Shown: one piece after another, positions 1 to 64,000 of the stretch
Layout of the letters: every line of letters begins with the position of its first letter
How positions within the stretch are numbered: the first letter of the stretch is position 1
Source of the DNA: an uncultured Acidobacteriota bacterium
Lineage (GTDB): Bacteria; Acidobacteriota; Vicinamibacteria; Marinacidobacterales; SMYC01
Length of the DNA: 64,000 bases
NCBI GenBank assembly: GCA_947259165.1
Contig: CAMYKY010000004.1
Span: 10,733 to 74,732 of the forward strand
Direction: 5' to 3'
Position numbers and translations under genes: made by a program
The notes under the pieces: generated by a model
Told to the model about the DNA's origin: nothing
The model's database searches: none
The model's input: the letters and a program-made list of their open reading frames with translations, nothing else

Positions 1-1
1 T

Positions 2-424
2 CGCTACGGCCTCGATGCGCGCGCGTTCGTCCCCCTAGGCTCGCCACAGCGCGTTCTCGCCCTCCGAGCCGGGCTTCTGGTCGACAACGCGGATAGGAAC
101 CACACCGTCCCATTTTTCATGCAACGCTCGCTCGGAGGAAGCCACACGCTTCGCGGATTCGATAGCTTCCGCTGGCGCGGCGAAGAGATCATGTTGTACC
201 AGGCGGAGTACCGCTGGGAGCCGCTACCATTTTGGGACCTCGACGCTTTCGTCGAGGCCGGGGCGGTCGGAGGCCCGGTGGAAGACTTGAGCTTTTCGAA
301 TCTGGAGCTCGATTGGGGATTGGGCACCCGCTTCAAGACGTACCGCGACGTCGTCCTGCGATTCGAGATCGCATTCAGTCGTGAGACGACACGCTACTAC
401 ATTCGGGGCTCGACGTCGTTTTAA
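2..424 (+). CDS. Omp85/BamA-TamA family outer-membrane beta-barrel, C-terminal part (5' truncated by window edge)
   Basis: Frame is open from position 2. LGGSHTLRGF..FR loop-6-like motif, amphipathic beta strands, terminal Phe. Confidence 0.8.
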   Translation, partial: RYGLDARAFVPLGSPQRVLALRAGLLVDNADRNHTVPFFMQRSLGGSHTLRGFDSFRWRGEEIMLYQAEYRWEPLPFWDLDAFVEAGAVGGPVEDLSFSNLELDWGLGTRFKTYRDVVLRFEIAFSRETTRYYIRGSTSF

Positions 425-433
425 GGACTCACG

Positions 434-2002
434 ATGAAAGCTGCTCTCGTACTCCTGCTGCTGGCACAAACATTCTACGTCGACGACCCGATCCAAGAAG
501 ACCGGGACCGGTTGCCGATCGATCCGCCTGCCGAGATCGAGCTCAGCCCGACGTACGATCTCTTGTCGAATACATTCGCGGCACCCGAGCTCGAGGAGTC
601 GGTCCCGCGAGCCTTGAACGCCAACACTCTCGGCGAAGTACCGGATTCGAGCTGGTTCACGAACCGCATCGGGGTTCGCGACATGCCTCTCGAGGAGCTC
701 ACCCAAGGCCCTCGAACCGGCGGCCCGCCAGACGTGAGTCGGCCACTTGTCATCATCAGCGCGAAACAAGGCGGCATCACACCGGGGTTCACGATTCGCG
801 ACGTCCACGAAAACGTCTATTTCATCAAGTTCGATCCGGCCGCGCACCCGAGCCTGTCGACCGGCGCCGATGTCATCTCGAAGAACTTCTTTCACGCGAT
901 TGGCTTCAACGTCCCCGAGGCCTACATCCTCTACGTACGTCCTGAGTATTTCGAGATCGACTCAGGCGCAGTTGTAAACCTGCCCGGCGGCAAGAAAGAG
1001 CCCATGGATCGGGCGTACCTCGAGCTCATGCTGGAAAACGCCGCCAAGATCCCGGACGGTAATATCCGAGCCGTCGCAAGCCTACTGGTCCCGGGCAACG
1101 TCATCGGGCCGTTTCGCTTCTACGGCACCCGCTCCGACGATCCCAACGACATCTTCCCGCACCAGCATCGCCGGGAGCTTCGCGGCTACCGCGTTTTCTG
1201 CGCATGGCTCAACCACGACGATTCGCGAAGCATCAACACTCTCGACGCCTACGACGGACACATCACGCATTATCTTATCGATTTTGGCTCGACCCTCGGC
1301 AGCGGCTCCGACGTGCTCCGCAACATCGCGCCACAGGATCCGCGTGCCGGCAACGAATACTTCCTCGACTTGCCGGTGGCGTGGAAGACCGCCTACACCT
1401 TCGGTATAAACGGGCGGCCCTGGAGAAGCGTCGAGTATCCCTATCCCGACTACGCCGAGGTCGGTCGCATCGAATCAAAATTCTTCGAGCCCCAAGAATG
1501 GAAACCAGAGTACCCCAACCCCGCATTCGACAGAATGCTCGCCGACGATGCGTTCTGGGCTGCGAAGATCGTGGCGCGATTTTCCGACGACGCGATCCGC
1601 GCGATCGTGAAAACCGGAGACTACCTCTCCTCCGACGCCGAGCGCTATCTCGCCGACACTCTGATCGCACGGCGGGATAAGGTCGTCACCTACTACTTCA
1701 ACCAGGTGAATCCCCTGGACGCCTTCGAGGTCGAGGGAACCACTCTGTCGTTCCGCAATCTTGGAAACACACCTCCTGGCGCCTATCTCTATCAGTGGTT
1801 CGCATTCGACAACGACACTTCGGAGCTCGAAAGCCTCGACAGCTTAGTCGAGCAAGCCGAAGCCCGCATCGAGCTGCCGAGAGTCGACGCCCCGTACCTG
1901 ATGATCCGCCTCCGAACCCGAACCCAGCCAAAAGCCGTCGACGTCTACCTTCGCCGCACGACCAAGGGCTACGAGATCGTCGGAATAGATCGCGAAATCT
2001 GA
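434..2002 (+). CDS. Secreted conserved hypothetical protein with atypical kinase-like motifs
   Basis: RBS AAGGA, short signal peptide, motifs YFIKFD, WLNHDDSRSINT and IDFGS. Confidence 0.7.
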   Translation: MKAALVLLLLAQTFYVDDPIQEDRDRLPIDPPAEIELSPTYDLLSNTFAAPELEESVPRALNANTLGEVPDSSWFTNRIGVRDMPLEELTQGPRTGGPPDVSRPLVIISAKQGGITPGFTIRDVHENVYFIKFDPAAHPSLSTGADVISKNFFHAIGFNVPEAYILYVRPEYFEIDSGAVVNLPGGKKEPMDRAYLELMLENAAKIPDGNIRAVASLLVPGNVIGPFRFYGTRSDDPNDIFPHQHRRELRGYRVFCAWLNHDDSRSINTLDAYDGHITHYLIDFGSTLGSGSDVLRNIAPQDPRAGNEYFLDLPVAWKTAYTFGINGRPWRSVEYPYPDYAEVGRIESKFFEPQEWKPEYPNPAFDRMLADDAFWAAKIVARFSDDAIRAIVKTGDYLSSDAERYLADTLIARRDKVVTYYFNQVNPLDAFEVEGTTLSFRNLGNTPPGAYLYQWFAFDNDTSELESLDSLVEQAEARIELPRVDAPYLMIRLRTRTQPKAVDVYLRRTTKGYEIVGIDREI

Positions 2003-2027
2003 CCGTGCCGGCTATGCCTAGACAGCG

Positions 2028-2067
2028 ATCGTGCCCGTGCCCGCGTGCGTGCCCGTGCCCGGCAAAA
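2028..2067. repeat. (GTGCCC)n-based intergenic repeat, copy 1
   Basis: atcgtgcccgtgcccgcgtgcgtgcccgtgcccggcaaaa matches the reverse complement of 34158-34198 with about 3 mismatches. Confidence 0.8.
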
Positions 2068-2105
2068 CCGCCACCCTCGTCGAACCGCGATGTTTCTACG
2101 GCCCA

Positions 2106-3168
2106 CTACTGCCCAACCGCCCGCTCCACCAACCGCGCGATACCGGGAACAATCATAATCTCCAATTCCGCCCGTTTGAGCTCCGTCTTTTCGTCGTCCC
2201 ACCAAGTCCCCGGCGCAGGCCAACTCCCCTCTTGTTGCATGTGCTGGGCTACCGTCAGGTCCGGCCCGGCGACACGCAGCAGCACGTCGTGAGCATCGTC
2301 TACCCACTTGCCAGGAGGACGCTCACCGCGATCGACAAACTGCAACGCCTCGAGCCCCACCGTCGCGAGCCGACTCAAGTCCTCCGATAGAACCGCCACC
2401 TCGCGAAGCGGCAAAGTGTCTTCGAGCAGCGACTTCATCCGTTCGTGATTACCCTGCCACCTATCGAGCCATTCTTGGATCTCGCCGTCGTCGTCCAACG
2501 CATCGAACCGCCGGGCTACGATGCTCTCGGGCCGAACCGCGTCGACGAGGCGGTTGAAAGGCGTGTCGGTCTCGTAGTCGCGAATTCGCGTGCGTGCGTA
2601 AAAGCGCACCGGCTCGAGGACATCGGCAAGCGTCGCGAGCGGGTCGACCGGGTGATCGCCCGCAAGCCGTGACAACATGCGCCGTCGCCCGGACTCGTGC
2701 TCCATTCCCAATCGATCCAAATACCGGCTGAGGTGGTCGAGACGTTCGTACAGCTTCCCGTCCGGCGCTTTCGACCACAATCTCTCCGCCACGGCGCCGG
2801 CCCGCGGCCAAATACGCGCGTCGATATTCTCAGGGGTGATGAGCTCACCCCACATACACGCCTCGCCGCCGAGAATGCGCGCGCGCTGCCGATCGGTGAG
2901 CTCGGCCCCCGATAGAGGATCGATGCCGTGATGGAACGACGCCGGGAACATGTGGTCGAGGTAGTAGCCGAAAGAAAGAATCCCTTCGAATCCGGATCGC
3001 GCCGCCTCGGCAAGCGAGGCCTACCCGCGCCACGATTGAACGAGCGTGACTACCGTCCCGTATCACGATTTGCTCGGGCGCCGGAACGACACGGTTATCG
3101 TCGCCCTGAGCCGAGCCGAGCGCCAGGCCGAAAAGCAGCGTCGGGACAGCGACGCGTGGGTTCCTCAT
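2106..3168 (-). pseudogene. GH20 beta-N-acetylhexosaminidase pseudogene (internal deletion, frameshift and nonsense codon)
   Basis: Signal peptide plus VVPAP N-terminus is joined out of frame near 3053 to VQSWRG*ASLAEAA..GYYLDH..GGEACMWGE..RIWPR. TAG at 3021-3023. The catalytic HxGGDE region is absent. Confidence 0.85.
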
Positions 3169-3216
3169 AGAACCGCCATTCTAACCCCGCGTCGATGCGG
3201 CAACGAGAAAGAGCCC

Positions 3217-3397
3217 CACGACGGAGTACGGAGTCCATGGAGCTCTCGAGGGATCATCTTTTTCGTCCCCGTTCCCGTTCCCGTTCCCGTTCCCGACCCC
3301 GATCTGCGAATCCTGCTTCGCCGTCTTCGTGAAATCCTTCGTGCCATCGTGTCAAAACTTCTTAATATTCCTCTGCTTCTCTGTGCCTCCGTGGTGA
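3217..3397. repeat. Intergenic element bounded by CACCACGGAG-like imperfect inverted repeats, containing a (GTTCCC)n array
   Basis: cacgacggagtacggag ... ctctgtgcctccgtggtga. Related ends at 4547-4668 and 56824-57017. Confidence 0.6.
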
Positions 3398-3413
3398 GAG
3401 AATGGTCGCCACG

Positions 3414-4538
3414 ATGAACCCGTATTGGGACGCGCTTCGTCAGATCCCGCGCGGTCAAACTCGCTCTTTCATGGAATTGGCGGCAATGGCAGGGCGACCC
3501 GGAGCGGCAAGAGCAGCGGGACGTGCCGTCGCGTCGGCTTCGACGTCACCGACCTTGCCTCACCACCGAGTGGTCGACTCGCAGGGACGCGCGCGTGACA
3601 GTCTTCTGCTGGTCCGACTCCGTCGTGAAGGAGCTCGTCCACGCACCCGGGAATCGATCGTGGATTGGGCAAAGCGCGTCAACGCTCCTCTCATCGGAGA
3701 CTACCGGACGCGCCAGTTTGCCCCGCGCACCGATGCTCGAACGCTCGAGTGGCACCCAGACCAAGTGGAGCCGTTCGCCGGCGAAGCGGAAGCGACCGCC
3801 CGCGGGTTCACGCTACCGGGCACATCGCCGGCTCGCGACGAAGTCCTGCCCCCAAAGCGCGTCGTTCCGTCCGACCGAGGAGATCTCTCGTTTTCCGAGC
3901 GTTGGGCGCAAATCGATTGGGACGAAGTGCGGCGCGCGCTCGAGCACGACGGCGGCTACCACCTCAAGAAACTGCTGACACCGTCCGAATGCGCTTCCAT
4001 GCTGAACAAATCCCATGAGATGAAGCGCTTCGAACGGAGCATCGATATGCTTCCACGTGGCTACGGCGTGGGCTCCTATCATTATTATCGAGAGCCGTTG
4101 CCCCCCATCGCACAGAAACTACGCGAACGCCTCTATCAAGAGCTCGCACCCGCAGGGTACCCGGACACGCTGGAAGAATTCTGGGAGCGCTGCAAAGACT
4201 CAGGTCAGACGCGGTCTTCATCGATCCTGATCGGCTACGGCAAAGGTGGTATCAACCACCCCCACCGTGATGTCTACGGGCCGGTGTTTTTTCCGTTCCA
4301 AGCCCTGATCGCCCTGTCGAAACGTGGCCGCGATTTCACCGGCGGCGAATTCTACCTCGCCGACGAAGACGGGCCCCGCCCAAGGCAACTGTTCAAGGTG
4401 ACTGAAGGCGACGTCGTCATCTTCGCAACCCGCGACCGACGCCCCGCTGGCCGAAAGATCCCACTACGGCACGGAATGACCACGGTAACCCGCGGAAAAC
4501 GCTACGGCCTAGGACTGGTCTTCCACCTCGCCGAATAA
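3414..4538 (+). CDS. Fusion of MGMT/ATL DNA-binding domain, degenerate Ada-like domain and 2OG-Fe(II) oxygenase (DUF2086-like)
   Basis: IPRGQTRSF..ARAAGRA..LPHHRVV; EPFAGEAEATARGF; HRDVYG..FPFQ..FTGGEF..RHGM..R.GLGLVFH. Confidence 0.8.
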   Translation: MNPYWDALRQIPRGQTRSFMELAAMAGRPGAARAAGRAVASASTSPTLPHHRVVDSQGRARDSLLLVRLRREGARPRTRESIVDWAKRVNAPLIGDYRTRQFAPRTDARTLEWHPDQVEPFAGEAEATARGFTLPGTSPARDEVLPPKRVVPSDRGDLSFSERWAQIDWDEVRRALEHDGGYHLKKLLTPSECASMLNKSHEMKRFERSIDMLPRGYGVGSYHYYREPLPPIAQKLRERLYQELAPAGYPDTLEEFWERCKDSGQTRSSSILIGYGKGGINHPHRDVYGPVFFPFQALIALSKRGRDFTGGEFYLADEDGPRPRQLFKVTEGDVVIFATRDRRPAGRKIPLRHGMTTVTRGKRYGLGLVFHLAE

Positions 4539-4546
4539 CGGTTCTT

Positions 4547-4668
4547 TCATCACGGAGTCACGGAGCTCATGAAGAACTCGATAAGAGTTCTTGTCTCGGT
4601 TCCCGTCCCGTTCCCGAAAGGAGCGTTGATGTCCGCCCTGCTCTCCGTGAAAGCCTCCCTACCTCCGT
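4547..4668. repeat. CACGGAG-type intergenic element with GTTCCC units
   Basis: tcatcacggagtcacggag ... ctccgtga ... ctccgt. Confidence 0.5.
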
Positions 4669-4706
4669 ACTACTAACATCGAAGAACTTGCTACAAAAAG
4701 AAGAAC

Positions 4707-4875
4707 TCAACGCAAAGGCGCCAAGACGCGAAGGCGCAAAGTGAGCGCCTTCAGCGCGGACTTGTTCCGGAGAATGTTTCTTTCACAAGTGTCAAATCAT
4801 CGTCTGCGGAAGACTATGGCCGTCTCTCATACTCGATGACCTTTGCGGCTCTGCGACTTCGCGCCTTTGCGTTGA
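4707..4875. repeat. Element with perfect 15-bp terminal inverted repeat (TCAACGCAAAGGCGC)
   Basis: 4707-4721 is the reverse complement of 4861-4875. Internal CGCAAAG/CTTTGCG reiterations. Lies between convergent genes. Confidence 0.75.
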
Positions 4876-4921
4876 AGAAGCGGTGGGGTGCGGACTTTCC
4901 GCGCTGTGCGTCCGTATTGAG

Positions 4922-5326
4922 CTACGATTCCAATTGCTCCGCCAACGCGACAAACCGGCGGACAAACTGGGTGATCTTATCTTGCATGGCTGGTTCGATC
5001 TCGATGAACTCGAGCCCAAAACCGCTGCGTAAATCCTTCGGAGGACTTTCGACGTCTGTGGTGCGCCAACGAACCTGGACCGTCGCGTCCACCTGCCCCA
5101 GTTGAAAAGGCAGAAAGAACCGTAGACGGAAACGCTCATCCATTTCGAAACCGACATCGGAGGTAAAGAAGACGCCGCCGCGGCTCAAGTTCAAGACGTA
5201 GCCTTGCCCGACTTTGTCACGAGCCTTATAAACGGCGCTGATCGTCAGCGGGCTAACCCGCAGCATGCGATCCATGTGCTGAGGCCCCGGAAGCGTCTCG
5301 CGTTCGGGCGACGAAGCGTCGCTCAT
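4922..5326 (-). CDS. PilZ domain protein
   Basis: DRMLRV (RxxR-like) and NLSRGG (D/NxSxxG) motifs, V.VRW. RBS GAGG before ATG 5326. Confidence 0.8.
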   Translation of the reverse strand: MSDASSPERETLPGPQHMDRMLRVSPLTISAVYKARDKVGQGYVLNLSRGGVFFTSDVGFEMDERFRLRFFLPFQLGQVDATVQVRWRTTDVESPPKDLRSGFGLEFIEIEPAMQDKITQFVRRFVALAEQLES

Positions 5327-5336
5327 CGGTCGAACC

Positions 5337-7064
5337 TCATGGCTGAACACCCTGCTCAATAGTGTCACCAGCGGGGTCGTCGCCTGAGCTCAGTTTGCGC
5401 TGCAAGAGCTTGTTCTCGAGCGCCATACCGGCCTGAGCCATGAAAAGCTCGAGCCCGCTGAGATCGCCCAGGGCGCGCCCGCCGACGCCGTTGTCGCCGT
5501 AGAGCACCAACAGCGTCGCCCGGTTGTAGAGCACCGGCATCAACACCCCTTCCGAGGTGTTCGCCCGGCCGATCGTGTCGAGTAGCCGGCCGAGATCCTC
5601 CACACCTCCGCTCAAACGAAGCGTTTTGCCCGTGCTGACGACCTCGGTTAGAGATTTCGCCTCATCGACGGAAAGAGACATGCTCCGGGTAAGGTCTGTG
5701 CAGTGCTTCTGATTCGAGCCGAATCCGAATCCCGACAGCCCGCGGGCAGTTTCGCTCTTCACCACGAACAGAACACCTCGCTCAAGAAACCGGGCGGCAA
5801 CCTTCATGACGAGGAGAGAAACATCGTTCGACCCCCCGAGCTCGACGAGCTTTTTCGTCATCGCCGAGATGAAATCCGTGCGTTCGGCCTCGTTTCCGTT
5901 CTCGCTATTGGCGACGGGTGGTGGATTGGCCCCGCCACCCATATCGCGATGGTCTTCGACAAGCTTGCGTAGCTGTGCTTCCACGGTATCGGTAAACTCC
6001 CTGAGATCGGCGCGATACAGCTCTGGGTCCGGTTTCGTCAGCGTCGGCTTGTAGGCGATCCGACGAACGCCGAGCGCTTTGGCCTCGTCCCGGGCGGCGT
6101 CGCTGAGGCTGTCCGCCATGACGAGCACCGGCACTGAGAACCGCTCGTTGAGCATGCGGCGGATGAGCTCGAAGCCTCCGTAGAAGCTTTCGCCCGATGA
6201 AGTCGGCATCTTGAGGTCGACAGCCGCGAGTATGGATTCTCCTTGCTCCCGCCGAGCTCGAACGAGATCTGCGGCCGCACTCGGGCTCGACGCGGTGAAA
6301 ACCTTGTAGCCCCGCGACTTGAGCTCCGAGCCGACGACGTCGGTCACCGGCAACTCGTCATCGACGACGACGATCGTGTAACTCAAAGCGTCGGCTTGGG
6401 CAAACGACGTCACCACAGGCTCGACGGTCTCGAGCACTTCCGCTACGGGTTTCGGTTGCGACGACGTCGACTCGACGGGCGCAGGCAACGGCTCGGCCGC
6501 CGGTGCGGGTGTCGGCCTGGGCTCCGCCACCTTCTCGGCCACCGGCCCGGGGTAAGTAGACAAGTTGGGTGCTAGCGACTCGTCCGCCTCGACCGCGGCG
6601 ACTTGTTCTTCGGGAGGGTCCCCTCGAAACGCGAGCTCGAGCAACGTGGTCGCCTCACGACGTTCATTGTCGATTTCGACGGCGAGGTCGAGCAGCAGCT
6701 CCTGCGGGTCGATACCACCGGGGATCATGAACGGTTTGATGCGTACACCGCCAAGATCATCGGAGATCTCGTGGGTCAGCTCGAATCTAAAACTCCCCTC
6801 ACGCAAACCAGCCAATTCGCGGATCGCCGCTTCGATGTTCTCGCGATTGGACGCGGGCGAGATTTTGCTCGGGTCGTGAGCAAGCTCCCGCAGTCTCTCC
6901 ATCGTCGACCAGGAGAAGGCGAACAGGACTCGTCCTTCCGATAAGATGACCGCGCCACGTCCAGCCGGACCCGCGATTCTCAGGTATCCGCTCTTTTTGG
7001 AGAACGCGATGATCTGCAGCATATCGATCAGCGGCAGATCTTCGAGTTGTCCTTTGAGTCCCAC
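5337..7064 (-). CDS. DUF4388 (PATAN-like) + receiver + GAF-like domain protein
   Basis: N-terminal LKGQLEDLPLIDMLQII..SKKSGYL; VVDDE..DLKMP..YKP receiver; C-terminal GAF-like LYGDN..AGMALEN. Confidence 0.8.
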   Translation of the reverse strand: MGLKGQLEDLPLIDMLQIIAFSKKSGYLRIAGPAGRGAVILSEGRVLFAFSWSTMERLRELAHDPSKISPASNRENIEAAIRELAGLREGSFRFELTHEISDDLGGVRIKPFMIPGGIDPQELLLDLAVEIDNERREATTLLELAFRGDPPEEQVAAVEADESLAPNLSTYPGPVAEKVAEPRPTPAPAAEPLPAPVESTSSQPKPVAEVLETVEPVVTSFAQADALSYTIVVVDDELPVTDVVGSELKSRGYKVFTASSPSAAADLVRARREQGESILAAVDLKMPTSSGESFYGGFELIRRMLNERFSVPVLVMADSLSDAARDEAKALGVRRIAYKPTLTKPDPELYRADLREFTDTVEAQLRKLVEDHRDMGGGANPPPVANSENGNEAERTDFISAMTKKLVELGGSNDVSLLVMKVAARFLERGVLFVVKSETARGLSGFGFGSNQKHCTDLTRSMSLSVDEAKSLTEVVSTGKTLRLSGGVEDLGRLLDTIGRANTSEGVLMPVLYNRATLLVLYGDNGVGGRALGDLSGLELFMAQAGMALENKLLQRKLSSGDDPAGDTIEQGVQP

Positions 7065-7099
7065 GGGTACGCTTTCTCCTCGATGCTTCGGGTCCCGGG

Positions 7100-7480
7100 C
7101 TAGGCCAACAGCTCTCGGACGAGACTGACGAGTTTCGGCCCCGAGATCGGCTTCGTCAGGTAGGCGTTAGCCCCCTTGGCGAGGCCCTCGTCCCGCGATT
7201 GCTCTTGACCTTGGGTCGTGATGACGATAATCGGCACTTTGGGCTCGCTATGCTGGGAGCGGATGTAGGTGATCAGATCGAGCCCGTTCATGTGGGGCAT
7301 GTTGATGTCCGTCAGCACGCAATCCACGGTCTGGTCCCCGAGCTTGTCGACCGCCTCCTTTCCGTTCGCGACCTCAGTGATCCTGTAGGTCCCTTCCTTT
7401 TTCAAAGTGAGAGAAATCAGCATCCGCGTCGTGGCGGAATCGTCGACGACCAAAAGATTCTTGTTGGACACGTTGGACAT
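7100..7480 (-). CDS. cheY: Single-domain response regulator (CheY-like)
   Basis: VVDDS..TDINMP.MNG..ITT..TKP. Confidence 0.85.
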   Translation of the reverse strand: MSNVSNKNLLVVDDSATTRMLISLTLKKEGTYRITEVANGKEAVDKLGDQTVDCVLTDINMPHMNGLDLITYIRSQHSEPKVPIIVITTQGQEQSRDEGLAKGANAYLTKPISGPKLVSLVRELLA

Positions 7481-7496
7481 GGGTTCTCCTTCGCCG

Positions 7497-8252
7497 TTAC
7501 TTCGATTTCATGAGCTGCAGGAAGCCTTCCATGGTCTTGAGCTTGCGACCCATGGTGCTATGCAACCGAGCTGATACGAGTGCGCTCGCCGCGTGCGTGG
7601 CCACGAGCTCTAGAATTTGATAGTCGATAGCCGAAAACGACTTTTTGTGACTGAGAAGCTTGTAGATGACCACAACACCAACCGTCGTTCCGTTGAGCTT
7701 CATCGGGAGCGTTGCCAGGGGCAAGTGCGCCTTCACTTCGTTCTCGCTCTTTGGCTCGAAGTAGAAAGATTCCCCAGTAGCGGCGACATCACCGATAACG
7801 CCTTCGCCCATCGGGAGCGAATCCTTCGGAAGCCGCTCATGGATACTCTCACCGGCAAGAACTCGAAGTTGGTTCTTGCTCTTGTCGATAACGAGTAGAC
7901 CAAACTCTTCAGCACCGACCATTTCCGCCAGAATCTCGGCGACGATCTGCTCGACTTCCTCGAGCTCGAACGTCGCGTGGAGCCGTTGACTAACGACGTA
8001 GAGGTTCGCGAGCGCCTCGTTCTGCTCCTGAACCTCAACGTACATGTTCGCGAATTCCTGGTTCTCTTTTTCGACCTGTTCGACACGTACAAGGGCCTCT
8101 TGCAGCGCTTCGAGAAGCGCTTTTTCCCCGCCACTCGCTTGCATCTCGAATCCCGTCTGCAGGTCTGCGACCTGCCGCTCGAGCTCGCTCACCCGCCCGC
8201 GCAAGACAGTGTTAGAGACCGATGTGGGTCTAGTTTCTTCGTCTCGGGACAT
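7497..8252 (-). CDS. Coiled-coil + GAF domain protein of the chemosensory cluster
   Basis: N-terminal heptads; ANLYVVSQRLH..GEGVIGDVA..ATHAASAL GAF domain. Confidence 0.8.
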   Translation of the reverse strand: MSRDEETRPTSVSNTVLRGRVSELERQVADLQTGFEMQASGGEKALLEALQEALVRVEQVEKENQEFANMYVEVQEQNEALANLYVVSQRLHATFELEEVEQIVAEILAEMVGAEEFGLLVIDKSKNQLRVLAGESIHERLPKDSLPMGEGVIGDVAATGESFYFEPKSENEVKAHLPLATLPMKLNGTTVGVVVIYKLLSHKKSFSAIDYQILELVATHAASALVSARLHSTMGRKLKTMEGFLQLMKSK

Positions 8253-8266
8253 TTTGTCGTCTCCGT

Positions 8267-8728
8267 TCAGAGGGTCGCCATGGCCACGTTCACGATCACC
8301 TCACCGTGCGTCGTCTCCAAGGGGACCGTCAACGTTTCCAACTCCGCCGTCGAGACCATCACCTTGTCCCCCGCAACCATCGTCGGCGGCGACACGCGGA
8401 GCTTGTACCCCTTGTCATTGAGGAGCGATACCGCACGCCCCGTCATCATGCTCGCTAGCTCTGACAACGTATCCCTCACGAGAGTTCCAAGCTCCGCCTG
8501 AGGCTCATCATTCATTTCGCCGGCGATGGCGAGCGCGGTTTGCCGCGACATTTCGAATAGGACGCGCCCCTGGCCGTCTCCAGTAACGCCCACGATCGCG
8601 GTAACCCCATCCCCCGGAGAGCGCGCCGGCGAGAGCTGGACCCTGCCCGCAGCAATCCGGCCCGATAGGACTTGAGCCAGAATTTCCTGGGCTGAGCTCA
8701 CAAACGGCTGCACGTAGTCGTAGCGCAC
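8267..8728 (-). CDS. cheX: CheX-family protein
   Basis: YVQPFV..IVGVTGDGQG..ELASMMTG..SPP. Confidence 0.85.
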   Translation of the reverse strand: MRYDYVQPFVSSAQEILAQVLSGRIAAGRVQLSPARSPGDGVTAIVGVTGDGQGRVLFEMSRQTALAIAGEMNDEPQAELGTLVRDTLSELASMMTGRAVSLLNDKGYKLRVSPPTMVAGDKVMVSTAELETLTVPLETTHGEVIVNVAMATL

Positions 8729-9120
8729 TAGCAGTCTCCCAACACGAAGTCGACGACGCTCGCAACCTGTTTGGGCTCGACGGGCTTGGTGAGAAAGTGC
8801 TTGGCGCCGGAATCGAGAGCGGATTTGATCATCTCCTGATAGCCGTTCGAGCTCACCATCACGATTTTCGCCGACGAGTCGTGGCCGATGATTCCCTGAA
8901 CCGCCTCGACGCCCTCCATTTCCGGCATCGTGACGTCCATGATCACCAAATCAGGTTTGAGCTTCAGGTATTGCTCGATCGCTTCGCGTCCGTTTACCGC
9001 GAATCCGGCAGACTCGCCGCCCACCGACGTCAGGATCTTATTCATGTTGCGTCGTGCAAACTCCGAATCATCCACGACGAGAAACCGAAAACTCGATCTC
9101 GGATTGTTCACGCTAACCAT
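8728..9120 (-). CDS. cheY: CheY-like response regulator
   Basis: VVDDS..MDVTMPEMEG..VSS..TKP. Confidence 0.85.
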   Translation of the reverse strand: MVSVNNPRSSFRFLVVDDSEFARRNMNKILTSVGGESAGFAVNGREAIEQYLKLKPDLVIMDVTMPEMEGVEAVQGIIGHDSSAKIVMVSSNGYQEMIKSALDSGAKHFLTKPVEPKQVASVVDFVLGDC

Positions 9121-10195
9121 GACGATCCCCTTTGCTGGCGCTCTGACCGCCCCGCTTCGACAGCACGTTCAGATAGCTTGCCATTTCAGACAGCGGCAAA
9201 ATCCGGTCAATGCCGCCGCGTTCGATCGCGGCTCTCGGCATTCCGTAGACCACCGAGCTCGCCTCGTCCTGCGCGACCGTATGCCCCCCGGCTTCCCGGA
9301 TCGCGGTAACACCATCCGCACCGTCTTCACCCATACCGGTGAGGATGAGCCCGATGGACTTCGAGCCGGAAACTTCAGCAATGGAGCGAAACAGCACGTC
9401 GGCAGACGGCCGGTGCCCCCGTACTGGCTCGGAACGGGTTAGCTGGACGGCAAGTTTCCCGTCTCGCCGCACGAGAACCATGTGATGACCTCCGGGAGCA
9501 ACGAGAGCCAATCCCGCCAGCACCGCATCGCCGTCGGCCGCTTCACGCACTTCGATGGTAGCCAGCTTGGCCAATCGCGCGGCGAATTGAGCGGTAAACC
9601 CCACGGGCATGTGTTGCACGATCAAGAGCGCCGGCCGAAATCCACCCTGGATCTCCGCTAGCAGGGTCGACAGCGCGTTGGGACCTCCCGTGGATACAGC
9701 AATACCTACGACCTCGCGCGCTGACATATCTCGCCCGATCAACAACTGGGGCGGTGAGGAAGGCGTTGAGTCGAGTGTGGGTCGGCGGATCTTGGCCTTC
9801 GCGGCCGCGCGTATTTTTGTCACCAAGTCGTCCCCCAAAGAGTCGACGGGTGTCGAGAAGATACGCTCCGGCTTGGTGATGAAATCGACAGCACCAGCGG
9901 CAAGGCCGTCGAACGTTGCTTGGGCCCCCTTCGACGTGTGCGCCGACAAAAGAATGACGGGCAGCCGAAATCTGTCGACGATCCGCTTGAGCGTCTGCAT
10001 GCCGCTGAGTCGCGGCATCTCGAGATCCAAGGTGATCACGTCCGGTTTGGATTCTGTGAGTCGTTCGATCTTGTCGAGAGCGAACACGCCGTCCATTGCG
10101 GTATCGACCACTTCGATATCGTCGTAAGGCTCGAGGAGCTTCACGAGCAACCGGCGCATGAAGGCCGAATCGTCGACCACGAGCACGCGTATCAC
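9113..10195 (-). CDS. cheB: Chemotaxis methylesterase (receiver + CheB)
   Basis: VLVVDDSAFMR; STGGP, QHMP, RPSAD, LTGMGEDG. Confidence 0.97.
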   Translation of the reverse strand: MIRVLVVDDSAFMRRLLVKLLEPYDDIEVVDTAMDGVFALDKIERLTESKPDVITLDLEMPRLSGMQTLKRIVDRFRLPVILLSAHTSKGAQATFDGLAAGAVDFITKPERIFSTPVDSLGDDLVTKIRAAAKAKIRRPTLDSTPSSPPQLLIGRDMSAREVVGIAVSTGGPNALSTLLAEIQGGFRPALLIVQHMPVGFTAQFAARLAKLATIEVREAADGDAVLAGLALVAPGGHHMVLVRRDGKLAVQLTRSEPVRGHRPSADVLFRSIAEVSGSKSIGLILTGMGEDGADGVTAIREAGGHTVAQDEASSVVYGMPRAAIERGGIDRILPLSEMASYLNVLSKRGGQSASKGDRHG

Positions 10196-12225
10196 TGTAG
10201 CGCCTCGACTTTTCGTGACAGGCTCACGTTTCGCTCCAAGAGCCCCCCGGGGTGCAAGATGAGAACAACCCGTCCATTGCCGAGAACCGACGCCCCAGCG
10301 ATTCCCGGATTTCGAGCGAGACCATCCTCAATCGGCTTGACGACGAGCTCTTGCTCTCCCAAGAGCCGTTCCGCGACAAGCCCGAACCGCCTCTCCGCCT
10401 CACCCACGAAGAGCACGAAGGCGCTCGATGAGCCCCCGTTTGTCGACGCCCGCAATCCGAGGACCTGGCGTAGCGAGATCAAGGGCACCACGTGGTCGCG
10501 CCACTGGACGACGCCGCGCCCCACAACGCTACTGGCTTGATCCGGCCGGAGCCGTACGATCTCCAAAACGCTCGTGAGCGGCACCGCAAACGCTTTGTCG
10601 GCGACCTCAACAAGAACGGCTCGCAGAATCGCTAGCGTGAGCGGCAAGCGGATCAGAAATCTCGTTCCGCGGCCGGGTGCGGTCTGGAGCTCAATCACGC
10701 CCTTGAGATTCTCGATCGACTCGCGGACCACATCCATGCCGATGCCTCGACCGGAGATGTCGGTGACCTCGTCCTTCGTACTGAAGCCCGGCTGGTAGAT
10801 CGTGTTGAGAATCTCGGAGGGGGCCAGTTGGTCGAGTTGAGACGGCTCGATCAATCCTTGCGTTACCGCGCGGCGCGCCACATGAGCGATGTCCATACCA
10901 CGCCCGTCGTCCTCGACGACGATGTGAGCGTGGTTGCCCTCGTAGAACGCGGAGAGTAACAGGCGGCCCGAACGCGACTTACCCGCCCGGCTGCGCTCGT
11001 CCGCCGCTTCCAAACCATGGTCGATGGCGTTGCGAACGAGATGTAACAACGGCTCACCGAGAGCGTCGACGATACTCTTGTCGAGCTCGGTCAGACCACC
11101 TTGGATTTCCAGATCGACGCTCTTGTCCCGCGAATGAGCAAGATCGCGCACGAGTCGAGGGAACCGACGGAAGACGTACTCCACCGGAACCATCCTGATC
11201 TTCAGGACCGCAGCCTGAAGCTCAGTCAAAGTCCGCTCGAGAAACTCGTTCGCCTCGCCCAGCCGGTCATGCGGATCGCCGTCGACGGATCCGTCGGATA
11301 GCTCCTCCAGAGCTTGCGCCACCATCGAGCGGCCGATCACCAGTTCTCCGACGAGGTTCATGATGCGGTCGATCTTCGCGACTTCGACCCGTAGAAGCTC
11401 CGACGAGGCTGCGCCTGCGCCACTCTGGGGGCCACCCGGGGTGTTGGAGGAGCTGCCCGCTAGGGCCCCGTCAGCGTCAGAAACGCTCGCGCGGGTTTCG
11501 TGGATCGGCTCGTCCGGATCCATCTCGGGCAGCAGTGCATCCGCCATCCGCTTCAGCACGACGCGCGACGTGACTCCGGGTACTTTCGCGGCCCTTCGAA
11601 GCTCGTTCGGTTTTGACTCCGAGCTCATCTCGACCATCCAAGTCGACGACTCTTCGATCGCGGCAGACTCGGGATCGGGGTCGACACTCAAGATCCGACC
11701 CAGTTTCTCGATCCGCTGTCGGATCAAGAACGCTCCGGCCGAGTGCATCTGGCAATCGCGCGCGAAGGACACGGTGATGCGAAAACTTGACCCAACCGTC
11801 GAGATCTCTTGGGTGCCGGGATCACCGCTCGGTGGTAGCAGCTTCTCGCACAGCGCGGAAATATCAGGAACCGGCGCGCCCGAATCGTTGCAGTAGCTCT
11901 CCAGTAGCGCACCCAGGAGGTCTCCGCACGCGAGCAACAGGTCGATATCCTTGCGGCGAAGGTGATCCATACGCCGGAGACCCTTGAGGTAGTCCTCCAT
12001 CCGATGAGAGAGCTTCGCCAGCTCCGTAAACGCCAGCGCCATCGAGTCGCCCTTGACCGTGTGAACCGTTCGCTCCAGCACACGCAGCACCTCGGTTCGC
12101 TCGGTAACACTCTCTAGCTCGAGCACCTTCGGACCGTAGGCCTCGATCATCTCCTTCGTTTGGGCGTAGAACACGTCTTTGAGCTGGGCCTGCTCTTCGG
12201 GCGTCAGGAAGTTCTGGTCGCTCAC
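10192..12225 (-). CDS. cheA: Chemotaxis histidine kinase
   Basis: Hpt HTVKG, P2-like segment, LMNLVGELVI-like dimer helix, HLVRNAIDHG, DDGRG, SGRGIGMDVV, C-terminal CheW domain. Confidence 0.97.
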   Translation of the reverse strand: MSDQNFLTPEEQAQLKDVFYAQTKEMIEAYGPKVLELESVTERTEVLRVLERTVHTVKGDSMALAFTELAKLSHRMEDYLKGLRRMDHLRRKDIDLLLACGDLLGALLESYCNDSGAPVPDISALCEKLLPPSGDPGTQEISTVGSSFRITVSFARDCQMHSAGAFLIRQRIEKLGRILSVDPDPESAAIEESSTWMVEMSSESKPNELRRAAKVPGVTSRVVLKRMADALLPEMDPDEPIHETRASVSDADGALAGSSSNTPGGPQSGAGAASSELLRVEVAKIDRIMNLVGELVIGRSMVAQALEELSDGSVDGDPHDRLGEANEFLERTLTELQAAVLKIRMVPVEYVFRRFPRLVRDLAHSRDKSVDLEIQGGLTELDKSIVDALGEPLLHLVRNAIDHGLEAADERSRAGKSRSGRLLLSAFYEGNHAHIVVEDDGRGMDIAHVARRAVTQGLIEPSQLDQLAPSEILNTIYQPGFSTKDEVTDISGRGIGMDVVRESIENLKGVIELQTAPGRGTRFLIRLPLTLAILRAVLVEVADKAFAVPLTSVLEIVRLRPDQASSVVGRGVVQWRDHVVPLISLRQVLGLRASTNGGSSSAFVLFVGEAERRFGLVAERLLGEQELVVKPIEDGLARNPGIAGASVLGNGRVVLILHPGGLLERNVSLSRKVEALQ

Positions 12226-13061
12226 GACAGGCCTACTTTCTTGTATGCCGTACCGCGGCTGTGATGCACGAACTTGAGCTCGGGGCTCGTCCCTTGCCCG
12301 GACTCCGAGTGGCCTAGAAAGAGGTACCCACCGGGACGCAGCGAGCGAATGAACTTTTCCACCACTCTTTTCTGCTCGTCTGGGTCGAAATAGATCAGGA
12401 CGTTCCGACAGAATACGATGTCGAGATCGCCGAGCCCGTTCTCGTGCTTCAGATTGTGAAAATCGTAGATGACGAGGCGCCTCACTTCATCTTTGACGCA
12501 GTAGCCCTCTGGACACGGCTCAAAAAACCGCCGGCGACGCCGGCGGTCGATGTCTTGAACCTTGGACTCTGGATAGACGCCGTTCGCAGCCCTTTCGAGC
12601 GCAGAAAGCGACAGATCCGATGCATAGATGCGCACGTCCCATGAAGAACGAGTCGTGAGCTGCTCGAGCACCGAGACTGCAATCGAATACGGCTCTTCGC
12701 CGGTAGAGCACCCTGCGCTCCAGATTCTGAGGCTTTGCTCCCCCGACTGGGTCTTGTGCCGGATGAGCTCTGGCAGTGCCACTTGTTCGAGCACTTCGAA
12801 CTGGGGTTGATTGCGAAAAAAGGAGGTCTCGTTGATCGTGAGCACGTCGAGAAGCTGAAGAAGCTCTTCCTCTTGTTCGTTCCCGCGCTGCTTCAAGTAA
12901 CGGTAGTAACGGTAGAAGCTTCCGATGCTCTTGGCGACGAGACGCTTGCCGATTCGCGACGACACGAAAGCCATCTTGTTGTCGGCGAAATAGAGGCCGC
13001 ATTCGTCGTGAATGAAATCGCGAAAGAGACGGAACTCGTCGGCGCTGATCTGCGCGATCAT
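12222..13061 (-). CDS. cheR: Chemotaxis methyltransferase
   Basis: TINETSFFR, WSAGCSTGEEPYS, CRNVLIYFD, GHSES. Confidence 0.97.
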   Translation of the reverse strand: MIAQISADEFRLFRDFIHDECGLYFADNKMAFVSSRIGKRLVAKSIGSFYRYYRYLKQRGNEQEEELLQLLDVLTINETSFFRNQPQFEVLEQVALPELIRHKTQSGEQSLRIWSAGCSTGEEPYSIAVSVLEQLTTRSSWDVRIYASDLSLSALERAANGVYPESKVQDIDRRRRRRFFEPCPEGYCVKDEVRRLVIYDFHNLKHENGLGDLDIVFCRNVLIYFDPDEQKRVVEKFIRSLRPGGYLFLGHSESGQGTSPELKFVHHSRGTAYKKVGLS

Positions 13062-13540
13062 CAGACCTCGCCCGGGGCGACGGCAACGGATGCATCGAGG
13101 GCTTCGGCATCGCCATCCGAAAGAAGGTGGCGTAAATCCAGAATGATGACGAGGCGATCTTCCAACTTCCCAACACCCTGGAGGTAGTCATCATGGATAG
13201 TGTGCTTGAGCTCGTCTGGAGCTGGATCGATCGCATCCGCGGCGAGTTTCATGACTTCGGTCGCCGCATCAACGAGAAACCCCACCGTGAAACCGTCGAG
13301 GTCAACGACAAGAATTCGACTCACCCGGTCCACCGTCGCCTTGCCGAGACCGAGTCGCTCCGCGAGGTCGACGACCGAGACAATCTTGCCACGAAGATTG
13401 ATGATACCGAGCACGTAGTCAGCGGTGCCAGGGACTGAGGTGATCTCCTGAGCCTTGACGATTTCACGCACGGCAAAGATATCGACGCCGAAGGTCTCCC
13501 TACCGATGCGAAAGCAAACGAGATGTGCTGTGCCCGCCAT
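13061..13540 (-). CDS. cheW: CheW scaffold
   Basis: VREIV..VP..GIINLRG..GFLVD. Confidence 0.95.
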   Translation of the reverse strand: MAGTAHLVCFRIGRETFGVDIFAVREIVKAQEITSVPGTADYVLGIINLRGKIVSVVDLAERLGLGKATVDRVSRILVVDLDGFTVGFLVDAATEVMKLAADAIDPAPDELKHTIHDDYLQGVGKLEDRLVIILDLRHLLSDGDAEALDASVAVAPGEV

Positions 13541-13549
13541 GGATGATTC

Positions 13550-15472
13550 TCACGCGCCAGAAAAAGTCTCGACGGAATCGAGTGCGGAGCGGACCTCGTC
13601 GGCCGTCGGCCGCGTCGATTCACCATTCGAGCGCACTGCACGCGAACCGTTTCCGTTCTGAAGAACGTGAAATCGAGAGGTAAGCTCGCGCATCAATCCC
13701 GCTTGGCGTGAAAGCTCCTCCGACGAGGCCGCAAGTTCCGACGAACTCTCGGCGTTTTGCTGAACCATCCCGCGAATCTGTTCGATCGAGTCGACAACTT
13801 GTTCCGTACCGCTCGACTGTTGCTCGGTTGCAGCGCTAATCTCGTGGGTGAGCTCGCCCAGGCGCGACGTCGCTTGTTCGATCTGCTGAGTCCCCGCGGA
13901 TTGTTCGGCAGTCGCTTCGCCGATCTCCTGAGAGCAGCGCGAGACTTCGGTCACCGAACTACCGATATTCTCGAGATTCGAACGGAGCTGCTCGGTACGC
14001 TCAATCCCTGTTGCAACGATGTTCGTCGACTTCTCCATATTCTCGACGGCTTTAGAGACCTGCGACTGAATACGCTGAACCAAATCGGAGATCTCGCCCG
14101 TCGATTTGGCGCTGCGCTCCGCGAGCTTGCGCACCTCTTCGGCCACCACGGCGAAGCCAAGACCGTGCTCACCCGCTCGAGCCGCTTCGATCGCGGCGTT
14201 GAGCGCTAAGAGGTTCGACTGCTCCGCAATCTCGTCGATGACACCCACAATCGTTCCAATGTCCTTGGCCATGCCACCCAGATCTCGGACAAAACCCGCG
14301 GAGGAGCGGATGACTTCCCGAATCTCCCCCATCCCGTGACTCGCGGCTTCCATCGCCGCGCCGCCTTCGTTGACCGCGGCGCTCGCACGCTTCGCGATCG
14401 ACACCAGACGTTCCGCGGTACCCGCCACCGTCTGGACCGAGCGCAGCATGTTCTCGATCGAGGCCAGCGTCTGCGTCGTAGAAGCGGATTGCGACTGCGC
14501 ATTGCGCGCAACATTTTGGATGTTTGCGTTCATCTCATGAAGTGTCGACGTGATGCCTTCTACCGCGCCCACCGTGGACTCGTTACCTCGAGCGGCGTTA
14601 CCAGTGGCACGCGCGACCGAATCACTCCCGGTCGCGACTTCATCGGCGGACGCTTGAACGTGGACAACGATCTCCCGGAGTCCGGCCGAGACGAGGTTGA
14701 ACGCCTTCGAGATCTCGGCCAACTGATCCAGCATGAGGTTGAACGCCATTGCCATTCGCCCAATCTCACCGCCAGCCGCAATATGGATTTTGCGGAAGTT
14801 GACTTGGATCTCTCGCGTCAGGTCACCGCTCGCCATAACCCTCGCCTCTTCGGCAAGCTGCTTCATATCCTGGTTGGCGATATCCTCCGCGGTCTTGGTC
14901 AGGTCGAGAAGCGGGGCCGTCACCTGACGAGCGACGAAGAGGGTTGTCGCGAAGGAGAAAAAGCCGACCACGAGGCTAAAGGCGAGCGCCGTCCACAAGC
15001 TCGCGCGATACTGGGCGGTGATTCTTTGCGTCGAGAGACCTAGCTGGATCGATCCAGTAATGCTTTCCCCGCGTCGCACCGGACCTACAATCTCTAGCGT
15101 GTCATCGCTCTTGGTTGCTTCGAAATCTGTGACGGTATCCGCGACACTCGGGTGCTCCTCGTCTTTGGGATAGCTCAGAAACTCCTGGCCGTCGGCATCG
15201 CGCACGACGATGTAGACCAGGTCCTCGTCCGCGCGAACCCAGTTGAAGACTTGGAGCACCGACTCCTCGTCCTCGAACTCCAGACCTGCAGCAACGCTGT
15301 GGGCGACCATCTGCGTGATGCTCCTCGCCTTGTTCTCGAGAGCTTCTTCACTCGCCGCGCGTTGACGGGACGGGAAGAAGAAAACGATGAAGGTGGCAAA
15401 GACCAACATCATGGCAGCAATGGGCAGGACGAACCGACTTCGAATCGACAGATTCGCAAACCAAGCGGTCAT
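13550..15472 (-). CDS. Methyl-accepting chemotaxis protein (2 TM, periplasmic sensor, HAMP, signalling domain)
   Basis: [40 protein letters not shown]. Confidence 0.97.
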
Positions 15473-15556
15473 TAGAAACTTCCTCCACCCGGCCGTTCGC
15501 CGGTGGGCTCAACACACAGCAATACCAATTGTGAGAGATGGTTCTAGCGTGGGCTA

Positions 15557-15574
15557 ATGCAAAAGACGAGCCAC
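15557..15574 (-). promoter_or_regulatory. Sigma54 (-24/-12) promoter of the chemosensory operon
   Basis: Minus strand reads GTGGCTCGTCTTTTGCAT (GG-N10-GC), about 85 bp upstream of the MCP start. Confidence 0.7.
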
Positions 15575-15597
15575 TGTCGCGGGGGAAGAATTCCGTC

Positions 15598-15610
15598 TAA
15601 TCTGTTGATT
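15598..15610 (-). promoter_or_regulatory. IHF-binding site
   Basis: AATCAACAGATTA matches WATCAANNNNTTR exactly, just upstream of the -24 box. Confidence 0.6.
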
Positions 15611-15718
15611 ACAAGCAAGATGTAGCGTGAGACCCAACGAGGACAGCACTTCTTTTTGTAATGTATCTTGGTATCCCGTAGGGTTTTGCACCCGTAAGAA
15701 GCCGCTTTATCCCTATAC

Positions 15719-15808
15719 CCCTCTCCCGTAAACGGGAGAGGGTCCCGAGCGACCCGCCTTCGCTGTTAGAGCTTCGGCGAGGTCACGGCGTAGCCTTGGC
15801 GAAGGCGG
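15719..15808. repeat. Two adjacent REP-like palindromes
   Basis: CCCTCTCCCG-TAAA-CGGGAGAGGG (15719-15742) and CCGCCTTCGC...GCGAAGGCGG (15754-15808). Confidence 0.7.
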
Positions 15809-15871
15809 AAGCGAGGGGGGTGAAGGTCGGATCGACGAGGAGGTAACATTCGATGCCTCGTCGCACTTCGA

Positions 15872-17680
15872 TTACCATTTGGGTCGGTTGTGAGTGGCGA
15901 TGAAGGCTTCGACAGTCGCAGGAACCGCCCGGGCTTCATTGTCACGGCCTTCCAGGTAGTATACGAAGTCGAACCTAGCGTTGTCATCACCGTACTCGGT
16001 CGCAAAGTTTCGCGCGATCTCGTTGGGGGGCAACGTGAGGCGGCCCGCGACCGTAATCGGTTCCAGACTCAGCCCAGGCGTGTCGGGTGAGGAGCGGTAG
16101 GCGCGCCAGATGACCTCGGTGCAAACCAGGCTTTGATCGGTCGCGAAATCGAAATCGAAATCGTAGGGGCGACCAAGAAACGAAAACGCTCGCACGATTG
16201 CCCGCGCCTTGATGACGTTGTCGACCCGAGGCCTAATCGCCGCCATGTGGTCGCCCGAAGATCCATGAACCGTGTTTTGAAGGACCCCCTCGCTAACGGC
16301 CTCGATCACCGTCAGCGGGTCATTGCTCGCACTCGACGACTCTCGTTGTCGCCACGCCAACGGGTAGCTCTCCTGCAAATACTCCGTCAACGTCATATCA
16401 CGACCCGACACCTCGCGGACCCACTCGAGAACCTTGGTATCGCGGTCGAGCGTCGACGCGATGGCCGCACCATCGCCGATGTAAAGCATTGCGTGCGGCC
16501 AGAAACCCGGGAGCCCGAGGTTGGACAGATACCAGTTCTTTCGCCCCAACAAGATGTCTCCGGGTTGCAGGCGGCTCTCCATGTCCCGCGCTTGCTCGGA
16601 CGCGATGAGATAGTGACCCGGCCGCACGAAGCGAACACTTCCCATCCACTCAGCCACTTCGCGCTGAATCGGGAATGTCAGATGCTTGACTTCGCGTAGT
16701 ACCGGCGCGAAGTCCCCCGCTGTCGCAAGCGCAACGGCTTCGTGGCGTTGTCGCTTCTCCGCAACGGCCAAATAGCGGTCGACTTCGAGCCAAAGCCAGT
16801 CGAAGCTCTCCGCCAAAGCGTCTACACGAGCGTGATGGACCGACTCGAGATAGGCGAGATAGCGGCGGCCGGCAGAAATCCTCGACAGATCGGTGAGGCC
16901 TGAAAGCTCTTCGCGAATCTGAGCTACGCTGTCGACGGTAATGCTGCGCTCTGGTCGAGCAAGATTGAGAAAGCGAACCACGTCTTCGTTGGCGGCGAGC
17001 AGTTCGATGATGCGCGTGGTGTTTTCGAAGAGGGAGAGCTCGGCCGCAAAGCTCAACAAAAAGCTTCTTACGTGGCGGAGGCGCTCCATCCGCGAGAGAT
17101 CGAATCGATAGAAGTCTTCGTGGAACAATCGAATCCGATCGAGGGCGACCGCCGTGTCCAAGTAGCTCGCCCACGCGTCAAGAACGAGCGCTTCCTCCTC
17201 CGCGGTTAACGCCCGCCGTCCATCGCCGCGAAACAGATCCTGTTGCGACTCGAGCTTCGCGACGATCCCCCGAAGCCCTCGGTCGAGGTCACGGAAGTAG
17301 CGGGCATCAAGATCGTGAGTCCGGCGGAACTCGACGTCGGTCATCGACGTCAAAGGTGTCGGACGCGCGATGAGAAACACGGCGACCAGACTCACGAGTG
17401 ACAGGCTCGCGAGGGTCAGAAACACCGCCGCCCGACGCCCTAGTTTTCGAGTCGTCGCCCCGGATCCGGCCCCGGTACGCTCCATTTGCGCCCCGACGGC
17501 AAACAGGGCGAAGCCGCACATCCACAGAAGAAGAATTCCGCCGACAACTGCAGGCGAAAAGCGCGTGCCCCAATCCGACGCCCAGTACCCGAGTACAACG
17601 CCGCCGCCGACCCCAAGCAAGACGTATCCCCCGCTGAGAAACCCTCGCCCCAAAGAAGCGCCGTTCGACTGAGTGCTCAT
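15872..17680 (-). CDS. Membrane-anchored permuted NlpC/P60 (YiiX/YebB-like) papain-fold hydrolase
   Basis: 3 N-terminal TM segments; LQPGDILL, GFWPHAMLY, IEAVSEGV, PYDFDFD, LVCTEV (His before Cys). Start placed at ATG 17680. Confidence 0.85.
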   Translation of the reverse strand: MSTQSNGASLGRGFLSGGYVLLGVGGGVVLGYWASDWGTRFSPAVVGGILLLWMCGFALFAVGAQMERTGAGSGATTRKLGRRAAVFLTLASLSLVSLVAVFLIARPTPLTSMTDVEFRRTHDLDARYFRDLDRGLRGIVAKLESQQDLFRGDGRRALTAEEEALVLDAWASYLDTAVALDRIRLFHEDFYRFDLSRMERLRHVRSFLLSFAAELSLFENTTRIIELLAANEDVVRFLNLARPERSITVDSVAQIREELSGLTDLSRISAGRRYLAYLESVHHARVDALAESFDWLWLEVDRYLAVAEKRQRHEAVALATAGDFAPVLREVKHLTFPIQREVAEWMGSVRFVRPGHYLIASEQARDMESRLQPGDILLGRKNWYLSNLGLPGFWPHAMLYIGDGAAIASTLDRDTKVLEWVREVSGRDMTLTEYLQESYPLAWRQRESSSASNDPLTVIEAVSEGVLQNTVHGSSGDHMAAIRPRVDNVIKARAIVRAFSFLGRPYDFDFDFATDQSLVCTEVIWRAYRSSPDTPGLSLEPITVAGRLTLPPNEIARNFATEYGDDNARFDFVYYLEGRDNEARAVPATVEAFIATHNRPKW

Positions 17681-17781
17681 GACTGTAGTTGGTAAGCTTG
17701 GACCCAAATCAATCTTAAGGCCGACAAGAAGAGCCCGCAACCCCTCGGAAAAGATATCCTGGCGCGCCCCCACGAACCTCA

Positions 17782-19038
17782 TCAATAAATGTTCTCCTCG
17801 ACAGACGGATCCCGTCGAACTCGCCAGATTTTTGAATCGAGGTAGTAGTGCTGCATCGCCCAACCCAGGAACAACGTGGCAGCAACGCGGGCACCCACCC
17901 CGGAGGACTCAGGCGATACCACACCGGCCAGCATCCCCACGCCCTGAAACACCCACGCATCCAACGCGTGCGCCAGCTCGCGTCTTGCGAGCTCCACCCA
18001 AGGGCCTTGGTAGCACACGAACGTAAACACGAGGCCGAGCCCCAGGTAGACAGGAACTGAATGGAATGCGACCCGCGCGTAGCGAAAGATCGTTTCACTC
18101 CCCCGAAAGTATTTGTTCCGCCCGTAGGACCAGACGAGCCGGTGATATTGGAGGTTGTGACCCACGGTCACAATGGGGACGACGAACAACGCCAAGAGAG
18201 GGTGAACAAAGACAGCGAAATGGAGCGCTACGATCGACAAAAGCAGCAGGAGCTTCGGGCCATTGCGGGGACGACCGTGTCGATATTGATGGGCTTGAAA
18301 CCAGACGAACGCCAGTATCGTCGCCGGATAGGCGACCACCATGAGCGGGTGGGCAACCGCCGCGATCGAGTAGGTGCCCAAAACCGGCGTTTGTAAGCCG
18401 AGCGCGGGCATCCCTGTCTGCGCGTACCAGGGGGCGGTGGCGAAAACGAGCAACGGTAAATAGAGTGCGGCGTTAAAAAACCACGAATCGACTCGGTTCT
18501 CTAGAACATCATCCCAATCATTGTTCCGTCGTTTGTACAGCACCAGGAATCCCCAGTGTTGCCTCACAACGTGGTAGTAGGCCCATAGACGAAAGAAAAC
18601 GAAAAAAACAGAAGAGCCGAGCGCCATCGTGGTTGGCGCGAGTGGGACGACCATACCCAACAGGTAGGGGCCGAACACGGCGGCCGGGCCAAGCGCGAAC
18701 AGAGCAATCGACGCGAGGAGCGTGCCCCGCCTCGACGCCCATTCGTCGGGGTCGAGCCACGTCCGGGCAAGCGTAGCCCATACGTGGGGTGCATCGATGA
18801 GAAACGCCCAACTCGCGACGACCACGAGCCCCAACGTAAGCCCCAGCGTGAACCCACCCAATTCGAGCTCGTAGAACGGATCGGACATTGGATTGTCGAG
18901 CCCGCGTCCGAAAAGGAGTACGAGGGCGATGTAGAGCCACCCGAATACGGCGGAGCCGATGTACCACGCCAGATCGGTACCACCGCCGTGGATCCAGTTC
19001 CAGCGCACTGCACCCCTGTTGCTTGGCCTGCGGTCCAT
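17782..19038 (-). CDS. Polytopic membrane protein with spaced His motifs
   Basis: About 10 hydrophobic segments; DAPHVWAT, YHVVRQHWGF, GHNLQY, QHYYLD. Confidence 0.75.
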   Translation of the reverse strand: MDRRPSNRGAVRWNWIHGGGTDLAWYIGSAVFGWLYIALVLLFGRGLDNPMSDPFYELELGGFTLGLTLGLVVVASWAFLIDAPHVWATLARTWLDPDEWASRRGTLLASIALFALGPAAVFGPYLLGMVVPLAPTTMALGSSVFFVFFRLWAYYHVVRQHWGFLVLYKRRNNDWDDVLENRVDSWFFNAALYLPLLVFATAPWYAQTGMPALGLQTPVLGTYSIAAVAHPLMVVAYPATILAFVWFQAHQYRHGRPRNGPKLLLLLSIVALHFAVFVHPLLALFVVPIVTVGHNLQYHRLVWSYGRNKYFRGSETIFRYARVAFHSVPVYLGLGLVFTFVCYQGPWVELARRELAHALDAWVFQGVGMLAGVVSPESSGVGARVAATLFLGWAMQHYYLDSKIWRVRRDPSVEENIY

Positions 19039-19088
19039 CGAACCGTATACTAAGTCAAGTCCTGTCAAATAAAGGAGAGGTCCTACCG

Positions 19089-19502
19089 ATGTATGTCGGA
19101 GAGTTCATGACTCGTGACCTGGTTAGCGTCCAAGAGGACACAAGTGTGAAGGAAGCGATGCTGCTCCTTCGCACCCATCGCATCCGCCACTTGCCCGTCG
19201 CGAATGGAAAGACACTCGTTGGGCTCGTCTCGGACCGAGATATTCGCAAAGCATCCCCCTCGCTCTTGTCCGGCATCGACAAGAACGACTACGAGCAAGT
19301 GCTCGAGGACACCCCCGTCGGCCGCATCATGACGCGAGAGCCATTTACCGTCACCGAAGCCACGTCGCTCGTGGATGCAATCTCCGTCCTCGTCGAGAAG
19401 AAGTTGGGAAGTCTTCCCGTTGTCGATGGCACTGAGATCATCGGAATCTTCACCGATATGGACGCACTCAAGATCCTGTTGAGCAAGCTAACCGCAGGCT
19501 AG
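19089..19502 (+). CDS. CBS-pair protein (AcuB-like)
   Basis: RBS AAGGAGAGG; IRHLPV..GLVSDRD, GSLPVV..GIFT. Confidence 0.9.
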   Translation: MYVGEFMTRDLVSVQEDTSVKEAMLLLRTHRIRHLPVANGKTLVGLVSDRDIRKASPSLLSGIDKNDYEQVLEDTPVGRIMTREPFTVTEATSLVDAISVLVEKKLGSLPVVDGTEIIGIFTDMDALKILLSKLTAG

Positions 19503-20830
19503 GCGCTGAGCCTAATTCGGTCAGCTTCCTCGCTGAGATCTGGCGGGTGAAGCTGCCCTTCGGTTGCGGCGACCACGCAAGCAACCGTGGCGTCCCCGGT
19601 CACGTTCGTGACGGTTCTCATCATATCGAGAATGCGGTCGACCCCGAAGATGAGCGCGATCCCGGCGCTCGGCACATTGATGGCTTGTAGGATGATGACG
19701 AGCATGATGATGCCAGCGCCCGGGACTGCAGCGGTTCCGATCGACGCCAACACGGCCGTCAGCACGATCGTGATCTGGCCCCAAATCCCGATATCCATTC
19801 CGAGCGCCTGAGCGATGAAAACAGCCGCGACCGCCTGATAAAGCGCGGTCCCGTCCATGTTCACGGTCGCGCCAAGCGGCAAAACGAACGACGAGACCTC
19901 CTCCGAAACTCCCAGCTTCTCCTCGCAACGCTCCATCGTCAAAGGCAGTGTGGCGCCGCTCGAGCTCGTCGAGAACGCAACGAGCTGAACTGGAGCGATA
20001 CCCGCAATGAACGTTTTCAACTTCAGCGGTGTCAGCAGCTTGAGCATCAACGCATAGGTGAAGCTCATGTGCGCGATCAGCCCCATGACGACGGCCAGAC
20101 TGTAGAAACCAAGTGCGCCCAGTAGGCCTAGAACTTGGCCGAAATCGTCGCCTTGCACCAGTTCGGTGATCGTTCGCGCGATCAACGCAAAGACTCCAAT
20201 GGGCGCAATCAACATGATGAGATCGACGAGGCGGATAACGACCGCGGTCAGACCCTCGAACAGATCGAGCAGAGGCTTGCTGTTCTCCTTAGGCACCTGG
20301 ATGAGCCCAATGCCGAATAGGATGGACACGAAAACAACCTGCAACATGTTGCGGTTGCTCGACGCCGACGCGAAGAAGTTCGAAGGGACGATATCCTCGA
20401 ACAGCTGCAGCGGCCCGCGCTCTTCCACTTCTTCGGCTCGTTGCTCGCCAACACTCGCCTCGTCGGCGAACTGGGATTGGAGTCGATCGCGCGCATCCGG
20501 AGGCAGCTGGTCACCGGGACGTGCGATGTTCACGATGAGGAGTCCAATCGTGACCGCGACGGCCGTGGTAGCGACGTAGATGAAGATTGTCTTCCCGCCG
20601 ATGCGAGAAAGTTTACGAATGTCGCTGAGCGACGCGACGCCCGTAATCAAGGAGCCCAGGACGAGTGGTACTGCGATGAGCTGTAAGCCGCTGATAAAGA
20701 TAGTACCGAAGGGCGCTATCCAGTCCGATGTGAATTGGCTCCACCCGTTCGCCGCGGCGACGATCCCGTAGAGGATTCCAAGAATGAGCCCGACGATGAT
20801 TTGCCAGTGAAGTTTGCGATACCAAGGCAT
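19499..20830 (-). CDS. Dicarboxylate/amino acid:cation symporter (DAACS, GltP-like)
   Basis: AFSTSSSGATLP, PLGATVNMDGTALY, DRILDMMRT. Confidence 0.95.
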   Translation of the reverse strand: MPWYRKLHWQIIVGLILGILYGIVAAANGWSQFTSDWIAPFGTIFISGLQLIAVPLVLGSLITGVASLSDIRKLSRIGGKTIFIYVATTAVAVTIGLLIVNIARPGDQLPPDARDRLQSQFADEASVGEQRAEEVEERGPLQLFEDIVPSNFFASASSNRNMLQVVFVSILFGIGLIQVPKENSKPLLDLFEGLTAVVIRLVDLIMLIAPIGVFALIARTITELVQGDDFGQVLGLLGALGFYSLAVVMGLIAHMSFTYALMLKLLTPLKLKTFIAGIAPVQLVAFSTSSSGATLPLTMERCEEKLGVSEEVSSFVLPLGATVNMDGTALYQAVAAVFIAQALGMDIGIWGQITIVLTAVLASIGTAAVPGAGIIMLVIILQAINVPSAGIALIFGVDRILDMMRTVTNVTGDATVACVVAATEGQLHPPDLSEEADRIRLSA

Positions 20831-21024
20831 AGACTCGAGCCACCCTCCGGTTTGAAGACGAGCCGCCTATCGTAGTCGGAAGCCGAAGCCGACGCAAATC
20901 GCGCGAATGCGCCTCGGACCACACGGTGACGCCACGAGTTTTGACCGTTCGGCCAGGCACGCCGCGCAAAAAGGGGGGACGCAACGTAAGGAGCGGGTAA
21001 CGCCGGGTGCGGCCCGGCGTCGAG

Positions 21025-21720
21025 TCATTGGGGAACGGGTGAGCTTGCTTCGGTTTGATCCAGCGAGATGATGCCCAGGGTCGCCGCGGCCGCCGCGCTG
21101 CCCGCGAGAAGCAGTAGCAATCCATTGGGAAAACCATCTGGGTTTCCCGTCAGCAACGCGAGACAGCCACTCAACGCAGACTGACATCGCTCAGGCACAA
21201 ACGGTGGCACGGCCGGATCGCGACGCATTCCTTCGGAAACCATCCAGGCGACTTTCGTCTCCGGGTCCACGACGAAACACAGTTCCGCAATGTAGCTGAG
21301 CTCGACATTCAGGTCGAGGATCTGACGGACGGGATAGTCGATGCCTTCGTGGGCAATCGTGAAACGATAGGCCCCGACCGGTGTTTCTCGGATCATGTAC
21401 TCGCCATCCGGGTCGCTGAACTCGCTGTCAAACCCGACGTTGGTGGATATTTGCCTAGCGGCAACGACAGCATCCGGGAGGCGATTCAGGAACTCGTCGG
21501 GGTCGAGTAGCTCCGGCTCGGCGTCAGAATCTTCCTCTCGCGTCTCGAGGTGCCTGCGGTATTCCTCGTACTTCGCCGGATCGACTTCGTAGACACGGCC
21601 TACGATCACGCCGAGAACATCCCGAGGCTGGCCGAAAACCGCCATTGGAGCCAGTAGCGTCAGGGCGACGAAGCTCGCGAGGCGTGATGATCTTCGCCTG
21701 TTCCCGTACCTCTCACTCAT
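21025..21720 (-). CDS. Exported hypothetical protein (carboxypeptidase-regulatory-like beta sandwich, hydrophobic C-terminus)
   Basis: Signal peptide; GRVYE..SDPDGEY..PVGAYRF. Start uncertain. Confidence 0.55.
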   Translation of the reverse strand: MSERYGNRRRSSRLASFVALTLLAPMAVFGQPRDVLGVIVGRVYEVDPAKYEEYRRHLETREEDSDAEPELLDPDEFLNRLPDAVVAARQISTNVGFDSEFSDPDGEYMIRETPVGAYRFTIAHEGIDYPVRQILDLNVELSYIAELCFVVDPETKVAWMVSEGMRRDPAVPPFVPERCQSALSGCLALLTGNPDGFPNGLLLLLAGSAAAAATLGIISLDQTEASSPVPQ

Positions 21721-21907
21721 CGTGGTCAATCTCTCCCAGTTCGCGAGCATCCCGTTGACTTGCGAAAAACGGGAGGAGCGCCCAAAGACGACGCACACTC
21801 GCGCCGCGTCGCAGGGTAGTACCCAGAGTGCAATTATTTCTGTAATTACTAGTTTACCGACTCCGATCTCGTTGTCAAGAAGCGACGAGACCCGGCCCAT
21901 GAGCCAC

Positions 21908-23179
21908 TCACTCTAGTGCATGGACCCGCTGATCCTGTCGGTAAATTCCGACGTCATTTTGGGTGCGGACAAGGCGCTCCGACGAATTCATATCTAGATA
22001 TTTGCCGCCTTCGACGCCAGTGGCTTCGATCCGAACCGTATCGCCGTCGATATGAAGAGACTTCTTACCGTCGAGGATATCGAGGAAATCCTGGCCCACT
22101 AGCTCGCGTCTCCAACCCTCGAGAAGAGGCAAGCTGGGGAGCTCGGAGCGATAGTGTCCCGCGGCCAGGCTTTTGAGATCGATGCGGGTCGCCAGCATCG
22201 ACGGGGCGATCTCGGCCTCGGTGGCGCGCGCGTAGAGCCACGCTTCGAGAAGTCTGGCGATGGAGTCGACCTGGGGAGGCATCTTGTTTTTCGCGTTGTC
22301 GGAGGTCGGCTCATTGATAGGGTTTTGCTCGCCCCGCGCCACCGCCGCGATAATACTTTCTCCCTCTTTCCCGATTTGATGCGGCTTTAGCGATCGGATT
22401 TGCTTGAGGCTCTTGATCGTCGACGGTTTTCGGCGGGCGATCTCGAGAACGCTTTGATCGCGGATGACCCAACCTCTGGGAATGTTGCGTGAGCGCGCCG
22501 TCGCCTCCCGCCAAGCCGCAACTTCGCGCAGCACTCCCAGGCTGCCTCCGTTGAGTCCCCCCGTCTTGAGCCTCTTGTAATACTCAAGCGGCTCGAGCGG
22601 CCGGTAGGCTTCCGCGGATTCCAGCCGCGCGCACTCCTCTAGCTCCCATCCGGAGCGGCCAAGCGCATCGAGCCGCTCACCGAGGTGTTCGCGGATCTTC
22701 GCCAGGTAGCGAACATCTTCGAGAGAGTAGTCGATCTGCGCTTGCGTCAACGGCCGCGCAGTCCAATCGGTGAGCGTCTCTAGCTTGGAGAGCTGGACCC
22801 CGGTCACTTTCGCAACCAATTTTGCGTAAGAAATCTGGTCGCCATAGCCAACGAGCGCCGCCGCGATCTGCGTATCGAAGACGTTAGTCGGAACGATCTC
22901 GCCTTTCTCATAAAGCGCCGCGAAGTCTTGCTCGCCGGCGTGAACGATTTTCTCCACCGACGGGTCAGTCACGAGCTCGTAGAGGGGCTCGAGCGAATCG
23001 ACTGCCTGCGGATCAATGACCGCTTCGACACCATTTGCGGCGACTTGCACGATCCCGAGTTGAATATAGAAGGTACGTTCGCGAACGAATTCGGTGTCGA
23101 GGGAAAACGAGCCGGACTCGGCCAGCTTCTCGCACAGTTGCTCTAGCTCTTTCGTGTGCGCGACGATCGCAGATTTCAT
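21908..23179 (-). CDS. rnd: Ribonuclease D
   Basis: LDTEFVRERTF, KIVHA, FDTQIAA, TDW..RPL..Q..Y..EDV, HRDC domain, LLEGWRRELVG. Confidence 0.93.
   Translation of the reverse strand: MKSAIVAHTKELEQLCEKLAESGSFSLDTEFVRERTFYIQLGIVQVAANGVEAVIDPQAVDSLEPLYELVTDPSVEKIVHAGEQDFAALYEKGEIVPTNVFDTQIAAALVGYGDQISYAKLVAKVTGVQLSKLETLTDWTARPLTQAQIDYSLEDVRYLAKIREHLGERLDALGRSGWELEECARLESAEAYRPLEPLEYYKRLKTGGLNGGSLGVLREVAAWREATARSRNIPRGWVIRDQSVLEIARRKPSTIKSLKQIRSLKPHQIGKEGESIIAAVARGEQNPINEPTSDNAKNKMPPQVDSIARLLEAWLYARATEAEIAPSMLATRIDLKSLAAGHYRSELPSLPLLEGWRRELVGQDFLDILDGKKSLHIDGDTVRIEATGVEGGKYLDMNSSERLVRTQNDVGIYRQDQRVHALE
21913..22013. repeat. 101-bp dispersed repeat, copy 1 (inside the 3' end of rnd)
   Basis: Identical to 38194-38294. 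Begins with CTAG and contains palindrome ATATCTAGATAT. Confidence 0.92.
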
Positions 23180-23198
23180 GGCGTTATTCGGCAGTGAA

Positions 23199-25652
23199 TC
23201 ATATCCCGAGTGAGAGTCGAAGTGAGATTCCCATGTCGACGCTATTGAGAAAATCGCCAAAGCGCGCGCTATCGAGATTCGATATCACATCGCGGGGGTT
23301 GAAGTGGCTTCCCGCGTTGAATATCTGGAATCCTACGCGAAATTTGCGACCCTTGACAGTAACGCCTTTAGTCACTCGGACATCCGCGCTGAAAAAATTC
23401 GGGAAGCGACCTCCGCGGTTCCGCTCGCCCACCGGTGTGTAGTCTTCGTCGAAGACGGTATAGGGGAATCCAAAACGCCACTCGACGCCGGGCGAGATGA
23501 CCACGTCGCCCCCGAGCTTCCATATTCCCCAGAACAGCACGCGGTTGGGCACGTCGAGCCTAAAAAGAGAGCTCTCATTGATGAGAAACAAGGGTGAGCG
23601 GAAATTCTGATAAAGCGTATTGAAGTCGTTGAGGTCACCGGTCGTTCGTGAGCGAACGTAGGACGCGGAAAGCTCGTTGTCATTGCGTTTGAAGCGAACG
23701 GTCGCGTCCATTTCACGTGTGAAGGACGTACCGTTCGACGAGAGCAGCATGCTCCCGGGGGTTTTGTCGACTCCCGGATCGACACGATCGACGATGAACT
23801 CGTTCGAGCCTCGCCGCTCACGGTAGTTCACACGTAGCTGCAGGCTATCTCCGACGAGCCGCCCCAACTCGACATTCCACGTCGTGCTCCTCGGTGTCTC
23901 CAAACCCTCGTTTGCGACGCGTGGCTCCAGGACCACGGGGTTGCCGATCTGCAGTCCATCCGGACCAAAACGGGTTTCCACGCGACTCTGGTAGTTCTCG
24001 AAGCCGTCCGCATGGAGGAAAACGTGATCATAGAAAATGCCAAACCCGGTTTTGATGACGGTGCGACCCCGCGAGTCGAGTGCCAGTGCGGCTGAGATAC
24101 GGGGTGCGAGCTTGTGCTCGGAGACGAGACGATCGAAGTCGTATCGCAGCCCCACATCGATCCCTACTCGCTCGTTCGGTCGCCATTGATCCTGAACGTA
24201 GGCAGAAACTTGAAGATCTCGGCCTTCGATAGAGGGATCCCCCACGTAGTCGACTCGTTGAAGCCTCTGCCCGCTCTCTGAAAAAAAGTCGATCGGCATC
24301 CACGCGTCCACGCCCGTAAAACTCGTATACGAAACATTGCCCCCAATCTTCGTGAGGTGCCGACCGAGAAAATCCGGCAGCGCGTGGGTAGCGGCCGCGC
24401 CGACTTCGAATCTCGTGCTCTGACGGTCGATGAGATTGAAGTAATTGTCTCGAAGGCCGTCCGGAACAAGGCGTGAGGGTCCGTTACTCTTCGGCGTGAC
24501 CGTCAGGTCGTAGTTTTTCACCGCCACGATCGTTTCAACCAGGGTCCGGGAAAAGACCGACCGCTCGGACAATGCCAGATTCCACCCGCCGCTCTCCAAA
24601 TCCGGTGACGCGTCGGAGGTCACCAAGGCGCTCAAGCCAAGGTTGTCGACTTCGACCGGAAAGAACGAGAACGTCGTCGTAAGATGATGGTTCTTCGCCA
24701 AACGCAAGTCGAACTGAGTGAACGAGTCGAAATTCTCGACGATACGCTCGTCCTCTCCTTCCTGGACGTCGAAAACACGCGAGCGGGCGAAACGGTAGGC
24801 GATGCCTTGCGAGAACCACGCCTTGCCTTTCTTGATCGGACCACTCACCTGGACTGAAGGCACCCACGACTTGAAGCCCTTGATGGTTCCCTCCCGAAAG
24901 TTGGGTCTCGGCCAGAAGTCTCCGAAATCAACGTCGAACGCGTCGTTGCCGCCCCGGGTTGTAATGCGGGCCACGGCCCCCGTTACCCGTCCATATTCAG
25001 CAGAGTAAGGAAGGCTGTTGATCTCGACCTCATCGATTGCCTTGAGCGGCAGCTCCGCTGCGAACTCGCCGGTGACGGGGTCGGTGACGTTCGCGCCGTT
25101 GACCATTAGCATCGACTGGCTCGGCCGCGCACCATTGAAGCTGATTCGCCCCTCGGGGTCACGAACGACTCCCGGCACGAGCGGCAACGCCTCCTGAAAA
25201 CGATCCGTAGGTAGCGGGAGCGCGTCGAGCTGTTGCGGAACGAATCGCGGCGTTTCCTTCGGCTCAGCAACCGGGTCTAGGGGTGCCACATCGCGAACCA
25301 CGACGCTTTCGGAGATGCGCGTAATTTGTAGCGCGATCTCGAAATCTAGCTCCTGCCCAGGAGCTACGTCGAGATTCTCGGTGACGAATTCTTCGTACCC
25401 GGGCATTCTAGCGGAAAGGTGGCAAAGGCCGGGCGGGATACCATCGAATAGGAACCCGCCAAGGGTACCGGAGACTGCGACAAACGATGTTCCGTCCTCG
25501 GCGGTCAGGGTGACGATGACCCCAGGAAGAGGACTGCCGCCCGGTCCGGTGATCGTGCCGCTCATGCGGCCGGGCGCGCCCTGCGCCCATGAGCCAGCGC
25601 TCGCCATCAACATTGCGAACAACAGGCTCGCTTCAAGCGGTATTTTGAGCAC
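23199..25652 (-). CDS. TonB-dependent receptor with N-terminal carboxypeptidase-regulatory-like domain
   Basis: Signal peptide; LPGVIVTL; plug LVPGV..SAEYG..TRGG; YVQDQW..GLRYD barrel. Confidence 0.9.
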   Translation of the reverse strand: MLKIPLEASLLFAMLMASAGSWAQGAPGRMSGTITGPGGSPLPGVIVTLTAEDGTSFVAVSGTLGGFLFDGIPPGLCHLSARMPGYEEFVTENLDVAPGQELDFEIALQITRISESVVVRDVAPLDPVAEPKETPRFVPQQLDALPLPTDRFQEALPLVPGVVRDPEGRISFNGARPSQSMLMVNGANVTDPVTGEFAAELPLKAIDEVEINSLPYSAEYGRVTGAVARITTRGGNDAFDVDFGDFWPRPNFREGTIKGFKSWVPSVQVSGPIKKGKAWFSQGIAYRFARSRVFDVQEGEDERIVENFDSFTQFDLRLAKNHHLTTTFSFFPVEVDNLGLSALVTSDASPDLESGGWNLALSERSVFSRTLVETIVAVKNYDLTVTPKSNGPSRLVPDGLRDNYFNLIDRQSTRFEVGAAATHALPDFLGRHLTKIGGNVSYTSFTGVDAWMPIDFFSESGQRLQRVDYVGDPSIEGRDLQVSAYVQDQWRPNERVGIDVGLRYDFDRLVSEHKLAPRISAALALDSRGRTVIKTGFGIFYDHVFLHADGFENYQSRVETRFGPDGLQIGNPVVLEPRVANEGLETPRSTTWNVELGRLVGDSLQLRVNYRERRGSNEFIVDRVDPGVDKTPGSMLLSSNGTSFTREMDATVRFKRNDNELSASYVRSRTTGDLNDFNTLYQNFRSPLFLINESSLFRLDVPNRVLFWGIWKLGGDVVISPGVEWRFGFPYTVFDEDYTPVGERNRGGRFPNFFSADVRVTKGVTVKGRKFRVGFQIFNAGSHFNPRDVISNLDSARFGDFLNSVDMGISLRLSLGI

Positions 25653-25786
25653 GGATACGTATTCGTTTTGCGTTCAAGAAGTTGCCTGGCGCGGGCACCG
25701 TCCGCGCAGCGAGTGTATCACGGCTCGTTTGTGATAGAACTGCCTCGCGCACCGCCGCATGGTGCCAAACGACAAAGGAGCGAACG

Positions 25787-27202
25787 TTGGACTCTCCCAC
25801 CTGGCTCAGCGTACTGCCGCCTCTGATAGCGATCGTTACCGCACTCGTCACCAAGCAGGTGTTCCTCTCGCTGTTCGCCGGAATCTGGCTCGCATGGAGC
25901 ATCATGGACGGCGGCAACGTATTGTACGGACTCCGCGACGCCATACAGGCTCTCGTCGACGTCTATAAGAGCGACGGCAACACCCGCACGATCATGTTCA
26001 GCGCTCTGATGGGGTCGCTCATCGCGCTGACCCAACGCTCCGGCGGTGTGGCGGGCTTCATCCGTTGGGTTACCGAAGCGGGCTACGTGACCACACGCCG
26101 CGGGGCTCAGTTGCTCACGTCGCTCCTCGGTCTGGGTATCTTTCTCGAATCCAATATCACCTGCCTGGTTGCCGGTTCGATCTCGAGACCCCTTTTCGAC
26201 AAGTTCAAGATCTCGCGAGAAAAGCTCGCGTATCTGTGCGATTCAACTTCGGCGCCGGTATGTATTCTCATCCCCATGAACGGCTGGGGTGCATTCATAA
26301 TTGGCGTGTTGGCCGCGCAAGGAGTGGACCAGCCGGTCAAAGCGCTGCTGACAGCGAACCTCTTCAACTTCTACGCGTTTTTCGCACTCGCCCTCGTGTT
26401 CTACACCGTCATCACTGGGAAGGACTGGGGTCCGATGGCGCGAGCTGAAAAACGCGCCATGGAAACGGGAAAAGTGCTGCGTGACGGCGCGAAGCCGCTG
26501 GTATCCAATGAAGTTTTGGCGCTGCCGACCAAAGAGGGCGTCGAACCCCGCGCGGCCAACATGATCGTTCCCCTGGTCACCATGCTCGTGGCGATGCCGG
26601 CCGGCCTGTTCATCACCGGCGAGGGCGATATCCTGGCGGGCAGCGGGTCGACCTCGGTCTTGTGGGCAGTGATGCTCGCCGTCACCGTCGCGTTCGTGAT
26701 GTACGCGCGGCAACGCATCTTCGAGCTCAGCGAGTTCATGGAGCTCGTCCTCGATGGCATTGGCGGGCTCATGCCGGTCGCTCTCCTCATGATGATGGCG
26801 TTCGCCATCGGCGCCGCGTCGACCGAGCTGCGCACCGGTGTGTACCTCGCCGGCCTGACCGAGGGATTGTTGAGTCCATCGCTGGTGCCCGCGATCCTCT
26901 TCGTCATGACGGGTTTCATCGCTTTTTCGACCGGAACATCTTGGGGGACGTTCGCGATCATGCTCCCAATCGGAATACCCATGGCCGAGGTGATCGGTGC
27001 GCATCTTCATTTGACCATCGGCGCCGTGCTCGCAGGCGGCATCTTCGGCGATCACTGCTCGCCCATCTCCGACACGACCATCATCTCGTCGATGGCGGCG
27101 AGCTCCGATCACATCGACCATGTGAACACGCAACTCCCTTACGCCCTCGCGACTGGCGCGGTAACGACCGTCGTCTTCCTCCTCGCCGGCTGGACGCTGT
27201 AG
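25787..27202 (+). CDS. NhaC-family Na+/H+ antiporter-like transporter
   Basis: RBS AAGGAG + TTG; SREKLAYLCDSTSAP, FSTGTSWGTF, GDHCSPISDTT. Confidence 0.92.
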   Translation: MDSPTWLSVLPPLIAIVTALVTKQVFLSLFAGIWLAWSIMDGGNVLYGLRDAIQALVDVYKSDGNTRTIMFSALMGSLIALTQRSGGVAGFIRWVTEAGYVTTRRGAQLLTSLLGLGIFLESNITCLVAGSISRPLFDKFKISREKLAYLCDSTSAPVCILIPMNGWGAFIIGVLAAQGVDQPVKALLTANLFNFYAFFALALVFYTVITGKDWGPMARAEKRAMETGKVLRDGAKPLVSNEVLALPTKEGVEPRAANMIVPLVTMLVAMPAGLFITGEGDILAGSGSTSVLWAVMLAVTVAFVMYARQRIFELSEFMELVLDGIGGLMPVALLMMMAFAIGAASTELRTGVYLAGLTEGLLSPSLVPAILFVMTGFIAFSTGTSWGTFAIMLPIGIPMAEVIGAHLHLTIGAVLAGGIFGDHCSPISDTTIISSMAASSDHIDHVNTQLPYALATGAVTTVVFLLAGWTL

Positions 27203-27271
27203 CGGTTTTTCGGATGGGTTCTCGCCTGCTAGAATACTTCGAGCTCATTTTCATCGGCCCTGACGGGCGCC

Positions 27272-27994
27272 ATGATCCTTTACTACGCGGGTATTGCATT
27301 TACGATCGCGACCGCGGTGACGTGTGTCCGGCGCGGACAGGCCAACCCGTGGATCTGGATCATCTTGTTTTTTCCGCCCATCGGCGGCGCCGTGTATGTG
27401 TTCACCGAGGTGCTGGGATCGCACTCCTTCCGCGGCCTCACCGGTGGCCGGGTTGCCAGCAAACGCGAGCTCAAAGTCGCAGAGGCCGAAGTACGGCGTC
27501 TAGATAACAGCGACGCTTGGACGAGCTTCGCGCAAGCTCTCAGAAGCCGCAAACAATTCGAGCAAGCGCGCGAGGCAGCGAGCGCAGCGGTAAAGAAAGA
27601 CACAACGAGTTGGCGGGCGCTCAACGAGCTCGGGCTAGCCCAAATGGGCCTCGGCGACTACGAAAACGCCGCGAACATCTTGTCAAAGGTGGTAGAGCTC
27701 GAACCCTTGCACGCCGCGGGCGACGCATCGTTCGCGTTGGCCGTTTCGCTCGAGAAAAGCGGGCGCAAAGACGACGCCCGCAGCGTTCTCGAGCAACTGG
27801 CGCGCACCTCGTCGCTTCCGAAAGTCCTCTTCAGCCTCGCTTCACTTCAGGCGGACGCAGGGCAAACGAGCGCGGCACGCGAGTCCCTCGAGCGCATCAT
27901 CACCGAAGCCGAATACGTTCCGTCGTATCATCGGCGCGAGGTGCGGCCGTGGGTAAGACGTGCCAGGAAGGCGCTGAGCTCGCTACCGTCCTAA
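27272..27994 (+). CDS. Membrane-anchored TPR protein
   Basis: 2 N-terminal TM segments (WIWIILFFP.IG..VY) followed by TPR-like helices. Confidence 0.8.
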   Translation: MILYYAGIAFTIATAVTCVRRGQANPWIWIILFFPPIGGAVYVFTEVLGSHSFRGLTGGRVASKRELKVAEAEVRRLDNSDAWTSFAQALRSRKQFEQAREAASAAVKKDTTSWRALNELGLAQMGLGDYENAANILSKVVELEPLHAAGDASFALAVSLEKSGRKDDARSVLEQLARTSSLPKVLFSLASLQADAGQTSAARESLERIITEAEYVPSYHRREVRPWVRRARKALSSLPS

Positions 27995-28018
27995 GGAGTT
28001 CAACCGCAGAGGCACGGA

Positions 28019-29245
28019 TCACGTCGCGCGAATCACCAAAACCGTCGCGTCGTCAGCGGGGGCGCTGCCGCTGAAGTGACGAACATCGCTCAACAGCGCA
28101 CGGCATACCTGGGAGGATGAAGCGCTTTGATTGTTCTTCAGGACGTCGATGAGACGGTTCCGCCCGTAGTCTTCGTCGTTGGCGTTCGACGCCTCCGTGA
28201 TACCGTCAGTGTACAGGCAGAGCAAGTCGCCGCTCTCCAACTGGAGAAACTGTTCGAAATAGCGAGGGTTATCGAAAAACCCGAGCGGAAACCCACCGGA
28301 GCGCAGCAGCTCGATTTCCCCGTTGCGCCTCAGCACCACCGGAGGCAGGTGCCCGGCATTGATATAAATGAAACGGCGCGCGTGAGTGTCGAGTACCGCG
28401 TAGAACAAGGTCACGTATTTTGCTTTGGGCCCGGTTGCCGCATGGATGAACTCATTGGCACGCTGGAGGATGGCACGAAGGGCAAGCTCACGCTTCGCCA
28501 GCGCGTATAAGGTCGCCCGGAGAGCCGCTACCACGAGCGCCGCGGGGGCACCCTTGCCAGAGACATCTGCCATGGCCACGCTCCATCGTTCATTGCCCAA
28601 TGGGATGAAGTCGTAGTAGTCCCCACCCACTTCGTGCGCCGATTCGATCACCGCAGCGATATCGAATCCGTCGAGCTTCGGGGACTCACTCGGAAGAAGT
28701 CCCGCCATGACCTGCCGCGCGACTTCGAGCTCACCGGTCATACGACGGTCGCTCACCAATTGCGCGTAGAGAAGAGCGCGCTCGATCGCGGGCGCAGAGG
28801 CCCGCGCATAGCTCATCAGCGTCTCCAGATCTTCGTCTCGATAACGATCGTGGTCTCCCGCTTCCACGAGCAACGCCCCGAGCACGCGACCGCCCCCGCC
28901 GACGATGGGTATCGCCAATGAAGATGCGATTTCGTCGTCGATCGGTGCAAGAGTCCCGCGGCCGGTGCGCAGCGTCTCAGCTACCGCCCCGTGAAGTCGC
29001 TTGGCCGCCGTGGCCGCGCGCGCACCGGCATCTTTCTCATACGTACGCTCGCAAATCATCGCTCCCGCATCGTCCCGGTCTCGAATGAAAATGTGGGCCC
29101 GCTCGCAAGCGAGAACGGATTTCAACCCTTCCAGCACGTGGTCCGCCGTACGATTGAGATCGAGTGAGCTCCCGAGCGCCTCGAGCGCATCGAGGAGGCT
29201 ACGGGCCTCGATGACCGAGGGGGTCTCGTCGCTCGTTTTGGTCAT
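28019..29245 (-). CDS. GAF + PP2C/SpoIIE (RsbU-like) phosphatase
   Basis: VGGDYYD, ADVSGKG, NAGH, YTDGITE, DDAT. Confidence 0.93.
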   Translation of the reverse strand: MTKTSDETPSVIEARSLLDALEALGSSLDLNRTADHVLEGLKSVLACERAHIFIRDRDDAGAMICERTYEKDAGARAATAAKRLHGAVAETLRTGRGTLAPIDDEIASSLAIPIVGGGGRVLGALLVEAGDHDRYRDEDLETLMSYARASAPAIERALLYAQLVSDRRMTGELEVARQVMAGLLPSESPKLDGFDIAAVIESAHEVGGDYYDFIPLGNERWSVAMADVSGKGAPAALVVAALRATLYALAKRELALRAILQRANEFIHAATGPKAKYVTLFYAVLDTHARRFIYINAGHLPPVVLRRNGEIELLRSGGFPLGFFDNPRYFEQFLQLESGDLLCLYTDGITEASNANDEDYGRNRLIDVLKNNQSASSSQVCRALLSDVRHFSGSAPADDATVLVIRAT

Positions 29246-29311
29246 GGTCACTCAGTCTAGCAAAGCGTCTCGAGTCCGGCCAGATCGCGATCCCGGTGAC
29301 GGGCGTGAGCA

Positions 29312-30406
29312 CTACGCGCGGGCTCGTACCACCTTGACGAGACCCAACGTCAGAACCGGCAGTAGGTAAATGAGCCAAAACCCGTACGTCACCGTCCCGT
29401 ATCCCTTCGCGACGAGATCTTCGAGCCCCGCCTGCGCGACCAACGTCGCAAGAGCAAGAAGACCGACCGCCACCACGGGTCGCACCGCGGTCGGGAGTTC
29501 TTTGTGCTTTTCTTCGAAAGACGTCGCCAGACGCTCGTTAAAAGCGTGGATGAGCGCAGTCCCCGTCTCGACGAGCGTTCCCAGAAGCATGACCTGGAAC
29601 ACCATCAAGAACGCGCGGGAGCCGAGGGCGTCGAGCAAAACGATCGACGGCACGGTTTCGGAAACAATTTCTGGGTAAAAGCCCACCATCGACAGGTAGA
29701 AAAAAAAGCCCGGCAAGATCGCAATCGGACCGGCAAGAGCCCCGGCCGTCAACGCCTCTTTGCGGTGCTCTAGGTGCCGGATAACGAACAAGATGGCGGG
29801 AAGCGTGCCCACGTTGTAAGCAGCGTATTCGATCCCGCCTTGGAACCAACCCGATTTGACCTCGCCGAGAGCGAGCCCAGCTTGGATGTCTCCTCCAAAC
29901 AGGTACAAGCTCGCAACCAGGAACGCGATATACACGGCATAGAGCACGAACGACCACACCGAGAGAAACCTCTCCACCAGAGAAGTTCCCTTCAAGACGA
30001 GAAACCCCACCGCGAGCATCATCATCCCGACGCCCACGAAATACGGAACCGACAAAACCTGCTGGGTAATGCTTCCCGCCGCCGCGGCGATCACCGACAA
30101 CACGATGATCATCTGAACGAGATAGCAGACCTCGTAGAGCCACCACCAGCGCCCGAGAAGAGTCCGGGCGAAGCCGCGATACTCATACGTCTTGGTGATA
30201 CGTGCGAGCTCGAAGGTGACCGCGCACACCGCGCTCCAAACGACCGTGGACACGAGCCACATCCCGAGCAGCCCACCGGTGGGCCCGAAGCTCAAGAAGA
30301 ACTCGACGAGCTCGCGACCGGTGCCGTACCCGCCCGCGATCACCATGGATTGGAACGCGAAGCCGGGAAGGAGGTAGCGCCGAAAGAAGCGAGAGCTGAA
30401 CATCAC
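29312..30406 (-). CDS. YkvI-family membrane protein
   Basis: IAGGYGTGRELVEFF; about 10 TM segments. Confidence 0.8.
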   Translation of the reverse strand: MMFSSRFFRRYLLPGFAFQSMVIAGGYGTGRELVEFFLSFGPTGGLLGMWLVSTVVWSAVCAVTFELARITKTYEYRGFARTLLGRWWWLYEVCYLVQMIIVLSVIAAAAGSITQQVLSVPYFVGVGMMMLAVGFLVLKGTSLVERFLSVWSFVLYAVYIAFLVASLYLFGGDIQAGLALGEVKSGWFQGGIEYAAYNVGTLPAILFVIRHLEHRKEALTAGALAGPIAILPGFFFYLSMVGFYPEIVSETVPSIVLLDALGSRAFLMVFQVMLLGTLVETGTALIHAFNERLATSFEEKHKELPTAVRPVVAVGLLALATLVAQAGLEDLVAKGYGTVTYGFWLIYLLPVLTLGLVKVVRARA

Positions 30407-30476
30407 TCGCGTAGATACAGCACCACGGGGCCGTTTGCAACATCACGGCCCGGATTCGACGTTGATTCGACGTTTT

Positions 30477-33400
30477 CTAGTCGGTGGGACGGAGGCGGAC
30501 GAGAAGCTCACCGGCTTTGGCGTCGTCGCCAACGGAGACCAGAACCTTCTCGATGACACCGATGATCGAAGAAGTGACGGCCGTCTCCATTTTCATTGCC
30601 TCGAGCACGAGCAGGGCGTCGCCAACCTGCACCCGATCGCCGATCTCATGCAGTAGCGACAGTACCTTGCCGGGCATGCTGGCGCCAACGTCGAGCGGGT
30701 CGCTCGGATCGGCCATCGGGCGAACGTTGGCGCTGTCGCCAGCACTGTCGTCCTTGACGACCACTTCCCGCGGCTGGCCATTCATTTCGAAGTACACCAT
30801 CCGGTGGCCTTCCGAAGTCAGACCCCCGATCGCGACGAGCTTCACGATAATTGTCTTGCCCGGTTCGATATCGACGCTCACTTCTTCGCCTACTCGGAGC
30901 CCGTACAAGAACGCTGGCGTCGGGAGGATCGAGACGTCTCCGAACATGTCCTCGTGGCGAAGGTAGTCGTCGAAGACCTGAGGATAGAGAGCATCGCTCA
31001 GAAGCTCGGTCTCCAAAGGCGCTCGGCCGAGTCGAGCGGAGAGCCGTTTGCCAGAAGCGTCGAAATCGTGAGGCTCCAGGTGCTCCCCAGCTCGATCGGT
31101 CAACGCAGGGCGACCCTTGAGCACCGCTTTTTGCAGTCGCTGCGGGAACCCACCGTAGGGCTGGCCAATTTTTCCCGCGAGGAAGTCCACGAGCGATTGC
31201 GGAAAATCGAGCTTGTCCGCCTTGGCAATCGCGTCATCGACGGAGAGATCGTTTTGAACGAGGAACATCGCAAAATCCGCAACCGTTTTCGAGGTGGGGG
31301 TTACTTTGATGACGTCACCGAGCGCGTCGTTCACCTCACGGTACTTACGCTTGATCTCCTGCCATCGTTCCCCAAGCCCGAGCTGTATGGCGCGAGGGCG
31401 AAGATTCGAGTACTGGCCCCCCGGCATCTCGTGCTCGTAGACCTCGGCGGTGCTGGCTTTCAAACCCGATTCGAAGGGGTAGTACAGGTCGCGAACACTT
31501 TCCCAGTAATTCGCGAGCTCGTTCATCGCCTCGAGGTCGAGAGCGGGAGAGCGGGGATTTCCCTGGAGCGCGGCGCAAAGCGCATTCAGCGACGGCTGGC
31601 TGGTCAGACCCGACATACCCGACAGGGCACAGTCGACGACGTCGACGCCCGCGTCGCACGCCATCAGGTAGGTTGCGATGCCGTTGCCGCTCGTGTCGTG
31701 GGTGTGGAGATGCACGGGCAACCCGGTCTCGTCGCGCAACGCACCGACGAGCTGGCGCGCCGCGAAAGGCTTGAGCAAACCTGCCATGTCCTTGATCGCA
31801 AGAATGTGCGCACCACACTCGGCGAGCTCTTTGCCGAGCTTCACGTAGTAATCGAGATCGTACTTGGTACGCTTCGGGTTCGAGATATCGCCGGTGTAGC
31901 ACAAGGAGGCTTCGGCCACCTTGCCGGCCCGGATCACTTCCTCGATCGCGATGCTCATGTTCGGGACCCAATTGAGCGCATCGAAGATTCGGAAGATGTC
32001 GATTCCCGCCTCGGCGGAACGCTGCACGAAACGCCGCACGACGTTGTCTGCATAGTTCGTGTAGCCGACCGCGTTGGCGCCACGAAAGAGCATCTGGAGC
32101 AGGATGTTGGGCATCGACTCTCGCAAGAGGGCGAGACGATCCCACGGGTCTTCTTTGAGAAAACGATACGCCACGTCGAACGTCGCGCCGCCCCACATCT
32201 CCACACTGAAGAGCTGATTCGCGAGGCGAGATGTCGCGGGCGCAATCGCTTGCAGATCGGAGGTCCTCACGCGCGTGGCCAGGAGTGATTGGTGGGCATC
32301 GCGAAAGGTCGTATCGGTGATGAGAAGGCGCGGCTCGTCGCGCAGCCATTTGGATAGTGCTTCGGCTCCGTTCGCTCTGAAGACAGCCATGGCGTCTCCG
32401 TCCGGAGGAGGGGCATGGGCGCTGAGGCTCTCGTGAGTCTCGGATGGAACCCTGGGAAGAAACAATGGGTCGGGGCGCTTGACGGGACCACCGCGTCCGG
32501 GAGGGCCGTTCACGACGACGTCCGCGAGCGCGCGCAGCAGCTTGGTTCCACGGTCGCGACCCAGTGGGAACGTAAACAGCCCCGGAGTGTCATCGATGAA
32601 ACTCGTGTCCACGTTTCCCTGAACAAAGCGTGGATGCGAGATCAGATTCTGAAGAAACCGCATGTTGGTTTTCACGCCACGAATGCGAAATTCGCGAAGG
32701 GATCTCAAGAGCTTCGCGGTCGCACCGTGAAAGTCGGGCGCGAAGGCCGTCAGCTTCACGATGAGGCTGTCGTAGTGGCTGGTGATGATCGTGCCCGCGC
32801 CCCCGGTGCCATCGTCGAGCCGAATTCCGAACCCAGTGGCAGCGCGGTAGGCTCGAATTTTTCCGGTATCGGGCGCGAACTGATTCTGAGGATCCTCGGT
32901 CGTGATGCGGCACTGGACCGCGTAGCCGTTTCGGGCGATCGCGGCTTGACTCGTGATACCGATCTCGGGGTCACTGAGGCGACACCCTTCAGCGATCCGG
33001 ATCTGTGCCTGCACCAGGTCGCGACCGGTAATACATTCGGTCACCGTGTGCTCGACCTGAATTCTCGGATTCACCTCGATGAAGTAGAAACCCTCGTCGT
33101 TGACGAGAAATTCGACCGTTCCCGCGTTCTGGTAGTTGGCCTTCGCCGCGACGCGAAGAGCTGCTTGAAAGAGACCATGGCGAACCGCGTCCCCAAGAGA
33201 CACGGAGGGCGCGATCTCGACGACCTTTTGATGCCGGCGCTGCACCGAACAATCACGCTCGAAAAGATGGACTACCTGCCCGTATCCGTCCGCGAGGATC
33301 TGAACCTCGATGTGCTTCGCGCGTTCCACGAGTTTCTCGCAGTAGACGTCGCCTCGCCCGAACGCTGCCGCGGCTTCGCTCGTCGCACGCTCAAAGGCTT

Positions 33401-33950
33401 CTGCGATGTCTTCTTTGGCGCGCACGACGCGCATTCCCCTGCCGCCGCCTCCGAATGAGGCCTTGATGATGATCGGCAGACCTTGCTCCTCGGCAAAGTG
33501 CTCGACCTCTTCCGGCGAGCTCACCGGGCCGTCTGTCCCGGGAACGACGGGGACATTGGCCTCGATCGCCAGTTTCCGAGACGCGGTCTTGTCGCCAAAG
33601 ACCTCGAGCACTTCCGGCTCGGGTCCGATAAACACGATTCCGTTGTCTTTGCACCGTCGGGCAAACTCCGCATTCTCGGCAAGAAAGCCGTAGCCCGGAT
33701 GGATGGCATCGACCCCGCGTCTCAGCGCGACGTCCAGGATGGCTTCCTGGTCCAGATAAGCACCCACGGGCTCATCCTGAGAACCCACCGGAAACGCTTC
33801 ATCCGCCTTGTAGCGATGAATCGACAGTTGGTCGGCGTGCGCGTAAATTGCGAGCGTGCGGACCCCGAGCTCGGTGCACGCCCGAAAGACGCGGATGGCA
33901 ATCTCGCCGCGGTTCGCGGCCATAATCTTGGAAAATTTGTGTGGCGTCAC
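30477..33950 (-). CDS. pyc: Pyruvate carboxylase
   Basis: ANRGEIAIR, RDCSVQRRHQK, RDAHQSLLATR, HLHTHDT, biotinyl EAMKME. GTG start 7 nt after TACAAT. Confidence 0.97.
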   Translation of the reverse strand: MTPHKFSKIMAANRGEIAIRVFRACTELGVRTLAIYAHADQLSIHRYKADEAFPVGSQDEPVGAYLDQEAILDVALRRGVDAIHPGYGFLAENAEFARRCKDNGIVFIGPEPEVLEVFGDKTASRKLAIEANVPVVPGTDGPVSSPEEVEHFAEEQGLPIIIKASFGGGGRGMRVVRAKEDIAEAFERATSEAAAAFGRGDVYCEKLVERAKHIEVQILADGYGQVVHLFERDCSVQRRHQKVVEIAPSVSLGDAVRHGLFQAALRVAAKANYQNAGTVEFLVNDEGFYFIEVNPRIQVEHTVTECITGRDLVQAQIRIAEGCRLSDPEIGITSQAAIARNGYAVQCRITTEDPQNQFAPDTGKIRAYRAATGFGIRLDDGTGGAGTIITSHYDSLIVKLTAFAPDFHGATAKLLRSLREFRIRGVKTNMRFLQNLISHPRFVQGNVDTSFIDDTPGLFTFPLGRDRGTKLLRALADVVVNGPPGRGGPVKRPDPLFLPRVPSETHESLSAHAPPPDGDAMAVFRANGAEALSKWLRDEPRLLITDTTFRDAHQSLLATRVRTSDLQAIAPATSRLANQLFSVEMWGGATFDVAYRFLKEDPWDRLALLRESMPNILLQMLFRGANAVGYTNYADNVVRRFVQRSAEAGIDIFRIFDALNWVPNMSIAIEEVIRAGKVAEASLCYTGDISNPKRTKYDLDYYVKLGKELAECGAHILAIKDMAGLLKPFAARQLVGALRDETGLPVHLHTHDTSGNGIATYLMACDAGVDVVDCALSGMSGLTSQPSLNALCAALQGNPRSPALDLEAMNELANYWESVRDLYYPFESGLKASTAEVYEHEMPGGQYSNLRPRAIQLGLGERWQEIKRKYREVNDALGDVIKVTPTSKTVADFAMFLVQNDLSVDDAIAKADKLDFPQSLVDFLAGKIGQPYGGFPQRLQKAVLKGRPALTDRAGEHLEPHDFDASGKRLSARLGRAPLETELLSDALYPQVFDDYLRHEDMFGDVSILPTPAFLYGLRVGEEVSVDIEPGKTIIVKLVAIGGLTSEGHRMVYFEMNGQPREVVVKDDSAGDSANVRPMADPSDPLDVGASMPGKVLSLLHEIGDRVQVGDALLVLEAMKMETAVTSSIIGVIEKVLVSVGDDAKAGELLVRLRPTD

Positions 33951-34069
33951 AGGGGGTATTGTACTGCTGGTGCCACAGAAAACCGCAATGCCGACGGGCG
34001 AGCCGAACGACCCGCGACGGGGAGGTAGTTCCCACCTAGATATCAACGCCAAGCGAGCCGAACAACTTC

Positions 34070-34198
34070 GTGCCCGTGCCCGACTAATGAAACACGACGG
34101 AGGATTGACCACAACGTCGAGCTTCTAGTCGGTTGAACTGATGCATTGCCGTAGTACGTTTTCTCGGGCACGGGCACGCACACGGGCACGGGCACGAT
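34070..34198. repeat. (GTGCCC)n/(GGGCAC)n inverted arrays, copy 2 of the 2028 repeat
   Basis: cgtgcccgtgcccga at 34070 faces tcgggcacgggcacgcacacgggcacgggcacg at about 34164-34196. Confidence 0.75.
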
Positions 34199-34226
34199 TT
34201 GCCCGTCGACCGTATACCGACCGCCC

Positions 34227-34994
34227 CTACGAAAAATCCACCACCACCGGTGCATGGTCCGATGGCTGTTTGCCTTTTCTCTCATCGCGGTCGACGAAAG
34301 CGTCCTCGATCCGGTCCGCGAGACAGCGGGTCGCAAGAACACCGTCGATGCGCAGCCCGTCGTTCTTGGGGAAGCCGAGCATTCGGTAGTCCCACCATGA
34401 ATAGATGCCCCCGTCGGGGTGGTGCGCTCGGAACGCGTCGACGAGGCCCCAATCGAGGAGGGACTGAAACGCTGCACGTCCGTCGGGATGGCACAAAACC
34501 GAGTCTTTCCATTTGTCCGGATTCTTCACGTCGCGATCGTCGGAGGCAATGTTGAAATCACCACAAATCGCAAGCGACGCCGAGGGGTCCGCGTGTGCGT
34601 CCAAATGACGCTTCAATCGAGACAGCCACTCGAGTTTGTACTCCCATTTATCCGAGCCCACTGAGCCGCCGTTGGGAACATACACCGAAATCACGCGGAC
34701 ACCGCCGAAGTCGGCGGCGACAAAGCGGGCCTGCGAGTCTTCGGCTCCGTCATCCATCGACCTCTCGACGTCCTTCGGCTGCTCCTTACTAAGGATAGCG
34801 ACGCCGTTGTAAGTCTTCTGGCCGAAAACCGTCGCGTGGTACCCCGCTTGACTGATATCGAGTGTCGGGAAGGCGTCGTCGACAACTTTGAGCTCTTGCA
34901 GGCACATGACGTCCGGCTCGTGTCGTTCGAGAACACCGAGAAGCCTCGGAAGGCGGGTGCGAATGGAATTCACGTTCCAGGTGATGATGCGCAT
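34227..34994 (-). CDS. xth: Exodeoxyribonuclease III
   Basis: TWNVNS, LQELK, YNGVA, GDFN, WWDYR, RID, SDHAP. Confidence 0.97.
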   Translation of the reverse strand: MRIITWNVNSIRTRLPRLLGVLERHEPDVMCLQELKVVDDAFPTLDISQAGYHATVFGQKTYNGVAILSKEQPKDVERSMDDGAEDSQARFVAADFGGVRVISVYVPNGGSVGSDKWEYKLEWLSRLKRHLDAHADPSASLAICGDFNIASDDRDVKNPDKWKDSVLCHPDGRAAFQSLLDWGLVDAFRAHHPDGGIYSWWDYRMLGFPKNDGLRIDGVLATRCLADRIEDAFVDRDERKGKQPSDHAPVVVDFS

Positions 34995-35081
34995 CAGCCC
35001 GGGATTATAGCAGGCAGGCGGCGTTGCCTTGCGTCCGACGCATGCGTTAGGATTCGCGTTCACGTCACACCAGGCAAACCA

Positions 35082-35276
35082 ATGAAAACGTTTTTTCCGA
35101 TGCGTCGAGGCGAAGCGAGAGTCCTCGTCGTTCTGGTCGCGTTCTCGATCTTCTCGTTCTTGCCGGTTTGGCGGAGTACCGAGTTTGCGGGGATGGCCAT
35201 GTTTGGATGGCTCATGGCGGCGCTCATGGTGCTCTCGCCGGCGCTCGCTCTCTACGTGTTTCTCCGCAAGCCATGA
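35082..35276 (+). CDS. Small 2-TM protein accompanying the SSS symporter
   Basis: 64 aa, two hydrophobic segments, ATGA overlap with the next gene. Confidence 0.7.
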   Translation: MKTFFPMRRGEARVLVVLVAFSIFSFLPVWRSTEFAGMAMFGWLMAALMVLSPALALYVFLRKP

Positions 35277-36718
35277 TCGTCGAACGCGTCCTCGTTCTTC
35301 TGTACCTGGTTGGCTGCATTGGCATCGGAATCCTGGCCTCCAGAAAAGTGCTGGGCTCACGCGATGAGTATTGGGTCGCCGGGCGCCGGATCGGCACATT
35401 CGTCAACTCCATGGCGATCATGGCGAGCCTCGCAAGCGGCGGCTCCATCATCGGTGTCATGGGTCTCGCATATTCGCAGGGCATTCCCGCAACCCTGGCT
35501 TTGTTCGCCGGTGCCGTGCTCGGCTTTCCTCTGGCGTCACTACTCGTGGCCGAGCCGCTTCGCAACTTCGGCCGCTACACGATCACGGATTTTCTCGCGT
35601 ACCGTTACCCGAAAGCCTTGGTTCGCTACCTCGTACCCGCGCTCATCATTGTCGCGTTCACGATCTACATCGTCGCCCAATTGAAAGCAGCGGGCATCAC
35701 CGCCAACGCCCTCCTCGGGATTCCTTACAACACCGCGCTCACCCTCGCGACGGTGGTCTTCATTCTCTATGTCTCGATCGGCGGGATGATCGCAATCACG
35801 TGGACGGACGTGATTCAGGGCCTACTGATGCTCGCCGTCGTTGTCGGAACCGCACTCGTCATGGTGTGGCGCGTGGGCTCACCTTTCGAGCTCATGCAGC
35901 AAGCCACTGCAGTGGCACCAGAGCTGGGACAAGTCACGCATCGGACGGTATCGAGCTACATGGGTTATTTCGTCATTTGGGCGACCGCGATCCCAGTCAT
36001 CCCCCACATCGTCATGCGGGTCTTGACCGCAAGAGATGCCCGAAGCGCTCGCCTGTCCCTCAACGTGGCGATGCTCGCCTACAGCGTTTTGATCCTCGCA
36101 GCGTGTCTGGCGATCGTTCCTGTAGGCAAGCTGAACTTCCCGGCTCTCGCGGACGCCGACCAAGTATTCCTGCGAGTCATCGAGTCTGAATTCCCGCCCG
36201 TGATCCGCGGTGTGGCAGTCGCAGCGGTTCTAGCTGCGGTGATGTCCACCACCGACGCACTTCTTCTCGCTTGCAGCTCGGCGATCGCGCATGACCTGCT
36301 CGGCAACCTGCTCCACGATCGCGCCAGCGAGAAAACCCTGGCTCTGATCCGTGTCGGCTCTGCCTGGGGCATCGGCGCGTTGGCGCTGTATTGGGCGTTT
36401 TCGCCACCCGAGCTCATCTCCGAGTTCTACACGGCGGGGATCGGTCTCCTGAGCGCGAGCCTGTTCGTGCCGACCGTCGCGGGGCTCTGGTGGCGACAGG
36501 CGAACCTCGCGGGGGGCGTCGCCGCACTCGTCGTAGGCGCCGCAACCTACATTCTCGTCCAGCTCGGGATCTTCGGTTTGGGGCTTTCTCCGATTCTCGT
36601 CGCCCTTCCAGCGAGCGCGCTCGCCATGGTCGCCGGAGCGTTGCTTGGACCTCCGGAAGAACAAGCGATGCTCGAGCAGATCGAAGCGCTCCACCGAGCC
36701 CCCGGCACAACTCATTGA
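35273..36718 (+). CDS. Sodium:solute symporter
   Basis: YWVAGR, GGM..ITWTDVIQG, PHIVMR, AAVMSTTD. Confidence 0.95.
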   Translation: MIVERVLVLLYLVGCIGIGILASRKVLGSRDEYWVAGRRIGTFVNSMAIMASLASGGSIIGVMGLAYSQGIPATLALFAGAVLGFPLASLLVAEPLRNFGRYTITDFLAYRYPKALVRYLVPALIIVAFTIYIVAQLKAAGITANALLGIPYNTALTLATVVFILYVSIGGMIAITWTDVIQGLLMLAVVVGTALVMVWRVGSPFELMQQATAVAPELGQVTHRTVSSYMGYFVIWATAIPVIPHIVMRVLTARDARSARLSLNVAMLAYSVLILAACLAIVPVGKLNFPALADADQVFLRVIESEFPPVIRGVAVAAVLAAVMSTTDALLLACSSAIAHDLLGNLLHDRASEKTLALIRVGSAWGIGALALYWAFSPPELISEFYTAGIGLLSASLFVPTVAGLWWRQANLAGGVAALVVGAATYILVQLGIFGLGLSPILVALPASALAMVAGALLGPPEEQAMLEQIEALHRAPGTTH

Positions 36719-36737
36719 TCTTGGAAACGGCACAACG

Positions 36738-38189
36738 ATGATGGACCTAAAGGCGATTCGACAACTCGAGCGAACGGCACGCGCGCTCGAACCCGACCTC
36801 GACGAACGGCAACGCCTGTTCCAGGATGTCGCCGGCTATGCCGAAGCCTTTTTGCAGGCTATCGACGATTTGCCGGCGTTCGTCGACACTCGCGACCAAG
36901 GTATCGGGCTGTACGACTCACCGATTCAAGACGAGCCGCGGCCGATGTCGAAGCTGCTCGAGCATTTGGGCCATGATGTCGACCGTCCCGGTCTCAACCC
37001 AGCATCGGGCGGCCACTTCGGCTATATCCCGGGCGGCGGCATCTACGCCTCTGCGCTCGGCGACTACCTGGCCGCGGTCACGAATCGATACGCCGGCGTC
37101 TTCGTCCCGGGCCCCGGCGCGGTGCGAATGGAGAACTTGCTGATCGACTGGATGCGCCAACTCGTCGGCTATCCGAAAGAGTCGACCGCGGGGAACCTCA
37201 CGTCGGGAGGGAGCATCGCCAATCTAATGGGGATTGTGGCCGCCCGAGACGCGATCGGCTTGAAGGGACGCGATTTCGAACGCAGCGTCGTCTACCTGAG
37301 CGAGCATGCCCACCACTCGTTGGGCAAGGCTCTGCGTATCGCAGGTCTCGGCGAATGCATCGAGCGATTCGTCGGGCTGGATGAGCGCCACCGAATGCAA
37401 CCGGGGTCGCTCGCCAGGATGGTTCGCGAGGATCGCGCGGCCGGACTTCTTCCATTTTTGATTGTCGCCTCCGCGGGAACCACTGATACTGGCGCCGTCG
37501 ACCCCCTCGACGCGCTTGCGAACGTCTGCGAGCAGGAAGGGCTCTGGTTTCACGTGGATGCCGCCTACGGAGGCTTCTTTCTTCTGTGCGACGAAGGAGC
37601 AAAGATCCTTCGTGGTCTCGATCGCTCACAATCGCTGGTCATGGATCCCCACAAGACGCTGTTCGTTCCCTACGGCTCGGGCGCGGTGCTGGTTCGTGAC
37701 CGTTCGTCGTTGCTCGCGAGTCATCACTACCTGCCGAATTACCTTCAGGATACGAGGCATGCCCAAGACGAGCTTTCTCCCGCGGACCTGTCACCGGAGC
37801 TCAGCAAGCACTTCCGCGGTCTGAGACTTTGGATGCCGCTGTTGCTCCACGGTGTCGCCCCGTTTCGGGCCGCGCTCGAGGAAAAACTTCTGCTCGCGCG
37901 TTATTTCTATGAAGAGCTTCGAGCTAAACCCGGGTTCGAGGTCGGTCCTTATCCGGACCTCTCCGTCGTCATCTTTCGCTATATCCCGCGACACGGTGAT
38001 CCCAACGCGTTCAACCAGAAGCTGGTCCACGCGATCCACCAAGACGGCACGGTCTTTCTTTCTTCGACCCTCGTCAACGGCCAGTTCACCCTCAGGATGG
38101 CGGTGTGCGCGTTCCGCACGCACCTCGAAACGGTTCAACAAGCCCTGAAGATCATCGAGACCCTCGCCAAGAAACTCGAGTCGACCTAG
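36738..38189 (+). CDS. Group II PLP-dependent (aromatic amino acid-type) decarboxylase
   Basis: TSGGSIAN, AGTTDTGAVD, HVDAAYGG, DPHK. Confidence 0.92.
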   Translation: MMDLKAIRQLERTARALEPDLDERQRLFQDVAGYAEAFLQAIDDLPAFVDTRDQGIGLYDSPIQDEPRPMSKLLEHLGHDVDRPGLNPASGGHFGYIPGGGIYASALGDYLAAVTNRYAGVFVPGPGAVRMENLLIDWMRQLVGYPKESTAGNLTSGGSIANLMGIVAARDAIGLKGRDFERSVVYLSEHAHHSLGKALRIAGLGECIERFVGLDERHRMQPGSLARMVREDRAAGLLPFLIVASAGTTDTGAVDPLDALANVCEQEGLWFHVDAAYGGFFLLCDEGAKILRGLDRSQSLVMDPHKTLFVPYGSGAVLVRDRSSLLASHHYLPNYLQDTRHAQDELSPADLSPELSKHFRGLRLWMPLLLHGVAPFRAALEEKLLLARYFYEELRAKPGFEVGPYPDLSVVIFRYIPRHGDPNAFNQKLVHAIHQDGTVFLSSTLVNGQFTLRMAVCAFRTHLETVQQALKIIETLAKKLEST

Positions 38190-38193
38190 TGGA

Positions 38194-38294
38194 CTAGTGC
38201 ATGGACCCGCTGATCCTGTCGGTAAATTCCGACGTCATTTTGGGTGCGGACAAGGCGCTCCGACGAATTCATATCTAGATATTTGCCGCCTTCG
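38194..38294. repeat. 101-bp dispersed repeat, copy 2 (between convergent genes)
   Basis: Identical to 21913-22013. Confidence 0.92.
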
Positions 38295-38327
38295 GAGGAA
38301 TTTCGTGGCCAGCTCCACGACTCGATT

Positions 38328-39509
38328 TCAGGGATGAGGATCGAGCAGAAAGAGTCCCTGCTCAATGCCGCTGACCGCCACGACACCGCTCGGGAAAAAG
38401 GGATAGACAGACCAGGCGCCGTTGAACTCGGAGGCATTGTCGCTCGGGTAGATATCGAAGAACCCGACCGGTAGCAGGCGTCCGTCCGCAATCGCATTCA
38501 AGCTGAATGTACGCAGCCCCGCACGGTAGTTCGCCTGATAGAGAACACCGTCGCGAATATACATGTTGTGATCGATCGCCGGGCTCGCACTCTGGTGCGT
38601 CCCGATCAGGACCGGCCGGTCGAGATTAGCGATGTCCCAGATCCGGGTCAGCGTAGAGTGGCCAAAATTCTTTTCGTCGAGCTCGTCACCCAGCAGCAAG
38701 AACAAATGGTCGTCCGTCACCCAGCCCTGGTGGGTGTACGCGATCCCGTCATAGCTCGTGCGAGAGACCATTATCGGGTTCGCTTTGTCCGTCACGTCCG
38801 CGATGGTCAACGTATCCTCGTTAAAAGCGAAACAAACTTCGCGACCTCGGTAATCGCTATCGACACCGTCGTACGCAACACACTGCAGGTCATGTGTGTA
38901 GCCATCGGCAGCGAAACAGCCGGCAAACTTCGGCTGTCTTGGCAGGTCGATGTTCACCATGTGGAAGCCGAAATTGCAGGTATTGGACCCGACGATGTAG
39001 GCGAAACCGGTCGTTTCGTTGATAGCGATATTGTGGGCGTTCGAGAGCGACTCGCCCGCGTAATGGATTGTCTCGGTAAACGTCACCGGCGCAACCGAAA
39101 CGTCGCGAAGCTGCAGCAGGTCGAAGACTTGCATGCCGTGATCCGCGGCCTCGGAAACGACGTAGGCGTGATGCTTGTGAACCTTGATGTCCCGCCAAGG
39201 ACTCGGCTCACCGTGGGCCGCTAGGTGACCGAGGAATACCGGCGTGAGAGGATTGGTGATCTCGACGAACGCGGTGCCGTTTCCGAGTCCGAGGAGCACG
39301 AACTCACGCCCCGTTTCCGAATCCGCCCATCCCCACAGGTCGTTCGCCTGCGTGCCGGCCGCGCCGAGCGCAGCAAGCGGGATAACGCTGAGCAGGTCGA
39401 TTCGGTCACAGGGATATCCGGCCGCCCGCCCCTCCATGCAAGGCTGAGCGCTAGCCGCTAGCCCTCCACCCATTGTCAGCACCATGACAACCACTGCTCG
39501 GAACGACAT
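38328..39509 (-). CDS. Choice-of-anchor B family secreted beta-propeller-like protein
   Basis: NDLWGW, WRDIK, HGMQVFDL, YTHQGW, DELDE, IDHN, GAWSVYPFFPSG. Confidence 0.88.
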   Translation of the reverse strand: MSFRAVVVMVLTMGGGLAASAQPCMEGRAAGYPCDRIDLLSVIPLAALGAAGTQANDLWGWADSETGREFVLLGLGNGTAFVEITNPLTPVFLGHLAAHGEPSPWRDIKVHKHHAYVVSEAADHGMQVFDLLQLRDVSVAPVTFTETIHYAGESLSNAHNIAINETTGFAYIVGSNTCNFGFHMVNIDLPRQPKFAGCFAADGYTHDLQCVAYDGVDSDYRGREVCFAFNEDTLTIADVTDKANPIMVSRTSYDGIAYTHQGWVTDDHLFLLLGDELDEKNFGHSTLTRIWDIANLDRPVLIGTHQSASPAIDHNMYIRDGVLYQANYRAGLRTFSLNAIADGRLLPVGFFDIYPSDNASEFNGAWSVYPFFPSGVVAVSGIEQGLFLLDPHP

Positions 39510-39573
39510 AAAGCTATTCTAGCAGCCCCTCTTGTTTCCCGTTCCCGTTCCCGGCCTCCACCGCTGGAACCGT

Positions 39574-40755
39574 CTAGTCCAACAAATCCGCCACCGACTC
39601 CGCGATCGCCAGCGCGCTCGTCGCCGCCGGCGACGGCGCGCTCAAAACATGGACGACGTCACCGTGCCTCTCGATAAGAAAATCGTCAACCAAAGTACCG
39701 TCGCGCCGAAGCGCCATCGCGCGAACGCCGGCCTCCGCCGGCTCCAGGTCCGCTTCCGTCACTTCCGGAACCAACCGTTGCAAGCCACGTACGAAAGCTC
39801 GCTTCGAGAACGAGCGCCGGTACTCGTCCACCGCCATCGCCCAGTGCTTCGCTCCCATTCGCCAAAACCCCGAGAAGCGAAGCATCTCGGAGACATCCCG
39901 CCAGTCGACGTCGGACCGGCGATACCCTTCCCGCGCAAACGCAAGTACTGCATTCGGTCCAGCTTCGATCTCGCCGTTCATGCGTCGAGTAAAGTGAACG
40001 CCAAGAAACGGAAAGCGCGGATCCGGCACCGGGTAGATCATGTGCCGCACGAGCCTTCGACTCTCCGGCTTCAATCGATAGTACTCGCCTCGGAAACCGA
40101 GCACCAGAACCGATGGGTGCACACCCGACATCTTGGCGACACGATCCGCCTGCAGCCCAGCGCAGCAAATAACTCGCTTGGCGTGGAAATCGCCCATGCT
40201 CGTCGTGAGCGTTGACCCTTCGAGCGATCGGACATCCGCCCCAGTCTCGATGCGTCCCCCCGCGCGCTGAAAAACCTCCGCGAGCTTCTCAGCAACGGCA
40301 CGAAACGAGACGATGCCCGTGTCGGATGAGACGAGAGCTTCCACGCCGTCGGCGTGAGGCTCGATGTCTTTGAGCTCGTCCCGCGAGACGAGGCGCAGCC
40401 CACCCACACCGTTGTCACGACCTCTTGCCAACAAACCCTGCAAGCGCGGACGCTCCTCCTCCGACGTTGCAACGACGACTTTCCCGCACAGCTCGAAATC
40501 CACTTCGTTCTCTCGACAAAACTCGATGAGCTTCGCCACACCTCGCCGGCAATTGCGCGCCCTGAGCGAGCCAGGCCGATAGTAGAGGCCCGAATGGATG
40601 ACGCCGCTGTTGTGCCCGGTCTGATGCGCGGCTAGCGCGAGCTCCTTCTCTAGCACTAGCACCGTCTGCCGCGGATTCCGGCACAGGATCTCTCGCGCCG
40701 TCGCGAGCCCAACGATACCTCCGCCTACAATCGCAACGTCCACCATGACGATCAC
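39574..40755 (-). CDS. lhgO: L-2-hydroxyglutarate oxidase
   Basis: GGGIVG, HQTGHNSGVIHSG, IYPVPDP.FPFLGVHFT, APSPAATS. Confidence 0.92.
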   Translation of the reverse strand: MIVMVDVAIVGGGIVGLATAREILCRNPRQTVLVLEKELALAAHQTGHNSGVIHSGLYYRPGSLRARNCRRGVAKLIEFCRENEVDFELCGKVVVATSEEERPRLQGLLARGRDNGVGGLRLVSRDELKDIEPHADGVEALVSSDTGIVSFRAVAEKLAEVFQRAGGRIETGADVRSLEGSTLTTSMGDFHAKRVICCAGLQADRVAKMSGVHPSVLVLGFRGEYYRLKPESRRLVRHMIYPVPDPRFPFLGVHFTRRMNGEIEAGPNAVLAFAREGYRRSDVDWRDVSEMLRFSGFWRMGAKHWAMAVDEYRRSFSKRAFVRGLQRLVPEVTEADLEPAEAGVRAMALRRDGTLVDDFLIERHGDVVHVLSAPSPAATSALAIAESVADLLD

Positions 40756-40815
40756 TTATGGATCGTAGCGCATCACGAGATCAATTCAATTACACTGGGA
40801 GCAACGGCTCGATCC

Positions 40816-41910
40816 ATGACGCCACTCATCTCCACGGGAAGAACGTTGAGAAGACTGATTCTCGCACTGTTGCCGGTCACGGTCGCAACGTTCGCGATCG
40901 CGCTCCACTTCCCCAACGTGACCGAATCGCTCTACTCACAGTCGATCTACCCGTGGGTCGCGCGGGGGTTCGCTCTCGTCAATCGTGCCCGGTTCTCGCT
41001 CGCGGAGACGATTGCGCTCGTCGGTCTCGTCGCCGGCCTCGCGGGGTTGGTTCGGATTGTCCGTCAGCGCGATCGGCGCTTTACTCGAACGTTGCTCTGG
41101 GTCGCCGGCATCGCCGCGGTCGCCGTCACCGTCTTCTTCGTGCTTTGGGGTTTCAACTACGCGCGGCCATCGTTGGCGACGCGCTCTGCGCTATCGGCGG
41201 ATGGCGTGAAGGCGGAAGCCGTTCTTGCCGCTGGAATCGAGGCCGCGGAGCTCGCTTCATCGCTATTCGACACGCTCGAGACGCAAACGATGCCGAGTGT
41301 CCTGCCGTTCGGATTCGACGCATTGAATCACGAGCTCGACGAGGCGTTCGGGCGACTGAAGCTTCCCGGCGACCCTATCGACTTCGAACCGACACCGGCC
41401 AAGCCGCTGTCGAGCTCGTGGATGCTGTCGTATCTCGGCATCAGCGGCATCTTCATCCCCTTCACGGGCGAGCCGTCCGTCAACGTTCTCCAACCCGATG
41501 CCGCGCTTCCGATCGTCGTCGCCCACGAAAAAGCTCACCAACGAGGTGTCACCCACGAAGGCGAGGCGAACTTCGCCGCGTTCCTCGCGTGCGCGAACGA
41601 GTCGAGCCCGCCGTATTTCCGCTACGCCGCCTACCTGTTCGCGACGCGATACCTGCTCGGAGAGGCGTCGAGGTACCTGCCGCGAAACAGCATCGAGAGC
41701 GCGTGGTCGCACCTCGATGAAGGACCGACCGCCGACGTCAGAGCAATCCACGAGTTTTGGCGCCGTTTCGAAGGCCCCGCAAGCCGAGTCGCTAGCCGCG
41801 CCAACGACCAATACCTACGCACGATGCAAGTCCCCGGCGGGATCCAAAGCTACGGCACCGTCGTGCAACTATTGATGGCGTTGGACGAGAAGGGCGAGCT
41901 GTTTCCGTAG
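40816..41910 (+). CDS. DUF3810-family membrane protein (HExxH metallopeptidase-like)
   Basis: WGFNYAR, GIFIPFTGE..VN, AHEKAHQRG..HEGEANF. Confidence 0.85.
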   Translation: MTPLISTGRTLRRLILALLPVTVATFAIALHFPNVTESLYSQSIYPWVARGFALVNRARFSLAETIALVGLVAGLAGLVRIVRQRDRRFTRTLLWVAGIAAVAVTVFFVLWGFNYARPSLATRSALSADGVKAEAVLAAGIEAAELASSLFDTLETQTMPSVLPFGFDALNHELDEAFGRLKLPGDPIDFEPTPAKPLSSSWMLSYLGISGIFIPFTGEPSVNVLQPDAALPIVVAHEKAHQRGVTHEGEANFAAFLACANESSPPYFRYAAYLFATRYLLGEASRYLPRNSIESAWSHLDEGPTADVRAIHEFWRRFEGPASRVASRANDQYLRTMQVPGGIQSYGTVVQLLMALDEKGELFP

Positions 41911-41925
41911 CGGCTCTCCTCTTGC

Positions 41926-42087
41926 CGGCATACGGTATTCGGCATACGGCATACGGTCGCCGCTTACGTGCCAGGGTTTGAGGCGCAGCTCGAGAACAGG
42001 TCTCGTGACCAAGTTGACGTTAGCCATGGGGCGTCAGCTAGTCGTGGTTAGACAGCAACCAAGCGGCAACCCGTATGCCGTATGCCG
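41926..42087. repeat. MITE-like element with (CGGCATA)n inverted termini, copy 1
   Basis: cggcatacggtattcggcatacggcatacggtcgccgcttacg ... ccgtatgccgtatgccg. Confidence 0.8.
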
Positions 42088-42097
42088 TTAACCGCTC

Positions 42098-43561
42098 TTA
42101 CATCGACTCAGCAAGCGCCACAAATGTTTTCACGCCGAAGCCGGTGGCGCCCTCCGGAAAGTACTTCCACTTCTTTTCCAGGATGAAAGGGCCGGCAATA
42201 TCGAGGTGGGCCCACTTCGCACCCTCAGGGACGAACTCCTGGAGGAACAATCCGGCGGTGATCGCGCCGGCGAGCTTGCCGCCGATGTTGTTGAGATCGG
42301 CGTAGGGATTCTTGAGCATCTCGCGGTATTCCTCGATCAACGGGAGCTCCCAGTAGGCTTCGCCTTGGCTCGCACCAGAATCGATCACCGATCGGATGAG
42401 CGCGGGGTCGTTTCCCATGATGCCCGCGACCGAAGTCCCCAACGTTCGAACGATCGCGCCCGTCAAGGTCGCCGCGTCGACGATGTGCGTCGCCTTTTCT
42501 TCACCGGCTCGCGCCAGCGCATCGGTGAGAACGAGGCGCCCTTCGGCGTCGGTGTTGTCGACCATGATGGACTTGCCGTTTTTCGCGACGATAATATCGC
42601 CGGGTCTCTGCGCGTCCGGTCCCGGAAAGTTCTCGGCCGCCGCCACGATCCCAGTGACGGCGGTCTTCGGCTCGAGCTTCGCGATCGCTGCCATGGCAGC
42701 GATCACCGCGGCACCGCCTGCCATGTCCCCCTTCATCGACCACATCCCCTCGGAAGGTTTAATGGAGATGCCGCCGGTGTCGAAGGTGATGCCCTTGCCG
42801 ACGAGGGCAAGGTGACGCTTTGATTTCTTCGCAGGCCGATAGCGTAAGACGATCAGGCACGGCGGGTAGATACTTCCCTTCCCGACCGCGACGAGCCCGC
42901 TGTAGCCCTGGCGGGCGAGCGCTGCCGCACCCGAGACAATCGTTAGCCCGAGCTTTCCCGAGCTAGCGATTTTCTTCGCGACCGCCGCGAGCGTCTTGGG
43001 ATAGATCTTGTCGCCGGGCTCGTTCACGAGATCGCGAGCACGATTCACCTCCTCACTCACGATACGGGAGCGCATGAGCTCACCCTCGGCTTTCCGACGA
43101 GAGGAAGACGGACACACCAGACTGACCGAAACGCTTCTTTTGGTCTTGTCCTTCAGGTACTTGTCGAAACGGTAGTCGCCGAGCACATAGCCTTCGGTGA
43201 CCGCACCGACGTAGTCGACCCCGAGACGCCCGTTGAGGAGAAACGCTAGCCGTGAAAAACCGAAGTCCGCAGCGTGGCCGAGAGAACGTGCCGCGAAAAT
43301 CTTCACGCTTTCTCGCAGCTCGTACACCTTTTCGAGAGACGATGAGAACACGAGCAGCGCTTTAACCGGCACGCCATCTCCAAAATGCAGGAGCAGCTCA
43401 CGTTGATACTTCCCCCGCTTGAACGCCTTGGCGGCACCGGCGAGCGCCTTTCCGAGAACGGAATCGTCGATATCCAGGAGCTCGCCATCGGGATCGATGA
43501 CGGCTACCGCCAGGTCAGCTTTTAGCTTCGCGAGAGGTTGGGGCGACAGTGAGATCTTCAT
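42098..43561 (-). CDS. pepA: Leucyl aminopeptidase (M17)
   Basis: VGKGITFDTGG, MKGDM, NTDAEGRL, WAHLDIAG. Confidence 0.95.
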   Translation of the reverse strand: MKISLSPQPLAKLKADLAVAVIDPDGELLDIDDSVLGKALAGAAKAFKRGKYQRELLLHFGDGVPVKALLVFSSSLEKVYELRESVKIFAARSLGHAADFGFSRLAFLLNGRLGVDYVGAVTEGYVLGDYRFDKYLKDKTKRSVSVSLVCPSSSRRKAEGELMRSRIVSEEVNRARDLVNEPGDKIYPKTLAAVAKKIASSGKLGLTIVSGAAALARQGYSGLVAVGKGSIYPPCLIVLRYRPAKKSKRHLALVGKGITFDTGGISIKPSEGMWSMKGDMAGGAAVIAAMAAIAKLEPKTAVTGIVAAAENFPGPDAQRPGDIIVAKNGKSIMVDNTDAEGRLVLTDALARAGEEKATHIVDAATLTGAIVRTLGTSVAGIMGNDPALIRSVIDSGASQGEAYWELPLIEEYREMLKNPYADLNNIGGKLAGAITAGLFLQEFVPEGAKWAHLDIAGPFILEKKWKYFPEGATGFGVKTFVALAESM

Positions 43562-43565
43562 GGGT

Positions 43566-45518
43566 CTATTCGGCCTCGTCGGCGTACTTCTCCTTCAGGC
43601 TGTCGATAACGCCCGGATCCGCGAGGGTCGTGGTATCGCCGAGCGTTTTTCCCTCCGCGATATCCCGAAGCAGGCGTCGCATAATCTTGCCCGATCGAGT
43701 CTTGGGCAAATCCGCGGTGAGAATGATGTCGTCGGGTCGTGCAATCGCCCCGATACGCTTCACGACATGTTGTTTCAAGTCATCGATGAGGGACGGTTTT
43801 GCTTCCGCGCCTTCTTTCAGAGTGACGAAGGCGGCGATGGCCTGTCCTTTGATGTCATGCCCACGGCCAACCACCGCCGCTTCGGCAACACCCGGGTATT
43901 CAACCAGCGCGCTTTCGACTTCCATAGTCCCAATCCGGTGACCGGAGACGTTCAAAACGTCATCGACGCGGCCCAGGATCCAGAAATAGCCATCCGGATC
44001 ACGCTTGGCACCATCGCCAGGGAAGTAGACGTCGTTCGACCACTTGCTCCAATAGGTGCTCACGTAGCGTTCCGGGTCGCCGTAGATACCGCGCAGCATC
44101 GACGGCCACGGACGTTTGATAGCGAGAAACCCGCCGCCCACTTCCACGCTGTCGCCGGCCCCGGTCAGGATGTCCATTTGGATACCCGGAAACGCCTTGG
44201 TCGCCGAGCCGGGTTTGAGCGTCGTCACGCCGGGCAGAGGCGTGCACATGATGGCGCCCGTCTCCGTTTGCCACCAGGTGTCCACGACCGGACAGCGCTT
44301 GCCTCCGATGAACTCGTGGTACCACATCCAAGCTTCGGGATTGATTGGCTCACCCACGGTACCCAGTAGCCTCAGCGACGACAGGTCGTGCTTGCCAGGC
44401 CACTGCGTTCCCCACTTCATGAACGCGCGGATGGCGGTGGGTGCCGTGTAGAAGCAAGTGACGCCGTAGTTGGCGATGATCGCCCAGAATCGATCCTTCT
44501 CCGGCCAGTCCGGTGAACCTTCGTACATCACTTCGGTAACGCCGAGCGCGAGGGGGCCGTAGACAATGTAGCTGTGGCCAGTCACCCACCCAATATCGGC
44601 AGCGGCCCACCACACGTCATCATCCTTCAGATCGAAAACGTACTTCGTCGTTGCCGCAACCTGGGTCAGATAACCGCCAGTGGTATGAACAATCCCCTTC
44701 GGCTTGCCGGTGGTGCCGGACGTGTAAAGGATGTAGAGCATGTCCTCGGCGTCCATCGGCTCGGGCTCGCAATAAGCATCGACATCCTCGACGAGATCAT
44801 GCCACCAGTGGTCGCGGCCTTCCTCGAAGTGAATCTTGAAGTCGTCGCGTTTGACCACCACGACGTTCTCGATGCTAGGCGCACCCTCGGCCGCGTCGTC
44901 GACGACCTTCTTCAGTGGGACGACATTCCCCCGTCGATAGCCACCATTGGCGGTGATGACGAGCTTGGCTTCGGCATCGATGATGCGGTCTCGGAGCGAA
45001 TCCGCACTGAATCCACCGAAAACGACACTGTGCACTGCTCCAATACGAGTGCAGGCCAGCATCGAAATGGGAAGCTCGGGGATCATCGGAAGGTAGATCG
45101 CCACGCGATCGCCCTTCTTCACGCCCAGTTTCTTCAGAGCGTTCGCGAACCGGTTGACTTCCCGGTAGAGGTCCCAGTAGGTCAGCGTGCGCTTGTCGCC
45201 GGGCTCACCCTCCCAAATGAGAGCCGCCTTGTTGCGCCGCGCGGTATGGATGTGTCGATCGAGGCAGTTGACGCTAACGTTCAGCTTGCCCCCGACGAAC
45301 CACTTGGCATGGGGAGGATTCCAGGAAAGGACTTCGCTCCACGGCTCGATCCAATCGAGCTCTCCGGCCATTCGCGCCCAGAAGGCTTCGTAGTCCTTGT
45401 CTGCCTCTTCGTAGATCGACTCGTCTTTTGCATGGGCTTTCTGGCGAAAGTCGTCCGGTGGCGCGAACTCCCGCCCTTCCTCTAATAACGCATCGATTTC
45501 CGCATTGTCGTCGCTCAT
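43566..45518 (-). CDS. acs: Acetyl-CoA synthetase
   Basis: [31 protein letters not shown]; RBS AAGGAGG. Confidence 0.97.
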
Positions 45519-45585
45519 CGTAATCCTCCTTTAACAGCCAGAGCAGAGATTCTATGACAAACGGTCAGGATCCGCGTAACACGTT

Positions 45586-45744
45586 CGGCATACGGTATAC
45601 GGCATACGGGTGCTGCTCTGGCGCCGGCATGCACAGTTAGCCGAACCCCGACGGTTGGCGGTAAGTCTGCTTCGAGTCTCGTTCTCGAACAAAACCGGCA
45701 ACCGGCACCGTAAGCGGCGACCGTATGCCGTATGCCGTATGCCG
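45586..45744. repeat. MITE-like element with (CGGCATA)n inverted termini, copy 2 (opposite orientation)
   Basis: The reverse complement shares cggcatacggcatacggtcgccgcttacg with copy 1. Confidence 0.8.
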
Positions 45745-45747
45745 CTT

Positions 45748-47250
45748 TCACGCAAGGCGGCGGAAAAACAAGATCACCATCACCGTGTAGAGCTCGAGGC
45801 GACCCACAATCATCAACAACGCAAGGACCACCTTCGCCGCCCCGGGCACTCCCGCGTAGTTCATGGTCGGGCCGACCCCCGCGAAGCCGGGACCGATGTT
45901 GCCGAGGCACGCCGCCGAGGCCGAAAACGCCGTGACTGGATCGACGCCAAAGATGGTGAGCACGAGTCCGCCGAGCACGAACAGTAGCAAGAACAACACG
46001 AAGAACGTCGTTACCGACGATACGACATCATCGGGAATCCCTCGACCTCCCAGCCTCACCGGCAACACCGCATGCGGTTGGAGCATTCGCTTCAAGTCGA
46101 CTCCGATCTTCTTGAACACGATATACAAGCGAACGATCTTCACCGAGCCACCCGTCGAGCCGGCGCACCCGCCAGTGAACATGAGCATGAAGAGGAGCAC
46201 TCGCGACACCTGCGGCCAGGCGTCGTAGTCGGCGGTCGCGAATCCCGTCGTGGTCACGATGCTCACCACCTGGAACGCGGAAAGCCTCAGCGCCTCGAAT
46301 AACGAGCTCGTCGTGCGATCCAACATCAGATCCAGGAACACGACCGAGGTGCCGATGCATAGGATCCCCAGGTAGAGACGCAGCTCCGAATCGCTCTTCA
46401 AGTTAGAAAACTTCCCGCGGAGCCACTGATAGTGGAGAGCGAAGCTCATCCCCGCGAGGACCATAAACAGCGTGACGGTCCATTCGACCGGTGCGCTGTC
46501 GAACGCGCTGATGCTTGCATTCCTCGTCGAGAAACCGCCGGTCGCCATCGAAGCGAAAGCGTGCGCGACCGCGTCGAGCGGGCCTAACCCGAGCGCGAGC
46601 AAGATCCCGATCTCGGCGAGGGTCAACACGAGGTAGATGCCCCACAGCGCCTTCGCGGTTTGCGCAATGCGCGGGGTGAGCTTCTCCTGGATGGGTCCGG
46701 GCGCCTCGGCCCCGAGAAGCTCCATGCCGCCCACCGCGAGTTTCGGGAGGACGGCGATACCGAGAACGATGATGCCCATTCCCCCGATCCACTGTGTCAG
46801 CGCCCGCCACAACAAGATCGAGCTCGGCAGAGTCTCGACATCGGTGAAGATCGAGGCACCCGTCGTCGTGAAACCGGAGGCCGATTCGAAGAGCGCGTTC
46901 ACCGTGAATGCGACGCCGTTCTCCAACATGTACGGCAGGGCGCCAACGCTCGTCGCAACGAGCCACGCCGAGCTAACGAGCAGAAACGCTTCGCGTCGGC
47001 CGAAGTCGAAATCATCACCTTGATGGAAATACCTCTCGAGAAACAGGCCGAGCGCACCCGCGATCCCCGCAGCAACATAGAAGGACCACCGCGCATCTTC
47101 CTGGAGATACTGCCCGACGAGCGCGGGAATCAGAAGCGAAAGCGCCAGCGACAGCAGCAAACGACCGAGAAGAAACAAGACGCTGCCGATGTTGACGTTG
47201 ATGCGAAACCGGCCTGAGAGGGACTTCGCATCGACTTTTCCCGCCATCAC
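45748..47250 (-). CDS. trkH: Trk potassium uptake membrane subunit
   Basis: FESASGFTTTG, QWIGGMG, GGCAGSTGG, GNIGPG, GRLE. Confidence 0.96.
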   Translation of the reverse strand: MMAGKVDAKSLSGRFRINVNIGSVLFLLGRLLLSLALSLLIPALVGQYLQEDARWSFYVAAGIAGALGLFLERYFHQGDDFDFGRREAFLLVSSAWLVATSVGALPYMLENGVAFTVNALFESASGFTTTGASIFTDVETLPSSILLWRALTQWIGGMGIIVLGIAVLPKLAVGGMELLGAEAPGPIQEKLTPRIAQTAKALWGIYLVLTLAEIGILLALGLGPLDAVAHAFASMATGGFSTRNASISAFDSAPVEWTVTLFMVLAGMSFALHYQWLRGKFSNLKSDSELRLYLGILCIGTSVVFLDLMLDRTTSSLFEALRLSAFQVVSIVTTTGFATADYDAWPQVSRVLLFMLMFTGGCAGSTGGSVKIVRLYIVFKKIGVDLKRMLQPHAVLPVRLGGRGIPDDVVSSVTTFFVLFLLLFVLGGLVLTIFGVDPVTAFSASAACLGNIGPGFAGVGPTMNYAGVPGAAKVVLALLMIVGRLELYTVMVILFFRRLA

Positions 47251-48578
47251 CGTGCGCGGAACAACTTCTCGAGCGCGGGAAGTGCTTCCGTCAAGCTGAA
47301 CACGAGCGCGCGATCCCCGACTTGGAACATGAAGTCACCATCGGGAACGTAGCGCTCTTCGCCGCGAATGACGGCCCCCACGATGCTGTCTTTGGGGAGC
47401 TTTGTTTTTCTCAACGGCGCTTTCAGGACGCGGGAGCTATCGGGCACCTGAAACTCCACAACCTCGGCCTCACCGCTCGCCACCAGGTCGAGACTCAGAA
47501 TCTCGCGACGGTGAACCATACGGAGGATCGTACCGGCGGTAATGAGACGAGGTGAGAGCCCGATATCAACGCGGGCTGCGCGCAGCACGTTCCAAAACTC
47601 CGGACGTTGATACAAGCTGACGACGATACGGGCCCCGGCCTCGTGCGCCAGGTACGAGCTGATCACGTTACTTTCATCATCCTGCGTCGCGGCGACGAAG
47701 TAGTCGGCGTCGGCAGCGCCCGCTTCCTTCAAGATCCCGGTATCGGTTGCATCGCCGTGTAGGACGAGCGCCTCGGGCACCTCGGTCGCCAGCGCCAGAG
47801 CTTTTTTTGCTTGCCGCTGGATCACGGTCACCTGAACGTTGTCTTCGACGAGCCGTTTCGCGAGCCAACTGCCGACGTGACCCGCACCTGCAATCACGAC
47901 CTTGTGCACCGGTGGCGCTTCGACCCCCAAAGCCCGGAGAAACTCGCGCGCGGTTTCGGTACGACCCACCGCGTACACGCGTCGCCCAGGCTTGAGCTCG
48001 GTGTCACCGCGCGGAATCGTCAGCTTCCCGCCGCGCTCCACGCCGACGAGAATCCAACCGTCGGGGCCAGATAGCTCTCTGAGCGGACGGCCGTAAATAT
48101 CGGCGTCGCGAGAAGGACGCGTCCGCAGCAGAATCAATTTTCCGTCTTCAAAAAAATGCGCCTTGCTAACGCCGGGCACTCGGGTCAAGCCAAGGATCTC
48201 TTCGGCGACGAGCCTCTCTGGATGAAGTGGGATGATGTTGGGATCCGCCTGCAGTAGCGGATTCTCGCCGTATTGAGGGTTTCCGAGGCGGGCGACGCAT
48301 TTTTTCGCGCCGAGACCTCTCGCCGTCAGGACCGCCAGCAGATTGACGGCATCCCCGTCGGACACGCTGAAGAACAAGTCGGCGTTGTCGACACCGTGCT
48401 CCTTCAATAGCTGTGGCTGACACCCGTCGCCGTGAATGCCCAGGACATCGAGCTCCGCCTGAACCTTCTTCGCGCGAGCTGCATCCGCCTCGATGACCAC
48501 GAGGTCATGCCCTTCGCGAGAGAGAGAGCTCGCGATGTGAAAGCCCACTTCGCCCGCGCCGACGATGAAAATGCGCAT
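47247..48578 (-). CDS. trkA: Trk potassium uptake NAD-binding subunit
   Basis: Two RCK units (GAGEVG; GAGHVG). Confidence 0.95.
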   Translation of the reverse strand: MRIFIVGAGEVGFHIASSLSREGHDLVVIEADAARAKKVQAELDVLGIHGDGCQPQLLKEHGVDNADLFFSVSDGDAVNLLAVLTARGLGAKKCVARLGNPQYGENPLLQADPNIIPLHPERLVAEEILGLTRVPGVSKAHFFEDGKLILLRTRPSRDADIYGRPLRELSGPDGWILVGVERGGKLTIPRGDTELKPGRRVYAVGRTETAREFLRALGVEAPPVHKVVIAGAGHVGSWLAKRLVEDNVQVTVIQRQAKKALALATEVPEALVLHGDATDTGILKEAGAADADYFVAATQDDESNVISSYLAHEAGARIVVSLYQRPEFWNVLRAARVDIGLSPRLITAGTILRMVHRREILSLDLVASGEAEVVEFQVPDSSRVLKAPLRKTKLPKDSIVGAVIRGEERYVPDGDFMFQVGDRALVFSLTEALPALEKLFRAR

Positions 48579-48766
48579 GAGAGTCCGAAGTTCTAGCTCA
48601 ACGTCGAAGAGTAAGCAAGGGTTCCATATAGGAAACATCATTGTATTCACTAAAGGAAACACGCGCAGAGCCGCGTTGGGACCCCACTGGCAATCCCCGA
48701 CGCTAGGTGAGACGATAGAGATACACACGAAACCCAAATTTCAGGATCTTCCTCGCGGCAATCTCT

Positions 48767-50740
48767 ATGCCCAAAGCCGAGATTCCCAGCAAAGTCGGTA
48801 AATACGATGTTCGCGGCCTCGTGGGTCGCGGCGCGATGGGTGTTGTCTATAGCGCGGTCGATCCGGCGCTCGGCCGGTCTGTCGCCATCAAGACGATGTC
48901 GATCGCGGAGTCCCCGAACGAGGCCGAGCTGCGTCTGCGCTTCCTGAGGGAAGCTCAAGCAGCGGGTCAGCTCCAGCACCCCAACATCATCACCGTGCAC
49001 GAGCTCTTCGAAGAGGGTGACACCGCGTACCTGGTGATGGAGCTGCTCGAGGGCGCGGCGCTCTCGTCAATCCTGAAGCGGAAGAAAAGCCTCTCTCTCG
49101 GCCAGAAACTGTCGATTATCGATCAAATTGCAACAGGACTCTCCGAAGCCCACGCCCACAAAATCGTTCATCGCGACCTGAAACCCTCGAACGTTTTCGT
49201 CCTCAGAAGCGGCGTCGTCAAAGTGCTCGATTTCGGTGTGGCCAAGGTCGGCGAAGGAGAGCTCACCAAGGCGGGTACCGTGTTTGGTACCGTCGAGTAC
49301 ATGGCGCCGGAGCAGGTGCGCGGGCAAGTGGTCACGCCCCAGGCGGACATTTTCTCGCTCGGCGTCGTCGCGTACGAGGTTCTCGCTGGAAGGAATCCGT
49401 TTCGCGCCGACACGCTCGCGGCATCGGTTTTCAAAATCGTCTCCGACGATCCCGGCAAGCTCAGCGACGAGATGGAAGTACCAGCGGAGATCGAAGCCCT
49501 CGTCGACAAGGCCCTGGCCAAGCAGATGAGAGAGCGTTTTGTCTCGCTCGCCGAGTTCCGAACGGCGCTCGCGGCGGCGATGGCGAACGCCAACCTACCG
49601 CTGGCCGCGCCGGAGCTCAGCGAGGAGGACGTCGTCATCACAAAAGATCGCGGCGACTCGCTCGCGATGTCGGTCGAGCCCCGCGTATCTCAGTGGTCGA
49701 ACGTCGCGGCGCAGGCGGACCTTCTGGAGGAGGTTTACCGCCGGGGTGTCGAGTCCTTTAATGAAGGAAACTTCGAGGACTGCGTCTTGAAGATGAGCCA
49801 GGTGCTCGATGAGGTTCCCGTGCACGCGATGTCGCTGCACTACCTGGCCACGAGCGAGGGGAAGCTCCGCCAAAAACGATTGAGTGAAGACGCAAGACGG
49901 CGCGCTTCGGCTTACTTGTCAGCGATGCGAGATGCGCACAGGCGCGGCGACTCGGTGTTGGTCACCGACCAAGCAAACGAGCTCCTCGCGGTCGATCCCG
50001 AATCACTCGAGGCGCGATGGTATCGTCGCAACGCCGAGGCGCGCCTGCGTGCATCCTCCGTCGGAGGCCGTACCCATTCAACATCTACGGCGACCACAGG
50101 CGATGGCGGGCGCACGGCGTCCAGGTCGCGGGACGGGTCATTGGCTCACCCGGGCGGCAGCTTTGGTTATGCGCCTTCGACCCGCGAGGGACAATTCGGC
50201 TCCGGCCGCACGTTCCCAGGCGCTGACGGCGCCCCAAGTGCCATGGCCTCCCGAGACACGCGCTCCGGAGGCGCCAAAGGGGTCTGGTTTCTCGGCGGCG
50301 TCGCGCTCTTGTTCGTCGCGCTCGTCGGCATGTGGCTCGGAAGCTTGGGCGAGCCGAAGCCCGCGGTGTCCGCGGATCCCATCCAGCTCCCGGGCGTCCG
50401 GAACTCTCCGTTCAACGATCTGGACGACGACGAGACCGTCGTCCTCCGTTTGCCGACACGAGAGCCGGCATTCACGCTCAGCTATGTCATCCCGACGTCG
50501 GTCGTCGCGGGAGAATCCACGACGATCGGTCTGTTCGGACGCGACTTCCCGAGCGACGTGGTTGTGTCCATCGCCGACGAGTCCGTCTCGATCGTCTCGA
50601 CCACGGTGCATAGCGGAGATCACATCGAGCTCCAGCTCCTCGCGGCCGAGCCGCGCGAGTCCATCGAGATCCTGGTCGCCGCTACCGGCGGCTACCGAGC
50701 GAGCGTCCCAATCGAAGTCGAGCTCGCGAGCGAACCCTGA
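48767..50740 (+). CDS. Hanks-type Ser/Thr kinase with TPR-like region, TM segment and external Ig/IPT-like domain
   Basis: GRGAMG, VAIK, HRDLKPSN, DFG, YMAPE; TM segment near the C-terminus. Confidence 0.93.
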   Translation: MPKAEIPSKVGKYDVRGLVGRGAMGVVYSAVDPALGRSVAIKTMSIAESPNEAELRLRFLREAQAAGQLQHPNIITVHELFEEGDTAYLVMELLEGAALSSILKRKKSLSLGQKLSIIDQIATGLSEAHAHKIVHRDLKPSNVFVLRSGVVKVLDFGVAKVGEGELTKAGTVFGTVEYMAPEQVRGQVVTPQADIFSLGVVAYEVLAGRNPFRADTLAASVFKIVSDDPGKLSDEMEVPAEIEALVDKALAKQMRERFVSLAEFRTALAAAMANANLPLAAPELSEEDVVITKDRGDSLAMSVEPRVSQWSNVAAQADLLEEVYRRGVESFNEGNFEDCVLKMSQVLDEVPVHAMSLHYLATSEGKLRQKRLSEDARRRASAYLSAMRDAHRRGDSVLVTDQANELLAVDPESLEARWYRRNAEARLRASSVGGRTHSTSTATTGDGGRTASRSRDGSLAHPGGSFGYAPSTREGQFGSGRTFPGADGAPSAMASRDTRSGGAKGVWFLGGVALLFVALVGMWLGSLGEPKPAVSADPIQLPGVRNSPFNDLDDDETVVLRLPTREPAFTLSYVIPTSVVAGESTTIGLFGRDFPSDVVVSIADESVSIVSTTVHSGDHIELQLLAAEPRESIEILVAATGGYRASVPIEVELASEP

Positions 50741-50843
50741 TGTACCAAATCGGCGCAGCCCTGGTGAGGGAGTTTCACCACGACGATATCGAAACCGGGA
50801 CCAACTATCTTGATTTCCCGCAGTTAAAGCGTGGCGTCACCCA

Positions 50844-50859
50844 TGGCACACTACTTGCT
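50844..50859 (+). promoter_or_regulatory. Sigma54 promoter upstream of wzc
   Basis: TGGCACACTACTTGCT is a near-perfect TGGCACG-N4-TTGCW match, followed by an AT-rich leader. Confidence 0.8.
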
Positions 50860-51020
50860 TTGAAACCTTAGCGAAGCCCCTTAAAATTCTCAAAAAATAA
50901 TCCATTCTTTTTTGAATCGTTTGGAGAACAAGAACTGCCAAAACCGACGCGATCGTCGGTAGCGAGAACGACCCAAACAACTTCTCAGAAACAGTAGATG
51001 GATCCGAAAACGAGCTGATC

Positions 51021-53312
51021 ATGTCGAACGCCAAGTGGCCACACGAAGCCCCGCCAAGGCCCGAGCCCGAAGCGGCCGACTTCTTTCCGCAGACCACCGA
51101 GACCCATCTCCGGGACTATTGGTACATCATCCTCAAGCGACGCTGGATGATTCTCGCTGTGGTTGTTTGCGTCGTCTCCTACTCGGCCGCTCGCGCTCTG
51201 ATGCGAAAGCCAGTCTACTCTGCGACCTCCGTGCTGCAGATCGATCGCGGAAAAATCAACCTCGTGCAAGACGTCATGACGCCCGACTACTGGACCGGTT
51301 ACAATGAGTTTTATCCGACCCAGCAGCGCGTTCTCCAAAGTCGGAACCTCGCCCGGCGTGTGGTTCGACAGCTTCGCTTGTGGGAGCATCCGTACTTCAC
51401 CGGCGGGCATCCGCTCGAAGCCGACGAGCAAACGCTCGAAAATCTCTCCGGCGCAGTCGTCGGGATGCTACAAATCGACCAGATCCGAAACACCCAGCTC
51501 ATGGAGCTGCGTTTCACCACGCTCGACCCACAGGTCTCCGCCGACCTGTCGAATGCGCTCGCACAACAATACATCGCCTTCAGTAGCGAGAGCGAGACGA
51601 CGCTGGCCCGGGACACGGCCGGATTCATCGGAGAGCAAGTCGAAAAGATTCAAAAAGAAATTCAGCAGCGGGAGAAACTTCTCCAGGAGTACAGCCAGCG
51701 CGAAGACTTGATGATGGTAAACGAAAAAGAGCTCAGCGTCATGCGCCAACTGGAAGAGCTCAATACCGCCTACACTCAAGCACGCGCGGCGCGAGCGAAC
51801 GCGGAAGCCAACTTCCGCAGTATCTCTGCCGACGCATCCGGTCTACCGGAAGTCCAGTCGAACCCTTCGATTGAAGATCTGCGTAGCGAACGAGAGCGCG
51901 CTCGAAGGAGCGTTGCGGATCTCAGCTCCAAGTTCAAAGACGACTGGCCCGAGCTCCGGCGTGCTCGCGAAACGCTAGCAGACATCGACCGGCGCTTGGT
52001 CCAAGAGCAGCGGACGGTCGCGAAGAAGCTCGTGGCCCAGTCCCAAGTCGAGTACCGGGCAGCGCTCGAACGAGAAACCCTCCTGCTCCAAGAAGTCGAG
52101 GCCCAGAAGCAGGAAGCCCAGGAGCTCACCGAGCTCACGTCGAACTATAACCAGATCAAGGCGGAGGTCGACAATCAACGCTCCATGCTCCAGCAGCTCT
52201 TGCGGCGCCGCACCGAGACGGGACTCTCCGCCGAGCTCGGCGAGCGCCAGCCCGTCAACGTACGCATCGTGGAGGCCGCTCTCGTACCGAGAGGAGCGAA
52301 TGGGCCTGGGCTCAAGAGAAACTTGTTCATGGGGGCGTTGATAGGTATCGGACTGGCTCTAGGCGCAGCTTTTTTTCTCGACTACTGGGAAACCGCCATT
52401 TACACGATCGAGGATTTGAGAAGGCACGTGCCGCTCCCCTACATGGGGATGGTGCCGCGTCTCGAGGCCGCGTCGTTTGCGCTCTGGGCGGGCAGCAGGG
52501 GGAAATTCCTAGCTTACGACCCTGGCGAGGCGGTCAGCCCGCGGCGGGGCAAGAGCATGAATCGAACCCGCTCGGCGCTCGCGCTCTCCCAAACGACGAA
52601 AGTCGCGTCGCGCGCCAAAGAAGACACCTCGATGATCGCCGAGCGCTTCAAATTCCTTCGTGGCTCCCTCCTGCTATCGACCCCCGGAGCGCCGCCGCGA
52701 ACCGTGCTCGTGACCGGACCCGACAAGAACGCCGGCAAGACGTTCGTCGCGTGCAATCTCGCGACGTCCCTCGCGGATCTCAACAAGAAAGTCCTTCTCA
52801 TCGACGCCGATCTGCGCAATCCCCAACTTCACAAGGTGTTCCGCTTCAAGAATCGAGTCGGGTTGTCGAACGTTCTCTCCGGTCAAACGACGATCGAGAA
52901 AGGCTGTATCGTCTCGACTCCCATCCCGAACCTCTATGTCTTGCTTGCGGGGCCCGCAAGCCCGACACCCGCCGAGCTTCTAGGCTCCTCCAAGATGGAA
53001 GAGACGATGGCGCAGTGCATGGAGCACTTCGACTATGTCCTGCTCGATTCGGCGCCGCTTCTCCCCGTATTCGACTCGCATTACTTGACGGTGCGCGCCG
53101 ACGCGAACTTGCTCGTAGTCCGAAGCGGCCACACGTCGCGACACGCGGTAACGCAGAGTTTGGATCTCATCGATCGCGTCGGCGGCCGTGTCACCGGCGT
53201 GGTTTTGAACGATGTCAATCTCGCTGACTACGCTCAAAACTACTACTACAGCTACCACAGCTACGAGTACGGCACCTATGCCGAAGACCCGGTAGAGCGA
53301 AGGGCGGGTTGA
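51021..53312 (+). CDS. wzc: Polysaccharide co-polymerase/BY-kinase (Wzc/GumC)
   Basis: HLRDYW.II.KRRW, periplasmic coiled coil, AGKT, IDADLR.P, LLDSAP, C-terminal Tyr cluster YYYSYHSYEYGTY. Confidence 0.95.
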   Translation: MSNAKWPHEAPPRPEPEAADFFPQTTETHLRDYWYIILKRRWMILAVVVCVVSYSAARALMRKPVYSATSVLQIDRGKINLVQDVMTPDYWTGYNEFYPTQQRVLQSRNLARRVVRQLRLWEHPYFTGGHPLEADEQTLENLSGAVVGMLQIDQIRNTQLMELRFTTLDPQVSADLSNALAQQYIAFSSESETTLARDTAGFIGEQVEKIQKEIQQREKLLQEYSQREDLMMVNEKELSVMRQLEELNTAYTQARAARANAEANFRSISADASGLPEVQSNPSIEDLRSERERARRSVADLSSKFKDDWPELRRARETLADIDRRLVQEQRTVAKKLVAQSQVEYRAALERETLLLQEVEAQKQEAQELTELTSNYNQIKAEVDNQRSMLQQLLRRRTETGLSAELGERQPVNVRIVEAALVPRGANGPGLKRNLFMGALIGIGLALGAAFFLDYWETAIYTIEDLRRHVPLPYMGMVPRLEAASFALWAGSRGKFLAYDPGEAVSPRRGKSMNRTRSALALSQTTKVASRAKEDTSMIAERFKFLRGSLLLSTPGAPPRTVLVTGPDKNAGKTFVACNLATSLADLNKKVLLIDADLRNPQLHKVFRFKNRVGLSNVLSGQTTIEKGCIVSTPIPNLYVLLAGPASPTPAELLGSSKMEETMAQCMEHFDYVLLDSAPLLPVFDSHYLTVRADANLLVVRSGHTSRHAVTQSLDLIDRVGGRVTGVVLNDVNLADYAQNYYYSYHSYEYGTYAEDPVERRAG

Positions 53313-54478
53313 TCCCCATTCCGGACGCCGCCGAAGGGCCCCCAAGCCCCGAGAACCTTGCTGCCCTCGACGATGTCGTAAAGACGTGCGGGAGCCGGAT
53401 CCGCTCCGGCAAAAGCTTCTTCGAAACCGCTGAATCCGAACGTCTGTCACCCCTCCTCTACCACGTGTTCGATCGTCTCGGTTGGCCCGACACCGTGTCC
53501 AAGGAAGAGCAGCACCACTTCCGGAAGGCTTATTACCTGAGTGCCGGCCAGAACGTCGAGCTGCTGGGTGCGCTATCCGAGGCGGCCCTCGCTCTGCGCG
53601 AACAGGATATCCCCTGTGTCGCGTTCAAGGGCGCCGCACTGGTGAAGCGAATCTACCCCAACGTCGCCGTGCGTCCCATGGGCGATGTCGACGTCTATGT
53701 ACCCCCTGCTAGCGCCGAGCACGCCGAGGCAGTGCTCTCCACGCTTGGCTATCGGCCCTTTTGTCCTGACATGACCCCGGGTCTGAGTCGACGCATTCGT
53801 CACGCGCGCCTGTACGTCGGTGGGACCCGGGAGACGACGAGCATCGACCTCCACTGGTCCTTGGTCGGACACAGCAACGATGCCCGATCTCCCGATCCAC
53901 ACTGGCTGCGCCGAAATATTGTCGCGCGCAATGGCGATCCTTGGATGCATTTTTCCGACACCGCGCACCTTCTCTACCTGAGCGCGCACATGAAGCTGCA
54001 ACACTACGACGAGGAGATTCCCCTGTTGTGGTGTCTCGACTTCTACCTCCTCGCGACTCGGGGGGACATCGCTTGGGACCAGCTCTTGAGCGATGCTCGC
54101 CGCTTTGGCTGGACCGACGCCGTGAGCGCCGTCGCATTCGATGTCCGAGAGCGTCTAGGCGTCGCGCTACCCGCACCCCTCGAGCGGATCGCTAGCGCTC
54201 CGAAAGCCCCGCTTCATCGTCACGGCGCGCGGAACGAGCCCGAGCGCGTCTTGAACGAGCTCCGAGCCCTGGGGTGGTCGGGTCGCCTCGCGCTTGTGAG
54301 AGCCTACGTCCTGCCGTCACCCACCTACATCCGCTTCCGCTACCAGACGCTGAGCTGTCCTCTCGGGTATGCCAAACGTTGGAGCACGATGCTCGCCCGG
54401 GCGGGCACTATTCTTCTGCGCGCACTGCGGCGCAAGCCCGGGACTCGCCCACTATTGACTTCGCGAGAAAATTGCTAG
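53309..54478 (+). CDS. Nucleotidyltransferase family protein (NTP_transf_5-like)
   Basis: FKGAAL..IYP..RPMGDVDV, IDLHW; TTGA overlap with wzc. Confidence 0.88.
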   Translation: MIPIPDAAEGPPSPENLAALDDVVKTCGSRIRSGKSFFETAESERLSPLLYHVFDRLGWPDTVSKEEQHHFRKAYYLSAGQNVELLGALSEAALALREQDIPCVAFKGAALVKRIYPNVAVRPMGDVDVYVPPASAEHAEAVLSTLGYRPFCPDMTPGLSRRIRHARLYVGGTRETTSIDLHWSLVGHSNDARSPDPHWLRRNIVARNGDPWMHFSDTAHLLYLSAHMKLQHYDEEIPLLWCLDFYLLATRGDIAWDQLLSDARRFGWTDAVSAVAFDVRERLGVALPAPLERIASAPKAPLHRHGARNEPERVLNELRALGWSGRLALVRAYVLPSPTYIRFRYQTLSCPLGYAKRWSTMLARAGTILLRALRRKPGTRPLLTSRENC

Positions 54479-54501
54479 GATCGTTTTGTCATCTAAAACC
54501 C

Positions 54502-55419
54502 ATGAGCACTGAGAGCCTTGGAGCGCGCTACCTCGCCCACCCAGATCGATTTCCCGAGTGGGGCGAGGGAGCGCCGTTCGGCCCGCGAGAGACCTCGATG
54601 ACCATCTGCGGTACGCGCGTTCGCATCTCGGGACTGAGCCACGAGCAAGACCGCGCGATTCACGCTTTGTGGCCTGACTTCGTGGGCGAGGACGTCGCTG
54701 AGCCAGCCGCTTTGAGCGTTTTTCGGACTCCTGAGTCGACATTCAAGAAACTGGATCGCTGGGTCTACGAGCTCGACTTCGACTACCAGCCAGGGTCCTT
54801 GCGCCTCGCCGGGCTCGATCTCATGGCGCGGGTCGACATGAGCTCACCGCTACGCGCCGCACTCTGGATCGCTACCGAGTCGCCCGACACCTTCCACGGT
54901 GCGTTTGAGAACTTTCTTCGTGTCGTCGTCGCGTATGCGGCGATGCATCGAGGCGGCGCCTTGGTGCACAGCGCTGCCGTCGTCGACGGTGACGACGCCT
55001 GGCTGTTCGTCGGCCACTCAGGCGCCGGCAAGTCGACGGTCTCCCAGCTAGGACTCGACTCGGGTCGGCGCGTGCTCAGCGACGACCTGAACCCGATTCT
55101 CCCACGCGAGGACAACGGGATCGACGTCGTCGGTAGCCCCTTCCTCGGCGATCTCGGCACACGCTCGCCCGCGCGCCATCGACTCTCGGCTATCTATCGC
55201 CTGGAACAAGGAACAGAGGATAGTCTCCGCCCCATGGGCGCCGCCGAAACGCTCGCGTGTCTGATGGCATGCGCACCTTACATCAACCGTGATCGGCACC
55301 GAGCCGATACGCTTTGTTCGAACCTATTGGAGATGGCACAACAGGTGCCTGCCAAGGTTTTGACCTTTCGTCGGGACGGAACGTTCTGGCCGCTTCTAGA
55401 GAGGACAGCGCTTGCCTGA
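54502..55419 (+). CDS. HPr kinase-like P-loop kinase (RiPP-associated type)
   Basis: VHSAAV..LFVGHSGAGKST..LSDD..SPF. Confidence 0.82.
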   Translation: MSTESLGARYLAHPDRFPEWGEGAPFGPRETSMTICGTRVRISGLSHEQDRAIHALWPDFVGEDVAEPAALSVFRTPESTFKKLDRWVYELDFDYQPGSLRLAGLDLMARVDMSSPLRAALWIATESPDTFHGAFENFLRVVVAYAAMHRGGALVHSAAVVDGDDAWLFVGHSGAGKSTVSQLGLDSGRRVLSDDLNPILPREDNGIDVVGSPFLGDLGTRSPARHRLSAIYRLEQGTEDSLRPMGAAETLACLMACAPYINRDRHRADTLCSNLLEMAQQVPAKVLTFRRDGTFWPLLERTALA

Positions 55420-55714
55420 TTTGAATCTCGTATTTAGACGTAAGGATGACATTCGCTACCGTGTCGTCGGAGACGAGGCCATCGTCGTTCGCCAGAACGC
55501 CGCGGAGGTTCTTGCGCTCAATGACGTTGGCGCGCGTGTTCTCGAGCTCATCGACGCCGACAAGACGCTCGCACAGGTGATCGCGACGATGTCGGGTGAG
55601 TACGACGTCCGCCCAGACGAGCTCGCGAACGATGTGCAACGTTTTGTTGCCGCTATCCGGGATGCCGGTATCGTCGTGGATGTCAGCGAGGAAGTCAGCG
55701 AAAAGGTCCGCTGA
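55412..55714 (+). CDS. PqqD-family RiPP recognition element
   Basis: YRVVGDEAIVV..LNDVGARVLELID....LAQVI..MSGEYDV....DVQRFV..I..AGIV. Confidence 0.92.
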   Translation: MPDLNLVFRRKDDIRYRVVGDEAIVVRQNAAEVLALNDVGARVLELIDADKTLAQVIATMSGEYDVRPDELANDVQRFVAAIRDAGIVVDVSEEVSEKVR

Positions 55715-55719
55715 AAATC

Positions 55720-56820
55720 GTGCGTACCAAGAGAGAGCGTAAGGTTTCGAGCTCCCAAAGCCTGGAGCCGAGCTACGACGAGACCATCCTCGGGACGTGG
55801 GAGAACCATCACCTGTTCTCCGCTCTCGTGGAGTTGACCTATCGATGCAACCTCGATTGCTACTTTTGTTACAACGATCTCGATCTCGCCGGAGACCCCC
55901 TGCGTCTCGCCGACTACGAGCGTCTGTTCGAAGAAATGCGCACGCTCGGTTGCCTGCATTTGACGTTGTCCGGCGGCGAACCGCTCGCCCATCCAGATTT
56001 TTTCGCCATCGGAGCCAAAGCGCGCGAGCTCGACTTCGTAGTCCGAGTGAAAACTAACGGGCATGGGCTCGATCGTGAGCTCGCGGGCAGACTCCGAAGC
56101 GAAGTCGACCCGTTCATCGTCGAAGTCAGCCTGCACGGCGCTTGCGCTGAAACCCACGATCGACAAACGCGCGTTGCCGGAAGCTTCGATCGGCTCGTGC
56201 ACAACCTGGACGTGATGCGAGCGACGGGCCTGCGCGTCAAAATCAACACCGCGCTGACCCGTTGGAACGAGCGCGAGATCGAAGGTATGTTCGCGATTGC
56301 AGACCGCTTTGCCGTACCGCTCACCCTCGATCCTGAGGTCACGCCGCGTGACAACGGAGACCGGGACCCGATGCGCATCAGCGCGTCACCGGAGGGATTG
56401 CGCCATCTCGTCGCGGTACAGGCGAGTCGGCGCAAGGGGACACAAGCCGAGGTCCTGCGAGAAGGCGACGCTGAGATTCACAGCCGGGATCCCGACAGGC
56501 ACTGTGGCGCGGGCGCGTCGGGCATCGCGATCGATCCTTATGGCAATGTCTACCCGTGCGTTCAATGGCGACGGGCCATCGGAAACGTCCACGGAAGCTC
56601 GCTCCAGGGGATCTGGCGCGCGAATGGAAAACTCGATGAAATCCGGCGACTCACCGTCGAAGCCAAAGGAGTCGTGAGCGGCCACGACTCCGAAGTCCCA
56701 CTCGTCGGATTCTGTCCCGGTGTCGCCGAGATGTTGACGGGCGATCCTCTGGCCGTTCCCGAGAGTACATCAACCCGCGCCAACGTCCTGTCGGAGTTGC
56801 CGCTCCACCCCGTCCAATAA
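55720..56820 (+). CDS. Radical SAM protein with SPASM/Twitch extension (PqqE-like)
   Basis: ELTYRCNLDCYFC, SGGEPL, TNG, VSLHG, CGAG..IDPYGNVYPC, FCPG. Confidence 0.93.
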   Translation: MRTKRERKVSSSQSLEPSYDETILGTWENHHLFSALVELTYRCNLDCYFCYNDLDLAGDPLRLADYERLFEEMRTLGCLHLTLSGGEPLAHPDFFAIGAKARELDFVVRVKTNGHGLDRELAGRLRSEVDPFIVEVSLHGACAETHDRQTRVAGSFDRLVHNLDVMRATGLRVKINTALTRWNEREIEGMFAIADRFAVPLTLDPEVTPRDNGDRDPMRISASPEGLRHLVAVQASRRKGTQAEVLREGDAEIHSRDPDRHCGAGASGIAIDPYGNVYPCVQWRRAIGNVHGSSLQGIWRANGKLDEIRRLTVEAKGVVSGHDSEVPLVGFCPGVAEMLTGDPLAVPESTSTRANVLSELPLHPVQ

Positions 56821-56823
56821 AAC

Positions 56824-57017
56824 TCACCACGGAGTCACGCAGGGTTCGAGAGGACCGCAGGGCGTTCGGTTATCGGTTCTGTGCTGCTAGCGCCTGGTAG
56901 TCATTCTCTTCGGCAACAACCTCTGTGAACGCTGGCGCCATGATGCCGGTTTCGAGATCCCGGGCGTTTCCAAAGATAGGGTCTCGTTTCTCCGTGAGAG
57001 CCGTGCCTCCGTGGTGA
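56824..57017. repeat. Intergenic element with 16-bp imperfect terminal inverted repeats
   Basis: tcaccacggagtcacg vs cgtgcctccgtggtga (15/16 match). Confidence 0.7.
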
Positions 57018-57045
57018 AAACCTTCGAAAGCGCGCAGAAGGTAGT

Positions 57046-57222
57046 TCAGGAGCGCTGGGCGAGCGGGCAGGTGCCGACGTTTGCCTTGGCGGGCGGGCGC
57101 GGGGTGCACAGCGCGGCCATAGCTTCGAGCGGCTCGCGGTAGAGGATCTCGGGCCGGCGATATTTCTTCTTGGTGGATGCGGGTCCGTTGGCGGAGGCTC
57201 GTTTCTTTTCGTCGTGTTTCAT
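57046..57222 (-). CDS. Putative RiPP precursor peptide (58 aa)
   Basis: MKHDEKKRASANGPASTKKKYRRPEILYREPLEAMAALCTPRPPAKANVGTCPLAQRS. YxxPxI leader, two Cys, adjacent to RRE and rSAM genes. Alternative GTG start at 57231. Confidence 0.75.
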   Translation of the reverse strand: MKHDEKKRASANGPASTKKKYRRPEILYREPLEAMAALCTPRPPAKANVGTCPLAQRS

Positions 57223-57354
57223 GGGTGTCACTACTATGTTAGCAGAGTTGGAGTTCGGTCTGCAGATTCTGAATCCGGAGCGAACGGCGTCGCGCCCGCG
57301 AGTGTGTCCGGTCCCAACAAGCCGCTGCGTCGTCGCGCCTCTATCCCCCTCTCC

Positions 57355-58638
57355 CTAGGGTCTCAGGATTAGGTTGAAGTTGGCGACCACGCGGCCTTTA
57401 TCGAACGCGACGACGTTCGAGCGACGATCGAAGTACTGAGTAGTCACGCCCACGAACCAGGATCTTTGGATGTTGTACTCGAACGACAACTGCAACGACA
57501 GATGCTCGTCCACGATCTCTTCCTCAACGATCTCGCCGTCGACGTCTTGCGTGATCCTCGGTCGGGGATAGTTGTTGTCACCGACAATCGCTCCTGGCTC
57601 GATCGAAAATCTCTCGTGGAGCTGCCATCTAAAGAAAGCTCCGACGCGATTCTGAACGAAGTACCAGTTGTCAGTGAGGATCGACGGCACGACATCGCGC
57701 TCATAGACGCCGCGTAGCCGATGCCGGCTGGCGGAAGTCAGCCGAACGTCGGCGGCACCGATGGGCCCGGTATAACCGAACCGAGAGTCCGCAACGGGCA
57801 CGAGCTTTCGAAAGCCAACCATCACTCGTCCGGTAATACCGGTCTCGTTCGTCGACGGAACCAGCGCCCGGGGCGACTTGGGCGAAAAATCGAACCCCGC
57901 TCGTGCACCGTACGACTCGTTGTCTCTGATGTCATCGTCAAAAGCTTGCGTTTCGAAAAAGCCCTCGACTATGGCTCGCGTCTTCGAAGTGACTTGCCGA
58001 GCGAAGTCCACCGAGATCGAGTCCTGGACGTTGTTGAGCCGCGACGGAATGGTCGGGTCCTCGAGCGTCTGGTCCCGAATTTCGGTTTTGTACTGATGGT
58101 ATCGAGCCCGAAGCTCATGCCGCCAACCCAGCGCCATGGTCAACGATGTTTCGAAATGATTCGTCCGGGTCTCGACAGGAAAATCGAACTCGCTGGTCGG
58201 ACGCTGGGTCTCGTCGCGAAACTCGTCGTCGACTGCAAGAAGGAATCGCCGACTACCCCATCCACCTCCGACACGCGTGATGTTGAAGACTTGTCGCAGC
58301 GCGACTTGCTCGCGGTAGTAGACAAAATCGACTTCTTGATACACGTCGAAAAATGCCCGGGAACCTAAGGGCAGACGGAGCTGAATCCCCGGACCGAACA
58401 TCGCGCTGATGTCCTGCTGTGGATCCGGCGTCGACAACGTGTTTGAGTCATATCCAGTCGAGAATCGAACGACCGGCGTTGCATAAAACGGCCCGAGCTC
58501 GAAGAGTCCGTCGCGGACGCCGTCGAGCTCGTTTTCGATCAAGTTCACAGACTGGGAGCTAGCAGAGGCGGACGCGAGCAACGCAACCGCAACCGACGTC
58601 AGGACAGTGCCGACACGGCCAGAGAAGGAAATCATCAT
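57355..58638 (-). CDS. Outer-membrane beta-barrel of EPS loci (BBP2/DUF2320-like)
   Basis: Signal peptide; GYDSN motif; alternating beta strands; C-terminal YFDRRSN..FDK. Confidence 0.75.
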   Translation of the reverse strand: MMISFSGRVGTVLTSVAVALLASASASSQSVNLIENELDGVRDGLFELGPFYATPVVRFSTGYDSNTLSTPDPQQDISAMFGPGIQLRLPLGSRAFFDVYQEVDFVYYREQVALRQVFNITRVGGGWGSRRFLLAVDDEFRDETQRPTSEFDFPVETRTNHFETSLTMALGWRHELRARYHQYKTEIRDQTLEDPTIPSRLNNVQDSISVDFARQVTSKTRAIVEGFFETQAFDDDIRDNESYGARAGFDFSPKSPRALVPSTNETGITGRVMVGFRKLVPVADSRFGYTGPIGAADVRLTSASRHRLRGVYERDVVPSILTDNWYFVQNRVGAFFRWQLHERFSIEPGAIVGDNNYPRPRITQDVDGEIVEEEIVDEHLSLQLSFEYNIQRSWFVGVTTQYFDRRSNVVAFDKGRVVANFNLILRP

Positions 58639-59807
58639 GCGGCTCCTAGAATGCGACCCACGGCCCCATGCCGAAACACCGCATCGATCAACCCCCGGTG
58701 CCAGTCGAAATTTGCCTTTTCTTGAATGATTCTCATGACGGTCTCACGCCGGGCGAGCGACATCAGCCGCTCGATGCCCCAATCATTCATGAGTTTGAAG
58801 CTCCGTCTGAGTTTCAGCCCGGTCTCGATCTCTCGCTGAAGCAACGCGCGCCAACGGTGCTCATAGGCGCTTAGCGCAGCAGCGTCCAGGTGATCCGAAG
58901 CAAGGGACGAGTCCAGGGTTTCCGCCGCGAGCTCGGCAGTTCGCATCCCGTAGTAGATGCCGCCGCACGTAGTGGTCTTGATATGACCCGCGGCTTCCCC
59001 CACGACCAGGATCCGGTCGCCAAAACTCTGACGGAGAAACCCGAGCGGAAGCACGCTACATTGAATCGGCCCCGGCGCAGTTTCGGCCCGCGACGCGAGA
59101 TCAGAGCGCGCGAGAAAACGTCGTAGCGTGTTCGGCCCGTCCCGCCGACACAAAAGTCCAACCTTCGCACGGCCTTCCCCGAGAGGAACGACCCACGCGA
59201 AACCCTCGGGCGCCCATCTCTGGCCAAAGTACACCTCGACCTGCCGGGCTGAAAGCGCGAGCTCCGTCTGAACCCCTAGCAGGCGAGACGGCACGTCGTT
59301 GAATCCAAGGGTTCTTAGCAGCGGCATTCCGGCGCCGGTCGCGACAACGACCGCACGGCACCGCAGCGCCCGCTGGGAGGGCTCCTCGGACGCTGCGTCG
59401 GAGACTCTGACATTCACGCCACCGAAGACCGTTTCGACGGCCGTGGCGCGATGGCTCAACAACACGTGCGCTCCAGCCTCGCGCGCGCGTGCGCCGAGGT
59501 AACGGTCGAACTCCCCGCGCACGACGACATGGGCCAGCTCGTTTGCGGTCTCGAACTCCCAACGAAGCCCTCGCGGCGAAACGAACTCGAGATTCGATAG
59601 GCTATGCTGGATGAGATCGTTCGGCAAATGGAACCGCTCGAAGGCCTCGACACCAAGAACCCCGCTGCAATTCACCGGGGTTCCAATCTGCGCATGCTCC
59701 TCGAGCACCGCCACGTGCCATCCTCGTTCGGATAGACGCGTGGCTGCAGTCAGACCCGCAGGGCCAGCTCCCACGACGACGACGTCGTACTTCTCTTGAA
59801 CGGTCAG
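58635..59807 (-). CDS. Geranylgeranyl reductase-family FAD oxidoreductase
   Basis: YDVVVVGAGPAG, IG.PVNCSG, R..FD, FAWVVP, VGEAAG....TCGGIYYG. Start probably CTG overlapping the upstream stop. Confidence 0.85.
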   Translation of the reverse strand: MTVQEKYDVVVVGAGPAGLTAATRLSERGWHVAVLEEHAQIGTPVNCSGVLGVEAFERFHLPNDLIQHSLSNLEFVSPRGLRWEFETANELAHVVVRGEFDRYLGARAREAGAHVLLSHRATAVETVFGGVNVRVSDAASEEPSQRALRCRAVVVATGAGMPLLRTLGFNDVPSRLLGVQTELALSARQVEVYFGQRWAPEGFAWVVPLGEGRAKVGLLCRRDGPNTLRRFLARSDLASRAETAPGPIQCSVLPLGFLRQSFGDRILVVGEAAGHIKTTTCGGIYYGMRTAELAAETLDSSLASDHLDAAALSAYEHRWRALLQREIETGLKLRRSFKLMNDWGIERLMSLARRETVMRIIQEKANFDWHRGLIDAVFRHGAVGRILGAA

Positions 59808-60450
59808 AGCTTCTTCTCCCTTATCTCCCACTTGCCTCGGAACGTGATCCAAAACGAGAGGGCGATCAGTTTGATGTCTAGCCAGAAAGATTGATTTTCG
59901 ACGTAGAGTCGATCGTAGCGAAATTTATGTCGCCGCGGCAGGTCGCGCGGCGCATAAATCTGGGCGATACCGGTCAGACCGGGAGTGACGCTATGGCGCA
60001 TCGCGAAACCCGGGATGGTCGAAAGTGCAACCGGCGCGCCCGACGCTCCCACTTCCACTTCAGCGCTCGCGAGGGCGCGCGGGCCGACGAACGACATGTC
60101 ACCCCGAAAGATGTTCCACAGCTGTGGCAGCTCGTCCATGGCGGTGCCACGCAAAAGTCGACCGACGGGTGTAATTCTCGGATCCCGTTCGCTCGCCTGC
60201 ACGGCTCCGAACCGTTTGTCGGCGTCGGGAACCATCGAGCGAAACTTGAGACCGCGGAAAGTTCTTCCGCCTTTGCCAACCCGATCCTGGCTAAAGAACA
60301 CCGGGCCGCCGTCCGACAATTTCACCGCAGCCGCGATGAGACTCGCAAGGGGCAAAGCAACGACGAGCCCAATGCCCGACAGCATCACGTCAAGACCTCG
60401 CTTCGCAAGAGGCCCGACGATGTTGCCGCTCGTGAGAACCGACGTCGGTA
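59804..60450 (-). CDS. Priming phosphoglycosyltransferase (Bac_transf, small monotopic PGT)
   Basis: KRGLD, GPVFFSQDRVG, KFRSM, DPRIT, DELPQLWNI.RGDMSFVGPR, PGLTG.AQ. Start coordinate approximate. Confidence 0.9.
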
Positions 60451-61646
60451 TCGAGTGGCTCTCCCTTGAAGAGCTCTCCGTAGGCACGGACTTGTTTTCT
60501 GCGATCGAATCGAACACCGGCTCGTCGAGCATTCTGACCGAGTCTCTCGGCGAGCTCTCGATCGCGGTAAAAGCGCGTGATCTCATGAACCAACCCTCCC
60601 ACATCACCCGGGGTAATGACCGAGCCGCAATCGTACTCGGTAGTGATCGCCGCAACTTCTGTCTTCGCCTCCACCGCGGCGACATAGGGACGCCCCGCGG
60701 CCAGAATTCCATAGAGCTTGCTAGGGACGATGTAGCCCGCCAACCCGGGCTTTAGCGAAACGATAAAAACGTCAGCGGTGGCATACGAGTCCCGCAAGCT
60801 CTCACGAGGCTGATACGGCAAAAAGACGACATTGTCGAGCTCCCGGCGCGCGACCTCGCTCTGAAGGGCCTCGCGACGAACCCCGTCACCGACAATCAGA
60901 AAGACCACATCGCGCTCGCTCACGATTATAGAAGCGGCCTCGATCAAACAATCTAGATTCTGGGACAGGCCAATATTGCCGGAATGCATGACGACGAATT
61001 TGTCGGCGAGCCCATGGGCCCGGGAGAACTCGTTGTCTTTCGGTGCCGGTGAAATCGCCTCGGTATCCGCCCAGTTGTGAATCACCGAAACTTTGGACGG
61101 ATCCGCATTTTTTCCCTCGACGAGACGACCCTTCATCGTGTCACCGAGGGCAACGATTCGATCGGCACGCTTGACCAGAAAACAGTTCACCTGTTGCAAG
61201 ATGGCGTTGACGGTCTCGCTACGGAAATCCTCGAGGAGAGTCGCGACTTCCGGGAAGATGTCCTGGCACAAGAAGACGAATCGTGCGCCCATGCGCTTGG
61301 ACGTCATCCATGCTACCAGGCCGATGATTGGGGGATCGGTCAGTGCCACGACGATGTCCGCACGTGGTAAACGCAGCGACACCCAAAAAGCCACGAGAAA
61401 ATAGGTGACATAGTTCGCAAACCGTCCCAAAAAACCGCGTCGGGCGAGTCGCGTGCCGCGGGCGCGAACGATTCTCACGCCTTCGTGGGTGATGGCGTCC
61501 GGCTTCGAGCCGTCCGGCGAAGGCCCGGAGACCACCGTGACGTCGAAGCCGTGCTCTCGCACCAGATCCTGGGTGAGCTCGGTCAGTAGCTGGCCGGTCG
61601 CACCGGTGTCAGGGTAGTAAGAGCGATTAAAGAATACGATCCGCAT
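60390..61646 (-). CDS. GT4 glycosyltransferase (WbuB/WcaI-like)
   Basis: NRSYYPD, QDIFPE, HNWAD, HSGNIG.SQ, VPSKLYG. Confidence 0.92.
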   Translation of the reverse strand: MRIVFFNRSYYPDTGATGQLLTELTQDLVREHGFDVTVVSGPSPDGSKPDAITHEGVRIVRARGTRLARRGFLGRFANYVTYFLVAFWVSLRLPRADIVVALTDPPIIGLVAWMTSKRMGARFVFLCQDIFPEVATLLEDFRSETVNAILQQVNCFLVKRADRIVALGDTMKGRLVEGKNADPSKVSVIHNWADTEAISPAPKDNEFSRAHGLADKFVVMHSGNIGLSQNLDCLIEAASIIVSERDVVFLIVGDGVRREALQSEVARRELDNVVFLPYQPRESLRDSYATADVFIVSLKPGLAGYIVPSKLYGILAAGRPYVAAVEAKTEVAAITTEYDCGSVITPGDVGGLVHEITRFYRDRELAERLGQNARRAGVRFDRRKQVRAYGELFKGEPLDTDVGSHERQHRRASCEARS

Positions 61647-61649
61647 GCG

Positions 61650-64000
<2,351 letters not shown>

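What the first reader, a model, noticed from the sequence alone, without database searches (positions are those of the whole stretch)
53309..57231. Candidate undescribed RiPP system (rSAM + RRE + kinase + nucleotidyltransferase + precursor) embedded in an exopolysaccharide locus
Seen: wzc overlaps (TTGA) an NTP_transf_5-like gene, followed closely by an HPr-kinase-like gene, a stand-alone PqqD/RRE and a radical SAM/Twitch enzyme. A 58-aa peptide gene converges on them at the end of the opposite-strand EPS gene run. Known: RRE + SPASM/Twitch enzymes mature peptides. HPr-like kinases and NTP_transf_5 proteins occur in paeninodin/pseudomycoidin-type lasso clusters, and a kinase-like + RRE + rSAM set occurs in the SynChlorMet cassette. 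Not seen: lasso cyclase, lasso peptidase, any other protease or an ABC exporter next to these genes. Inference: a non-lasso, rSAM-crosslinked peptide class that uses lasso-type phospho/nucleotidyl tailoring and is tied to capsule/EPS biogenesis.
Basis: partly seen in the sequence, partly recalled or inferred. Interest (0 to 1): 0.92.

Follow-up and report, generated by a model that had tools for sequence, protein, structure and literature searches.

The report
Peptide-maturation cassette inside polysaccharide locus
A small, strongly conserved peptide gene sits beside radical-SAM, peptide-chaperone and kinase genes inside sugar-coat gene clusters of uncultured Acidobacteria, which points to an undescribed modified peptide tied to the cell surface.

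Summary
The window encodes wzc, an NTP_transf_5 protein, an HPr-kinase-like P-loop protein, a stand-alone PqqD/RRE and a radical SAM enzyme. That enzyme has a reduced, three-Cys (twitch-like) C-terminal domain. A 58-aa gene converges on this run.

The peptide is a real gene family.
- It has 477 clusters at 50% identity.
- Nucleotide changes fall mainly on third codon positions.
- It was found in 38 of 401 sampled Acidobacteriota genomes.
- Shared features are a lasso-like YxxPxI...REPLEAMAA leader, exactly two Cys, a Lys between them, and a C-terminal Ser.

The rSAM gene lies beside the peptide gene in 35 of 38 loci with enough flank. The three exceptions carry the cassette elsewhere in the genome.

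- In 30 of 44 loci the peptide gene directly follows a giant secreted PorU-like Peptidase_C25 protein.
- A small signal-peptidase-like protein usually sits beside the kinase.
- NTP_transf_5 and wzc adjacency are lineage-specific.

No curated family reaches its cut-off, and six literature searches found no description. I read this as an undescribed RiPP-type family. Its chemistry (thioether crosslinking, phosphorylation of the C-terminal Ser) is inferred and untested.

The parts
48767..50740 (+). Ser/Thr protein kinase. It is the first gene of the plus-strand run and is syntenic with wzc in the window's family. It counts as context, not a proven part.
   Evidence: Pkinase E 7.7e-55. The order STK-wzc-NTase-kinase-PqqD-rSAM recurs in L025-L028, L030, L031 and L033.
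51021..53312 (+). Wzc-type chain-length determinant / tyrosine autokinase
   Evidence: Wzz 6e-8 and AAA_31 5.7e-13. TIGR01007 scores 158.8 bits, above its cut-off of 108.
53309..54478 (+). NTP_transf_5 family protein (putative nucleotidyl/glycosyl-phosphate transferase). It is an accessory part specific to some lineages.
   Evidence: PF14907 E 1.5e-47. TTGA overlap with wzc. Found in 12 of 28 loci with at least 6 kb of flank.
54502..55419 (+). HPr-kinase-like P-loop protein (the ORF opens at 54274; the likely start is ATG 54502)
   Evidence: ScmC 1.7e-7 and HprK_rel_A 5e-4, both below cut-off. hhalign to an HprK_rel_A-like family gives 96.1%, E 3.2e-9. Invariant H156, S173-G-x-G-K177-x-T179 and S193-D194.
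55412..55714 (+). Stand-alone PqqD-family RiPP recognition element
   Evidence: PF05402 E 3.3e-14. Beside the rSAM gene in 30 of 33 loci with at least 3 kb of flank.
55720..56820 (+). Radical SAM enzyme with a reduced SPASM/twitch C-terminal domain
   Evidence: Radical_SAM 3.1e-19 and SPASM 2e-7. C43/C47/C50 and C332 are invariant, and C262/C280 near-invariant, in 35 orthologues. All NCBIfam hits are below cut-off; the best is MftC at 105 bits against 265.
57046..57222 (-). 58-aa precursor peptide gene (stop codon at 57046-57048). It has a variable N-terminus, a YRRPEILYREPLEAMAA leader, and the core LCTPRPPAKANVGTCPLAQRS.
57355..58638 (-). BBP2_2 beta-barrel outer-membrane protein. It is the gene directly upstream of the peptide on the same strand.
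   Evidence: PF10082 E 1.3e-5, 24.7 bits against a cut-off of 23.7. It holds the same position in 7 of 44 loci.
58635..59852 (-). Geranylgeranyl-reductase-family FAD enzyme (EPS operon context)
   Evidence: TIGR02032 scores 190 bits, above its cut-off of 158.8.
59804..60712 (-). Bac_transf initiating sugar-phosphate transferase (EPS operon context that recurs with the peptide)
   Evidence: PF02397 E 1.1e-58. Same-strand Bac_transf lies within 6.5 kb of the peptide in 18 of 29 loci.

Best explanation
This is a ribosomal peptide (RiPP-type) maturation system of a family not yet described. The 58-aa product is the substrate.

Proposed steps:
1. The leader (YxxPxI..REPLEAMAA) is held by the stand-alone PqqD protein.
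2. The radical SAM enzyme carries one three-Cys auxiliary cluster site. It modifies the core between or at the two invariant Cys, most likely by forming thioether crosslinks. The core has the form C-x7-19-C with an invariant Lys in the loop.
3. The HPr-kinase-like protein phosphorylates the invariant C-terminal Ser.
4. In the window's lineage, the NTP_transf_5 protein then extends that phosphate with a sugar or nucleotide.
5. In most relatives a small archaeal-type signal-peptidase-like protein beside the kinase would remove the leader after the Ala-x-Ala. The window lacks this gene at the locus.

The core is conserved across phyla, and no exporter or immunity gene lies at the locus. The peptide gene is also co-transcribed with polysaccharide genes or with a secreted PorU-like C25 protein. 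So I think the product serves the producer's own envelope or EPS biology rather than acting as a weapon.

Shown: gene content, family membership of each protein, conservation, and co-occurrence. Inferred: every chemical step and the biological role.
For: Real coding gene:
- 50 of 50 candidate homologues have E <= 0.01, and all are unnamed.
- 477 clusters at 50% identity reach E <= 1e-3.
- Over 26 codons against 12 relatives, differences at codon positions 1/2/3 are 49/36/143, and changed codons are 110 synonymous to 56 non-synonymous.

Partnership with the cassette:
- rSAM lies next to the peptide in 35 of 38 loci with at least 1.5 kb of flank. Kinase and PqqD are there in 30 of 33 with at least 3 kb.
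- The 3 exceptions (L067, L076, L079) have kinase-PqqD-rSAM elsewhere in the same genome.
- Among 61 relatives, the rSAM orthologue was found in 12 and the peptide in 11, with both in 10.

Substrate-like anatomy in 200 members:
- 194 end in Ser.
- 169 of the 172 that matched my strict leader pattern have exactly two Cys.
- 168 of those 169 have Lys in the loop.
- The tail after Cys2 is 5-8 residues.
- 47 of 48 peptides read from loci end in Ser; the other is cut by a contig end.

Leader and kinase precedent:
- The leader motif resembles the lasso YxxPxL motif. That motif matters for RRE-dependent phosphorylation and leader removal (passages read in PMC10368454).
- HPrK homologues of lasso clusters phosphorylate the C-terminal Ser of the precursor, and the nucleotidyltransferase adds hexoses to that phosphate (passages read in PMC8498205).
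- The kinase's catalytic motifs are invariant.

rSAM:
- The CxxxCxxC motif plus three conserved C-terminal Cys match the three-Cys AuxI pattern of a thioether-forming enzyme (passage in PMC13692751).
- The profile finds PqqE, SkfB, CteB and BtrN among solved structures.

Tight operon: the four genes have 24-nt, -8-nt and 5-nt junctions.
Against: - There are no biochemical data and no expression data.
- The kinase assignment rests on sub-threshold hits and motifs. The profile search of solved structures gave only P-loop-level matches, with HPrK at E 0.081.
- The peptide gene is convergent with the enzymes in most loci. That is unusual for RiPP clusters.
- The core is conserved much more strongly than in typical RiPPs.
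- G018 keeps wzc-NTase-kinase-PqqD-rSAM, yet no peptide was found in its 10-Mb single contig, even at E <= 5.
- The window's locus has no leader peptidase or exporter.
- The BsfK kinase of Bradymonas phosphorylates Ser3, not the C-terminal Ser, so the site cannot be assumed.
- The best full-length rSAM similarity is to MftC and PqqE, which do not make thioethers.
Confidence: 0.6

Rival explanations
1. The peptide is the precursor of a small redox cofactor or prosthetic group, in the manner of PQQ or mycofactocin. On this reading rSAM and PqqD crosslink or trim it, and an enzyme of the polysaccharide pathway uses the product inside the cell.
For: - The best full-length rSAM similarities are to MftC (105 bits, residues 37-350) and PqqE (PDB 6c8v, E 3.7e-21 over 19-338).
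- The core is conserved across phyla, as in PqqA and MftA.
- The genome has a single copy.
- No exporter or immunity gene lies at the locus.
- An FAD enzyme shares the peptide's operon in the window's family.
Against: - All cofactor-family models fall far below cut-off.
- The conserved residues are Cys, Lys and a C-terminal Ser, not the Glu/Tyr or Val-Tyr of the known cofactors.
- The enzyme lacks the second auxiliary cluster Cys set of PqqE and MftC.
- The tightest neighbour in 30 of 44 loci is a secreted C25 protein, which points outside the cell.
- This model gives the kinase no role.
Confidence: 0.13
2. It is a secreted antimicrobial sactipeptide or ranthipeptide (a bacteriocin) that only happens to sit beside EPS genes.
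For: The combination of rSAM/twitch, RRE and a Cys-containing core is the standard architecture. Sub-threshold similarity to StsB, AlbA, PapB and SkfB is present.
Against: - The core is nearly invariant from Acidobacteriota to Proteobacteria and Myxococcota.
- No transporter, immunity gene or bacteriocin-type peptidase lies at the locus.
- The neighbourhood with Bac_transf, C25, porin and Wzy_C recurs in different arrangements, which argues against chance placement.
Confidence: 0.12
3. It is a divergent lasso peptide system of the phosphorylated (paeninodin/pseudomycoidin) type.
For: - The leader is YxxPxI, and a PqqD, an HPrK-like kinase and an NTP_transf_5 are present.
- Four related loci (L041, L052, L054, L067) also carry a lasso B2 homologue. 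In L054 it scores 66.5 bits on NF033537 against a cut-off of 33.
Against: - No lasso B2 was found in the window's genome, which is 84% complete.
- The only Asn-synthase homologue on the contig is AsnB-type. It scores 423 bits on TIGR01536 (above cut-off) and 237 bits on the lasso cyclase model against a cut-off of 525.
- No cyclase was seen in L054 either.
- The window's core has no Asp/Glu.
- 106 of 169 family cores lack any Asp/Glu from Cys1 onward.
Confidence: 0.03
4. The small protein is not modified at all. It would be a regulator, inhibitor or chaperone of the C25 protease or of EPS assembly, and the rSAM/PqqD/kinase genes act on another substrate.
For: - The peptide gene is convergent with the enzymes in most loci.
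- It is translationally close to C25, with gaps of -4 to 300 nt.
- One database ORF fuses C25 and the peptide (P0083).
- G018 keeps the enzymes without the peptide.
- A Cys-bounded Pro-rich loop with an invariant Lys resembles a canonical protease-inhibitor loop. This last point is my recollection, not a test.
Against: - PqqD-family proteins are peptide-leader binders.
- The peptide has a leader-like conserved block.
- Genome-level co-occurrence with the cassette held in all 3 of 3 apparent exceptions.
- In the window's family the peptide persists without an adjacent C25 but with the cassette.
Confidence: 0.1

Closest known systems
Phosphorylated / phosphoglycosylated lasso peptide clusters (paeninodin, pseudomycoidin, the Bradymonas bsf cluster)
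   Same: They share a stand-alone PqqD RRE, an HPr-kinase homologue, an NTP_transf-type gene, a YxxPx[LI] leader motif and a precursor ending in Ser (passages in PMC8498205 and PMC10368454).
   Different: This system has no lasso cyclase, no B2 peptidase and no acidic acceptor in the core. A radical SAM enzyme takes the class-defining place. There is no ABC exporter, and the locus is a polysaccharide locus.
SynChlorMet (SCM) cassette of NCBIfam (ScmC kinase-like, ScmD PqqD-like, ScmE/ScmF rSAM-SPASM)
   Same: It has the same three-part logic: an HPrK-like protein, a PqqD and an rSAM. ScmC is the best named hit of the kinase.
   Different: All scores are far below the family cut-offs: ScmC 30.9 against 125, ScmD 25.2 against 100, ScmE 77.1 against 400. 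This system has one rSAM, not two. I could not read the paper that describes the SCM cassette; I know its make-up only from the model names.
HPr-rel-A system of NCBIfam (HprK_rel_A, PqqD_rel_X, HprK_rel_B)
   Same: It pairs HPrK-like and PqqD-like genes. A closer HprK_rel_A-like gene (64 bits) sits a few genes away in four related loci, together with NTP_transf_5. That neighbour is homologous to the window's kinase by profile comparison.
   Different: Scores are below cut-off: 19.3 against 200 and 18.7 against 35. That system has no rSAM. Its link to exosortase loci is my recollection only, and no exosortase was found in this genome.
Thioether-forming rSAM maturases (sactipeptides, ranthipeptides, QhpD/QhpC)
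   Same: They combine an rSAM, a Cys-rich C-terminal domain, an RRE-bound leader and Cys in the core. The three-Cys site resembles AuxI.
   Different: This enzyme has only one auxiliary site and lacks the four AuxII Cys. No family model reaches its cut-off. The kinase/NTase tailoring and the EPS/C25 context are not known for those classes.
Mycofactocin and PQQ maturation (MftB/MftC, PqqD/PqqE)
   Same: These are the best full-length rSAM similarities. Both pair a discrete PqqD partner with a conserved small precursor.
   Different: Scores are below cut-off: 105 against 265 and 89 against 381. The precursor chemistry differs, this enzyme has fewer cluster Cys, and a kinase is present.
PorU, the C25-family sortase of type IX secretion
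   Same: The giant protein encoded just before the peptide gene in 30 of 44 loci has a C-terminal Peptidase_C25 domain. Its best NCBIfam hit is PorU.
   Different: It scores 174 bits against a cut-off of 420. These proteins are 1,500-3,000 aa and carry DUF11-type repeats. The organisms are not Bacteroidota. In the window's genome the C25 genes lie on other contigs.

Membership tests
Lasso peptide system | Asn-synthase-like macrolactam cyclase (C) | tested here: not met
   The only homologue on the contig is about 25 kb from the peptide. It scores 423 bits on TIGR01536 AsnB (cut-off 267) and 237 bits on the lasso cyclase model NF033535 (cut-off 525).
Lasso peptide system | B2 transglutaminase-like leader peptidase | tested here: not met
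   NF033537 was not found in the window's genome, which is 84% complete; the control genome gave a hit.
Lasso peptide system | Core with an Asp/Glu acceptor at position 7-9 | tested here: not met
   The window core LCTPRPPAKANVGTCPLAQRS has no D/E. 106 of 169 family cores have none from Cys1 onward.
Lasso peptide system | PqqD/B1 RRE and a YxxPxL leader | tested here: met
   PF05402 E 3.3e-14. Y21, P24 and I26 are invariant in 33 aligned members.
SynChlorMet cassette | ScmC, ScmD and ScmE/F equivalog scores above cut-off | tested here: not met
   30.9 against 125, 25.2 against 100, 77.1 against 400, 68.2 against 400.
HPr-rel-A system | HprK_rel_A and PqqD_rel_X above cut-off | tested here: not met
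   19.3 against 200 and 18.7 against 35.
Mycofactocin system | MftC equivalog score; precursor ending in Val-Tyr | tested here: not met
   105.2 against 265. The precursor ends in Ser.
PQQ system | PqqE and PqqD equivalog scores | tested here: not met
   89.2 against 381 and 37.7 against 46.
Sacti-/ranthipeptide (rSAM thioether RiPP) | rSAM CxxxCxxC plus a SPASM/twitch domain | tested here: met
   C43, C47 and C50 are invariant. SPASM PF13186 scores 31.6 bits against 21.5. Only three conserved C-terminal Cys are present (C262, C280, C332).
Sacti-/ranthipeptide (rSAM thioether RiPP) | Cys donors in the core of an adjacent precursor, with an RRE | tested here: met
   Exactly two Cys in 169 of 172 members. 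rSAM is adjacent in 35 of 38 loci. A stand-alone PqqD is present.
Sacti-/ranthipeptide (rSAM thioether RiPP) | A sulfur-to-carbon thioether in the product | not testable with these tools
   This needs mass spectrometry or NMR of the modified peptide.
Sacti-/ranthipeptide (rSAM thioether RiPP) | Membership of a curated maturase family (StsB, AlbA, PapB, and others) | tested here: not met
   StsB 85.6 against 625 and AlbA 52.6 against 850. PapB scored 50.4 against 340 for the L054 orthologue.
HPr kinase/phosphorylase superfamily (kinase-like protein) | P-loop GxSGxGKS and a downstream DD motif on an HPrK-like fold | tested here: inconclusive
   The motifs are invariant, and hhalign to an HprK_rel_A-like family gives 96.1%. 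However, Pfam and PDB profile hits are only P-loop-level, with HPrK at E 0.081. The fold could not be predicted.

The most novel reading that the evidence does not exclude
The peptide may be a covalent adaptor of the cell envelope rather than a free natural product.

On this reading, crosslinking in the cytoplasm comes first. The peptide is then phospho-glycosylated on its C-terminal Ser by the kinase and NTP_transf_5, and so becomes joined to, or primes, the polysaccharide made by the neighbouring Bac_transf pathway. Outside the cell, the PorU-like C25 protein encoded just upstream uses the invariant loop Lys. The Lys would serve either as a cleavage site or as the amine acceptor of a sortase-like transpeptidation that ties surface proteins to the EPS.

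This would be a peptide-mediated protein-polysaccharide linkage system outside Bacteroidota.
Probability: 0.08. Interest if true: 0.92.

Novelty: new variant of a known kind. Interest (0 to 1): 0.68.

Why it matters
If the reading is right, this would be a new RiPP family with three unusual traits.
- Its core is conserved across phyla.
- It pairs a minimal twitch-type radical SAM enzyme with the kinase (and sometimes nucleotidyltransferase) tailoring known so far only from lasso peptides.
- It is wired into polysaccharide loci and into PorU-like C25 proteins of Acidobacteriota, an abundant and mostly uncultured soil and sediment phylum.

It offers a defined, small and testable substrate for an orphan rSAM clade and for the poorly understood HPrK-like/PqqD gene sets seen in EPS loci. 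It could also reveal a role for modified peptides in biofilm or envelope assembly rather than in antagonism.

Tried and rejected
Peptide and locus checks that led nowhere:
- The 79-aa ORF at 56870-57109 (-), which overlaps the peptide's 3' end, had no tblastn match in any of 11 related loci. I treat it as spurious.
- Rfam found no RNA family at 50000-59000.
- The promoter/terminator scan of 56600-57500 gave no promoter-like site and four weak terminator-like sites. I drew no conclusion from it.
- No exosortase was found in the genome, so this is not a PEP-CTERM system.

Expression:
- No RNA holder was listed for 53309-58638. Only three DNA runs with small word shares appeared. I did not lay reads.

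Structure:
- The profile search of solved structures with the kinase alignment gave P-loop matches only.
- Structure prediction of the kinase was not accepted in three tries.
- Complex prediction of PqqD with the peptide was not available, so there is no verdict on binding.

Other look-ups:
- The ESM Atlas held neither the peptide nor homologue P0026.
- Public names for the peptide and rSAM clusters are only 'hypothetical protein' and 'MoaA/NifB/PqqE/SkfB family radical SAM enzyme'.

Literature:
- Six full-text searches found no description of this peptide family or gene set. They were. The terms covered HPr kinase/PqqD/radical SAM/nucleotidyltransferase, SynChlorMet and HprK-related names, RiPP+RRE, peptide motif strings, EPS/PEP-CTERM, and Acidobacteria+SPASM.
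- The library lacks most subscription journals. The Haft & Basu 2011 paper (PMC3133131) was not held.
- Supplements were closed. The supplementary figures of PMC10368454 on Acidobacteriaceae precursors may bear on the lasso comparison.

My own method:
- My first greedy ORF caller picked antisense ORFs and dropped overlapping genes. I replaced it with HMM searches of six-frame translations.

Unpublished genomes:
- The 61-genome tallies include G027, which has no orthologue and no peptide.
- The 401-genome tally includes G209, which is one of the 38 positives.
- No other claim rests on either genome.

Full report
**What is in the window.** Between 48.7 kb and the window end lie two converging gene runs.

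The plus-strand run holds six genes.
- A Ser/Thr kinase, 48767-50740.
- A Wzc-type chain-length/tyrosine-kinase protein, 51021-53312.
- An NTP_transf_5 protein, 53309-54478 (PF14907, E 1.5e-47).
- A P-loop protein whose only named relatives are HPr-kinase-like families. The ORF opens at 54274; the likely ATG is at 54502. Hits are ScmC 1.7e-7, HprK_rel_A 5e-4 and PEPCK_ATP 7e-4, all below cut-off.
- A stand-alone PqqD, 55412-55714 (E 3.3e-14).
- A radical SAM enzyme with a SPASM-type hit, 55720-56820.

The junctions are tight. There is a TTGA overlap at 53309-53312, a 24-nt gap, an 8-nt overlap and a 5-nt gap.

The minus-strand run consists of carbamoyltransferase, epimerase, GT1, Bac_transf, a geranylgeranyl-reductase-family FAD enzyme and a BBP2_2 outer-membrane barrel. 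It ends in a 58-aa ORF at 57222-57046. Past the window the same contig continues with GT2, methyltransferase, GT1, epimerase and Wzm/Wzt genes.

**The peptide is a real and widespread gene.**
- A word-indexed search returned 50 of 50 candidates at E <= 0.01. None has a Pfam domain, and the only names are 'hypothetical protein'.
- A full HMM scan of 1.84 billion representatives gave 477 clusters at E <= 1e-3 and 51 at E <= 1e-10.
- Over a 26-codon block, 12 relatives differ from the window at codon positions 1/2/3 by 49/36/143 bases. Changed codons are 110 synonymous to 56 non-synonymous. That is the signature of a translated gene.
- The family has a variable, charged N-terminus followed by [KR]xYxxPx[IV]xxREPLEAMAA. 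Next come a Cys, a Pro-rich loop with a Lys, a second Cys and a short tail ending in Ser.
- I examined 200 members, and 172 matched my strict leader pattern. Of those 172, 166 end in Ser, 3 in Thr, 2 in Arg and 1 in Gly. 169 have exactly two Cys.
- Of those 169, 168 have Lys inside the loop. The loop is 7-19 residues with a mode of 12. The tail after Cys2 is 5-8 residues.
- The 28 members that missed the pattern also end in Ser and show the two Cys and the Lys.
- Of 48 peptides read directly from loci, 47 end in Ser and one is cut by a contig end.

**The peptide and the enzymes belong together.** A pattern scan of one genome per species found 44 loci, all in MAGs. By record title, 38 are Acidobacteriota (Thermoanaerobaculia, Holophagales, 'Marinacidobacterales'), 5 Proteobacteria and 1 Sandaracinaceae. 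HMMs built from the locus genes and run on six-frame translations gave the following.
- rSAM lies next to the peptide in 35 of 38 loci with at least 1.5 kb of downstream flank.
- Kinase and PqqD are there in 30 of 33 loci with at least 3 kb.
- A small S24/S26-like protein is there in 22 of 30 loci with at least 4 kb.
- NTP_transf_5 is there in 12 of 28 loci with at least 6 kb.
- One or the other of the last two is there in 26 of 28.

The three loci without a nearby cassette (L067, L076, L079) come from genomes that carry kinase-PqqD-rSAM elsewhere. One of these sites holds a second C25-peptide pair.

Among 61 relatives of the window's genome, the rSAM orthologue was seen in 12, counting G000 and a contig-end fragment in G014. 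The peptide was seen in 11, and both in 10. G017 has the peptide at a contig end. G018 is a genuine exception. Its single 10-Mb contig keeps wzc-NTase-kinase-PqqD-rSAM, with the NTase in two frames. No peptide was found there even at E <= 5.

In an even sample of the phylum, the peptide was found in 38 of 401 genomes and in 25 of 228 genera.

- The gene directly upstream of the peptide on the same strand is a 1,300-3,100-aa secreted protein with a C-terminal Peptidase_C25 domain in 30 of 44 loci. It is Bac_transf in 6, the BBP2_2 barrel in 7 (the window's type) and the rSAM in 1.
- The C25 proteins hit NCBIfam's PorU sortase model best, at 174 bits, below the cut-off of 420. Gaps to the peptide gene run from -4 to 300 nt. 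One database ORF (P0083) reads through from C25 into the peptide.
- The window's genome has at least four such C25 genes on other contigs, none followed by a peptide.
- The small protein beside the kinase resembles archaeal-type signal peptidase I (TIGR02228, E 1e-6 to 4e-9, below cut-off; Pfam S24/S26 weak). In 28 aligned members the motifs G-x-[CS]-M-x-P, GD, HR..G and T.GD are conserved. The nucleophile position holds Cys in 21, Ser in 6, and is missing in 1.
- This signal-peptidase-like gene is absent from the window's locus. A copy sits next to a second NTP_transf_5 in a second EPS locus on contig C20, which has no peptide or rSAM.
- Four related loci carry a lasso-type B2 (L041, L052, L054, L067). 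Three of them (L041, L052, L054) also have a second PqqD and a second, HprK_rel_A-like kinase. The second kinase is also present in L060. No cyclase was seen.
- Ten loci have Wzy_C just beyond the cassette.

So the constant unit is peptide, rSAM, PqqD and kinase. NTP_transf_5, wzc, the porin, C25, the signal-peptidase-like protein and B2 are lineage-dependent company. All of them belong to envelope or polysaccharide biology.

**How it most likely works.** PqqD-family proteins bind RiPP leaders. The conserved YxxPxI block resembles the lasso YxxPxL motif. Passages I read in PMC10368454 say that motif matters for RRE-dependent phosphorylation and leader removal.

The rSAM enzyme keeps CxxxCxxC (C43/47/50) and only three further conserved Cys (C262, C280, C332). 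That is the count and spacing of the three-Cys AuxI site described for a thioether-forming SPASM enzyme (passage in PMC13692751). Profile hits among solved structures are PqqE, a cytosylglucuronate decarboxylase, SkfB, CteB and BtrN. With two invariant Cys in the core, thioether formation is the most economical guess. It remains a guess, because the closest full-length relatives (MftC, PqqE) do other chemistry.

The kinase-like protein keeps H156, the GxSGAGK[ST]T P-loop and LSDDxN in all 31 orthologues. It is homologous by profile to an HprK_rel_A-like family (96.1%, E 3.2e-9). Lasso-cluster HPrK homologues phosphorylate the precursor's C-terminal Ser, and the nucleotidyltransferase adds hexoses to that phosphate (passages in PMC8498205). 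The near-universal C-terminal Ser at a fixed distance from Cys2 fits this well. One lasso kinase does act on Ser3 instead.

Leader removal after the Ala-x-Ala by the signal-peptidase-like protein is my inference from family resemblance only.

**What it is for.** Four observations argue against a bacteriocin and for a role in the producer's own envelope.
- The core is conserved across phyla.
- The window's genome has a single copy.
- No exporter or immunity gene lies at the locus.
- The gene is always placed at the end of a polysaccharide or C25 operon.

I cannot say what that role is. The rival readings and the boldest reading are given with odds in their own sections. The rivals are a cofactor precursor, an unmodified regulator or inhibitor of the C25 protease, a bacteriocin, and a divergent lasso system. 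The boldest reading is a phospho-glycosylated peptide adaptor used by a PorU-like transpeptidase.

**Comparison with known systems and novelty.** Every curated family I tested fails on score or on a defining part. The families were lasso, SCM cassette, HPr-rel-A, mycofactocin, PQQ and the named sacti/ranthi maturases. The system works like an rSAM-RiPP pathway with lasso-type tailoring, but it is not a member of any of these. Public records name the proteins only generically. Six full-text searches found no description. The limits are that subscription journals and supplements were not searchable and one key paper was not held. I rate it a new variant of a known kind, namely a new RiPP family and context. 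Interest is 0.68.

**Limits.** All evidence is comparative. Expression is unknown, since no RNA holder was listed. Relatives are not independent, so the co-occurrence counts overstate statistical weight. All carriers found are MAGs.

Noticed in passing
G000 contig C20, about 50.4-65.5 kb (L089): The same genome has a second polysaccharide locus: BBP2_2 barrel fusion, Wza-like exporter, wzc, FHA, trypsin-like and FecR proteins. Next come an S24/S26-like small protein overlapping an NTP_transf_5 gene and a sigma-54 response regulator. No peptide, PqqD, kinase or rSAM is present there.
   Followed up: partly
L041-L078, beside the kinase (for example L052:12479-12871, -): These are small (about 130 aa) signal-peptidase-I-like proteins. 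The nucleophile Ser is replaced by Cys in 21 of 28, and His stands where S24/S26 enzymes have Lys (HR..G motif). This may be a Cys/His variant of the fold.
   Followed up: partly
L054:13296-17848 (-); also L041, L052, L060 and L067: This gene string holds NTP_transf_5, an HprK_rel_A-like kinase, a lasso B2 (above cut-off), a lasso-type PqqD and a 578-aa protein with no family hit. No lasso cyclase is present. It sits between the peptide cassette and a Wzy_C gene.
   Followed up: partly
G018 (L025:4336-10214): This is the closest complete relative. It keeps wzc-NTase-kinase-PqqD-rSAM, but the NTase reads in two frames and no peptide gene was found anywhere in the 10-Mb contig. The downstream genes differ. 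The cassette may be decaying or re-purposed.
   Followed up: partly
P0083 (714 aa): A database ORF reads from the end of a C25 protein straight into a full peptide sequence. It is either a natural fusion or a lost stop codon.
   Followed up: no
L061 and L062: There are two tandem C25 genes. The peptide follows the first, and the rSAM cassette follows the second, 5.4-5.8 kb from the peptide.
   Followed up: no
G065 contig C13, 56329-56487 and 61896-62048: One genome has two peptide copies 5.5 kb apart. G125, G149 and G386 also show two matches each.
   Followed up: no
window 58635-59852 (-): A geranylgeranyl-reductase-family FAD enzyme lies inside the EPS operon. It also shows sub-threshold similarity to QhpG (78 bits against 240).
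   Followed up: no
G000 contigs C6, C35, C46 and C107: The window's genome has four or more 1,600-2,200-aa Peptidase_C25 proteins. The best orthologue of the peptide-linked type (C46) sits beside MoxR-type AAA, M50 and M55 peptidase genes.
   Followed up: partly
window 48767-50740 (+): A Ser/Thr kinase with a long C-terminal extension heads the wzc run in every locus of the window's family. A 36%-identical kinase also lies upstream of the cassette in the Sandaracinaceae locus L075.
   Followed up: no

Follow-up and report, generated by a model that had tools for sequence, protein, structure and literature searches.

The locus and its enzymes

The window analyzed in this study is a 64,000-nucleotide stretch of DNA from an uncultured Acidobacteriota bacterium. 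It contains a forward-strand operon in which wzc is the first gene and is followed by the genes referred to here as the cassette, for a nucleotidyltransferase (NTase), a P-loop kinase, a PqqD-family protein and a radical SAM (rSAM) enzyme. A precursor peptide gene and an exopolysaccharide (EPS) operon lie on the opposite strand. The features, with the evidence for each, are:

48767..50740, + strand: Hanks-type Ser/Thr kinase (PF00069, E 7.7e-55)
51021..53312, + strand: wzc, Wzc-type chain-length determinant/tyrosine autokinase (TIGR01005, E 1e-70; TIGR01007, 158.8 bits, cut-off 108)
53309..54478, + strand: NTP_transf_5 nucleotidyltransferase of the PsmN/LppN family (PF14907)
54502..55419, + strand: HprK/PEPCK-fold P-loop kinase (weak profile matches, AF2 fold, conserved motifs)
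55412..55714, + strand: PqqD-family RiPP recognition element, RRE (PF05402, E 3.3e-14, 53.4 bits, cut-off 23.4)
55720..56820, + strand: rSAM enzyme with a reduced SPASM domain (PF04055, E 3.1e-19; PF13186, 31.6 bits, cut-off 21.5)
57046..57222, - strand: precursor peptide gene, 58 aa, ATG at 57222, convergent to the cassette
57355..63979, - strand: convergent EPS operon (profile searches; synteny kept in same-family genomes)
59804-60712, - strand: priming phosphoglycosyltransferase (profile searches)
60390-61646, - strand: GT4 (profile searches)
61650-62618, - strand: fcl, GDP-fucose synthase (profile searches)

The Wzc protein has the Pfam domains Wzz and AAA_31. The start of the NTase gene overlaps the wzc stop at 53312, and the sequence-only reading was correct in placing the NTase and kinase directly behind wzc. 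The kinase ORF opens at 54274, with ATG 54502, 24 nt past the NTase stop, as its probable start. The same reading had pointed to NDP-sugar genes nearby, and fcl, GT4 and the priming phosphoglycosyltransferase were indeed found, on the convergent strand. It did not name the PqqD and rSAM genes, which are part of the same operon. The EPS operon also encodes a BBP2_2 porin, a geranylgeranyl-reductase-family flavoprotein and a carbamoyltransferase, and the precursor gene sits at its 3' end; with an alternative GTG start at 57231, the precursor ORF spans 57046-57231 (-). Related genomes keep the synteny of the cassette and the precursor gene. In the window's own operon, neither a leader peptidase nor an exporter was seen. 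The Hanks-type kinase gene lies upstream of wzc and is syntenic within the same family.

Profile searches gave only weak matches between the kinase and the ScmC, HprK_rel_A/B and PEPCK_ATP models. Sequence searches among solved structures were uninformative both for the kinase profile, which gave P-loop-level matches only, and for the NTase, which had no match, so fold searches with AF2 models were needed. For the kinase model (pLDDT 95.7), the match to ATP-PEPCK spans the entire protein, with 252 residues aligned (Z 14.3), and that to HprK/P covers residues 150-305 (Z 10.1-11.1). Conserved residues comprise H156, the P-loop G171-T179 and S193-D194 (S-D-[DE]), with H156, G176, K177, T179 and D194 invariant in an alignment of 68 sequences. 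The protein therefore has the fold (Z 10.1-14.3), P-loop, catalytic Asp pair and His of an HprK/PEPCK-fold P-loop kinase. The D158A/D159A variant of PsmK, whose target is the terminal Ser of the pseudomycoidin precursor, is inactive. In Paenibacillus silvestris, the kinase of an LPP-type cluster is 33% identical to the window kinase over 166 aa (E 2e-23) and that of a lasso-type cluster is 43% identical over 49 aa (E 6e-10). At E <= 1e-30 the kinase family comprises 475 representatives (50%-identity clusters). A complex prediction with kinase, precursor, ATP and Mg (score 0.20, mark 0.32) carries no weight either way.

The NTase matches PF14907 NTP_transf_5 (E 1.5e-47, 162.7 bits, cut-off 31.2), which it has in common with the P. 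silvestris cluster NTases. Seven residues (K107, G108, R122, D126, D128, H227 and D244) are invariant in an alignment of 13 sequences, all 13 of which keep the DxD motif. In the AF2 model (pLDDT 84.4), core residues 83-281 resemble MenT1 (Z 14.3), ANT(2'') 4xje (Z 13.2) and LnuA (Z 11.7). Among related enzymes, PsmN is required for the +162 Da addition on the pseudomycoidin phosphate, and LppN showed no activity when expressed in a heterologous host (Popov et al. 2026, PMC13381572).

The rSAM enzyme has CxxxCxxC plus only three C-terminal Cys; in the window's group, 3 of the usual 7 C-terminal Cys of SPASM are retained. Among proteins of solved structure, PqqE (E 3.6e-13) and SkfB are closest to it in sequence, and its best NCBIfam match, MftC, is at 105.2 bits, below the cut-off of 265. 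Together, the CxxxCxxC core, the auxiliary Cys, the PqqD-type RRE and a short Cys-bearing precursor nearby are the generic features of an rSAM/SPASM RiPP system. The PqqD protein itself weakly matches lasso, PQQ and Scm PqqD models.

The precursor peptide and the distribution of the cassette

The precursor carries a KKKYRRPEIL leader motif (KKxYxxPx[IL]), Cys39 and Cys51 in the core and Ser58 at the C-terminus; the 58-aa ORF ends ...CPLAQRS, in agreement with the earlier claim that the peptide ends in Ser. At E <= 1e-16, orthologues are present in a further 14 genomes, and all 15 of the 401 genomes with an orthologous precursor at this threshold also have a kinase orthologue. Two genomes of another family have the order precursor-kinase-PqqD-rSAM on one strand. 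Core sequences vary from group to group, but the Cys residues and the final Ser are retained, and the peptide alignment of the window's group has no invariant Ser/Thr besides the terminal Ser. Six precursor peptides were compared with NCBIfam, and none belongs to a family there.

It had been proposed that conservation of the terminal Ser be checked against the presence of the kinase, and this comparison came out in favor of the proposal. At kinase and rSAM loci from several phyla, 63/66 candidate precursors end in Ser and 64/66 in Ser or Thr, a set that was partly chosen by eye among motif matches and whose genomes are mutually related, so that its independence is overstated. The three that do not end in Ser are L036 (Gly), L152 (Ala) and L159 (Thr). 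An iterative HMM over 22,177 ORF tails yielded 56 distinct peptides, 55 with Ser and 1 with Ala at the end, and a motif search added ten further peptides (8 ending in Ser, 1 in Thr, 1 in Gly); the background frequency of a final Ser among all ORF tails is 12.8%. No precursor was found at L021, L090, L149 and L156 despite adequate flanks. The lasso precursor beside the homologous lasso-type kinase also ends in Ser.

Because kinase and rSAM almost always co-occur, the requirement for a terminal Ser is not assignable to either enzyme. When rSAM homologues lacking the kinase were sought, 13/13 further rSAM loci had a kinase match, which leaves no clean negative control. One locus, G124:C10, has precursor-PqqD-kinase without rSAM, and in its precursor one Cys is gone while the terminal Ser is retained (n=1). 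The cassette has a split arrangement in G124.

Among the matches listed in the genome-contig search, which were only distant relatives, related loci occur in Acidobacteriota, Planctomycetota, Nitrospira, Desulfobacterales, Omnitrophota and Anaerolineales. L046 (Rhizobium) and L047 (Pararhizobium), P-loop-only matches without rSAM or NTase, were left out, and contigs were too short for judgement at L037, L038, L078, L082, L088 and L129. Wzc-type genes are nearby in 9/40 loci outside the window's family, where 2-4 Wzc loci per genome would lead one to expect roughly 1%, and this co-location recurs across phyla. Additionally, 18 of those 40 loci have the NTase together with kinase and rSAM, with or without Wzc.

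Proposed maturation of the peptide and alternative explanations

The favored reading, to which a probability of about 0.55 is assigned, is that the genes at 53309-55419 are the tailoring pair of a RiPP cassette. The YxxPx[IL] leader would be bound by PqqD, and the two invariant Cys would be modified by the rSAM enzyme, probably into thioether-type cross-links. The HprK-like kinase would then phosphorylate the C-terminal Ser side chain with ATP, possibly several times as with PsmK and LppK. The NTP_transf_5 enzyme, where present (as in the window), would add a nucleotide-derived or sugar group to the phosphate, and the product would function within the Wzc-dependent exopolysaccharide pathway or next to it. 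The parts of this reading differ in strength. Gene content, folds, catalytic motifs, precursor conservation and the near-invariant terminal Ser are established. From the sequence comparisons we infer, with good support, that the C-terminal Ser is the likely phosphorylation site. Attachment of the phosphorylated peptide to a sugar or to EPS is speculative and is suggested by the repeated proximity of Wzc-type and other polysaccharide genes.

A conserved terminal Ser could also serve another step: the rSAM enzyme, export, or a peptidase that removes a leader or follower. The kinase would then phosphorylate some other residue or a substrate that is not a peptide, or be an ATP-dependent scaffold only. 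We regard this as unlikely. The coupling of kinase and rSAM in nearly all loci means that conservation is not attributable to one enzyme, and MftC, the best NCBIfam match of the rSAM enzyme, acts on a C-terminal residue. However, that match is far under the cut-off (105 vs 265 bits), the precursors have no other invariant Ser/Thr, and the single locus without rSAM retains the terminal Ser while lacking one Cys. LppK, the closest characterized kinase type, does phosphorylate an internal residue, Ser3 of the core and not the C-terminus (PMC13381572).

Two further explanations change the fate of the phosphate or the substrate of the enzymes. It is quite improbable that phosphorylation prepares the Ser for elimination, so that the phospho-Ser becomes dehydroalanine and the phosphate-free product has an amide or pyruvoyl C-terminus or a Cys-Dha cross-link. 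Class III/IV lanthipeptide synthetases do carry out kinase-driven Ser dehydration, and the Cys residues of the precursor could add to Dha. However, no lyase or cyclase domain was found in the operon, an NTase acting on phosphate fits a retained phosphate better, and the HprK-like RiPP kinases so far characterized leave a stable (poly)phosphate. More improbable still is that the NTase, and perhaps the kinase, modify sugars or lipid-linked repeat units of the polysaccharide pathway and that a separate rSAM peptide cassette merely adjoins them. The window NTase is placed between wzc and the kinase, and NTase-fold enzymes such as FKRP (Z 7.9) act on glycans. However, NTP_transf_5 accompanies kinase-rSAM in loci without a Wzc match (e.g. 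L030, L084, L151, L153, L154) and is also present in lasso and LPP clusters, and the kinase adjoins the precursor and PqqD genes in the loci of another family.

Beyond the tailoring-pair reading, the window might be the first representative of a large RiPP class, as yet without a name, outside the Bacillota, in which a cross-linked phospho-Ser peptide is joined via NTP_transf_5 to a sugar or to Wzc-pathway polysaccharide; this broader version is doubtful. If it is true, the peptide would be (poly)phosphorylated at its invariant C-terminal Ser, the phospho-Ser would become a nucleotide-activated or sugar-bearing phosphodiester, and the result would be a peptide-capped or peptide-primed exopolysaccharide in a class that spans phyla other than Bacillota, Gram-negative ones among them. 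From the near-invariant terminal Ser comes a sharp prediction, and a cheaply testable one. Additionally, the co-location with Wzc across phyla makes the proposed link between phosphopeptides and capsule or biofilm polysaccharide testable beyond Bacillota.

Relationship to known RiPP systems

The sequence-only reading drew an analogy with lasso peptides, and this held in part: the kinase and NTase are related to lasso and LPP enzymes, but the locus has an rSAM/SPASM enzyme instead of a lasso cyclase and B2 protease. No Asn_synthase match was present among the window ORFs scanned and no Transglut_core3 match in the window, while the positive control L043 has one of each. A lasso peptide as such is ruled out by the lack of these two enzymes among the ORFs scanned. 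A mycofactocin or PQQ identity was ruled out as well by scores below the cut-offs (MftC 105.2 vs 265 bits). What the window has in common with sacti- and ranthipeptides and with PQQ/mycofactocin maturases is an rSAM enzyme that depends on PqqD and works on a short precursor containing Cys, but in the window the rSAM enzyme is coupled to a kinase and NTase.

SynChlorMet (ScmC/D/E/F) and HPr-rel-A (HprK_rel_A/B, PqqD_rel_X) consist of the same parts, HprK-like, PqqD-like and rSAM/SPASM, and no curated models score higher for the kinase than theirs. All scores fell far short of the cut-offs, for SynChlorMet at 30.9 vs 125 (ScmC), 25.2 vs 100 (ScmD) and 77.1 and 68.2, each vs 400 bits (ScmE/F), and for HPr-rel-A at 19.3 and 16.7 vs 200 (HprK_rel_A/B) and 18.7 vs 35 bits (PqqD_rel_X). 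No paper using the name SynChlorMet was found in the literature. Likewise, no paper or curated family was found for the kinase-rSAM cassette in the literature and curated families searched; the cassette is widespread and, to that extent, undescribed. As far as the LPP report indicates, tailoring by a kinase and NTP_transf_5 was previously known only from Bacillota lasso peptides and LPPs; in the window this pair is coupled to an rSAM enzyme.

The closest parallels are with the phosphorylated systems of Bacillota. Paeninodin (PadeK) and pseudomycoidin (PsmK, PsmN) share with the window an HprK-like kinase, a PF14907-type NTase, a discrete PqqD recognition element, a [Y/W]xxP leader motif and a precursor ending in Ser, so that the kinase and precursor end characteristic of phosphorylated lasso peptides are both found. 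The window differs in having rSAM/SPASM, two invariant Cys and a host that is not Bacillota. The LPP systems, as described by Popov et al. 2026 (PMC13381572), likewise combine an HprK-like kinase, a discrete RRE and an NTP transferase with a YxxP leader and a polysaccharide-locus setting, and the window kinase is closest to that of an LPP-type locus. However, neither a signal peptidase I of the archaeal type (LppS; SpI-like) nor an MsbA-type exporter is among the 48.7-64 kb ORFs, and only YxxPx[IL] is shared with the LPP leader consensus YxxPxVLxHQxIxFETxxS, the remainder reading LYREPLEAMAALC in the window. LPPs are described in the same report as Bacillota-restricted and without an rSAM enzyme, whereas the window cassette has one. 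The window cassette is an rSAM-bearing sibling of the Bacillota phosphorylated lasso and LPP systems.

Cassette genes and their neighbours

The window encodes a RiPP cassette of the radical SAM type whose tailoring enzymes are a kinase and a nucleotidyltransferase, and phosphorylation of the C-terminal Ser of its precursor peptide is the best-supported reading, with a probability of roughly 0.55 that draws on sequence conservation and on analogy with lasso-peptide kinases. The genes concerned are as follows.

51021-53312, + strand: Wzc-type gene (TIGR01005, E 1e-70; TIGR01007 above cut-off)
53309-54478, + strand: NTP_transf_5 nucleotidyltransferase (NTase), directly behind the Wzc-type gene (PF14907, E 1.5e-47)
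ATG 54502 to 55419, + strand (ORF opens 54274): HprK/PEPCK-like kinase (weak sequence matches, predicted fold)
55412-55714, + strand: PqqD-family recognition element (PF05402, E 3.3e-14)
55720-56820, + strand: radical SAM/SPASM (rSAM) enzyme (PF04055 and PF13186, both above cut-offs)
57231/57222-57046, - strand: precursor peptide ORF, convergent to the cassette operon, at the EPS operon's 3' end

The sequence-only reading had placed a kinase and an NTase directly behind wzc, close to fcl, GT4 and priming phosphoglycosyltransferase genes, and had described a precursor ending in Ser. This observation was correct. The PF14907 match and the kinase fold bear out the two enzymes behind a Wzc-type gene that ends at 53312, and the sugar genes belong to the convergent minus-strand EPS operon (carbamoyltransferase, fcl, GT4, priming phosphoglycosyltransferase, geranylgeranyl-reductase-family protein and BBP2_2 porin). 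The precursor is a 58-aa minus-strand ORF from the ATG at 57222, with a Lys-rich N-terminus, KKKYRRPEIL and then LYREPLEAMAALCTPRPPAKANVGTCPLAQRS. Neither the 48.7-64 kb part of the window nor the scanned upstream ORFs of at least 120 aa gave a lasso cyclase, B2 protease, signal peptidase or exporter. The upstream region holds housekeeping genes and a chemotaxis-like operon unrelated to the cassette (7100-15472, minus strand: MCP, CheW, CheR, CheA, CheB, CheX, two receiver proteins and a GAF protein), after which come DUF4388 and PilZ genes. A Hanks-type Ser/Thr kinase (STK) with a long C-terminal extension is encoded upstream of wzc at 48767-50740, a position kept in same-family genomes.

The precursor is a genuine gene and part of the cassette. 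When relatives were searched by tblastn with the window proteins, the STK-Wzc-NTase-kinase-PqqD-rSAM order facing the EPS operon was kept in seven same-family genomes, and the precursor ORF was detected in 8 of the nine 17-18 kb loci compared for synteny (E 1e-6 to 2e-23). In two genomes of another family (loci L027 and L028) it immediately precedes kinase-PqqD-rSAM on the same strand, and Wzc is absent. When the class was searched with a profile built from 12 precursors, 15 of 401 genomes had an orthologue at E <= 1e-16, and a kinase orthologue was present in all 15. Three genomes with a kinase orthologue gave no precursor match. Two of these (G014 and G076) have the cassette on truncated contigs, and the third, G018, is a complete genome in which the profile recognised no precursor anywhere. 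In its locus (L021, on contig G018:C1) the Wzc-NTase-kinase-PqqD-rSAM genes lie at 7665-11214, the NTase is read in two frames, and what follows rSAM is unlike the corresponding genes of other same-family loci.

The terminal serine and its enzyme

An iterative HMM seeded with a 12-peptide alignment was used to search the last 75 residues of all 22,177 ORFs of at least 30 aa from the fetched loci and the window, and reached convergence with 58 strings. Two of these are shorter versions of others, and 55 of the resulting 56 peptides end in Ser and one in Ala, a count with a slight bias toward like endings since the model spans the C-terminus (54/55 end in Ser without locus L017 of the unpublished genome G027). 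Ten further candidates missed by the HMM came from a leader-motif regular expression and inspection; those of L041, L044 (three copies), L089, L150, L158 and L160 end in Ser, that of L159 in Thr and that of L036 in Gly. Across all 66 candidate precursors the terminal residue is Ser in 63 and Thr, Gly and Ala in one each, in genomes that are kin and do not provide independent trials, compared with terminal Ser in 12.8% of all ORF tails. The proposed check of the terminal residue at kinase-bearing loci was thus run and passed, with 64 of the 66 ending in Ser or Thr. A precursor was not recognised in L021, L090, L149 and L156. In the Ala case (L152, G218:C1, about 9048-9200 in the locus) an in-frame TGA precedes eight more codons, the last two for Gly and Ser, and then another TGA; the adjoining rSAM gene is split in two. 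Either the locus is decaying, or the TGA is a read-through or selenocysteine codon close to where the third Cys stands.

The precursors fall into at least three groups with mutually unalignable cores: the group of the window (consensus CxPxPPAKxNxGxCPxGPISS), a second with the leader PYEKPAVAWEQPLE and two Cys, and a third with three Cys and a GS end. Common to all three are the leader motif, the Cys residues and the last Ser. Retention of that Ser in otherwise diverged cores argues for selection on the residue.

The kinase and the rSAM enzyme occur as a pair, so co-occurrence is silent on which of them the Ser belongs to. The kinase is favoured over the rSAM enzyme, since lasso kinases provide a precedent, the precursors have no other invariant Ser or Thr, and a variant without rSAM in genome G124 keeps the residue. 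In that variant (L162, contig G124:C10) the order is precursor-PqqD-kinase with no rSAM gene within 17 kb, and the peptide has lost one Cys, leaving one, and has a degenerate leader, but still ends in Ser. A precursor-rSAM locus of the same genome (L163, G124:C28) lacks both PqqD and kinase within 16 kb, and its peptide has two Cys and a Ser-Ser end. The split is seen once, and its two loci may act together.

Kinase, nucleotidyltransferase and polysaccharide context

The kinase has only weak sequence matches, to ScmC, HprK_rel_A/B and PEPCK_ATP. Its AF2 model (pLDDT 95.7, from a 68-sequence alignment) resembles ATP-dependent PEPCK over the whole protein (1ii2_B, Z 14.3, rmsd 4.8, 252 aligned), a match that Foldseek also gives, and residues 150-305 resemble four HprK/P structures (Z 10.1-11.1, rmsd 2.6-3.2, 115-122 aligned). 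H156, G176, K177, T179 and D194 are invariant in 68/68 sequences, within the motif H-S-A-A ... G-x-S-G-A-G-K-S-T ... S-D-[DE]. Full-length orthologues occur in relatives, 24 of 61 genomes having a match at E <= 0.001, and a profile search of 1.84 billion representatives returned 475 proteins at E <= 1e-30, 5,385 at <= 1e-10 and 22,804 at <= 0.001.

In the NTase, K107, G108, R122, D126, D128, H227 and D244 are invariant (13 sequences). The AF2 core (pLDDT 84.4) resembles MenT1 (Z 14.3), ANT(2'') 4xje (Z 13.2) and LnuA (Z 11.7), with a weaker likeness to FKRP (Z 7.9); all of these move a nucleotidyl or phospho-alcohol group onto a hydroxyl. On the precedent of the characterised systems it is plausible that the NTase acts on the Ser phosphate. 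NTP_transf_5 is present in the window, in 7/7 fetched same-family loci and in 18 of 40 loci outside the family, and three genomes (G025, G062 and G096) have the cassette with a PF14907 gene 4-12 kb away. NTP_transf_5 also accompanies kinase-rSAM pairs lacking a Wzc match (e.g. L030, L084, L151, L153 and L154), and the NTase therefore belongs to the peptide cassette and not to Wzc.

Wzc-like genes were found in the fetched flanks of about 9 kb at 9 of the 40 loci outside the family (L031, L036, L040, L080, L081, L155, L157, L158 and L160; tblastn E < 1e-4). With 2-4 Wzc-like loci counted in each of five genomes, chance adjacency is estimated at near 1%. By Pfam, polysaccharide genes lie within 7.5 kb at 9 of 15 loci examined and are absent at the other 6. 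A covalent link between peptide and EPS is speculative and rather unlikely.

The rSAM enzyme of the window keeps CxxxCxxC. Of the usual C-terminal SPASM cysteines it has only 3, like the rSAM enzymes of its own group and of the second group. This suggests one auxiliary, twitch-like cluster in the window-group enzymes. More distant relatives have the full SPASM set (7-8 Cys).

Breadth of the cassette and relation to lasso and LPP systems

Among the matches listed in a scan of named genomes, distant loci come from Acidobacteriota, Planctomycetota, Nitrospira, Anaerolineales, Desulfobacterales, Omnitrophota and Pirellulales, and there is one Paenibacillus locus. Here, as in additional loci from the class, the kinase adjoins an rSAM/SPASM gene almost without exception, and further loci chosen by rSAM similarity alone had a kinase match in 13/13. 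Loci from Nitrospira, from Omnitrophota and from a single genome in the class of the window have a gingipain-like Peptidase_C25 gene, a candidate leader peptidase, beside the cassette (L035:5995-6963, L040:75-3062 and L091:6693-9200); the window has none. In a Desulfobulbaceae locus (L041:6341-10724) there are three consecutive rSAM genes with an ABC exporter downstream, and the kinase region lies inside the second rSAM ORF (671 aa), an apparent rSAM-kinase fusion. In a Pirellulales locus (L044) three precursor genes stand in tandem, together with rSAM, ABC and NTase genes, and the ORF with the kinase P-loop region (8851-9993) has a further match, to archaeal-type signal peptidase I (TIGR02228, E 1.2e-7). 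This locus seems to bridge rSAM-type cassettes and those of linear polyphosphorylated peptides (LPP).

The kinase, PqqD and rSAM ORFs of the cassette reach no curated NCBIfam cut-off (MftC 105 vs 265 bits, ScmE 77 vs 400, ScmC 31 vs 125), nor do the kinases and rSAM enzymes tested from related loci reach a cut-off. Among the literature and curated families searched, none was found that describes the cassette.

Both characterised systems occur side by side in Paenibacillus silvestris (L043), where an LPP-type cluster (precursor, kinase, PqqD, small ORF, ABC exporter and NTP_transf_5) adjoins a paeninodin-like lasso cluster (Asn_synthase, Hpr_kinase_C, PqqD, Transglut_core3 and NTP_transf_5) whose precursor also has a C-terminal Ser. 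This is the arrangement described by Popov et al. 2026 (PMC13381572), according to which LPP and paeninodin clusters are confined to Bacillota and co-localise with capsular loci in Bacilli, LppK polyphosphorylates core Ser3 and not the C-terminus, and LppN had no activity in Bacillus subtilis. In pseudomycoidin (PMC6993621), PsmK adds one to three phosphates to the C-terminal Ser and the D158A/D159A variant is dead, and the +162/+324 Da additions on phosphorylated forms require PsmN, of which D134A/D136A is dead. The window kinase is 33% identical to the LPP-type kinase of L043 over 166 aa (E 2e-23) and 43% identical to the lasso-type kinase over 49 aa (E 6e-10), and the NTase is 19% identical to the lasso-type NTase over 266 aa (E 3e-10). 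The cassette in the window, of the radical SAM RiPP kind with kinase and NTase tailoring, is a sibling of the lasso and LPP systems and belongs to neither.
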